Source: Dimargaris cristalligena (lineage: Eukaryota). Taken from it: a DNA stretch of 41,190 bases. The translations under genes were made by a program, and so were the position numbers. The notes below the pieces were generated by a model that had not been told where the DNA came from, searched no databases, and worked only from the letters and a program-made list of their open reading frames with translations. Shown piece after piece: positions 1-41,190 of this stretch (within the stretch, counting starts at the first letter, position 1; each line of letters begins with the position of its first letter). The stretch covers positions 1-41,190 of the forward strand of contig ML002330.1 of NCBI GenBank assembly GCA_003614675.1. The letters run 5' to 3'.

Positions 1-457
1 GACCAAGCAGATCCCCATCTTCACCGAACTGGAGCTTAAGTCCCGCTACCACATCATGATGGAGCGTTACGAGAAGGATATGACCGTGGAAGCCAAGACC
101 CTGACCGATATGGTGCGCACCCAAGTGATGCCCGCTGTGTTCGAATACCGCCGGTTGTTGGGTGAATCTGCCATTGCCCTTAAGGCCGTCTCTGTGGAGC
201 CCGCTTCCGAGGTTGAGCTGCTGGAGCGTATGAATGTCCTGCTCGCCTCTCTGCGCAAGGATCTGGAGCGCCTCGAGGCCGCTATTGAACACATGGAAGC
301 CAGCGCCCACGACCAATTGGCTAGCGCCTTCATCGCCCACGATGAAGTGTACCCTCTGATGGACGTGGTCCGGACTAGCGTGGACAGTCTTGAAGAAATT
401 GTTGGTGACAAGTTCTGGACCCTGCCCAAGTACACCGAACTCCTCCTGACCATCTAA
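1..457 (+). CDS. Glutamine synthetase type III (GlnN-like), C-terminal part; 5' end outside window
   Basis: Open frame from base 2: IFTELELKSRYHIMMERYEKDMTVEAKTLTDMVRTQVMPAV...VRTSVDSLEEIVGDKFWTLPKYTELLLTI*. This matches the GSIII C-terminal pattern (ELxSRY..., IEA...M....lPA, D.LE..V....W.LP.Y.ELL). Strong C/G-ending codon bias; AATAAA at ~754. Confidence 0.85.
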   Translation, partial: TKQIPIFTELELKSRYHIMMERYEKDMTVEAKTLTDMVRTQVMPAVFEYRRLLGESAIALKAVSVEPASEVELLERMNVLLASLRKDLERLEAAIEHMEASAHDQLASAFIAHDEVYPLMDVVRTSVDSLEEIVGDKFWTLPKYTELLLTI

Positions 458-1308
458 ACGGGTTATTGGAAGCGATTCTGTTTTTTTTTTACAGTGTGGT
501 TATTGGTACCGTGTAGCTTAACTCACCCGGTAGGATTACCTGCCCTTTTCTTCGACAACATCAATGAACTAGCCACCACAACCACCAGGCAGTCATTATC
601 TATCCATCATCCATGTTTTTATTAGTACCCCCCCTCTTTTCTACCTTGCTTATTCGCATTACTGGCTATTTCACGGTACTGGTCTTCCAGTGTGCCATCC
701 CTTGGGGCTTCAAAAATTGGTCGAAATAGCCGTGAGTTTACTGCCGTTCTTTCAATAAATACGTTATTCCTTACATATATCTAGTTTATCCGGTCGGGGC
801 TGTGCTAAACGAGCGGTGCCTCTTTTGAGTAGCGGATGTGGGCTGCTTCGGCATATATCGTCTGGCAGGTGATTAGGAATCAATAGTGCTGTAGGATAGC
901 ATTAGAAGGCCGCGGGTTACATATAATAATAATTTAATTGATTAATTGGGCTGTAATGCATGGTGACCAGCACTGGCCATTATAACACACCAGGTCGCCC
1001 TCAGTGGGTTTTATGGGCTAGACATCGTAGATGGAGTGTTGTGCCGCTCTATCTTAGAGTAATATAAAATTGGATTGGATTGTTTATTGGATTTTGGTCA
1101 TGTCATTGATTAAGGGGAAGAACAGTGGTGAACAGTAGTGGGCATAGAGTGTGAATAGACACGCGTGAGAGAGAGAGAGATAATGTGTGTGTTGTATAGC
1201 TAGGAAAAGGCGATGATTATAGTGCACGAAGACAAGTTAAGAGGCTGTAGATTACATAAAGGAGATAATTGGGAGATGAGCAGAGAGGGAAGGGGAGGGC
1301 GAATATGA

Positions 1309-3330
1309 TTATCGAGAGGCATGGCGAGCACGGGGTCGCGTAGGAAGGGTGTCGCCCATATCCACCTCATTAGGGAAAGAAGGGGAAAGCGAGGGTTCAA
1401 GCAGGGGGTAGTTGGCGATTACCCGGGTTTCGGTGAGAGAGTTCCGGCGGGGGATGGACGAGGTGGATTCCGAGTGAACCGAGGGGGGGTGGTTCAAGGT
1501 AGGAGAAGAGGAAGGTGGTTGCAGTTGGGTTGTGGTGGTGGGGGACGCGCTATACGGGCGACTTACAGGACCCGTGTGGAGCACTTCGGAATGGTGACAG
1601 ACGTCGGAGGACAGGTCGTGGGGGTGCAGATGCCAGTCCTGGGGGGCGACGGTTAAACTCGTCCGGGGGGACGAGCGGGCCGAATCGGCCAGGACTCCTT
1701 CATTGCTGACGTGGATGTCGGTGATATCGACAGCTTGACCGTCGTTGGAATTCATGGACGAACGACGGCTGCTGACCAGGGTATCGGTATCGGAGTCACC
1801 ACCACCACTGCCAAGATGGTTGTGGTGTTGGGCCAGTAGTAGTGCCTCGTCCATCCCGGCGGCCTCCACCAAACGGGTGGAATGTAAGGCTTCGGCGTAT
1901 TTAGGCGGAGGCAGCAGGGTACCTTCCAAAGGGCCCAGGCCCCACTTCTTTACGTTGGCCTCGATGAATACGAAACCGGCCTGACCCAGATTGACGCTAA
2001 CCTGGCAGGGACCGTTCGCTGAGACGGCGGGGAAAAACGTCCGACACACGTTGGTCAAATAGGTCGACAAGCGGTACCCGTTGCGGGTAAAAAAGACGGT
2101 CCCCTGGTTGGGTTGGTACCCGCACCCAATCACGTCCCCTTCGAAACAGGGTTCACCGCAGAGGATAGGGCGGTGGGGGGAGTTTTGGAACAAGGACCCG
2201 GTGGAGGTATGGAGACCGATGGAATGGTTGTTATAACCACAGAGCCGCCAATTGGGGAACGGTTTAGTGACCAAGCCAATCGCGACGGTAGTGTTGGTGG
2301 GGTCGGGTAGGGCCATGAGTTTGACTTCAAAATAGTACACGGGGGCGTCGGTGGGTAAAGGCAAGTTGGTATGGACCAGACAGTCTTGGTGCCCAGAAGG
2401 CATTGGCAGGGTGCGTTTGGGATCCTCCGGGTCGGTCGGGGCGAGGAATTCAATCTCGGTGCGGGTGGTGATGCGTACTAAACGGTCGAGGCCAGGGGGG
2501 GCTAATTCGGCGCCGGGTTGGCCCGGTCGCACCGCGGGGGGGAGAAACTCCCAGGCCTTGACGCCGTACTCTTCAATGTACACGCGCTGGTCTTGGGTAA
2601 TGCGAGTAGGGATCGAATTGTAAGGGTAGAGGGATTCGAACAGACGGGCCTGTTCAGCCTGGCGGCGTTCCCGGGCGGCGGCCCAGTCCGGGGTATTGGT
2701 AGTGGTAGTAGTAGGGATGGAGGAGACATTGGAGGGTAGCCCATGCATGGTTTTATTCAAGTGGATGGGCGGTGAAGCCTCTCCCCCGCCTAACCGACAG
2801 CTGCCGGGTGGGGTCAGGGGTAACCGACCACTACTAGTTTCGGTAGCTGTGGCGGTGATGGGACTACGGTAACCATGCACGTGGCTCATAAGGGCCACTT
2901 GTGTGGGTTGGTCACTACTGCCATCCGTAAACACGGGCAACCGGGGGTTGAGGAGGAGCTGTCGGCGTTGCTGCTGCTGCTGCTGCTGTTCCTCCTGGTT
3001 TTGGGCCAGCTGCCAGCGACGGCGACGGTAGTGCAGGCACATTTTAATGACCGCAAAGGTAATGAACATGGTGAAGAAAATACCCAGCCCGCTGAGTACG
3101 TAGAAGCCTCGGCTCCGACGGTGGTGGTTGTTGTTGTGAAGCTGATTGTCGTTGGTGGTGGACGGGACTTGGTCAGTGCGCATGATAGGAGGGAGGAGGG
3201 GTGGTAGCGAAGGGAAGATTGCCTTGGGGGGTATGCTCTCGGTGCTGGCGGTCCGCGAATCTCTCGGGGCAGTGGGAAAGGCCAGTGTGGTTGTACAACC
3301 ACTGGCTTCGAAAAGGCAGGTTAAACCCAT
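1309..3330 (-). CDS. SPRY-domain single-pass membrane protein, Ssh4/Ear1-like Rsp5 adaptor
   Basis: 673-aa intronless ORF. One TM segment (GFYVLSGLGIFFTMFITFAVIKMCL) followed by RRRR; SPRY core (VHTNLPLP, YYFEVK, AIGLVTKPFPNWRLCG, GDVIGCGY, VFFTRNG, VNLGQAGFVFIEANVKKWG); PPKY motif after the SPRY domain. The true start may be the downstream Met at 3183. Confidence 0.85.
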   Translation of the reverse strand: MGLTCLFEASGCTTTLAFPTAPRDSRTASTESIPPKAIFPSLPPLLPPIMRTDQVPSTTNDNQLHNNNHHRRSRGFYVLSGLGIFFTMFITFAVIKMCLHYRRRRWQLAQNQEEQQQQQQQRRQLLLNPRLPVFTDGSSDQPTQVALMSHVHGYRSPITATATETSSGRLPLTPPGSCRLGGGEASPPIHLNKTMHGLPSNVSSIPTTTTTNTPDWAAARERRQAEQARLFESLYPYNSIPTRITQDQRVYIEEYGVKAWEFLPPAVRPGQPGAELAPPGLDRLVRITTRTEIEFLAPTDPEDPKRTLPMPSGHQDCLVHTNLPLPTDAPVYYFEVKLMALPDPTNTTVAIGLVTKPFPNWRLCGYNNHSIGLHTSTGSLFQNSPHRPILCGEPCFEGDVIGCGYQPNQGTVFFTRNGYRLSTYLTNVCRTFFPAVSANGPCQVSVNLGQAGFVFIEANVKKWGLGPLEGTLLPPPKYAEALHSTRLVEAAGMDEALLLAQHHNHLGSGGGDSDTDTLVSSRRSSMNSNDGQAVDITDIHVSNEGVLADSARSSPRTSLTVAPQDWHLHPHDLSSDVCHHSEVLHTGPVSRPYSASPTTTTQLQPPSSSPTLNHPPSVHSESTSSIPRRNSLTETRVIANYPLLEPSLSPSFPNEVDMGDTLPTRPRARHASR

Positions 3331-5603
3331 AATTTAGAAATGAAATGAAATGTGATATGTATAATCAATGGTAAATGACGAAGGGATTGTAATGTTGATA
3401 GACGTGTAGCGCAGTAGAAAGGTGGGCTGAAAGAATAGATAGATTGATAGATATATGGCTATAGATGGATTATGAAAACCAATTGGAAATATACGGAGTT
3501 TATGAGAGTAAATGGTAGATGCTAAAGTGGAGACAGTGAGATGCGGCTATGCATTGCCTGAAGTATCTATCAGTGTAATTTTATGGAAATTGGGTTTAAA
3601 AGTTAGTGAAAATGGTCGACCAGAGGAATCTTTTTGGGTGATGAAAAGAGTGCGGATGCAAAAATGTCCAATGCGAGAGAGGTGTCAAGCGAACAAGCGG
3701 GGGAATAGAAGAAAGGGGGTGTGCAGTATGGAAAAGTGTAGAATGGAGAAATGCCTGTAATGGTGGGTAATGCGGGATGCCTTTCTATTTCATGCTCCAA
3801 AAGTCATGGACGTTTAATAGTAGAATACAAAAACAATAAGGGTGCAGAGAATAATAATGCTAATGGCAAAATAATAGGTGAAGAATAGGCGCAAAAGTCA
3901 CTAAAGTCGGCGAGCCGGCCGGCCTATATATATCTTTTAACTAATGAAAATGTCACACACCCAATTCACTACGACAGGGCAATGCGAATGTGTGGGTGTG
4001 GGGGGAGGGGTGTTTTTTTTTGGCAGCGGGGCACTGCGAAGGACACGGGCCAAACGAGGGGAGCAGTGGGACGAGACGAGGATTGGCCATCGGTGGAACG
4101 AACGGGCGGATGAAATACAAAGTGGTACCCAGATCCTAAGGACTCGGTCACAATAAACACAAGGGCGAATATTAAAATAATAGTAATGGAGGTAGGCTGG
4201 CGCGACAAGGGATAAAAATAAGCCCTCCTCCTCTTTCCTTCCCTTTCCCCCTCCCTGTTCGATCGACCATCGGCGGGCGGACTCTCGAACGGCAACAATC
4301 GGGGACCCGGTCGACCTTACGAACGGAACAACAATCGGGGCCCCGACTTGACATTATATAGTGGGGCCAGGGGGGACAATGACTCCTCCCCTCTTTTTAC
4401 TACTCTCCCTTCTCCTTTCCTATTTCCTCTCGCTATCGCCAATATATACGGTGCCTTTGTCTTGTTTTTATATTTATTCGTTGCTTCCTCTCTCGCTCTT
4501 TGTTGAGCTCCTCTTCTCTCTCCCCTCCTGTTTCCTCCCCCCTTTCCCTTGCCTCCGTCTCTCTCTCCCTCTAGTCCACTATCTCGTATCCCGAGGCCCC
4601 GAGTGATGCGATAGTCCCCTCGTCCCCACACTTTTTATATATGCCCACGGCCATTGTGGATCTTCCTTTGATATCCCCCTGCGGGTTCAATCCCCTCTTT
4701 TCCCCCCTTCTCCCTTTCCTTCACCGCCACGCTACCTCCCTATAGGGTTTTTAAGCGATTCCAATTTTTAGTGGAAAATGAGTTGTCCAGTTGAAGTCGA
4801 CCCAGCCATGTATTACAAGGTTATGGGTGTGAGGAAGAGGAAGGTGTCTCAAGGTAGCCTCGACCCGTCTTCCCTACCTCCTCTCCCTTCTAACCATAGT
4901 CGGGGTTAAGCCTGGGACTTCTCTGCCAGGTGCACAAAAGTAGAGTCACAGAGAGGGGCGACTGTCAACCGCCCGCCAACCGGGAATATTTGCGTTTCTC
5001 GTATGGTGTCTCTATTGAAATGATAGCACCTGCTCACGCGATACCATTTAAAGGCACTAGGGGCCTGCTTGTACCCGATCCTGCGGCAGTATCGCTCGTA
5101 TTTATCGCCGAATCAAGAGACATCCCTTACTCTCTCAATACTGTCCGTCTATATTTATTTACACTGATCCTACCAAGTGCCCTGTAGGCGTGGCATTTCA
5201 TAGTTAGACTAATCTAATCCCCCCAAATGCGAGATGCTGTACACCCTTTATTCCATTCAACCCATGAGGTCCTACCCTCCATGCCCATTCACATGCATCT
5301 CAAACACTTGCCAAAAATAGGTATTAAGTTTCAAAACTCGGTGGGATATCTTATAATATAACTGGTTTATAGTGATATTTGGGAATATTTTAAAAAAACT
5401 TATACCTATACTTAAAAAAATCCTACTACATTTTAAAAATCGTTCTATAACTGCACGCTATCACTATAGGGACGGTATCCGACTAGTGCTATAGGTTTGG
5501 CAGAATATACCCCGTAAAAGGCCGGGCGCACCGTATCAGATGAACTAATCCTACTGGGGTTAGGCCTTGTCGAAATGAGAGGATATACCAACCATTTCCT
5601 ACT

Positions 5604-6196
5604 CTAATTTCTACCATTGCGCATATTCAAATTGGGGCAATCGACTGACTCGAATTTTCCGGAGGGTGCCTGGAAGGCAGTGAGCCGACCCCCACTCACG
5701 CAGTTCGTATCGATACCAAAACTGTATCTAGATTCGGTAATCGTTTTCTTTCCGTCATGCCCGTATATCACTGTGACCCCATCACTATCCGCCTGGTTCA
5801 CTTGCGCGTGGCTAGCCTCCCATTCGTTCTGCCAATTCCGGTGGCTCGGGGTTTTTCTTTTGGGGTTGTTGAGGTTGGGCAACCAAGGTATATACATGGC
5901 AAAATCAGGGTCTTGTTCATGAATGGGGAGTCTGTAATCTATAGCAGCGTGGACGGCCACGTACGAACCATGCTCAGTAGGTAGCTGCAGGACCAAGGGA
6001 CAGGATTCCAAGTATGTCCATTCTTTTTCGGTTATTGACCTGGTGTCATGAATATAATTATAATATAATTTCAATGGTCAGCGTTGTGAGTTACTATGGT
6101 CATAGTTATGGGAGGTGTGTAGTCTATCCGTAATATTAAAATATAGCAGGGGTTATCCATATTTAAAAGAAAAGATCCCTAAGCAATAGTTCCTCT

Positions 6197-6234
<38 letters not shown>

Positions 6235-6944
6235 CAGAGTGTTGGTATATATCACATTTTTACTTACCGCTCCAATTGATAAATCAAGCCTGGCGACTTA
6301 AGATTGATTTCTCCTTTCCTACGTTTCTCACGAATCTGAAACAGGATATCTTCGTGGTTTCCCCGCACGCAGTGGGCTTTATATTCCTTGGCCAAGGCCA
6401 ACACCTCGTGTGACTTGGGGCCCTTGTTAACCATATCGCCCAAAAGTATAAGGCGGTTTTCCAGAGGATTGAAATTGAGTTCATCCAGTTATACCTGCAA
6501 GGGATCGGCCATACCATGCACATCGCCTATAAAAATGTAACGTGCAACCATGGGTTCCTAGGGGAGTCTCTGGTAAAGTTGAACGGATTGGCCCCAGTGT
6601 GCTAGGACACGACCTTCCGGCGGAGTCAAGGCCGGGTCAAGCGCACTGGCAATGGCCAGGTGCTGGGGCACCTTTTTGGCTTTGGAGGCAATCGTCTCCC
6701 AGCCATCATTATCGTCGCCAGTGGTACCGGTATTAGTTGGATTCCAGTCGATATCCCTCTAACCATCCGAGTCCGGGGAGCCGGATTCGTCGTCGGTGTC
6801 GCCCATGGATAAAGCGGCAAAACTATTCATGGGAATACTCGGCACGTTGGCTCTCTTTACACCGTAGGTGGGTGGCAAGGCGCTCACTGAAATAGACGAC
6901 CAGGCCAATGCGGCAGCCAAAACGGAGAGTCGGACGGTGTACAT
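5604..6944 (-). pseudogene. Signal-peptide calcineurin-like metallophosphoesterase (Ppn2/YNL217W / ApaH-like) with three in-frame stops
   Basis: One frame from ATG 6944 (MYTVRLSVLAAALAWSSISVSA, signal-like) through RYIFIGDVHG, LILLGDMVNKGP and VRGNHED. Intron 6267-6040 (GTAAGT...CAG). Exon 2 has VAVHAA, VIYGHD and GIDTNCVSGGRLTA. In-frame TAG at 6759-6761, TAG at 6558-6560 and TAA at 6489-6491. Confidence 0.75.
6197..6234. repeat. Compound (TA)n(GA)n microsatellite inside the phosphoesterase intron
   Basis: tatatatatatatatata followed by gagagagagagagagagaga. Confidence 0.9.
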
Positions 6945-8846
6945 GGTTAATGTGTTGCTGTAAGGGATAGTTATAGGGGGAGGAAAATACGTGAAATACC
7001 GGGAGATTGGCCAATCGTATAGGCTAATGCCAAGAAGACGGGTCCGTGGGACGTGTGATTAGAAAAAAAAACGGCGGAGCGTTAGGGTACCCTTCAATGA
7101 TCGGTATATTAAAGTGGCCTGGAATAGGGGGGGAGGGATGGGCTTGGAGTTAGGGAATATAGGCAGGGAAGTGAGGGCGGTGGCGGATAGCGAGCCTTTT
7201 TATAATGCGTGGTCTCAAAATATAATTGGTGAGTTGGCCCACTGTGGTAGACATGGTACAGATGGGTTCCCTCAACAAGGCCATGGCTACATCTTTGGCC
7301 AATACCACTGGGTTGGTGGCACATTGTAATACATTTCCCCCTCACCCCCTTTTTGTGAGTAACGACGAGAGTGCCCAAGTCATTAATGGGATAATGAATG
7401 CATCGTGCAGCTAAACCACTGGATATTGGGTTTGGCGGGATATTCACGTCCTCCGGTAGTTTCGTTTTCCTGGCCAAATCTTATGTTAGGATGTCCTCTT
7501 AATTGTTTTGCGGAATAGGCCAGGATAATCAACCGAAATACATTGGTCATAGCCGGGTATGGAACAGACAGGGGTTTCAAAGTAATAATGCAGCTCCGAG
7601 GCATAGACATAGGGTCGACAAGTTATTTAAACCATGCTTTCGAAATACGGACACCCCCTCCTCCTCGTCGAAAGATAAGTCGTCCAATTCCGAATAAAAG
7701 GACGGTCCAATTAGATTGAGTCTGACATTCATTTTTATTGGCAGTAGTAACCTAGTAGGACATGCAGATAATTTATTTTAGCTAGACTGTGGGCCCCAGG
7801 GAAGAATATACAGAATTGCGTACGTATAGTTTTGAACTAACGGTAGTGTAGAGTAGAAGGTTTAAGGGCCCCCTCCCATAAAAGGTATGTGGTACGGAAT
7901 TATACCTTCGGTGTATGTGCCTACAAAATACGGAGGGTATAGCCGCGAATCACATCCATTGAAGCGAACGTTGGTGAGGGTGGGCTTCGTCCCAGTTAGT
8001 TGATGTCGTCGGATTAGTAGTGGTGAAGCTTACGGCCGGCCGGAGGGATGTCGAGCAGGTATAGCGACAAAAATTGTGGCGTGTGTGTGGGGGGGGGGAG
8101 GTACACTTAGCTGGCCTAAACTCAGAGGGACTAATTGGCCATGGCGTAGGTTGAAGCTAAGCTTCAATATCGAGAAATAGAGAGGGTCGGGGGTAATGGA
8201 ATTTTCAATCCCGAGGGATAGTAGTGGTATTTTGCACCAAATGGTTACATGGTATCCCTATAAATAAGACCAATGAACTTTAGAGTACTGGCCCCGCCGA
8301 CAGGTGTGTTATATTGCGCTTATCTGTTGCCGCCTGGCTCTCGTCCCCATGGTATCCGTATGATATACGGGGGTTTGCGGCCACTTGTGCCCCCTCCACA
8401 GTAAAGGGTGGTGACGACATAATTGTTGCACTTGCCCCGGGACAGTCAATATAGTGCGCCTAGGGTTTGATTAGTAATGAATGCTGGGAAAAGGGGAAAG
8501 TTATCTGATGGGGGAACTAAATCAAGCCAATGGAAACCACGCCCAGCGTGTTCCCTTCTAAGCATATTATGCGAGGGAAGGGGTTATTTGCCACTTACTT
8601 CTCTTACTTTCTCTCTTTCGGCTACTACTCCCCCTCCCTACCAGTCCCCACTATATTCTTTAATATTTTGTTCCCCCCATTTGTTTCTTTCAGTTCTGTA
8701 TCCGGCCTTGGCTTTTCTGTTTACCGCATCTAGCCCTTAGCCCCGTTGCATTGCGCTATCCCCCTTTCGTTTTCCCCTTCACGTCTGTCCATTATCCCCA
8801 TTACTCGTTTGTTTGTTCGTTTATCCTAGCTTCCATATTACCAACC

Positions 8847-10012
8847 ATGTCCGACGGTGCCGACGCCCTTATCGAGCGGCTCAAGACCGTTAAACACATT
8901 TGGCTCGTTCTCTCGGGTAAAGGTGGGGTAGGCAAGTCCTCCGTCAGTACTCAGTTGGCCCTCTCCCTTTACAATGCCGGCCAGCGCGTGGGGATTCTGG
9001 ACATTGACCTGTGCGGCCCTAGTATTCCCCGCATGCTCGGGGTCGAAAACCAACCGGTACGCCAGGCCTCCTCCGGCTGGGTACCCGTGTACGTCGACCA
9101 GTCCGAACAACGCCTGTGTTGCATGTCCATTGCGTTTTTGCTCGCGAATAAGGACGACTCGGTCGTGTGGCGGGGTCCCAAGAAAAGCGCCATGATTAAA
9201 CAGTTCTTGTCCGACGTTATGTGGGGCGACCTCGACTACCTCATTATTGATACACCACCGGGTAAGTCAATGTTTATTTATTCGGTGCTCGTTGGGAGGG
9301 GTGGGTTATTGGTATTGGTAAGCCTCGTGAGTCAAAACTACCAGCCCCATTTAACCCGCCCCGGTTCTCCCCACCCGGCTTTTCATTAATTTACGCGATA
9401 TCAGCCGACCTTTCCCGTTATTTGCACCCACTCACCCCTCGCATTCCCCCTATTCCTTTATATTCCAAACTACCTTTAGGCACATCCGACGAACATATCT
9501 CCATTGTCGAATTCCTTCGGGCCGTCAACCCCGACGGTGCGGTCCTCGTCACCACCCCCCAGAATGTGGCCTTGGCTGATGTCCGCAAAGAACTCAACTT
9601 CTGCCGCAAAGTACGCCTGCCCATCCTGGGAGTCATTGAAAACATGAGTGGGTACATTTGTCCACACTGTGCCGACTGCACCAACGTATTCTCGTCGGGC
9701 GGTGGCGAAAAAATGGCCGAGGAATTTAACATTCCTTTCCTGGGTCGGGTGCCCATTGATCCTAGTCTTACCCTAATGCTCGAAGCGGGCCAAGCCAATG
9801 ACTTTAACGGCGTGGACGGGGTGACTGAAACAGGCGAACAACAACAACAACAACATTCGTCACCGAATAAGGGACCGGAACGGGAGGCATCTCCTCCTCC
9901 TCTCCCCCAGGTGCCTTCGCTACCCGAGCGGTTCTTGAAATCACAATTAGCACCCGTCTTCGCCGAAATTACACAAAAACTTATTGCCCAGCAACCGAAA
10001 TCATCTGACTAA
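8847..10012 (+). CDS. CFD1: Cytosolic Fe-S cluster assembly factor CFD1/NUBP2 (2 exons: 8847-9261, 9480-10012)
   Basis: [11 protein letters not shown] deviant Walker [19 protein letters not shown], spliced DTPPG|TSDEH across a GTAAGT...TAG intron, [16 protein letters not shown]. It lacks the N-terminal Cys cluster of Nbp35. Confidence 0.92.
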
Positions 10013-11820
10013 ACTGCGGAGCTGGCTACTTTTTTTTTTTAGATAACAAAAATAGGTTTTTACATGTATCCACCATCACCAAAACATTATCCACACTCCA
10101 CTTGAATTTTGGGCCTACTTTATATTCGCTATACCTACATCCTAAACAATGAAAAGTTTATCACTGTAATCCTTCACTTGCATTGCCCTCGTATCCCCAT
10201 AGCAGTGTTTATTCCTTTTGAGTATCTTGTCTTGGGTTTAGAGATTCTGACAAATAAAGTGGAGCGCGCTGTTAGTTTAGTAAAGACCTTGTCTAATAAT
10301 TGGATTGTACCCTTCGGTAATTTAGAAAGACCAGTTAGTTAGACACGGTGGATGCGTCTATTTAATGGCCAATCATCTCCATGTATTAGGGGAGGTGGGC
10401 AATAGAGCTACATTATGCGCTCAAAGCAAATATTATTGACATTGATGGTAGATGCCAACCCAAAACTATTCCCAAATGTATCCCCTATTCCGGTTATACG
10501 ACGCCTGGGGTACAACTAGAGTTGAGTTTCCAATAGTGAGTGGTAGGTATTTGTATTTTAAAGCCTAAATATCGTATTGATGAACGGCTAGACTGGGCTG
10601 AGGTTGTTTTAAATGCCTTTCTGAACCTCATACAGTTCCCCAACTGGAGTTGAATTTGGCGTTCCTATTAATTGCATTAATCCACCAAGATTTACCGATA
10701 CCCACAATCATAACTATTGTAAGCACACATTAGTTGGTCTGTCCCCTCTCCATTTTTAAATAATAATCCAACTCCTCGAATATAGAACTACATTTCCCAT
10801 CCCCCACTTCTGGCTATCTTATTCATTGTTACTAATGTCTCGATTCCCAAAAGTTCTTCTGTTGACCCATTAATTTATAAATAGCCTCTCCCACTTGAGC
10901 CTTATATATCGCCGATATTCCTCTTTTACTAGCTAGGGTCATGATAGGACGACTCAATATTTGGTATAGTAGACTTAGGAATGAGGATGCGGGACTAGGT
11001 TTCCCCTTCAGGATGGTCTGGCGTCTATATAGCGGGCCACCGGCTCACAGGAAGGGAAGGGGTGCTCCACATATCCGAAGGATTGGCCCTAAGAATGATA
11101 AACTACATGCCCGGTGGATACCATCGGAGAATACTAACGAGTGTTGAAGAACACGGAAAATGCCTTTGGAAATAAGGATGATTATTCGGAGAATTAGTAG
11201 TGCTTAAGGATTTATCACTAAATATTCAATAATTTATTTTTCCTTAGTGTAATTTATGTTCATCTTTAATGTATAAAATGGTTACACTGGTGGTATTAGC
11301 CGTTTACATGAACAAACTAATATATTAATAAAATGTGATTGTGCAAAATCCCAGCTATATATCTTGCCTGTGGAAATGTTTGACTACATAGTGCAAAACG
11401 GGGGGAAAACTCACCCCAATGATAAAATTATCTAGTGTTAGTGCCTCTTGAGTATGACAAGGCCACATCCCCCAAGGTAATTAAACCCAGGGACCCCACC
11501 AGATTTGATAGAGGTAGGTTGTCAGCTAAGGTTGCAGATTGAGTCACGCCTAGTCTCTTGATAATAAGTTGTTGAAGAATATATTCCTACATATTCTTTA
11601 TCATGTCCTGTTTCACCCAATTATGTTAGTTTATTCTGCTATTATAAGATCATTTATATTAGCCACTTATGTTTCACCCTATCAAAATTACAGTTCAATA
11701 AAACTAGCCACCTAGAGGCACTTACTGTCCTCTAGCTACTTTTTACCCTTACTTCCAGTTTTATTTTCTTTATATCCTTAGTATTCCAATAACTTTCATC
11801 AGGCAGGGGTAGACCAGTCT

Positions 11821-12532
11821 CCTATAATGTAAATGACCAGTGGCTCAACAAGACTGATGCACAGATGGGAACATTGACCTAGTCAGTATTACAGTATGTG
11901 TAACATGGTTTGTGTGTTGTAAGGAGGTGGAATGGGCTGTTTAGCCACCTGCTTACTCCCAGCTTTGGTCCCAGCTACCATGATACCATGGGCTTCTATG
12001 CTAAATAGTACTTTTATAGTTCTGTGGATAAGCCAAGAGAAGTTTCAGGAGGGGCTGTATTATATCTATTCTTGATTTCAGGCTACGTTAGTGTGCTAGG
12101 TTAAAAACAGTTGGGGTTACAATTGTTATTAGACTGAAGGGTGGTTTATATGGATGTGGGCCACATTTAGAAGGGGTCTATTTTGAAAAATAGTTTTGCT
12201 ATACCTAACCCTATAATGGTAATATCTCTGTATAGGGCTTATAGGAGGGTACCAATAGATGGGTTCCAAGGGTCCAGTGTTTCAATAGAGAGGTGATCTG
12301 GTGACAACCAATGAGCAAACATGCATATTTTGCTTTCAGCAATAGTATAGATTACCCCCATTCCTTCAGCTTTCTTTGCCAGTTCTTTATTTTGATTATA
12401 AATTCCCTCCTGTGTTATTAACAGCAGGATATATCTAAATACCTGTAGTTGTGGTACAGTTAGGGTAATACTATGAGACTTATTTTGATAGTAGCCAATA
12501 GAGTTAACAATATGGGAAAGGTTCAGCCAGAC
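11821..12532 (+). repeat. Dispersed ~700 bp repeat, copy A (CpG-depleted, hypermutated)
   Basis: Colinear with 23511-24260, with shared anchors such as gacctagtc, tttcaggct, aaaaacag, tgtatagggct, gacaaccaa.gagcaaac, ttttgattat, tgtggtacagtt and gagttaacaatatg. Confidence 0.85.
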
Positions 12533-12634
12533 TGTATAATGATAAATCCATTGGATGAGGCAAAAACCACTGGTTAATAATGGATCTCTCATATGTTTTC
12601 CCATGCACATATTATCCAAAACCTTATACATCTA

Positions 12635-13226
12635 CACTGAATTATACATGCTGGCCCTCCTAATCTAACCTAAATCCAGACTTAATGATTGTCCACCCTT
12701 AGTAGGCCTTATAACACCATATTAACCCTCCTATAGTCACCCTCAGTACTATGTAATTGTCATTTATTATATAACCCTTCTCCTTCCGGCCCCAATGCTT
12801 CACAAAAAATCACTCAACCTGCTGATCCAAAGACTCTTCCAGTTCCCATGAGAGTTTTCCAGATATAAAGCCCATCTGGTTGGTCTGTAATATAGTTTAG
12901 TAGTATCTCCCCTTGGGACCTCCCTCTGGAGCTGTCCCTGTGTATATATAACTAGGCCCCATCATAGACTAGTTCAATTCCTTAGCTTATTCATATCCCC
13001 TAGTTTACCTCAATAAACTCTATATACACCTACCCCCCCTTTGTACTAACTAGTAAGTGTGCCTGCTGCACATCCCTTGTATATACCTGCACTTATCCTT
13101 TATTGGGTTAGTACAGTGCCCCATCTTAATGCTAGTAGCCCGCTTTACTGAGTCTAAGCCCTGCCTACTATTAGAAGCCTATCCCTGGGACTCTTGATGG
13201 ACTAAGAGTGGTTAACTTGGGTGACA
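12635..13226 (+). repeat. Left arm of long inverted repeat; LTR-like
   Basis: Reverse-complement match to 18640-19246 along its length; 13165-13212 vs 18654-18701 is 46/48 identical. Contains TATATATAA (12943-12951) and AATAAA (13012-13017), and ends GGGTGACA at 13226. Confidence 0.85.
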
Positions 13227-16200
13227 GTAGCATAATAGTAGTGCTAAATAGTAGATATAAAAGAGTGAGCCAAGTGATTTCAGGGCTCTCTAGGTCTAAT
13301 AAGGGATCAAATATATATACATTCCTACTGCTGAAATACAATTCTGCTAAGGCAAGGGCATAATAGACCTGTGCACTATTAATTAAAAGTAGTGTAGGTT
13401 CAGTTGGGCTCTAGCTGGATATGAATTTCAGACTAATACCAGAGCTACTAGTTTTAGCCATAGTGTATTGGGTAGACTCTGTATTGTAGCTAGTTACAGT
13501 GGTACCACAAGTTAGTATCTTGATTAATTTAGTATTCTTAGAGAAGTGGATTGAGTACTCATCAGGAAAAGTGTTTGGGAGCCATACTGCATGTACCTTA
13601 GTTATTTCTAAACATTGGGTTATCTGTTTAATAGTCCTGGTATATGACTGAACTACTAGGCATATATTAATTTTGATTTCTACTACTAGACATATAAATA
13701 ACTAGATAATGTCTCCCATAAGGGCCATGATAGTTAGCAGGTAACCTAATACTATACTGCTAGTGCATAGTATAAGGGAATCAGCCAGATGGTTGAGCTG
13801 TCTAACTGATAGTATTAGATCATTGCCCTGGTAAACTAAATGGTCTGGATAGTTATGAACAATACTATCCCAAACTTGAGCCAGAGACTGAGAGCTTAGG
13901 ACAGATGAGGGATTGCAAACACTGGGGGTCCAGCCATTAGTTGATAGCTGTACTAATGGGTTACTAAGAGTAAATCAATCAACTGGAGTCTGGGGATCAC
14001 ACACTAATATTTATTCTAGAACTACCTGTATCATTTCCACTAGCTGGGTTATTGCAATCTCTGAGTATACAGTATTAATGTAAGACATTCTGACTTGGAT
14101 AGAGGAGGGCAGGTCCACAAAATTGACAGTTAGAGGATAGTGAGTAAACCCATGGATAATAATATCTGATAGAGCAATTTTGGGGAATTGGCTAGAAACT
14201 AGGTCAGGGAAGTTCTCAAAGCCCAGGAGTGTATGGAAAAGAGGGCCTGTCTAGCCTAATCCATTCCACTGGGAAATATCAGTAAGTTGAGAGTGTTCAA
14301 AAGGAATCATGTCTACTTGGTCCTTATGGAGAGATTGTAGCTATGGCTCAAAAGGAGAACTGTTTAGGCAAACCCTATATGGTACTATATTAGTACAGGG
14401 TCCAATAACTTGGTCTATAGCAGGGATATTTAAATTTTGACCTGATAGAATTATACCAAAAGTCACATCATCCTGGTTAAGTAGCCGGCCAAAAACTACA
14501 GCATAAGCAGCCCGGAATAGGGTTGCTATTGATATACCTAGAGTTTGAGTAGATTGGAGTAATTGGGCTTTAGAAATATTGAGTGGTGTTGAATATGATG
14601 CATAACCAGGTATACCAATATAGTCTGGGTATAACAGAGGGGCTGGTGTAACTATTGCATTGTGTAGGTAGTTGGTCCAAAATACCCATGCTAATGTGGG
14701 ATCTGATTGTTATATATATTTAACTATAGTTGGGAAGCTAGTCTGGGGTGGGGATACAGCCAATTTGGGATTGTGGTAGGCTACTATCCACTCTTGGAGG
14801 AGCAAGGGTAATGACCAGCCATCCATTAATGAGTGGTGGATAGTAATAATGGTATCATGGACTAGATTATCAGTAGTAGGAAATACATGATTGCAAATCA
14901 TATGTTCTTGGAGGGTAAATCCCTGTTGCTGGTTCTTAATAAAAAATGTCTCAAGAGAATCAAGAGGCTGTTCCGCAATAGTCCAGGAAGTAGGTAAGGA
15001 GGATATCACCACTTGGAGGAATCCTTGGGATAAAGTATTGGGTGATTCAAGGAAAAGTGTGCACAGAGGGGAATATTGGTTATCTACAGAGGCCCAGGCC
15101 TGGACCAGTCAATCAGGATCCAGTTGACCAGTTATTTTCATTGCCATTTGGACAAGATATGTTGATGGGTCTGAAGCTAGGTTCATAAGGCCACCCTGGA
15201 CTGCAATACAGGGTAATATATCTTCAACTTGGGCCAAGGGAATACCTCGTTGGTGGATTTGGGCAAGGATATTCTGGAACCCAGTATCAGAAATAGACAG
15301 ATGCAGAAAGTCATATTTAGTGAGAATAGATTCAGGTATCATATTGTCTAACTGTGCACTTATACCAGTAAGCTCAGTCAGATTATGATGCCAACTGGAC
15401 ATAATCTTGATAATACTATCCTTGTAGTAAACCCGGGGGTTATACTCCATAATCAATTGGAGACAGTCACCAACCATTGTAGGCATGGGGTTGAGATCAA
15501 AAATGACAAAGTCCTGAGATGAAAAATTATGTAGTCCAAAGGAATTAGACCATTCAATAGATAGTGGATTACCACTCAGGGGAGTACCTGGGTTGGTAAA
15601 TTGACCAAAGTAATTGAATTGAACATCCATTCTCTTAGGTGTCTTAGCTATCAGTTTACTCCTCTCATCAGTATTGACACCTGGCATGTATTTGATTACT
15701 GAGTAAATGAATCCTTTGCCTGGAATTTTCTGTAAGGCTTCCTTAGTGTACTGTAATAGCTCTAAGAGGGACTGTCCTTGGCGAATTTGGATTACTAAGG
15801 GATAGAGGGAGGTAAACCAACCTACAGTACAAGTGATATTTTGATCAGCAGCCCAGGGTTCCCGACCATGACCCTCCATACAGAATTATATCTGGTTAAC
15901 ACCAATGGTAGTAGAAAAGGCGTGTGCAAATGTGGCCAGTAGTAAATCTTGAAGGGTAACTCGCCATTGGGGGGCTAGCTGGAATAGAAGAGTGTTGGTA
16001 GACTTAGCATCAAAATCCAAAGACACAGAGAGGCGGGCTACAGGGTAATCCTCAATACTGATCTCTGGTGGCGGTAGTAGAGAGTAGATATCGGGGATTG
16101 GGTGGTTGGGATCCATCTGTGTAGGCCAAATGTCTGCGGAGAGAGTACTGCAGTAATCAGCCAATTGGGTAGCCCAGGTTTGGAACGACATTGTCTTTGG

Positions 16201-18639
16201 TGGAAGGGGTTTGCTAAGCAATAGTGAATTTAAATCCTCAATGAGTATCCTCCAGGAAACTAAGTCTACCAGAATATGGTAAATAGTGAAGAAGAATTGG
16301 GTATTGAGTAGGTCAGCTGGGTTGTGGATAAGTGCTGCAGCAACTACTGGGCCAGTAATTAGATTGAGACTCAATTGGACTTCTAGAATAAAGGCCAAAT
16401 AGTCATCAGGGTCCAGGGTATTCTCCAATACCAGAAGATCAGTGTTTGTGGCTATTTTGGTAGGGATTGACTGAGTACATTTCTGTCCATTTTTACCAAG
16501 TTGGAACCTTGCCCAGAGAATATCATGGTGGTTAAATAAGGCAATAAGAGCATCAGTGAGAGTGGATTGGGATAGGGGGAAATAGGGACCAGCCTTGAAA
16601 GAAAATGGTTGGTTGAAATAACAGGGATTTTTAAAGTGAAGATCAGCAAACCAGTGCTGAATGGGGGTGAGAGCTACATCCCCTGTAACTTGGCCCTGGC
16701 AAGAAAAACCAGTGTCCAAAATGGTACTGGTTTCTTGCTGGATGTACAGAACCTGTTGATTTAGTTTAGGGTACTGGTAGATCAAAGGGACAGTAATCTG
16801 GTAACCCAATGGCTGATACTTGGATACAAGTAGAATGGCCAAGATTGAATCTCCACCAATCCTGAAGAAATAGTCCAAAGGTCTAATTTGATCTACAGTC
16901 TTCTGCAGTACCTGGGCCCAGGCCTGTTGGAAGCTGTGTCCAATACTATTCAGTAGTTGATCTTCTAAATCACTTGGGGATGGTTGGTCTAAAAGGTGGT
17001 TGATTGGTGGAAGGGCTTTATGATCTAGGTTGGTTGGGTAGGCATACAGACAAGGGTATCCTGTACTATCTTTACCACACAATTTTTCAGCCCAGTAAAA
17101 CAGCCTACAACATGTTCTATTTCCTTGAGCTCAATGCAAAACTCACACAGTTTAACTTGGTTGTCAATCTGGCCCAGGAATTCAATTATGCCTTTGGGGA
17201 GCCATTGAACATGATTGCCGGTCTAGTAAACTTTCCCAGGACCATGGGGATTATCAATGAACTTAGTGTGGGTTAGTTCGGGTAGGTTTTGGTAACCGCG
17301 GGCAAGACCAATTCCCCCAATAAGCAACTCACCAGGGACACCCACCAGCACCAATTGAAGCTGGCCATCCACCACTAGGTTGGTTGCATTTTGAAGAAGC
17401 CGGCCAATTGATATGTTAGAATTTGGGTCAATGGTAGTTGTATTGCATATCACAGTTGTTTCAATTAGTCCATATTCATTAATTAGGGTACAATGCCTGG
17501 CCCATTGCATATGCAATTCCACTGTAACAGACTCACCACCAACTATAACAGTCTTCAGATTTGGAAATTTAGCAGGATTAAGTTGAGACAAGAATGATGG
17601 GATTATGATGGCTGTATCAATACTCTGTAAGGACTCAACCAAATTTTCAGTAGTAACTACCACAGTGCCCCCAGTACAAAGCCCATGCAGCAGTTCTAAC
17701 ACTAATGCATCGAATGTAATGGACATCATTAGTAGTACTCAGTGGCTTTTGCGATATATATCCATTATGGTCAGGTTTGTGATAAGGTTGGTTACACTTT
17801 GGTGCTCAGTAAGTACTCCCTTGGGATGGCTGGTAGTACCAGAAGTGTAGACAATATAGACAAGGTTTCATTGGGCCAATGGGTGTGGTAGGAAATCAGA
17901 TAGATCTGTGTCTGGTGGCAATATTGTGAAAGGATCAGCCACCAACATGGGAATATGGGATTGAGGTGGTATCCTTCCAAGGGTCGATTCAGTAACAAGT
18001 GCTAATAACATACTACTATCTCCTAGGATATAATTGATATGGTCAACTGGTTATTCTAGGTCTATGGACACATAAGCTGTGCCAAATTTGAGTACCACCA
18101 GTAGAGTAATAATGTAAGTAAATGATTTGGGAATGAGTAGGGCAAACTGAGTCTCAGGCTGGGCACCATGCTGAGTAATGAGAAAACAAGCAAGCTTAGA
18201 ACTGCAATTGTCCAGCTGGCAGTAGGTCCACTCATCAGGACCATGGGTGACTACAATATTATAGGGTACTAATTGAGCCTGGTCACTGAAAATACAGTAT
18301 ACAGGCTTGTCTAAACACTCAATTGGGTCAGTCATGTGGGAGAAGATGATTAGATGTGACCATTCTTGTTTGCTAACCCAGGGAATATCATGGATTAATG
18401 TTGGCAGTTGACTGGGATTTTTCATGTTCTAGGCCTGAACTACCACACCAATAACTGTGCCAAATTGGCTGGAAAACTCCTCTACAGTAGAGGCCTGGTA
18501 GGTATTGCAGGAATAGGTAATATTCAGCATTGAAGAACCACCTGTCAGGCTTAAATCAACTAACAACTTGACTCCCATTGTGGTCAAAAGGAAAAATAGA
18601 AAACCCTCAGCATTAGTATTGGTAAAATGGTTAGAACTT
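13227..18639 (-). pseudogene. Non-ribosomal peptide synthetase fragment, partial C - A - T - E - C - degenerate A
   Basis: A domain: YIVYTSGTTSHPKGV, GGESV, NEYGLIETTV, GELLIGGIGLARGY, Y*TGN, GQIDNQVKLCEFCIEL. T domain: FFRIGGDSI. E domain: PIQHWF, YHILVDLVSW, EGHGRE, TVGWFTSLYP, FNYFGQF. C domain: HHSLMDGWS. Many stops (e.g. 18429, 18051, 17223, 15886, 15109) and a frameshift plus deletion near 17050. No introns seen. Confidence 0.93.
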
Positions 18640-19246
18640 TGTTACCTGGGTTCACCACTCTTAGTCCATCAAGAGTCCCGAGGATAGGCTTCTAATAGTA
18701 GATGGGGCTCAGGTTCAGCCAAGTGGGTCCTAACATTAGGTGGGGGCACAGTACTAACCAATAAAGGTTTAGGTAATTAGTTATATAAGGGACATGCAGT
18801 GGGCACACTTACAGGTCAGTATAAGGGGGGTGAGCATATATAGAGTTTATTGGAGTAAACTAGGGGGGTCAAAATAAGCTGAGGAATTGAACTAGTCCTA
18901 ATGGGGCCTGGTTATATATATATGGGGGGTAACCCCAGAGGGAGGACCCAGGGGAAGAATACTACTAAGACTAAGGTATAGTAAATAAGCTAACCAGACA
19001 GCTGTTAGGACCTGGAAGACTCTGATAATAACTGAAAGAGTCTTTGGATCAGTACTTGAGTGATTAGTGTGAAGAGGTGGAGTCCAGAAGGGGAAAGGCT
19101 ATATGATATAGGATATAGGCTGATCCCATAGTACTGGGGGTAGTCATGGGAAGGTTAATATGGTACCATATGGCCTAATAGGGGTGGGTACTAATGTGTA
19201 TAGATTAAGGCAGATTAGATGATCTGACAATTGTATAATTTTAGTG
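18640..19246 (-). repeat. Right arm of long inverted repeat; LTR-like
   Basis: On the minus strand it shows the same order of TATATATAA, AATAAA and terminal CCAGGTAACA (plus strand tgttacctgg at 18640). The outer boundary is approximate. Confidence 0.85.
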
Positions 19247-20593
19247 GGTTGCTAGTTGGTTAGGCCCTAATATTGATTTTGGGTTGCCTTAAGTGCCAAT
19301 ATATGTGCATACAGTGTGAATAATATTGAGTAATATTATAGAAATATAATCATTTATTGCCAATGGAACTAGTTGGTTAGTGGCAAACACTAAGTCAGTC
19401 CCCGCCACAATATATTGCCCCAGAATTTTGGGGAAATGCATAGGACAGGCAGCACTTGCTTTAGTACCATGGCTTATCTAACTACAACAGGACGGGGTTA
19501 CCTGTATGGGCCTATTTGAGGGCAAATTAGCCTCCCACTTTGATACTTCCACCAGGTCCCCAAATGCCCTTCACGTGATGAACCCATCTTTCTAAATAAA
19601 TGGGTAGCTATTTGACGTCCCTATTTTAATACAACGAATATCTTATCATGAGATTAACATATTGTATTATAAACCCCTGTTATTTAGCGCTTCGGTCTGT
19701 TGGGAATAACAAATTCATGTATTAGTATTACCATGTGAAAAGAACAAGGCTGTTGGAGGTTGGCAGGTATCTCTAGTAGGTTAGCATTATTGAATAATAT
19801 GGTCAACAGTGTATATTTAAATATTAAAATGAATGGCTAGAACCTCTCGATTGATGTCTCTCCCACATGCCTATTAGCTCCCTGCCTCTAGTGCATGTAT
19901 ATCATTATTGATTAGATAATATACCAACAATAAATCGAAGTGAAATGAGACTCCTATCTTTTATTTACTGTTAATATATATATATATATATATTACCTAA
20001 CATGAATGGGCGCAACCTTTATTAAGAAGAACCCAGAAAATATGAATACAAGAGATAGAACCCGTGGTTGAAGGATCTACTAACAGCTTTGGAATTCCTC
20101 TGTTTTATGGATATTCAATCCATTTAAAAAATCATCAACCACTAATTATATATTAACCCATATAGTTGATGGGCTTAGTTATTCTGTAATGGGAGTAGTG
20201 TAGAGTTCAGTAATTAGAGAATGGGTTTTCATTAAGGCCAGTCTTTGTGTACTAGACTGGGTGGAATTCGGCCCAACTGTATAAGGTTTTCAATAATACG
20301 TGTATGGGAAAATAGGCGGGATATTATTTTTCACCCAGCAATCTATGTCCCACACCATCCAATGGATGTGTCGTTTTTTTTAGCCTGGTTGTGAGCCTCT
20401 TCCATGTTAGCTTCCACATTAACTACCGAGCACACCCTTTTCCTTATTTCACCCGCTAAATCCTGCGCGACGCGTTCATGCCTTCCCTCAATTAGCATCT
20501 GGTCACTCCAATCGACTCATTTACTTTATCCATCGTTGAATTTTTAAGCCAACTGCGCTCGCCCAGCACATTATCTAGTCCATCCGTAATACC

Positions 20594-22729
20594 ATGTCGG
20601 CATTTCCCAAGGAAATCATCAAGGTATCTAACCCTTCCCCCTAATGTGCCGCTCCATTAACCATACATCGCTCCTGGGCATCTCATTATGACCCGATTTT
20701 AACAGAGCGAGGTGCCTATTATATTAGACGTCACTCATAAAGGGTATGCCGAAGCGCCCACATTATGGCTAGCTAACGAATATCCAAAGCTGCTGGCATA
20801 TATTATATATAATCAATGAATACCTGGAACACCCCCTTAGAATATATCCGAATCCATCGGTATCCTCAATTTAAAGGATGAAGTAGCCACCGCACTTTCC
20901 CAGGATGTAGAGTACCGAATCTACGAAATTATACAGGTTAGTCGCCTTTCTATTTGTTTGTTGCTTTCGCTATGCATGCGTGATTATCGCCCACCACCAG
21001 CCAACACACCTCGATTTAGTTTCGCGACCCTGCGCCCCCCGCCCATGGGTATCTAAACTAAGATTGTATCTTAATCGGCTATGCCCAAATTACTCATTTC
21101 CCCATCCTAGGAAGCCGCCAAGTTTATGCGGCACTCTAAGCGAACCAAATTACTAACTGAGGATATCGACTATGCTCTCCGGGCCCGAAATGTCGAAGTA
21201 AGTAATGCTTTCCTTTAAAGAATTAGAGTATTTTTATTTAACGTGTATTAATAAATGGCAGGATCACTAGACGGCTCATTGCCTGGCTAGATTATTTAAA
21301 TTTAAGGGGGCCCGAAACAAACCCATGCCCATGTTCTTTTGACTCACTTGCTTTTTTTTTACACATTTTACAACTTCACTATCCCTAGCCCCTATACGGC
21401 CATGGAGCCTTCGGAGAAACCACCTTCAAGAAAGTCAGTGCCCTTGCGGAAGACATTTACGTAGTCGAGGACGAGGAGTTTGATTTTGAAAAACTCTTGA
21501 GCACACCCCTCCCCCCCGCCCCCCGGGACACTTGCTATACAGCCCATTGGCTCGCGGTGGAGGGAGTCCAACCCCTGATTAGACAAAACCCGGCCCCGAA
21601 CCCCGAGTCCACCGAACCGGTTTCCAAGAAACCCCGGGCCGCCACCACCACCATCAACAACAACAACAATGCCCTCCCGGAGGCCAGTGCCCAGAGCTCA
21701 GCTACTGCCACGGTACCGGTGAAGTTGGTACTTTCCAAAGAGCTGCAACTCTACTACGAACGTCTTACCGAGGCCCTGCTGGCGGATAATGATTTACTCC
21801 GCTCTACAGCCCTGGATAGTTTGGCGGTGGACCCGGGGATCCACCAACTGATTCCCTACTTCACCCAATTTATTGCCCACCAAGTGACCCACCACTTAAA
21901 GGACCTGCGCCTGTTAACGACCATGGTCCTCGCGGCCCGGGCCCTCCTGAGTAACCCGCGGGTGTTTATGGAGCCCTACCTACACCAACTGATGCCGGCC
22001 CTACTCACTTGTCTGGTGGGTAAGCGGTTGGGGGGTGGTGGTCCGACCCCAGCATCCGCCACCGTTGACGCTAACCAGATGGACGAGGACACCCCTCACG
22101 AAGCCTCAGCTCTCTCGCATTGGGCCCTGCGGGACACCGCCGCCGAAGTCGTGGCCCGGGTCTGTTTGGACTACGGCCCGGCCTACCATACCCTCCAGCA
22201 GCGGGTCACGCGCACGCTCCTGCGGGCCTTTTTGGATCCCACCAAGCCGTTGGCCACCCACTACGGAGCCCTGGTAGGCCTGACCCGCCTGGGTGCCCCG
22301 GTGGTGAAATTGCTCATCTTACCCAACATTAAGGCTTACTCGGCCCTCCTCCTCGCCCCTTCGGCCAAGGAGGAGCGGCAGAGCGAAGGAGAGGGAGTGG
22401 CTTATCGAGCGCCAATGGCGGGCCCGGGCACGGCTGAGGAACGGGAAAAATGTTGGAATTGTCTGGTGGACGCCGTCGAGTCGATACAGGACGAAGGGGG
22501 AGATACCACTAACCCCACGGGGTCGTCGGCCCCGGCCATGATCTCCGCCACCCAAAATCAACTGCTGGAACAATATTTCGGCCCCGAAATGGCTAGGCGA
22601 CTGGTCGCCCGGCATAGTGCTTGGTCGGCTATTCCGGTGGCGTTGCAGGTGATGCAGAATGGCCCAGTAGGGGGTGGTCCCGCTGCATCGTCGGCGACCG
22701 CACCGCCGCCGGTGGTCAATGGGGTTTGA
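20594..22729 (+). CDS. TAF6: TFIID/SAGA subunit TAF6 (4 exons: 20594-20623, 20841-20936, 21111-21197, 21389-22729)
   Basis: Spliced histone fold MSAFPKEIIK|NISESIGILNLKDEVATALSQDVEYRIYEIIQ|EAAKFMRHSKRTKLLTEDIDYALRARNVE|PLYG, then TAHWLAVEGVQP, LSKELQLYY, DPGIHQLIPYF, EPYLHQLMPALLTCLVGKRL and HWALRD. All introns are GT-AG and keep frame. Confidence 0.95.
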
Positions 22730-23510
22730 GTGCTACAACCCTAGGCGAGGGAAGAAACTGGGCCAGCCCATCCATGCATAATAATAGAAATCAGGCAACT
22801 GCGTAATAAATTCATTGCTATTGTAGGTACCTCGGAAAACACATTGGTACAATCCTCGATTTAATGATGCCCCGGTCTACCTACCTACAGCTGGAATCAC
22901 TCATGTGAAGTACTATAGCAGCATGTGGCCCAGGGTTACATGGGTCGACATAATTCGTTGGTGGGCGTTTTCCTTTTTATACACATATACTAAATTGGCT
23001 GGCGACATGGGCATCATTCCGACCACTTTTGGCAGAACTGCCCCCCTGGTAATAGCCGAATTCGCTGAAGAAAGTATTAGTATAATTGCACCGTATACCC
23101 TTCAACATCCCCCCTTCACACCATCGACTGTAACCCTTGTGGTAGGCTATGGGGCAAAATGTGATTCAAAGGGAACACTGTTAGTGGTATGGCTTCCTGG
23201 CCCAATGGTCTAGATTTGTTGGTGATATTGATCAAGTTAAGCATTATCTACAAAAGGCTTAATCGGTATGGCCCTATGGAGGTGCATTGCTTTTCGGAAT
23301 GGTAGGCGCATTTCAGCATTAGGCTGGAAGTGCTGGGAACATGTGCAGAGGCCAGAAGTAGGACCATTTGAACAAAATCCAAAAAGAAGAAACTGGAAAG
23401 AGTGATACCGAATGGTCCTCGGTCAGAGAAAGCCCCCTTCCACAGCCCTCTATGGACCAACTGCACCATTTTCCGGATGCGTGGAGCACCCAAGGGCCGC
23501 TTAGCCATCA

Positions 23511-24260
23511 CCTATTCGTAATGACAGGTGGTTTAACGAGACGGGTACACAGGTGGCAAAAGTCGACCTAGTCGGTGTTGCCGTATGTCCTACGTAGTTT
23601 GCATGTTGTGAGGGAGCGGAATGGTCGGTTCAGCTCCCCCTGCTCGCTCGCAGCTTGGGGGTCCCGGCAACCGTGATGACATGAGGTTCCATACCCAATG
23701 GGTCTTTTATGGCTCCGTGACTCGGCCAAGAGAGGTTCCACGGGAAAGAATGCAATAGTCACATTAGCCATTTCAGGCTGCGCTAGTGTGCGGGGTCAAA
23801 AACAGCTGGGGCTACAATGGTTGGAGCGAAGGGCGGTTTATATCCCTGGGCGCTGCGTCTTGAAGTGGTCTAGTTTCCAATACAATTATGCGGTGTTTAA
23901 GCTTGTCACTGCATTAGTCCTGTATAGGGCTGACTAGAACTATGCAAGTGGGTGGACTCCAAGGATCTAGTGGTTCAACAGAGAGAGATGTTCGAGCGAC
24001 AACCAACGAGCAAACTTGTGCCCATTTTGTCTCCAGCGGTAGTATAGATAGCCCCCCTTCCCCTCCAGTGTTCTTTGCCGGCTCTCTATTTTGATTATGA
24101 ATTCCCTTTCGCGTTACTAACGGCCGGATATATCCAAACACCCGCGGCTGTGGTACAGTTGGGGCAATACTAAGAGATTTGTTTCGATAGCAGCCAACGG
24201 AGTTAACAATATGTCTTTGGATGACTAGATAATATACTATGGGTTGGTTTAGCAATAGAC
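23511..24260 (+). repeat. Dispersed ~700 bp repeat, copy B (CpG-rich)
   Basis: Direct, colinear homolog of 11821-12532. Frequent 1-2 bp indels between the copies argue against a conserved ORF. Confidence 0.85.
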
Positions 24261-24897
24261 CTCCTCCATTAGGATTAATTCACCCCTAGGAATACAGTTC
24301 TCCCGATGAGACTTACTATTAGCAGTTATATACGGACGCACACCCTATTAGTTTTTGGATATGAATAACCCAGGGTTCATACAAGTATGCCAACCAAGCG
24401 AGTGAATACATCCCCCCTGCTGTCTCGCCTATGATTACACAATGTGTCGAATCGGGTGCTCCATGGAAATAACTCTTCTTTTTTCCGTTGGTAAATAACG
24501 GCAGATGAGTATTAGCCCGGCCTTGGTTGTCATTACCTGAGCCGCCAGCACCAACCCAAATGTAATTCTACGCCCCTCTCCCCTAATAGCTTGTCCTCAC
24601 TAAACCGCGTGGTGGTGGATTACACGTACTACCATCGAGGATGGGTGTCGGTTAAGTTAGAGTGACCCAACCCTACCACGGGCAACTCTTAAGTTCTATT
24701 CCGCTGCATTCTGGCCCGACCGACCACTATCGATTGGGGTGGCCGCCAAGTTTCAGGCCACCCGCCTGGCTATTTGCGGCAGGTACTGCCGTCAACTTAA
24801 CCCGCCCTAGCAGAACATAATTATATCCCCCCACTTGAAGCCCCTACCATCTTCATTGAACAAGCGCATCCCAGCCATACTGTAGACACTGCCCCAC

Positions 24898-24905
24898 TAT
24901 AAAAG
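24898..24905 (+). promoter_or_regulatory. TATA box of the small secreted peptide gene
   Basis: TATAAAAG, 144 bp upstream of the ATG at 25042. Confidence 0.55.
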
Positions 24906-25041
24906 GACCGACGATGCCCGCTCGGTTAACGATAACTCACCTACCAGTCACGATTAGAATCACCCCGCTTTTTACACCCAGCCCTGTCGATCACCAGTGA
25001 ATATCCCAGCATCCCCTACTTCAATACCAGCCATTACTACC

Positions 25042-25314
25042 ATGCACTTCCCCGCTTTCGTTCTTGCGACTTTCGCCATTGTGGCATTGGCATGGGCCCG
25101 GGACGGCCATACCGATACCGCGAATCCGAGTACTTCCCAGGACGAAGTGACCGCTTCCTCCACTGGCCTGCACGCTTCCCACCGCCACCCCCAGCAGCTC
25201 GTTCGTCGCGGAAAATTCCCCAAAAAGACCCGCGAGCCCTGTCCCTATTGTAAAGAAGAGTATATGCCCAGCGTCCTTACCGTACATATGAAGACCTGTT
25301 CCAAGAAACCTTAA
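25042..25314 (+). CDS. Small secreted protein (90 aa): signal peptide, pro-region, Kex2-type LVRR site, C-terminal C2HC zinc finger
   Basis: MHFPAFVLATFAIVALAWA | RDGHTDT...HPQQLVRR | GKFPKKTREPCPYCKEEYMPSVLTVHMKTCSKKP. Good start context (accATG), C-ending codon bias, upstream TATA, and a C-x2-C-x11-H-x3-C motif. Confidence 0.75.
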   Translation: MHFPAFVLATFAIVALAWARDGHTDTANPSTSQDEVTASSTGLHASHRHPQQLVRRGKFPKKTREPCPYCKEEYMPSVLTVHMKTCSKKP

Positions 25315-26976
25315 TAAGCATACTAATCATAATAACTAGGTGCCTATACCATTCCTTTTCTTACCAGCCCATAGACCCGTTGGTGACCATCACCCGCATC
25401 TACGAATCCCCCACTTCCCTTTTTGTCGACAAGCCTGGCTTGGTATTTCAATAAAAAGGGCCTTGGTTTACATATGGTTGAACGTTGCATGGGTGATACT
25501 GGGAAACGGTATGTAGTAGGGTTTCGTTCAATTTTTGCTTGATGCCTGGACTTGTCCTGCCGACTGGTGCCGTTCTCACTGGATTGGGACGGTTAAGACT
25601 AGCACGCTCGCTTTCTGTTGTTAATGAGCTAGGTGGCGATTGTGTTTGATTAGTGATCACTATTCCTTTAGCGATTCTCTGTAGTGGTTTGCTATAGTTT
25701 AACACCATTGGGTGTTAATATATATATATATAATAGAAGTATCAGCATCCACTATTTTGCTGGTAAAATAAATCTAGCGGCCCGCTCCGATAAGGCCATC
25801 TCTATTCATAATTATATCGCCGCTTCGCTAGATTTTATCCCAAATAAGCTATGTGAACCTCACGAATTAGGACACTTCAAATTGCCATATCATTCTTTTA
25901 TACGGCTCTATTTATGGTGCAATAGCCCCTAGACCCCTGTCCGGCTTATTACACGCCATAAATATGCATATAAATATATGTAATGGATAAGACACGATCC
26001 ACTCATTATTTCTAATATGCCAGGGCCAGTATATGTAGTCCGTAGTCCCCTTATCACGTTTGCGTTTTGCTGAGTTGATTAACGGTTAAAGTAGCCTAAC
26101 ATCGCATAAAAAAATACCTAAGCTAGAACCAGAAAATAGGCATTATGGTGTCTAATTCTGCGACCCTTTCAGTTAATCTAATCCACCAATATTAATAAAA
26201 ATTCGGGATCATTTACCGAACAAGTAAAAAATAATGGACACTCAGTTCTCCTTCCCACATTATAAAATACGTGTGCGTACGTTCTAGAGTATTTTTTTAT
26301 TCGCACTCCGCTTCCCTAGCCATTTGGCCTTTAGCTATCTCCAATCTCCAGCCCCAAGGACCCACTAGGCCTGTAGTGACACTAAGTGGCAAAGGTAAAA
26401 AAGGGAGGCTGTCTATGGGGATTATGGAAACCGACGGATTCAATCACACGAATTAGGATAGTTGTCAAACCAAATTAAAAACACTCCATGATTGGCAAAA
26501 GGGGCACAAACGACCCGGTTCCCAGGGGAATTGGGGCTAGGGAGGCAAATTAATAGTGTATAATATTAGTTTTCGTCGTAAAAAAAAATTGACGAAAAAA
26601 CGGGGATATAATTACAAGGAAAGTCAAATGAATAATAATATAACACATACCACTAGGAACGCACGTCCATCACTAGATAGGCGTAAAAAGTGTTGAGTGG
26701 GATAACCAGCGGGGTGTGACAATGCATCAATGAGAGAGAGGCCCAAAGGGGGCGTACGCATCGAGTTCCTCGGGAAGAGAAGGCGATACAGGTGGAAACA
26801 GTAATAATACAAGTAGTACGGATATGAGTGGTGATGGAATAAGGTAGCAAGCGGATGTTGTGTTGGGGTGTCTTCCTAAAGCTTTGCTATTTGGGAATAA
26901 TTATTGTGTTTTTCTTCTATTATAAACGTCAGTCACGATGGTAGAAATGGGGTCATTGTTGAAGGTGTGAATTGGT

Positions 26977-28506
26977 TCATTTGGGCGGCAGGAATAGGTT
27001 GTTGGCAGTGGAGTCCGAGGCGGGATACTCGGAAGGGCCCAAGACGACAGTGGCTCCTGAAGCGTGAGACGGGTCAAGTACCAGTTCCGCCGGGGCGGCC
27101 AGTAAAGTGGACGGGGATAGTTCGGATAGACTGGCATCAGTGGGGAGTTGGATATAGCTATGGGTCCCATTCTTTGAGCCGGGAATAGGGATGGATGAAG
27201 TGTGGTCCAACAGCGACCTCATGCTGCTGTGGCTGCCCCTACCCTGGGCGTAACCGACCGCCATGGACGGGTGGGCGTTGCGGGGCAGAGGAGAAGTAGG
27301 AGGCGAGGATTTAGGGAGGATACCCGCATTGTCCAAGAAGGAGGCGGAGGTTGGGGCCATTCCCTCGGTCGTGTGCGCCAACAGAGCGGCCTCTTGGCTG
27401 GCCGGGGATAAAGCGTCCAGGGTCAGGGCACGCCGGCGGAACACAAACCACTGGGAGAATACAGTGAAGTCCTGCAGCACCGTACCGACGGAGCCGATGA
27501 TGTAAGGGAGGGAGGCCAGGAGCAGCCCCGGGGGCGACACAAATGACTGCAGCATGATGGACGAGAAATAAAACAGGTTTCCGTTGAGGGCAAAGATAAA
27601 CATGGATAGGGACAGGCCCTCGACTGAGCGGCGCCGGTGGTTCTTGAGAATTTGGGGCAGGCGAGACGTAATGTAGAAGCCGCAGCACACCCATGCAATA
27701 ATCCGCCCGATGATGGGGGAGTCAGAAGAGGCGGAGGAGGGGTCAAGGAGCGAAAAGGCATCATTCGCACCCGAAGCAGCGGGGCCTTCGAAGAAGTCCT
27801 GGGCGGGTGGAGAGCTGACTAGAATCCACAGTCTGTAGATAACGAAAAGGCCGAGGGCGGCAGCCGTTACTCCCAGCATGCCCCGTGATATGCAGCCGCG
27901 GCGGCGACGGCGAGTCAGGTGGGAGGGGGGAGTTCCCGAGTGGTGGCGGTATGACGAGGAGGCCGAAGGGACGGTGGATAAGGCGGCCAGGGACTGGTAG
28001 GATACAGGGGCGGTAGGGTTATTGTAATTCGCGGCTAATAGGGCAGTGCCGGCCTGCGGCTGGCCATCCGGGGACGAAGAAGAAGGGGCAAGATGGTGGT
28101 GGTAGGAAGTATCGCTAAAGCCCATCGACCGCAATAGTTGACTATCCCGCCGCTTCACCCACCAGCGGTAGTAAAAGAGTTGGAAGCATAGCATGGAGTC
28201 GAAGGTGCAGAAATAGATACCCAGGAACTTTTGGAAGGGGAGCTGGTTGGTGAGGAAACAGCCCAGCAAGTTACAAATGTCCCCCGATAGCCAAATGAGA
28301 ATAAAGCTCAGACTGAGGGACTCGGTGTTGCCGCTGCGCCAGTTGAGGTAAATTTGTGGAGTGAGGGCGCAAAGCCAGCACACAATGGAAATACCACTGC
28401 AGAGTTGGGCGATTAGGCCAGTCCAGCTTTGGGAGCAAAAGCCTTCGACAAGAGTAGGAAAGTAGGCGGCAAGCGGGGCCAATAGCCCTGGAAGACAGGT
28501 CGACAT
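26977..28506 (-). CDS. PQ-loop repeat vacuolar amino-acid transporter (Ypq1/PQLC2-like)
   Basis: 509-aa intronless ORF with two PQ-loop repeats: CWLCALTPQIYLNWRSGNTESLSLSFILIWLSGDICNLLG and FYITSRLPQILKNHRRRSVEGLSLSMFIFALNGNLFY. Confidence 0.92.
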   Translation of the reverse strand: MSTCLPGLLAPLAAYFPTLVEGFCSQSWTGLIAQLCSGISIVCWLCALTPQIYLNWRSGNTESLSLSFILIWLSGDICNLLGCFLTNQLPFQKFLGIYFCTFDSMLCFQLFYYRWWVKRRDSQLLRSMGFSDTSYHHHLAPSSSSPDGQPQAGTALLAANYNNPTAPVSYQSLAALSTVPSASSSYRHHSGTPPSHLTRRRRRGCISRGMLGVTAAALGLFVIYRLWILVSSPPAQDFFEGPAASGANDAFSLLDPSSASSDSPIIGRIIAWVCCGFYITSRLPQILKNHRRRSVEGLSLSMFIFALNGNLFYFSSIMLQSFVSPPGLLLASLPYIIGSVGTVLQDFTVFSQWFVFRRRALTLDALSPASQEAALLAHTTEGMAPTSASFLDNAGILPKSSPPTSPLPRNAHPSMAVGYAQGRGSHSSMRSLLDHTSSIPIPGSKNGTHSYIQLPTDASLSELSPSTLLAAPAELVLDPSHASGATVVLGPSEYPASDSTANNLFLPPK

Positions 28507-29466
28507 TGTAAAAAAGATGGGTGGGATGTTTTAAAAGGGGTGAAGAAGGGTGAGGGAAAATAATTCGAGTAAGCGACGAAAAAATATGTTTTTTTCTCGG
28601 TAGCTTAATCAATAGGGCAGATAGGAAATGGTGGGGGCGAATAGTACAAAGAAAGAAAGGGGAGAAGAATAATTTAGGGAAGAAATGAAGAGACGAATAG
28701 CAATGATAGACCGTGGGTCTATTGTATGTGAGTGGGGGGGGCCAAGGTACAGACGGCGGGGTTTGGAGACAATAAGGGGCAAAGGAGAGGCTGAGAGGGC
28801 GGACGGCGGGTGGCTTATATAGGATATGCGATGTATATGGCCAATGTATGCTAAAGGCAGGCAGAGGAAAAGGAGGAGGAGGTGTGCATTAGGCGAATAA
28901 GGAAGCGCGGCTGGTCAGGGCCCACGGGATCGGGCACTATCCGCCAATAAGTGAGTGAATGGGTGAGACCAAAGGAACGATAAAGATCCAACGTGACTCC
29001 TTACGGACACACCCTCCTTTTCTTATCTCTGCTATTTTCTTTTACTCCCTTGGGGAGAAGCATATAGCCTGTGAATGCCATATGCTAAACTATAGATACC
29101 GCCTTGTCTGATCATTGTTTGATAGCGGCTGGCGTTCACTGATGAAGATGAAACTCCGCCGTATATTCCAATGCCTATTCGGCTGTGTATATGCGGGAGA
29201 ACGGTCACAGCAGAACCCAAACAGGCAACCGGCGCATTTACAGACCATATGCGCGCATACCACCTAGAGGTTGTATGTATGCATGCATATATCGCAAGGA
29301 AAATACCGCGATGGATCGATAGCGATGAACCAACAGCCCCTCTACCGGCATAGCTAATTCGGCCAATAGAGCCGTCTGCATACATGCCCCAGGGGATGAA
29401 CAAAAATGGGGGGGCACATGACCCCCCCCTTTTCCAAGGCCACCTATAAGAAATGGCCCCTTAAAG

Positions 29467-29501
29467 CACACACACACACTCTCTCTCTCTCTCTCACCCA
29501 G

Positions 29502-29534
<33 letters not shown>
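29467..29534. repeat. Compound (CA)n(CT)n microsatellite
   Basis: cacacacacaca followed by interrupted ctctct tracts. Confidence 0.9.
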
Positions 29535-31799
29535 TCCTGCACGTCTGGTTCCAAGATGGTAAGTCTGATTAGGCGTGTCCCCCACCGTCTTTAGGGGGGA
29601 TATGGAGTCAGCGAATAGAGGAGAGATCCCGAGGCCGTGGCGATGAGTCTAGATAACCATCGCTCTTCCCTTTGGCTAAAGTTAAACAGATAGCGCGGTC
29701 GGAAATACCACCCGGCCACTTTCGGGAGCTTCGTCGCGCGTAGATGTGGGATAAACCATCTGCCGCCGTGTAGTGTTGGGGCGGCGCCCCGATCCATCGG
29801 TGCCTCCCTAAAGTATCCCGTCAATAATTAAAGGGGAAGAGGATACACTAGTCCGGGCATGCACAGTATACGAAAGAGTGCCCCTCCCTCTTGAACGTCC
29901 AGGACCCGCAGCCGTTCCCCTCTACAGGTACATATAAAAATTGGTCGGCGGACTTTCGCTTATTGACTCAGACACTTACAACTTCCTCGAAATCCGAGAA
30001 AAAAATTCGGTGGGATCGCCGCCGTTGGAGACCCACCGTTTCATATGGACCTGTGACATTGTGTTTCCCTCCCGAACCGTTGTGCACTGTCCATCGGTCC
30101 TTTGTTTCACATCGTGCCGCTTTATTTTATCTGCTCGCCCATCTAAGGACCCACCCATACACTAATAAGCTGCGTTATCTTCCTATTGGGCCTTTTCGGT
30201 TCCCCCAATTACGATTGTTATGGTTTTGCTGGCATGGCAATCCCCCCAAAAATTACCCCGACCGTAATACTAATGTTTGGCCTCCCGTATAGCGATGCGA
30301 TTATTAGGTCTAGATTTTTAAGGAGTCACCAACGAAATGATACCCCATTATGAATAACTAGTGGCACGGACTAGTAGGTCGACGCACAGGGGTAGTGAAT
30401 GGCCAAGTTCCACACACTTGGTATGTCAATATTAATCACTAAAAATTTAGAGGGTGGGATGACAACGTTTTTCTCACTCAATAACAATATTGCACCCAAA
30501 AAATCGGACGGAAATGAGGAGGGAGGGGATCGGTGATCGATGGTGTGGAATAGGTAAGTGGACTGTGGGTGGACCTTTAATGCAGGAGGTTCGGGACGAC
30601 TCTCTCTCTCTCTCTTTCTTCATCTCTGTCGCTCGTTTAGTCTCGGCCTATAGGGGAAGACTGTCGGACTAAATTAGTGCAGCCACCGGGTACCGGGATT
30701 CCGAGTATGGGATTCGATAAAAGGAAACCAGAAGAAGAAGAAGGGCATAACATCCTCTCCCTCACATGAATGACTTTCATCTCTTCCTCGTCCTTTTCAG
30801 CAAGACAATCGCCAGGAGACATCCCCCTCCCCCCTGCCCAGCCTGCCTTTTGGGCTATTGCTGCTCTTATTCTTAAGCACCCCTCTCCAATAAAAAAGAA
30901 ATTGTCACCGGGTCCCTCCACCAAAATCCGTAAAGAGAGAAGCACCCCACTCCTCCAATAATACTATATAACAAAGGAGCACCGGCGGTCGCCAATATCG
31001 GCAATGAAACTCGCACTATCGGCAATTTCCGAGCCAGCTGTCATTATTTCTTCATCATTTTCCTCCTTGCGGGCGCTATTTGGACAAATGCCAAAAACAC
31101 GGGTTTGCCCAGGCACACGAGTGGCTAAACCTCCTGTGTACACGTTTCTCCTTTAGTCAGATGACTCGGTCGTCCACTGAACTCCGACGGCCACTGCCTG
31201 TACCACGCAGCCCATAGGCGGGGAACAGCCGAGAAATAAGTGTATCAAATTACACTTCCGTAACATTGCCTCCGCCCATTTCTCAAGAGAATGGCATTAA
31301 CATCCGTATAGATGGTGCCAACCACTATCAGATGAAACACACTGCACTAAACTAAGCTAACCTACACACAATCCCCACTCTACGCACATACATTTTAGAT
31401 TAAATTAATCAGGATTAAATATCCTCTAGAGGGCCAGACAGCTTACCACGGCCCTGCTTAAAATCGGATAGCAAGCCACCCAAATAAAGCCACCTTGTAA
31501 ATTTATACATTCACTCTACTCCTCGCCACAATGCCATTTACAGGGTCCGGGAGGGTATATGAATCATCCTTTATTCTTGTAAAAATGGCCTGCTGGAACA
31601 GGGGGAAGTAGTGGTAATGGCGACCTGAACCACATCAGACCCTATAACTATTGGTACCGCTTAGACAGGCGCCGGGATAAGGAGGACGCCAGCGACGGGA
31701 AGGAGCGTGCAATAGTGAACATGCCTGGGGGACTATGCTTGAATCAATCTCTATTCAAACATCCCCTCTCTCACTTTCTCTTCTAGGTTTCCACTGGTA

Positions 31800-34700
31800 T
31801 TACAACATCTTCTCGTGACTGTAGCCGCGGGCAATCCCACGCCGGCCATCGGTAGCCAGTTCCACCTCGGTCTCACCCAGCTTCTGTTCCAATCCTTGGA
31901 AGGAGCGCTGGAGTAGATACTCGGCCCCCGCACTACCCAGTACTGTAGAAACATCGGTCGCCTTGTTCCGTATCGTGAGATCACGGGCCTGATCAGTCAA
32001 CGTATCTTCGGAGTTTGCATGTTCTGGGTTCAAATAGGGAGATAGAAGATGAAGGTTAATGCCAGTGTGTCATCCCAATAATAGTATAGTTGCGATGGAA
32101 TAGTCAAATGGAAGATAGATGGCTAGATATAGACACACACATATATATACCCATGAGCACAAACGGAGGGCATTGGGGAAGAATGTGGGTGTAGTAGGCC
32201 TTTACAATTTGCTGGGGAATTCCGGAATGCCCCGGATTTAGCCATTGGCCTCCCTCCGTAAATAGCTTACCTAGCTGCACAGGATGATACCGCCGATTGT
32301 ACTTGAATTTCCCCGTCACCAGTGAGAAATGGGGGCGATCCACGTCCTCGTCGCTATCGTCACTAGCAGCATTGGGTTTCTTGGCGGTAGTTTCCAGAGC
32401 CCCTGCGGATGGGCCGGAGCTACTACCCTGGTCAGCGCTGGACTCTTCGGATTCTATACAGTCAGCCATTGCACGGGAAGTGATATTCTAATTAGGATGA
32501 TTTTTTTCTCTCCGTCGGAGGCATTATAATTTAATAAGGTATCCGTCTGAAGCCGGATTTGGCCATAGTGTCCGTCCACCATTCTCGCTCTCCCTCTACT
32601 TTTAGTCTTATCTAAATAAATCCGGAGCCGACTATCCATCAATTCCCTTAATATAAAAATAAACTTACCATGCAGCAGCTGGTTGAAGTCGGTAATGTAC
32701 GCACCCGTCCACTCTAGGTCGCTGTAATGCCAAATACAATTGATTCCGAACAATATTAGTTACGCTCGTAAGATTACCCCCATACTTACCTCCTCCTCCT
32801 TGTCCCCCATACGCAAACGAGTATGAAGGAGGACGGAATCCTAATCATCCCCCAATAATAATAATAATAATAACAGTAACAATAAGCAATAGGTCCTCCT
32901 CCATACCCACATCCGCATGTGACCCTAAACACCATCAGGGTTGGACTGGTGGAATACCAGTCGCCCCAACTTACCTTTTGAGCGACAGTTCCAATTCATA
33001 AGGCGTTACAATGGGGCGGTAGAACTCCTTAGAGTCAATCAAGCTATTTTCGGGGCAAGCCACCAGTACAAAGACGTCAATTTCCATGAAATTGGCCATT
33101 TTGGCCACATTGATTTTACCCATCACGAACTGGTAGTATTTTTTGCCCGCCTGCCGTAGAATGGACTTGAGGTGTTGGATGACCTTCATATAGGAGGCTA
33201 GTCCGGGGAAAAAAGAATAGGCATAGTAAGACAGCTCGACTCGTTAGGCATGGTGATAGTGGATATCGCTGATTTATCATAGGTACGGCATCCATTAAGT
33301 CTAAGCAGCCTGGACAATCATATAAAATGAAAAGTGCGAATGGTACTTACCCACACCGAGAGTTCCGGCCACAATGCCGACAACGTCGGAGTCCTTGGCT
33401 TTCTGTAGCATAAAGTATCTTATCCACCCCCCAAAAAATAAGTCATACGCAAAAACAAAGGTAGTAATAAACAAAAGCATACCATCAAATTATTAGTAAC
33501 CCTGATCAGTGAATTATTCTCACAGTGCGATAGTATATTGGTAAAGCCGATATATAACGTAACTGGTTTTTGCAGGTACGGACATTACTTACCTCTTCAT
33601 CAGACTCTTGCTGCTCTTGACTGTCAGTTCCTGACCCAATCCCGACTGAGGGTCAAAATGGAAAGCCTAGAAAATAAATATAAACGCAGGGCATTTCGCC
33701 GAAATGAAATGGGGGGGGGAGGGTGCCAACGTTAGTTGCCCATTGTTAAATAATTATAATACTCTACTAGATGAGCGCGGTAGATAAAATACACTTCGTG
33801 GTTACAATAGTTTGGACCGAGTCACTGAGGAAGGTCTAAGATCAAGGTGGCCCCAATAATACAGCGGGTGGTGACTTACCGGACATTGGTTGTGAGTGAG
33901 GATAATATTCGATAGGGCGGGCGACTCTGACCCAATATAAAACAGGCTATAGTCCGTAATCGAAGTACCCGGTAAGAGAGTATAGCTCCGACCACGCTGG
34001 GTGGTTGTCCCTTTTTCACCTTCGCTTCGCACTGGCTTCGTTTTGCAGCAAGGGGTTTCTTCCGCTGGAACTGGTGACGACTCCCGCAATGATTGGGTTG
34101 GTGGAGCTGGTTCACCATCCACGGCGGACTCATGAGACTCCCCGTATTGCTGACAGCTGTTACCAGCAGGACCGGACCCACAACAGGGCGTGCTACTCAG
34201 GTTCGTGGGTGGGTCGGTTTGAATATCCAGGAATTCAGTAGGTATTTCCGATAATACCAGCTTGGAATATCCATACTGCTCCGTTAGCTTGGCCAGGAAT
34301 TGATCTGGGATTAGGAGGATGTCAGTAAGGGAGGTGGGAAGATAACCCTCGGGGTATAGTTAGAGGGGGTGCGTATAGAGGGTAGGGCAGGGATACTGCA
34401 ATATCTAATCCTACTAAAGATTGACCAATTGGGTCGTATGGACAACATCTACCATCTAGCCTCTTAGGGATGCTATCGTTTCGGGCATACCTTTGCAGTG
34501 GTGATAAGCTACGTCGTAGAGAATCAGGACCGGCCGGTCAGAGGCTGGGTCAAAAAACTGGCGGAACTTTTCCGCTAGTTGGTTCATACCCACTGAGGGT
34601 TTGCCAAAAACGTAGAGTACGGGAATACGGGATGGCCTATAGAGACGAAATGGTTAGCAATGGGTAAATCATATAGAGAAAATCACCCGAAAATACAGAG

Positions 34701-35709
34701 CTGGTTAGGTTAATTAACTGTCGAATAAAATCTCATCGTCCGTTGCGCAACTGGGGCTGCGAAGTACACATGATGAGCACTATGGCCGCACTCACGCATC
34801 TCCGTATATGACAGTAGGCATTTGGAGGGACTATAACAAATCATTCATTTAGAGACAAACTAAACTAGCAACAGCTACGCTATAGAATCGAGCATACTAT
34901 TCGGGTGTTTAACTTACGCGCTAAGACAGGAATGGCCATAGTGAACAATCAAATCGGCGCCGACATGCTCAGCCGCAATTTCGTCGATACAGCAACTATT
35001 GTCCGGGAAAACAGAGTAATTACAAATAAAAGCGCATCAATAATAACCATGAGGGGGAAAAGTTAGTTAAGACATGCCTATATCTAACGCCCGAGCTACA
35101 TTGGCTGTGATGCTATAGCGATTAAGGGGCCTGTGCGAAGCAATATTGGTTAGTGGTATTTGATTGAAAATAGAAGAGTATCGTATTCTTACCTGCCATA
35201 AGACGTATCGGCCAGAATAAAGATTTCGGCATCGGTATGTTTGGCTAGTTCGGCGTAAATAAAAGTTGAGTCGCTCAGCATCAGATCGGGGAATTGCAAA
35301 GCCACCTACGAGAGTCGAAGATTAAACGAGAAGGAAACAATAAGAATGATCAAAGTCGAGACATACGATATCGCCCCTAGATTAGTATTACAGTGGTAAT
35401 TAGCCCTAGTTATCGCATCGATGGGATTGTAAAAGTATAGGATTGCTATAGTTTCCCCGGCAGTATCTTCTTTTCATATATATTTATTCCAGTATATAGT
35501 GCAGCAATTCCTATGCGATTTTGCTGTTGTGCTCTTACCCGCTGGTAGTTGTGGCACCGGATCGCCGCAATGGTTCGGTCGAGTTCGTAGAAATCGTAGT
35601 ACTGGGCGTGCGAATCGGCTAGTTTACGAGCGGGCTCGGTGACTTGGCGCTCGATGGCGTCAACCCCGCTGCTTTCCATGGGGGCTGCTGTGGTCGGTTC
35701 GCTGGCCAT
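31800..35709 (-). CDS. DPH2: Diphthamide biosynthesis protein 2, 11 exons
   Basis: Spliced product contains [130 protein letters not shown], and the DPH2-type tail [11 protein letters not shown]...[12 protein letters not shown]. Ten GT-AG introns; internal boundaries are approximate. Confidence 0.93.
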
Positions 35710-36475
35710 TAGTAACTAGTGGAAGAGGTGGTGGTGGCTGTTGGAATTGTAGTAGGTTGTAGGGTTCGCGAGTGAACGGCCAATGGGAAGAGGGGTAGTG
35801 GATATGTAGCAAATGAGAGCTTCTATCCTAATATGGCACGGGTAACACTTTCAGTGATAATAAGTTTAAAGCGTAATGACCAAGGTTGACTGGAATGGAC
35901 GGTGCTTTGGTACCCAGTTCTCGGGGGAATTAGGTCAATATGGCGCTGATTCCTCAAATACCGCCAGCAGCCTAGCAAAAAAAAACTTAATTATGGCTAA
36001 GTGACTTCAGTTGTAGTAATTCCAAATCTGAGAAATAAATTGTACCACCACGGGGAATATAATATACGCCAAGTCAATTTTGGTGAGAGTTAGAGGCAAG
36101 GGTGTTCTCCAAATGGCTGGAGGGCGACCATTTGGGAGGAGCAGTTATGCGCTTGAGCCCCGTTGTATAAGCGGAGCCCTCTCCAAACCCCTGTTCCTTC
36201 TACCCTAGTGTACTCTGGTGAGACGCTCTACGTGGCAGTACCACCGCCTGAGAGCGATAAGACCCGATGCCTCCTGCCTCGACAGGGTATGGGCCCAGCT
36301 CACTACTTCCATGGTTTTCAAGGCCCTTTCTCCAGTTTACTTACCTCCCCCTCTGTTCACTTCTCCTTCTTTGTACCTCTATATTTAGTGAATGACCCCG
36401 GTCTATAATACCCCCATTCATTCAGCCTTACAACGAGCCCAACAAAGCATTCGCCCGACCCTACTATCCCCCACT

Positions 36476-37867
36476 ATGGTCCAACTAGGCATCAGTCCAA
36501 CCATGGCCGCGGTTATCGCCCAAGCCTACGACCAGCTTGAGCTCAACTCTAAATTACGGAACCAGCTTGAGCCGTATCGCCCCAACCCTACTGGGACGTC
36601 CGAAGCCGATTCAACTCCACAGGCTATTTCCTTCGACCTACTGCGTGAGGCTCTGGTCGTGGTTAATGCCGAGCTGCCTCCGCCAGAACGTAAGTGTCCA
36701 TGCATCGGGCGTTCTGCTCTGCTCGGTATTGGCTGTACTAATTTGCCCAATGACTCGGCTCCGCTTTTTGTACAGCCCATGTAGCTTCGTATACAACTAC
36801 CCGTTTATCTATACCTTCGGAGGTGGAAGTCAGCCTATATATCTCCATATTCATCTTCAAAAACACGCGTACCGCATTTAATTTTATTTTTGCTAGTTAT
36901 TTCCATTATTCACGCATCGTATGTTTATTCTTCTAAACACAGGCCGGCGGCTGGTGAATGTTCTGCGGGGCACCTCAGTATACATTGCTCCCAAAGCCAC
37001 GCCTAAGCGGGTAAGCGATATACATATATGTATTTATATCGGTTGAAAGTAGTGGCAATGCTAGACCTTTTTAACCATGTAAGGGGCCTACATCTATACA
37101 GGTCTTATGCATCGGACAGATGTCCGGGGGCGATGACCCCCTCCTGAAAACCACACCAGCCCTCTCATATATATCTACATTTCCTGCTTTACACAACCCC
37201 CACTCCTCCTACCCCGCTACTACTAGAGCCCCGAATTTGTGGCCCACCTAGAAAGTATCCGGGCCGAGATTGCCCAAAAAGACTACCTTCGTATGGTCAA
37301 CGGTGTCTCCATCAATGAAAAGAATCGGGTTGGTTCAAGCGTAGCCCAGGAATTAAAAACCGTCAACCAAAATCTGATGGTGATTTTTAATATCTTATTT
37401 TCAATGGTGGCTGTCTACGCCTGCATTTACTATACGGCGCGGACAATGACGGACGACATGGGATTGGTAAGTTGTTGTTGGACTTGGGATTCATGCCGAG
37501 CTGAAAACCCCGACTGAATAATATGTATTGCCAAACGAATGGGTGCCCTTAGAATATGGGATATATTGTATCGCTTGATTATCAGTTACCGAGAGTCTTT
37601 TGACAATATTTTATATTATATTGATAGCTATACGTTGGAGGCAAATATTTGATTTTTTTTTACTAAGTGTATTCTGTAACCTAGGGAATATCTAATCAAT
37701 TTTATTACTATTCTTATTGTTATCGTGTTTGATGAAACTAGAGGGTCCTGTTTGGACTGTCGTTCAGTTTCCTAGTTGGGGCTGCCGAGGCATGGCTGTA
37801 CACCAGCAAAATGCATTCGGTGGAACTGGCCGATCAAAAACGAGGTAAACACGAGCTATTCAATTAA
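36476..37867 (+). CDS. VMA12: V-ATPase assembly factor Vma12/Vph2/TMEM199 (4 exons: 36476-36689, 36943-37010, 37227-37466, 37742-37867)
   Basis: LLRGT.vY-type motif (VLRGTSVYIAPK), R|SPEFVAHLESIR...DYLRMV, and two C-terminal TM helices (LMVIFNILFSMVAVYACIYY; RVLFGLSFSFLVGAAEAWLY). Divergent from DPH2. Alternative upstream ATG at 36392. Confidence 0.85.
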
Positions 37868-40149
37868 CGCAACTTTCTCGAACCCCAATCGCCATGAGGT
37901 CAACCTATTTTTTTTTGTATACTTTATGTGAGATATATATATATATTTCTTTCGAATTCCGGCGGCGGGGGTTTTTTTTTAAAAATTATGGTTATTAAAG
38001 AAATATGTCTTGCCGTCTAGATATAAGATGTTTTTGACTTGGGTTGGTCCATTCTATAGTCCAATTATTTACTCCATAAGTGAAGGAACCACTACTTCCC
38101 CTCGGCCTGAATATAGTTAAAATCCGAATTCAATTAATGGGAAACTACAGGTGAGTTTAACTATCCAAATAGGTTGCATAGATGGGTAAGAGAGTGATGC
38201 TGGCACAAGTCATGGCGAATAACCTCGCCTTTCTTCCCTTATCACGACCATGTATTCAAATAGCAGGCCCCGGTAGTACCAAACTAATTCACTGGCCTGA
38301 ATGGTTTTGCCGGCCATTATCCAATACCCGATTTTATATCTGAGAAAACTTGCTGCATCGATTGGTATCTGTGCACAAACCGATGACAATGCCACTGAAT
38401 ATGGTTGGCAGAAGTAAATACGTGCTGGAGTTGGTTGTCTATATTGTAGCCACTTAAAAAAGGCTAATTTTACCTGTTTAAATTCAAACAAAACTAACAT
38501 TACTAATATAGGAGTAACAGAAAATCTGGTGATATTACATTAGTTGACTGGCGCTTTGGCGTGGTCTAGAGGCGTTATTCCCGGTAGGTATATATAGGCA
38601 TATGCCATCGATTTATATGTTTCTGAACCATGTATAAGTGGAGCTTCCTCCCCAATTAGATAGAACTTTGAACTGGGGGGAATTAGCAAAATAAATAAAG
38701 TATCCTCCCTATTCTGAGGATCCTTGCCATCGTGTTCTATAGAGAAACGTCAAGGGAATGGGTGTGGCAGGCTATACTCCTCACCAGGAATAACACGTGT
38801 AGACCACATTCAAATACTGGTCAACAAATATAATATAATAGATTCATAGGATGAGGAAGTTGGGTTGGAATGTGTGATCAGGAAACAATAGTGTTGTGAA
38901 TAAATCGGGTTAAACAAATAAGGCATTCGATAGATAGAAAATGGGACGCCAATTTGCTGCATATGTATTTCAAAAGGAAGACTTCGCCACCTAAAGTGCG
39001 TCAGGGAAACGGATAGACCAGGTGGAGTATGGGCCAGTCCGTCCCCGAATAGTTCCGACCAGGTAAATCTAATCTGCGGTAGCGGGGCTTAGCCAAGTCA
39101 TGATACCAGCGCAAGCGCTGAAAACCCCGTGATCATTTCCAAAACGCAGGGACGGTAAATTATTTTTTTGTACCATAAGACTGACGTCGCTGGCGGATGG
39201 TTATAATATCACTCCGTGGTGAGGACAGGCCTGGTGTTCGCTGCCAACTGGCCATATACAGATGGCCATATCGGCATTTTCGGCATATTTTCTACTGCAT
39301 GCATAAATTATAACGAACGGCCGCCGAAGAAAATATATGTATTTGTGACCTGTTATCGTATATGTATAATAATGCATTCGGCTTAGAAATCAAAATCCAT
39401 TTCCATATTTCTATCATCTTAACAAAAAAATAGGAATCAGCCCAAAGACATGTGTAACATGAACAAGTCTTGTCACAATGATGCAGCAAAATAACAAGTC
39501 GAGTGCCGGTATTTTGTCTATCAAGGAGGCATATAATACAATCAAAATACTGGGGTTAGATAGTCTTGATACACCCTAACAGGTTGTAATATATAAATAA
39601 ACATATGGCTACCTTCTAAACCCGTGTCATAATAAAAGGTTGGCGGAATTATTACCAGTGTATGTAATATACTAGAAATAGCACAAGGGGGTCGGTGCTG
39701 ATCGAAAACTATCGAATACCAGATATTTCACAAAATAATAACACAGTACCTAATTTAAAATTAACAAATATTCGAATACATGAATGGGCCGCTCGATATA
39801 GGCAAAGTGATTCAATGGCGTGAGTTTGAAACGGATGATTGATACCTGGATGCTAGTTAAACGAGAACTCAATTTGAATACAGTCAGCATAGGCAACCGC
39901 TTAGGACGGGTATATTTGATATGTGGCCGTCATGTGTGCGACAACTGAACCAAGTACCTCGTCATTTTAAAAAAGAGAAGTTCGCTGAATCAGCTCGGGA
40001 ATAATATTTCCGTCATAGAAATAACTTGAATTGCTCGCATACTGTCCCTTGATTGTAATCGACAGTTCTATTCCGGGTGGGGAAAAATATAATGAGATGG
40101 TCATTCGAAAAGACCACACCTGATTCTCACAAACTAAATAGACTGGCCG

Positions 40150-40191
40150 AAAACCGGTTTTTAAATCACGCTTAACCTAAAAACCGGTTTT
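40150..40191. promoter_or_regulatory. Twin 12-bp palindromes AAAACCGGTTTT upstream of the NRPS
   Basis: Perfect copies at 40150-40161 and 40180-40191, 30 bp apart and ~275 bp upstream of ATG 40466. Confidence 0.5.
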
Positions 40192-40465
40192 ATACATTCA
40201 ATAACGGCATCCCATGTAAAATAACAGAGGAACCACTATCAGTTAATGTATCTACCAAAACATTTTTACCTTTATAGCCCAGGTCTAAACCAACATGTTC
40301 GGTATAAAAACCTTCTAAATAGCCTGTCAGTGGGATACAGTGCTTCATAATTATCGAACCCATTATCCTTTGACAAATTCTTACCAGTAATACCCGTTCG
40401 TATTCAACCCAACTTAGTTCCGGGATTTTTGATCCACCGATATACAACAGTTCGTATCGCCAAGT

Positions 40466-41190
40466 ATGTCTCAGTATTCCACCATCCCCACTAGTAGCGT
40501 GACCCAAATTTTCTCCGTACCTGCCGTGTTCCATCCAAAGGTGAAGTTACCTTTAGGCCGGCCCAACCGAGACCTACACGACATTGATACCTACCAGCAC
40601 CAACTTTTATCGGAACCCATCCACCCTTGTCTGGAACTTAACTCCAACAAAGTGGCTAGGGTCAGTCTAGCCATTTTGCTAAGTCGGTATTACAGCCAAT
40701 CGGAGGTGGCGTTTGGCTACACCACTGGACCCCTCAGTGATACTTACTCCGCTGATGCCCCGTTAGTCTGGGCGTTATTTAATGTAGTCCCTGAGGCCGA
40801 GGTTGCGTCGCTGGTTCGCTTCTGCAACGACATAAGTGTTGGCCATTCCGATGGCATTGCTGAATCACCCCCGCCTCCTGAGGTGATCCTGCATTGTAAT
40901 CTGTCCGCTGCATCCAACCTGTCCACCAATAGCACCCCAGCCGGTTCTATCCATTTTACCGACATCATGTCTGAGGGCATTCTATCCACACTCTTGATTA
41001 CGGCGGGAGTCGGGTTGCTGGTTGAGTTAAGTATTCCGAATGGTTCTGCAATGCTGAGTATCACCTATTCCCGAAATGTCTATCCGGACCCCTGCTGTAG
41101 AAGAGTTTGCCAACCAATTTGACACGGTCCTGAGGGCGGTAGCTCGGGCCTGGACCATGAAAGATCCTAATCGACCACCGACATTAGTCC
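40466..41190 (+). CDS. NRPS 5' end (N-terminal partial condensation-like domain) with a +1 frameshift near 41090; runs off the window
   Basis: LPLGRP, LAILLSRYYSQSEVAFG and LSITYSRNVY...VEEFANQF resemble the C-terminal lobe of a C domain. 40944-41190 aligns at DNA level with the minus strand of 18393-18637, which leads directly into an A domain. Confidence 0.8.

Follow-up and report, generated by a model that had tools for sequence, protein, structure and literature searches.

A sharply bounded CpG-depleted island around an NRPS pseudogene in Dimargaris cristalligena, a probable trace of cytosine methylation in a silenced repeat nest

Introduction

Contig ML002330.1 of Dimargaris cristalligena (GenBank assembly GCA_003614675.1) carries a block that is very poor in CpG, and the question it raises is which process removed the CpGs. 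The window analyzed here is the whole stretch of 41,190 nucleotides from position 1 of the contig, read on the forward strand. A preliminary description of this DNA, made from the letters alone, placed it in a probable early-diverging fungus, and this was right: the contig belongs to Dimargaris cristalligena, a member of the Zoopagomycota. It proposed two mechanisms for the block, RIP-like hypermutation and decay by 5mC deamination. The second is supported by CpG sites that mutate faster than other C/G sites and by an excess of TpG and CpA. A RIP-like process is not needed, given a RIP substrate index above that of the flanks, a transition to transversion ratio near 2:1, and no strand runs. 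Judging from sequence, we think it likely that 5mC was deaminated at the CpGs of a methylated repeat nest and that ordinary AT-biased decay added the rest.

Extent of the CpG-depleted island

The features of the block are collected in Table 1. CpG is dense up to 11187 and then occurs at 11301, 11399, 11547, 12086, 12787, 13141, and 14486. A few more follow, the last before the right margin at 18679; from 19403 CpG reappears at low density, and from 20269 its density is high once more. We set the island at ~11200–20260 because CpG density changes near 11187 and 20269. The bounds are as sharp as was first claimed, with margins that are partly depleted. Within 11300–19400 the exact count is 29 CpGs (CpG o/e 0.087, GC 0.408, GpC o/e 0.81), close to the estimate by eye of about 30 in ~8 kb. 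The flanks, in which NBP35 and TAF6 lie, are CpG-rich, as described, with an o/e of ~0.83 on either side and 0.59–1.10 in 1-kb bins.

The depletion is specific to CpG and far exceeds that of GC-matched DNA. All 17 GC-matched 500-bp windows inside the island (median CpG o/e 0.06, maximum 0.46) lie below all 21 outside it (median 0.94, minimum 0.57; Mann-Whitney U=0, p=1.7e-7). GpC is not depleted, with an o/e of 0.83 in the island versus 0.84–0.96 in the flanks, and at 0.40 the island GC is no different from the 0.36–0.42 of ordinary intergenic DNA in this window. There are no CpGs at all in 13142–14485, though copy depth is only 1.3–2x there, and the unique-sequence margin at 11200–11598 is likewise depleted. 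Over its full length, with the low-copy stretches and some hundreds of bp of margin counted in, the block has lost ~87–90% of its CpGs to TpG/CpA. The 40 residual CpGs are preceded by C (14), G (9), T (9), or A (8).

Table 1. Coordinates of the island, its components, and a related repeat in the window
Feature	Position	Strand	Remarks
CpG-depleted island	~11200-20260	.	40 CpGs in 9061 bp; CpG o/e 0.11; GC 0.402
Island core	~11550-19400		
Partly depleted margins	11200-11600 and 19400-20260		
Left high-copy block	11600-13226	.	Non-coding, LTR-like; terminus ...GGTGACA at 13226; 3 CpGs in 1627 bp
NRPS pseudogene (A-T-C-C)	13231-18620	-	14 in-frame stops, one frameshift
Sole frameshift of the relic	17028-17049	-	Frame -2 to -1; junction of the HSPs for each of the five homologs
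Right high-copy block	18640-20338	.	Terminus ...GGTAACA at 18640
Repeat relative outside the island	23520-24213	+	CpG-rich, 1x depth; natural control

A truncated NRPS relic

Dimargaris cristalligena is noted for many NRPS genes. The middle of the island is a relic of such a gene, for which tblastn with the Dimargaris NRPSs P0001–P0005 gives alignments over 1794 codons, confined to two frames. Pfam matches on its ORF pieces include AMP-binding (PF00501), PP-binding (PF00550), and Condensation (PF00668). The adenylation, carrier, and condensation domains follow NRPS order, and P0004 and P0005 align collinearly with the relic; about 109 N-terminal residues are missing relative to P0005. Both termini are cut by repeat ends. 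The preliminary description held a mutation process responsible for inactivating the gene, an attribution that may not hold; truncation at both ends by repeat termini would alone be enough to kill it.

Neither the reading frame nor the core motifs are intact. In addition to the stops and the frameshift, motifs are altered relative to P0001, the closest intact paralog. The alterations quoted earlier are real in this comparison: YRTGD to Y*TGN, GRPL to GRLL, HH to YH, and GRIDNQVKLRGFRIEL to GQIDNQVKLCEFCIEL. The claim that changes are almost only transitions holds for these motifs and fails for the gene, in which 76 of 230 resolved replacements are transversions and at least 4 of the 14 stops require one. 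Indels are few, with one frameshift versus 326 changed codons. The relic contains 22 CpGs in 5390 bp (o/e 0.10), and its GC3 is 0.38–0.40, versus 0.55–0.71 in intact genes.

The relic is duplicated DNA, present at 2–5x contig depth at a likeness of at least 80%, and it is most closely related to NRPSs that the species itself encodes. Depth and relatives together bear out the view of the block as repeats plus a duplicated NRPS gene. A foreign origin of the block was considered and rejected because the nearest relatives of the relic are Dimargaris cristalligena NRPSs.

Flanking repeats

Both sides of the relic are high-copy. In sequencing run X5, summed contig depth climbs from a single-copy level of ~170 to 3,573–51,320 in the left block; unique contigs end at 11598 in all four runs, and many loose contig ends lie behind 13226. 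In the right block X5 depth drops from 37,829 to 6,361, and loose contig ends lie ahead of 18640. Positions 18640–19187 are an inverted copy of 12693–13226 (76.5% identity by blastn of 12693–13216 against the reverse complement of 18650–19187), and 20265–20338 is inverted relative to 12570–12643. The inverted arms of the two blocks are catalogued as I1–I8. A Pfam scan of the repeat ORF pieces matched no family, and a tandem-repeat search found none.

The island is best read as a silenced repeat nest, in which two inverted LTR-like copies with inward termini bracket a truncated paralog of the NRPS family. The inward-facing termini and short contig joints 13226>20258, whose sides span only 27–29 letters, hint that the relic may have been captured by a transposon.

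Substitution spectrum at CpG sites

The spectrum of the relic was read at replacement sites only, by protein comparison with paralogs. A second comparison is offered by the repeat relative outside the island, which shares 72–73% identity with island repeat 11832–12514. Changes are polarised, as the preliminary description had seen: C>T plus G>A outnumber the reverse transitions by 127 to 27 in the relic, 90 to 31 in the repeat pair, and 37 to 7 among outgroup-polarised changes. Both strands are affected, also as stated, with 81 G>A and 46 C>T on the coding strand of the relic.

Arginine codons have eroded most. Arginine codons of intact genes here are almost only CGN, and conserved arginine is retained at 16 of 62 sites in the relic, versus 768 of 1048 for the remaining residues (Fisher p=7e-14). 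Among the changed sites, 25 became Q or H (CGN>CAN) and 12 became C, W, or stop (CGN>TGN). First-position G>A depends on the preceding base (C 11/21, A 13/65, T 19/127, G 4/60) and second-position C>T on the following base (G 8/10, A 9/67, T 7/73, C 2/63); the reverse transitions have a rate of 1.7–3%. CpG sites mutate ~7x faster than C and G in other contexts. Of the 34 aligned CpGs that the outside copy of the repeat pair has, 33 are absent from the island copy, with TG (11), CA (9), and TA (3) among the replacements. The products of decay are in excess, as CA/TG o/e is 1.15 for the island and 1.23 for the relic versus 0.96–0.98 for the flanks.

Orthologous contigs of run X5 carry the same kind of change. 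CpG is exchanged with TpG or CpA in 3 of 4 island differences, versus 1 of 16 among the flank differences listed (Fisher p=0.013; 9 of 11 are listed for the contig covering 20003–25000). The change places counted in X5 are A>G 241, T>C 234, C>T 174, G>A 213, and transversions 354; these tallies saturate at high-copy repeats and were left out of inference.

Substitution spectrum outside CpG

Changes outside CpG are common, as had been claimed: 75 of the 127 C>T/G>A replacements stand outside a still-visible CpG context. For the non-CpG changes of the relic, GC>AT to AT>GC is 75:27 among transitions and 33:12 among transversions; the repeat pair gives ~64:31 and 27:11. This AT bias is not specific to cytosine deamination because transitions and transversions share it. 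The implied equilibrium GC is ~0.25, under intergenic GC. The non-CpG remainder looks like ordinary AT-biased neutral decay.

Methylation decay as the probable cause

We propose that the block is, or for a long time was, methylated at CpG, and that the enzyme would be a maintenance-type cytosine methyltransferase directed to repeats or heterochromatin. The 5mC would then deaminate spontaneously and produce the ~7x faster transitions at CpG. Truncation by the repeats and lost selection would have let the GC3 of the NRPS copy, once 0.55 or higher, drift to 0.39. The island resembles known CpG decay in methylated repeats in its regional loss of CpG and gain of TpG/CpA on both strands. It also has the same reach over repeats and embedded or silent genes with slight spread into unique margins, and the same retention of CpG in neighboring housekeeping genes. 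It differs in that the lineage of Dimargaris is described as 5mC-poor overall. A literature search found no paper on CpG methylation decay for Dimargaritales.

Several observations count against methylation decay. C>T/G>A changes overall are 4.7x the reverse and the equilibrium GC is low. Point changes far outnumber indels, and the relic is duplicated, a target that a duplication-triggered mutator would also strike. Stops are also rarer than expected from the missense rate (Q>stop 1/61 and W>stop 1/23 versus H>Y 8/32). Also counting against it are descriptions of 5mC as scarce in Zoopagomycota (PMC11258239) and near-undetectable in early-diverging fungi (PMC13297926). In its favor are published examples of 5mC confined to repeats: almost only in repeats in Phycomyces, like Linderina pennispora of the Zoopagomycota (PMC11258239), and in most Basidiomycota (PMC13297926). 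The Kickxellales have CDCA7F, which almost always accompanies DNMT1 (10.1101/2023.01.30.526367).

Alternative explanations

A duplication-sensing, CpG-preferring, RIP-like mutator outside Dikarya, striking the repeats and the duplicated NRPS copy once or a few times, is an unlikely source of the island. In its more specific form, in which such a mutator in Dimargaris cristalligena (acting on CpG and more weakly on CpA/CpT) inactivated a newly duplicated NRPS gene along with the repeats on either side, we find it quite unlikely. The polarised C>T/G>A changes in all three comparisons, the duplicated target, decay by point mutation (14 stops and one frameshift in 1794 codons), and the sharp island bounds would all fit. 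TpA-type changes are also common (39 of 127), and a hint of RIP has been reported in the zoopagomycete Zoophthora (PMC11105155). The RID-dependent RIP of Neurospora and other Pezizomycotina likewise leaves duplicated DNA with polarised C>T/G>A changes, numerous stops but few indels, and sharp boundaries.

RIP is usually recognized by index thresholds applied to CpA+TpG and TpA. In its classical form it involves a RID-type methyltransferase, acts in the sexual phase, and leaves far more transitions than transversions, in strand-coordinated runs. RIP targets CpA, whereas the target in the island is CpG, and CpA+TpG is in excess and not depleted: the flanks have a substrate index (CpA+TpG)/(ApC+GpT) of 1.05–1.12, and it is higher both across the island (1.21) and across the relic (1.27). 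TpA/ApT is 0.98–1.20 in the island and relic (0.98 in the relic) versus 0.93 in the flanks, and CpA-type and CpT-type mutation rates are alike. Transitions to transversions are only ~2:1 in three comparisons (154:76 in the relic, 84:42, and 121:61), and the AT bias outside CpG is the same for both. Strand clustering is absent, with 59 runs of C>T and G>A versus 59.7 ± 5.3 expected. Orthologous X5 contigs are no more divergent across the island (4 differences in ~4.6 kb) than across the flanks (at least 16 in ~11 kb). The host lies outside Dikarya, and a kingdom-wide screen (PMC12543289) places RIP-like signatures in ascomycetes only.

Some basidiomycetes show a 'RIP-like' hypermutation of transposons in CpG context, reportedly described in Microbotryum by Hood and colleagues in 2005. 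The CpG-centered C>T changes in repeats are the same, and sequence alone cannot separate this from methylation decay. The island differs in having no visible trinucleotide preference, both in the bases preceding its residual CpGs and in the repeat pair, where CpGs were lost whatever the context.

It is very unlikely that the CpG poverty was inherited, with repeats spreading from CpG-poor masters or a donor and the island just holding copies. The likeness classes of the sequencing-run contigs include many genomic copies 90–99% like those of the window, and CpG is scarce in each of the two island copies that form the inverted pair (2 and 1 CpGs), which would suit this origin. It cannot explain the relic, whose closest relatives are the species' own NRPSs and whose nearest paralog has arginine where the relic has Q, H, C, W, or stop. 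A CpG-rich repeat relative lies only 10 kb away, and the unique margins are depleted too.

That old neutral DNA simply followed the ordinary mutation spectrum of the genome is hardly credible: the non-CpG changes look ordinary and island GC is that of intergenic DNA, but GC-matched non-coding DNA keeps a CpG o/e of 0.57–1.2 versus the island median of 0.06, and arginine codons eroded far faster than all others. Editing of retroelement cDNA by a deaminase was rejected because both strands are mutated and the relic is not a retroelement.

Significance

On the best reading of the sequence, the island appears to be the familiar mark that cytosine methylation leaves on silenced repeats, with no sign of a new mutator. 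A RIP-like mutator here, if true, would be the first well-founded genome defense of this kind outside Dikarya. A public gene model on this contig rests on the pseudogene, which inflates the NRPS count. Zoopagomycota have been described as 5mC-poor and 6mA-rich, and the CpG-decay scar in this member of the Dimargaritales is cleanly bounded. It is indirect evidence that repeats in the Dimargaritales lineage have undergone CpG methylation, and perhaps still do, and that this methylation reaches duplicated secondary-metabolite genes caught in repeat nests.

CpG depletion

The window holds a real, sharply bounded island of CpG decay. The preliminary description placed a CpG-poor stretch between CpG-rich flanks at 11300-19400; this interval contains 29 CpGs (o/e 0.087, GC 0.408, GpC o/e 0.81), against 1-kb flank bins with o/e 0.59-1.10 and 1586 CpGs in the entire window. 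CpGs are dense until 11187, followed by lone sites at 11301, 11399, 11547, 12086, 12787, 13141 and 14486 and a few further ones as far as 18679. From 19403 a sparse scatter begins, and CpGs are dense once more from 20269, which bears out the sharp limits described. Set at 11200-20260, the island (9061 bp) has 40 CpGs (o/e 0.11, GC 0.402), and each flank has o/e 0.83. The loss also exceeds that of GC-matched DNA, the control that the description itself had named: in 500-bp windows, 17/17 inside (median 0.06, maximum 0.46) fall below 21/21 outside (median 0.94, minimum 0.57; p=1.7e-7).

Features in and around the CpG-depleted island
Feature	Position	Strand	Remarks
NRPS pseudogene	13231-18620	minus	Domains found in ORF pieces: AMP-binding, PP-binding, Condensation
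Part of the pseudogene	15886-17130	minus	Beyond Dimargaritales, nearest NRPSs cyanobacterial (Microcoleus, Fischerella, Nostoc; ~30-33%), not Dikarya
Inverted repeat pair	12693-13216, 18650-19187		76.5%
Outer inverted pair	12570-12643, 20265-20338
Relative of island repeat	23520-24213	+	Between TAF6 and a zf-C2HC ORF
Housekeeping genes			In flanks: SPRY, NBP35-like, TAF6, PQ-loop
N-terminus of another NRPS gene	40466-41189	+	Apparently intact, runs past window end; matches first 180-236 residues of homologs P0003 and P0005; GC 0.51, CpG o/e 0.70

The NRPS pseudogene

Using five homologs in tblastn, 1794 codons of the pseudogene are covered in two frames only, with 14 in-frame stops and one frameshift near 17028-17049. 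Its closest homologs are Dimargaris cristalligena NRPSs (P0001, taken as the intact paralog, 79% identity; others 50-54%), then Tieghemiomyces, then cyanobacterial NRPSs at ~31% identity. A bacterial origin of this NRPS family is possible. Compared with P0005, ~109 N-terminal residues are absent, and the absent parts were not found past the repeats. The gene has thus suffered truncation in addition to mutation. A public 622-residue D. cristalligena model (P0121, "condensation domain-containing protein") maps to 18578-18444 and 16962-15112 (minus strand) and passes over the stop-ridden adenylation domain as a 1.5-kb intron, so this model, built on a pseudogene, is likely an annotation artefact. 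Nonsense changes (Q>stop 1/61, W>stop 1/23) are scarcer than the comparable missense change H>Y (8/32, p=0.0007), which shares their CpA context. The copy was possibly under selection against stops during part of its decay.

Flanking repeats

Contigs of four DNA runs were aligned to 5001-25000 at a likeness of at least 80% for depth and ends. In one run, X5, the flanks are single-copy (depth ~170-189), depth climbs to 51,320 over 11004-13671, pseudogene bins have 336-980 (~2-5 copies), and depth drops from 37,829 to 6,361 over 18341-20341. Unique contigs end at 11598 in all four runs. Many copies elsewhere in the genome stop at 13226 and start at 18640, exactly where the inverted arms terminate; both inner termini, facing the pseudogene, read ...ACA, which we take to be LTR-like. 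Short read joints in other copies connect 13226 to ~20258. Instead of decaying in place, the NRPS fragment may have moved or been captured along with the repeats.

Direction and context of substitutions

Among 933 codons aligned with P0001, 195 differ (145 resolved, 29 multi-change, 21 ambiguous), and the resolved changes are 41 G>A, 32 C>T, 15 T>C, 12 A>G and 45 transversions. Polarised by four outgroups, 71 differences are window-derived, 24 P0001-derived and 100 unpolarised; the 58 resolved window-derived changes include 37 C>T/G>A, 7 reverse and 14 transversions. Relative to a consensus ancestor, 326 of 1110 codons have changed; the 230 that resolve (96 do not) give 81 G>A, 46 C>T, 14 T>C, 13 A>G and 76 transversions. 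As a DNA-level control, the island repeat at 11832-12514 aligns (72-73%) with its CpG-rich relative of single-copy depth; from the relative to the island copy we count 48 C>T, 42 G>A, 13 T>C, 18 A>G and 61 transversions. The direction is the same in this pair, and the C>T/G>A polarity noted earlier holds.

CpG context dominates the substitutions. Arg, almost only CGN in intact genes here, is kept at 16/62 conserved sites of the pseudogene versus 768/1048 for other residues (p=7e-14), with 25 changed sites now Q/H and 12 C/W/stop. First-position G>A occurs at 11/21 sites after C (13/65 after A, 19/127 after T, 4/60 after G) and second-position C>T at 8/10 before G (9/67 before A, 7/73 before T, 2/63 before C); reverse transitions are at 1.7-3%. 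The 127 C>T/G>A replacements comprise 52 still visibly CpG, 39 now TpA, 25 CpT-type and 11 CpC-type. CpGs lost in the repeat pair became TG (11), CA (9) or TA (3), the remainder via transversion.

A C>T-specific mutator outside CpG is not needed. Non-CpG GC>AT versus AT>GC changes in the pseudogene are 75:27 for transitions and 33:12 for transversions (12 G>T and 21 C>A versus 8 A>C and 4 T>G), and transversions are beyond the reach of cytosine deamination. The AT bias is common to both classes, so it reflects a general drift of a GC3-rich gene (intact genes here 0.55-0.71, pseudogene 0.38-0.40) to an AT-rich neutral state; island GC, 0.40, equals that of local intergenic DNA. The repeat pair concurs (~64:31 transitions, 27:11 transversions).

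Mechanism

Hypermutation had been ascribed to either RIP-like or 5mC-driven genome defence. The 5mC half fits, as CpG dominates the changes; the RIP-like half is superfluous, since the non-CpG bias is shared with transversions. CpG methylation of the repeat nest followed by 5mC deamination, atop ordinary decay, is probably the mechanism and the best supported. A RIP-like process with CpG preference is improbable: the RIP substrate index stands above that of the flanks (1.21-1.27 versus 1.05-1.12) instead of below it, C>T and G>A follow in random order (59 runs, 59.7 expected), and transitions to transversions are ~2:1 in three data sets (pseudogene versus ancestor, inverted pair, repeat pair). 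One study gives a cautious RIP hint in Zoophthora (PMC11105155); a kingdom-wide screen reports RIP-like signatures in ascomycetes only (PMC12543289).

For the methylation mechanism, published work describes 5mC confined to repeats in the kickxellomycete Linderina pennispora (PMC11258239) and CDCA7F, which nearly always accompanies DNMT1, in Kickxellales (10.1101/2023.01.30.526367). In the repeat pair, the copy at 23520-24213 escaped CpG loss, and 33/34 of its CpGs are gone from the island copy. Of the methylation mechanism, the sequence patterns are the part directly observed, from which we infer methylation and its enzyme. The repeat nest would be methylated at CpG, 5mC deamination would then erode its CpGs, and ordinary decay would underlie the remaining changes. 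Among the differences listed from orthologous X5 contigs, in small numbers, 3 of 4 in ~4.6 kb of island are CpG<->TpG/CpA (17521, 17712, 19304) versus 1/16 in flanks (p=0.013), and no burst of non-CpG changes is seen in the island. This hints that island CpGs may still be unusually mutable.

Follow-up and report, generated by a model that had tools for sequence, protein, structure and literature searches.

Analysis of the 41,190-nt window, the whole stretch of DNA considered here, led to the conclusion that the inverted repeats and the NRPS sequence lying between a CFD1/NBP35-type gene and TAF6 most probably form a repeat-bounded passive relic and not a working element, an assessment that also covers a variant in which the segment was brought in from another NRPS locus. 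As it stands, the locus would thus represent ordinary genome decay, namely a pseudogene cut at transposon borders in a silenced repeat island.

The NRPS sequence between the repeats (13231-18637, minus strand) is a pseudogene, recognized by Pfam, by tblastn matches to the proteins P0001, P0004, P0005 and P0121 and by the domain order of its paralogs. Pfam detected an AMP-binding, a PP-binding and two Condensation regions in the interior, and the overall layout is a partial N-terminal region followed by A-T-C-C and a tail. Using Dimargaris NRPS proteins as tblastn queries gave a match from 18620/18623 down to 13231, with residue 110 of P0005 falling at 18620 and residues 393-1666 of P0004 reaching down to 13231; the NRPS homology ends 3-5 nt short of both inner repeat ends, and the whole 5.4 kb is NRPS. 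Compared with its paralogs, the pseudogene is shortened by about 110 codons at the N-terminal end and by at least 266 at the C-terminal end. Outside the arms tblastn gave only hits at E>1, with no sign of an NRPS remnant; the truncation at both junctions stands, and the original prediction of 5.4 kb consisting wholly of NRPS and cut at either side was borne out. That account was right about the NRPS content but missed that the gene is dead: the reading frame contains 14 in-frame stops and one frameshifting deletion of ~110 nt near 17031-17049, which removes the end of the A domain. The uninterrupted frame with A, T and C domains expected of a functional NRPS is absent, with the domains still recognizable and both ends missing. 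The nearest relative is P0001 with 79% protein identity, and paralog contigs of ~83% nucleotide identity overlap positions 14501-15043 and 15464-16249; as the other paralogs reach only ~50%, the duplication appears to have been fairly recent.

The segment is flanked on the left by a CFD1/NBP35-type P-loop NTPase (8664-10009, plus strand; Pfam ParA PF10609) and on the right by TAF6 (20840-22726, plus strand), in which a TAF histone-fold domain is followed by TAF6_C and a 446-aa ORF shows 100% identity to a Dimargaris cristalligena protein. TAF6 orthologs are P0125 in Dimargaris verticillata, P0124 in Dispira parvispora and P0126 in Tieghemiomyces parasiticus. Scans of the 41-kb window for tRNAs, Rfam families and tandem repeats returned nothing. 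The start of a second NRPS gene (40466-41190, plus strand; CpG observed/expected ratio (o/e) 0.72) is apparently intact as far as it can be read and continues past the window's end. By blastn, 40944-41190 on its plus strand matches positions 18637-18392 of the pseudogene and begins 3 nt from the arm end, in agreement with the distance of about 3 bp first reported. A search for the full-length protein of this second NRPS, as a candidate parent of the pseudogene, gave a single partial hit of 55% to P0121. Dimargaris cristalligena is described in a published study as having 27 NRPS genes in two lineage-specific expansions, with a modular synteny that suggests repeated duplication and with most of the genes alone on short contigs (PMC6784888). 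The window itself ends inside an NRPS gene, which, together with these short contigs bearing lone NRPS genes, is compatible with repeats flanking many NRPS genes.

The two arms are reverse-complement homologs, as had been proposed: in a sensitive self-blastn, the left arm (A, 12640-13226, plus strand) aligned with the inverted right arm (A-prime, 19240-18640, minus strand) at 74.0% over 611 columns (E 4.8e-101), while default blastn returned 12693-13216 against 19187-18650 at 75.5% (E 3e-91). The inverted repeat is real and far exceeds chance, and a two-arm profile search of the 41-kb window matched these two copies alone. In the MAFFT alignment both arms carry the conserved blocks TATATATAAC and CAATAAAC, the previously described block of 46/48 identical positions was found near the inner end, and TATA-like and AATAAA blocks precede the 3' end. 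Similarity ceases immediately past the termini GGTGACA (13226) and GGTAACA (18640), both of which are directed toward the NRPS, confirming the inward orientation of the arms; the bases directly beyond are GTAGCA and AAGTTC, so that, as noted before, no TGG follows. As expected of an LTR, the repeat is a discrete unit of a few hundred nt with 5'-TG...CA-3' ends, the CA lying at 13226 and, in reverse complement, at 18640, and the TG at either 12513 (for a unit of A and the adjoining segment C) or 12638 (for A alone, where the right copy has TA). A purine-rich stretch upstream was absent at both candidate starts. Counting TG/CA-discordant dinucleotides between the arms, aimed at dating the CpG decay relative to the arm split, gave 8, compared with 7 in a control pair.

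Mapping of Logan contigs from four runs of two studies (X1, X2, X4 and X5; at least 80% likeness; 3101, 4368, 3735 and 4889 contigs placed on a 16-kb stretch) revealed that the arm repeat is abundant and occurs as discrete units spread across the genome. The contig counts and joints given here are the best-supported rows, with 2264 further loose-end rows and 253 further joints. Among the matches listed, 55, 56 and 53 contigs (X2, X4 and X5) end at 13226, and 35, 41, 42 and 43 (X1, X2, X4 and X5) end at 18640, beyond which they run on into unrelated AT-rich sequence; the presence of unrelated neighbors in so many contigs identifies the NRPS-facing ends as true element termini. A similarly sharp family boundary is seen at the outer start near 12510, with 19 contigs of diverse flanks in X2 among the matches listed. 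At all three positions the loose ends comprise at least 255 letters with a consensus agreement of merely 0.39-0.43, as would be seen for a dispersed multi-copy LTR family with unrelated sequence at both unit ends. Summed depth reached 57,000-115,000 in arm bins against 55-1,900 in flanking single-copy bins, a measure that is not equivalent to copy number, and the identity classes of the contigs, which are short unitigs, were not used to rank the closeness of the arms to other copies. A single contig in X1 and another in X5 connect an arm-like end, through 37 letters, with sequence resembling 11694 onward, which is no more than a hint of an LTR plus internal region; we infer that the repeat is an LTR. 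In each of the two studies, both junctions are bridged by unique contigs, at 13197-14303 and 17283-18673 or at 13200-14303 and 17317-18673. The arm-NRPS junctions did not recur among the matches listed, beyond which a small share of repeat copies may adjoin NRPS elsewhere. Inverted arm-arm joints in single contigs were set aside as structural evidence and taken as cross-mapping or chimeras, and an exact scan of public metagenome contigs for a 26-nt conserved arm block gave 0 hits.

The repeat material extends beyond the arms, and the initial outline, correct in its two arms, had overlooked both an inverted homology outside them and a further repeat abutting the left arm. Segment C (12510-12639, plus strand) is contiguous with the left arm and finds its inverted homolog in C-prime (20258-20408, minus strand), with self-blastn aligning 12509-12643 to 20408-20265 at 65% (E 1e-8). 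C forms either the 5' portion of a 717-nt unit that extends from TG at 12513 as far as the CA ending at 13226, or else a repeat piece of its own. C-prime has retained 4 CpGs (o/e 0.58) and is preceded at 20258 by diverse flanks in 19-23 contigs among the matches listed. Between it and the right arm lies a single-copy spacer of about 1 kb (19241-20257; GC 0.36, CpG o/e 0.33), which is at single-copy depth in the bin 19681-20214 and gave no Pfam domain in six frames. On the left, non-coding repeat material (11598-12514, plus strand), with stops in all frames and a CpG o/e of 0.04, adjoins the arm and includes segment B (about 11820-12514). Self-blastn matched B directly at 71.6% over 0.7 kb (11832-12514 to 23520-24213) to B-prime (23520-24213, plus strand), a diverged non-coding homolog (CpG o/e 0.79, GC 0.51) that served as internal control. 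Contig depth is raised from about 11137, and one unique contig ends at 11598; a search of 11400-11830 against the arms for a 5' LTR remnant gave weak local scores of 26-30.

A CpG-depleted block (11548-19402) extends over B, C, the pseudogene and the two arms; 26 CpGs were observed in it versus 322 expected, corresponding to an o/e of 0.08 over 7,855 bp (left arm 0.08, right arm 0.04) against 0.82 elsewhere in the window, while AT-rich intergenic controls gave 0.90-0.92. The same signature is found at the protein level: 18 of 29 Arg positions of P0001 differ in the pseudogene, 16 of these 18 being Q, C, H, W or stop, while the reverse change, Arg in the pseudogene at another residue of P0001, occurs at only 3 positions. 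Per site, the C-to-T excess from B-prime to B was 0.39 at CpG, 0.33 at CpA, 0.20 at CpT and 0.14 at CpC, and classical RIP dinucleotide indices, calculated per kb, were not RIP-like. The depletion is consistent with long-term methylation and silencing, and on these sequence patterns methylation would be the likely cause of the CpG loss. A literature search on methylation or RIP in the Dimargaris lineage returned nothing specific, and no RIP study of Dimargaris was found.

Target-site duplications (TSDs) were absent, as the original prediction had stated: no direct repeat of at least 5 nt was found at either arm or around the pair under any boundary choice, the 12-nt flanks of either arm share no 5-mer under both boundary choices, and neither copy has the 4-6 nt duplication typical of LTR insertions. 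This absence could result from age or from inter-element recombination. A six-frame Pfam search of 9900-13231 and 18641-21390 returned the TAF6 domain alone and no transposase or retroelement domain; elsewhere in the window the Pfam scan covered selected ORFs. Together with the arm profile search, it yielded no autonomous element with the arm termini, such as had been suggested as a search target, and no full-length element with two direct LTRs, PBS, PPT and gag-pol in the window.

These observations are best explained by the alternative already contained in the original prediction, two independent solo-LTR insertions with flanking deletions, of which the discrete, genome-wide units were observed directly and the whole reading fits. 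A paralog of the NRPS family would have been struck by two separate copies of the abundant ~0.6-0.7 kb LTR-like repeat, probably solo LTRs or LTRs of truncated elements, lying in opposite orientation and each abutting the NRPS with its 3' terminus. Subsequently, the flanking portions of the gene (the promoter with about 110 initial codons, and at least 266 C-terminal codons) would have been lost or swapped, likely through recombination with the repeats as breakpoints, either unequal or ectopic between LTRs or as illegitimate deletion, which would account both for NRPS homology stopping 3-5 nt from the termini and for the absent TSDs. Since then, repeats and pseudogene would have been silenced, presumably by CpG methylation, the block losing >90% of its CpGs to TpG/CpA and gathering the 14 stop codons; both this order of events and recombination as the truncating mechanism are what we consider plausible from the arrangement. 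Several points sit less comfortably with the relic. No full-length element, PBS, PPT or gag-pol was seen that would prove the repeat to be an LTR, and with arms 26% diverged the TSDs could have been lost through age alone. Inward 3' ends and a gene truncated at both junctions require at least two rearrangements. The co-linear C and C-prime outside both arms are awkward for two fully independent insertions, a difficulty that is eased if the canonical unit comprises C and A, with the ~1 kb of single-copy DNA having been gained by the right copy, although this does not explain why C-prime kept its CpGs while the right arm lost them.

If the arms instead formed the inverted ends of a single composite, foldback, Pack-MULE-like or DIRS-like element, active or once active, that captured a set of NRPS modules and carried it in one piece to its place between CFD1 and TAF6, the reading put first in the original prediction, one would expect just such inverted arms around 5.4 kb of pure NRPS cut exactly at both arm ends. 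The missing TSD is expected for tyrosine-recombinase elements, DIRS elements are present in Kickxellomycotina according to PMC3783388, and 27 NRPS genes arising by repeated duplication and mostly alone on short contigs, as documented in PMC6784888, would fit flanking repeats. However, the sharp termini with unrelated AT-rich neighbors are the inner ends (35-56 contigs per run among the matches listed), which makes each arm an element of its own that stops there, and as the outer start near 12510 is also a family boundary, the arms are complete stand-alone units. Moreover, their identity is just 74%, the cargo is a dead gene, the pair has no TSD, the unit and its immediate surroundings lack a recombinase, transposase or RT, and the junctions have no second copy among the matches listed, which together make a cargo-carrying element very unlikely. 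Contained within the probability of the relic, and differing from it in the place of gene death, is the formation of the arm-NRPS-arm segment at another NRPS locus, from which homologous recombination or gene conversion between dispersed repeats brought it here, the repeats acting as handles for NRPS duplication without transposition of the cargo. The fairly recent duplication, the position between two housekeeping genes and the lack of any trace of the missing NRPS ends in 1.6 kb or 1-1.5 kb of unique DNA outside the repeats speak for such an import. Yet a second NRPS gene lies just 22 kb away in the window, so NRPS sequence is native to the neighborhood and decay in place is equally simple; furthermore, a donor locus with matching junctions was not seen, and a double crossover requires repeat copies already at the target. 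On balance, we regard import as rather unlikely.

A local palindromic rearrangement that copied C+A in inverted orientation and also truncated the NRPS would make the arms sisters and would leave C and C-prime beyond the arms with order and orientation preserved, as found. However, C+A behaves as a unit of the family that itself starts sharply (at 12510, in 19 contigs among the matches listed), and co-linearity is therefore expected of any two copies; with ~1 kb of single-copy DNA between C-prime and the right arm, CpGs kept in the former and lost in the latter, and arms that at 26% divergence are no closer than expected of random family members, this origin is highly improbable. The repeat-NRPS juxtaposition might also be an assembly or amplification chimera, since contig graphs break at the repeats of both arms and some single contigs hold inverted arm-arm joints, but unique contigs cross both junctions by 30-33 nt in two studies (one run may be the window's own source), rendering an artifact extremely improbable.

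In a wider view, the locus brings to light a high-copy LTR-like family, not described before, in a mycoparasitic zygomycete that has received little study, together with a clean, sharply bounded CpG-depleted block in Kickxellomycotina that engulfs a host gene copy and leaves AT-rich intergenic DNA, a diverged repeat copy and paralogous NRPS untouched. It also provides a concrete, testable lead on the origin of the unusual NRPS expansion in Dimargaris cristalligena. That the repeat recurrently brackets NRPS genes and has served as recombination handle, or even composite vehicle, of their expansion to ~27 is quite unlikely; if so, the locus would be a silenced fossil of one module-shuffling event, and a systematic tie between repeat and NRPS paralogs would link transposon-mediated recombination to secondary-metabolite diversification outside Dikarya.

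In comparison with known systems, the locus shares with Starships the general idea of fungal mobile elements with metabolic gene cargo, yet Starships span tens to hundreds of kb, carry a 'captain' tyrosine recombinase and are reported from Pezizomycotina, whereas the present unit measures 6.6 kb, has no captain in or beside it and no non-NRPS coding capacity, and belongs to a zygomycete-grade fungus. DIRS elements, with inverted terminal repeats, a tyrosine recombinase and no TSD, resemble it in the inverted repeats around ~5 kb and the absent TSD, but its interior aligns end to end with NRPS proteins and contains no gag, RT/RNase H, recombinase or internal complementary region, and most occurrences of the arm repeat are single units bordered on either side by diverse sequence. 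Pack-MULE, foldback and composite elements likewise place inverted repeats of several hundred nt around a host gene fragment. Capture by Pack-MULE or foldback elements involves repeats with outward termini and a 9-11 nt TSD, while here the family termini point inward, no TSD was found at 12513/20408 or 12640/19240, no transposase partner was seen in the window, and the arms are stand-alone units diverged by 26%. Fungal genomes contain CpG-depleted methylated repeat islands and RIP-like decay, which the block resembles in a CpG loss limited to repeats and the enclosed pseudogene and in the directional C-to-T excess; it differs from RIP in its classical indices, and from both in that B-prime and the paralogous NRPS were spared. 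The closest likeness is to solo LTRs or truncated LTR elements, despite the lack of a linked full-length element, PBS, PPT and gag-pol in the window, an ambiguous 5' boundary (12513 or 12638) and the 1 kb of unique DNA between the right copy and its putative 5' part. Recombinant LTRs are without TSDs according to PMC7251063, as are the arms, and the unit of ~0.6-0.7 kb with TG...CA ends, TATA-like and AATAAA blocks before the 3' end, a high-copy, dispersed occurrence with both family ends sharp, and a gene cut exactly at the repeat termini all correspond to such elements bounding a gene remnant after unequal or ectopic LTR recombination.

The DNA between the two inverted arms (left arm, 12640-13226, plus strand; right arm, 18640-19240, minus strand) is NRPS sequence from end to end by tblastn, as originally predicted, lies on the minus strand and represents a dead gene. 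Pfam placed an AMP-binding domain at 18428-17226, PP-binding and Condensation domains at 17130-15112 and a second Condensation region at 15108-14344, all on the minus strand; the domain order in the paralogs is N-terminal region, A, T, C, C and tail. In tblastn comparisons with NRPS proteins, residues 110-628 and 671-1791 of P0005 aligned on 18620-17049 and 17031-13681, residues 393-1666 of P0004 on 17043-13231, and P0001 on 17405-14605 with 79% identity. These alignments contain 14 in-frame stops (18431, 18053, 17870, 17741, 17225, 15888, 15111, 14712, 14343, 14253, 14013, 13977, 13704 and 13413) and shift frame once, near 17031-17049, a place where the final part of the A domain is short of 36-43 residues present in the paralogs. 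Compared with the paralogs, the pseudogene lacks approximately 110 codons at its start and no fewer than 266 at its C-terminal end, and relaxed tblastn revealed no trace of these ends outside the arms (all E>1). The top protein matches of the NRPS in the window came from D. cristalligena, a mycoparasite within Kickxellomycotina, followed by Tieghemiomyces, which, together with the TAF6 identity given below, assigns the window to D. cristalligena. Beyond Dimargaritales, the nearest relatives of this NRPS family in the protein search were cyanobacterial (Microcoleus, Nostoc, Fischerella; approximately 30-33% identity) and not other fungal NRPSs, which may be a hint of ancient horizontal transfer or simply a product of database composition.

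The remnant and the repeats lie in the 10.8 kb interval between a CFD1/NBP35-type P-loop NTPase gene (8664-10009) on the left and TAF6 on the right, a 446-aa ORF (21389-22726) with Pfam TAF6_C and 100% identity to the D. cristalligena protein P0122, whose histone-fold domain was detected from near 20840 by six-frame Pfam. The 5' part of a second NRPS gene (40466-41190, plus strand) runs beyond the window end, is intact-looking over the stretch present, has normal CpG content and, over 40944-41190, shares 73% identity with 18637-18392 of the pseudogene. Its full-length protein was not found among proteins of 402-2000 aa, P0121 (55%) being the sole match. The AT-rich DNA upstream of this gene also holds a small inverted repeat (38523-38594 / 38773-38844; 71% over 73 nt, E 7e-4) and an imperfect palindrome of 42 nt (40150-40191).

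Sensitive self-blastn bore out the inverted homology of the arms (12640-13226 versus 19240-18640; 74.0%, 611 columns, E 4.8e-101; 75.5% over 546 columns under default settings), which are 26% diverged from each other, and a search with a profile built from both arms gave no third copy in the window. In the alignment, both arms contain the blocks TATATATAAC and CAATAAAC as well as the 46/48 block of the original prediction, and similarity stops sharply past GGTGACA (13226) and GGTAACA (18640). The bases beyond these termini are GTAGCA and AAGTTC, so that neither arm is followed by a TGG primer-binding start, and no target-site duplication (TSD) of at least 5 nt surrounds either arm with either boundary choice, both as previously stated. 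Both junctions are likewise tight, as claimed for the right one: the NRPS homology lies 3 nt off the right arm at its start and 5 nt off the left arm at its end, which is where the second-NRPS match and the tblastn alignments stop.

Of five public sequencing runs containing the stretch, four from two studies were used as contigs and matched to 9001-25000 at a likeness of at least 80%, yielding 3101, 4368, 3735 and 4889 matching contigs (runs X1, X2, X4 and X5). Summed contig depth, which is not a copy number, reached 57,000-115,000 in the two arm bins versus 55-1,900 in single-copy bins and shows that the arm repeat is a very abundant family. Among the matches listed, the match stops at 13226 in 55, 56 and 53 contigs (X2, X4, X5) and at 18640 in 35, 41, 42 and 43 contigs (X1, X2, X4, X5). 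Contigs leaving 13226 run on for at least 255 AT-rich letters with a consensus agreement of only 0.39-0.41, and those leaving 18640 behave in the same way (0.41-0.43). As unrelated DNA follows both positions in dozens of places, the NRPS-facing ends are the genuine termini of a dispersed element. In 19 contigs (X2, among the matches listed), the match begins sharply at 12510 after varied upstream sequence, and with two defined ends each arm is therefore a complete stand-alone unit rather than the inner boundary of a terminal inverted repeat. An assembly artefact was ruled out, because unique contigs from two studies bridge both arm-NRPS junctions (13197-14303 and 17283-18673; second study, 13200-14303 and 17317-18673), one of the runs possibly being the source of the window sequence.

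Outside the arms, segment C (12510-12639) beside the left arm has an inverted homolog, C-prime, beyond the right arm (approximately 12509-12643 versus 20408-20258; 65%, E 1e-8), which is placed and oriented with respect to its arm as C is to the left one. C-prime contains four CpGs (o/e 0.58), the adjacent right arm one in 601 nt. The two are parted by a spacer of approximately 1 kb of single-copy DNA (19241-20257; contig-depth bin 19681-20214) with similar 9-12 nt motifs (GAATTATAC-like) on both sides, and diverse sequence precedes 20258 in 19-23 contigs among the matches listed; the spacer may stem from insertion into a 717-nt unit or from microhomology deletion in other copies. Repeat B (11832-12514), which adjoins the left arm, is a direct, non-coding counterpart of B-prime (23520-24213; 71.6% over 697 nt) downstream of TAF6, which has a GC of 0.51 and drew no extra contigs at a likeness of at least 80%. 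In two runs, a single contig each passes from an arm-like 3' end (13224) through 37 other letters into sequence like 11694 onward, which suggests that the arm elsewhere precedes material lying upstream of it here, as in an LTR followed by an internal region. On this hint from a single locus, the DNA at 11.6-12.6 kb, repeat B included, may be the internal part of a larger element with the left arm as its 3' LTR.

CpGs are dense as far as 11399 and almost absent from there to 19403. The block 11548-19402 (7,855 bp), spanning repeats and pseudogene, holds 26 CpGs versus 322 expected (o/e 0.08), compared with 0.82 in the flanks on both sides and with 0.92 and 0.90 in two intergenic controls that are just as AT-rich (37500-40400 and 25500-26900). 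Inside the block, o/e was 0.08 and 0.04 in the arms, 0.10 in the pseudogene and 0.04 in repeat B; outside, it was 0.79 in B-prime, 0.72 in the second NRPS and 0.78-1.03 in neighbouring genes. Changes of CGN to CAN or TGN produce Q, C, H, W or stop, and such residues account for 16 of the 18 changed Arg positions (out of 29 in P0001), the reverse Arg change occurring at only 3 positions; these replacements make the direction of change clear. Of 35 aligned B-prime CpGs, one is retained in B and 23 are now TG, CA or TA. From B-prime to B, per-site C-to-T change amounted to 0.39 for CpG, 0.33 for CpA, 0.20 for CpT and 0.14 for CpC, versus 0-0.14 in the reverse direction, and classical RIP indices were not RIP-like. 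From its composition, we read the block as a silenced repeat island including the pseudogene, presumably shaped by long-term cytosine methylation and deamination. Literature searches on Dimargaris transposable elements or DNA methyltransferase and on Kickxellomycotina repeat-induced point mutation turned up no description of CpG-depleted islands in D. cristalligena or of the repeat itself.

The headline of the original prediction, inverted arms as termini of a TIR- or DIRS-type vehicle moving NRPS sequence, is not supported. Such a vehicle is expected to carry its family termini outermost, with a TSD or, failing that, a clean boundary enclosing the pair, and a mobility gene somewhere, whereas the contigs place the strongest family termini at the inner ends, no TSD surrounds the pair at 12513/20408 or 12640/19240, the interior is NRPS throughout by tblastn, six-frame Pfam of 9900-13231 and 18641-21390 gave the TAF6 domain only and no mobility gene, and the arms have diverged by 26%. 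The fallback of two solo-LTR-type insertions with flanking deletions is favoured instead. Most likely, an NRPS paralog received two oppositely oriented insertions of the repeat, and the NRPS parts beyond them would later have been lost or replaced through recombination whose breakpoints lay within the repeats or at their edges. This would explain why the truncation coincides exactly with the termini and why TSDs are missing. LTRs that lack TSDs are known to result when LTRs of different elements undergo unequal homologous recombination (PMC7251063).

Within this favoured reading, the NRPS gene may have decayed in place between the CFD1/NBP35-type gene and TAF6, the second NRPS being only 22 kb off, or the arm-NRPS-arm segment may have been imported from another NRPS locus, in line with a closest relative that shares 79% identity at the protein level and paralog contigs that share approximately 83% at the DNA level. 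For D. cristalligena, PMC6784888 describes 27 NRPS genes with two lineage-specific expansions, most of them alone on short contigs, and a modular synteny suggesting repeated duplication; the tally in PMC7466969 is 21 NRPS and 7 NRPS-like genes. Involvement of the arm repeat family in shuffling NRPS genes is of low probability but constitutes a testable lead. The feature itself is an NRPS pseudogene with transposon borders, presumably silenced, and thus a commonplace object in a genome that has been little studied.

DIRS elements are present in Kickxellomycotina (PMC3783388), but the interior that defines them is absent here. Neither a PBS nor a purine-rich tract was evident at the arms. The repeat looks like a solo LTR and is a candidate member of this class: it resembles it in its TG...CA ends (CA at 13226; TG at 12513 with segment C counted in, at 12638 without it), in the predicted TATA-like and AATAAA blocks, which do lie upstream of the arm 3' end, in its high copy number and in its lack of coding capacity.
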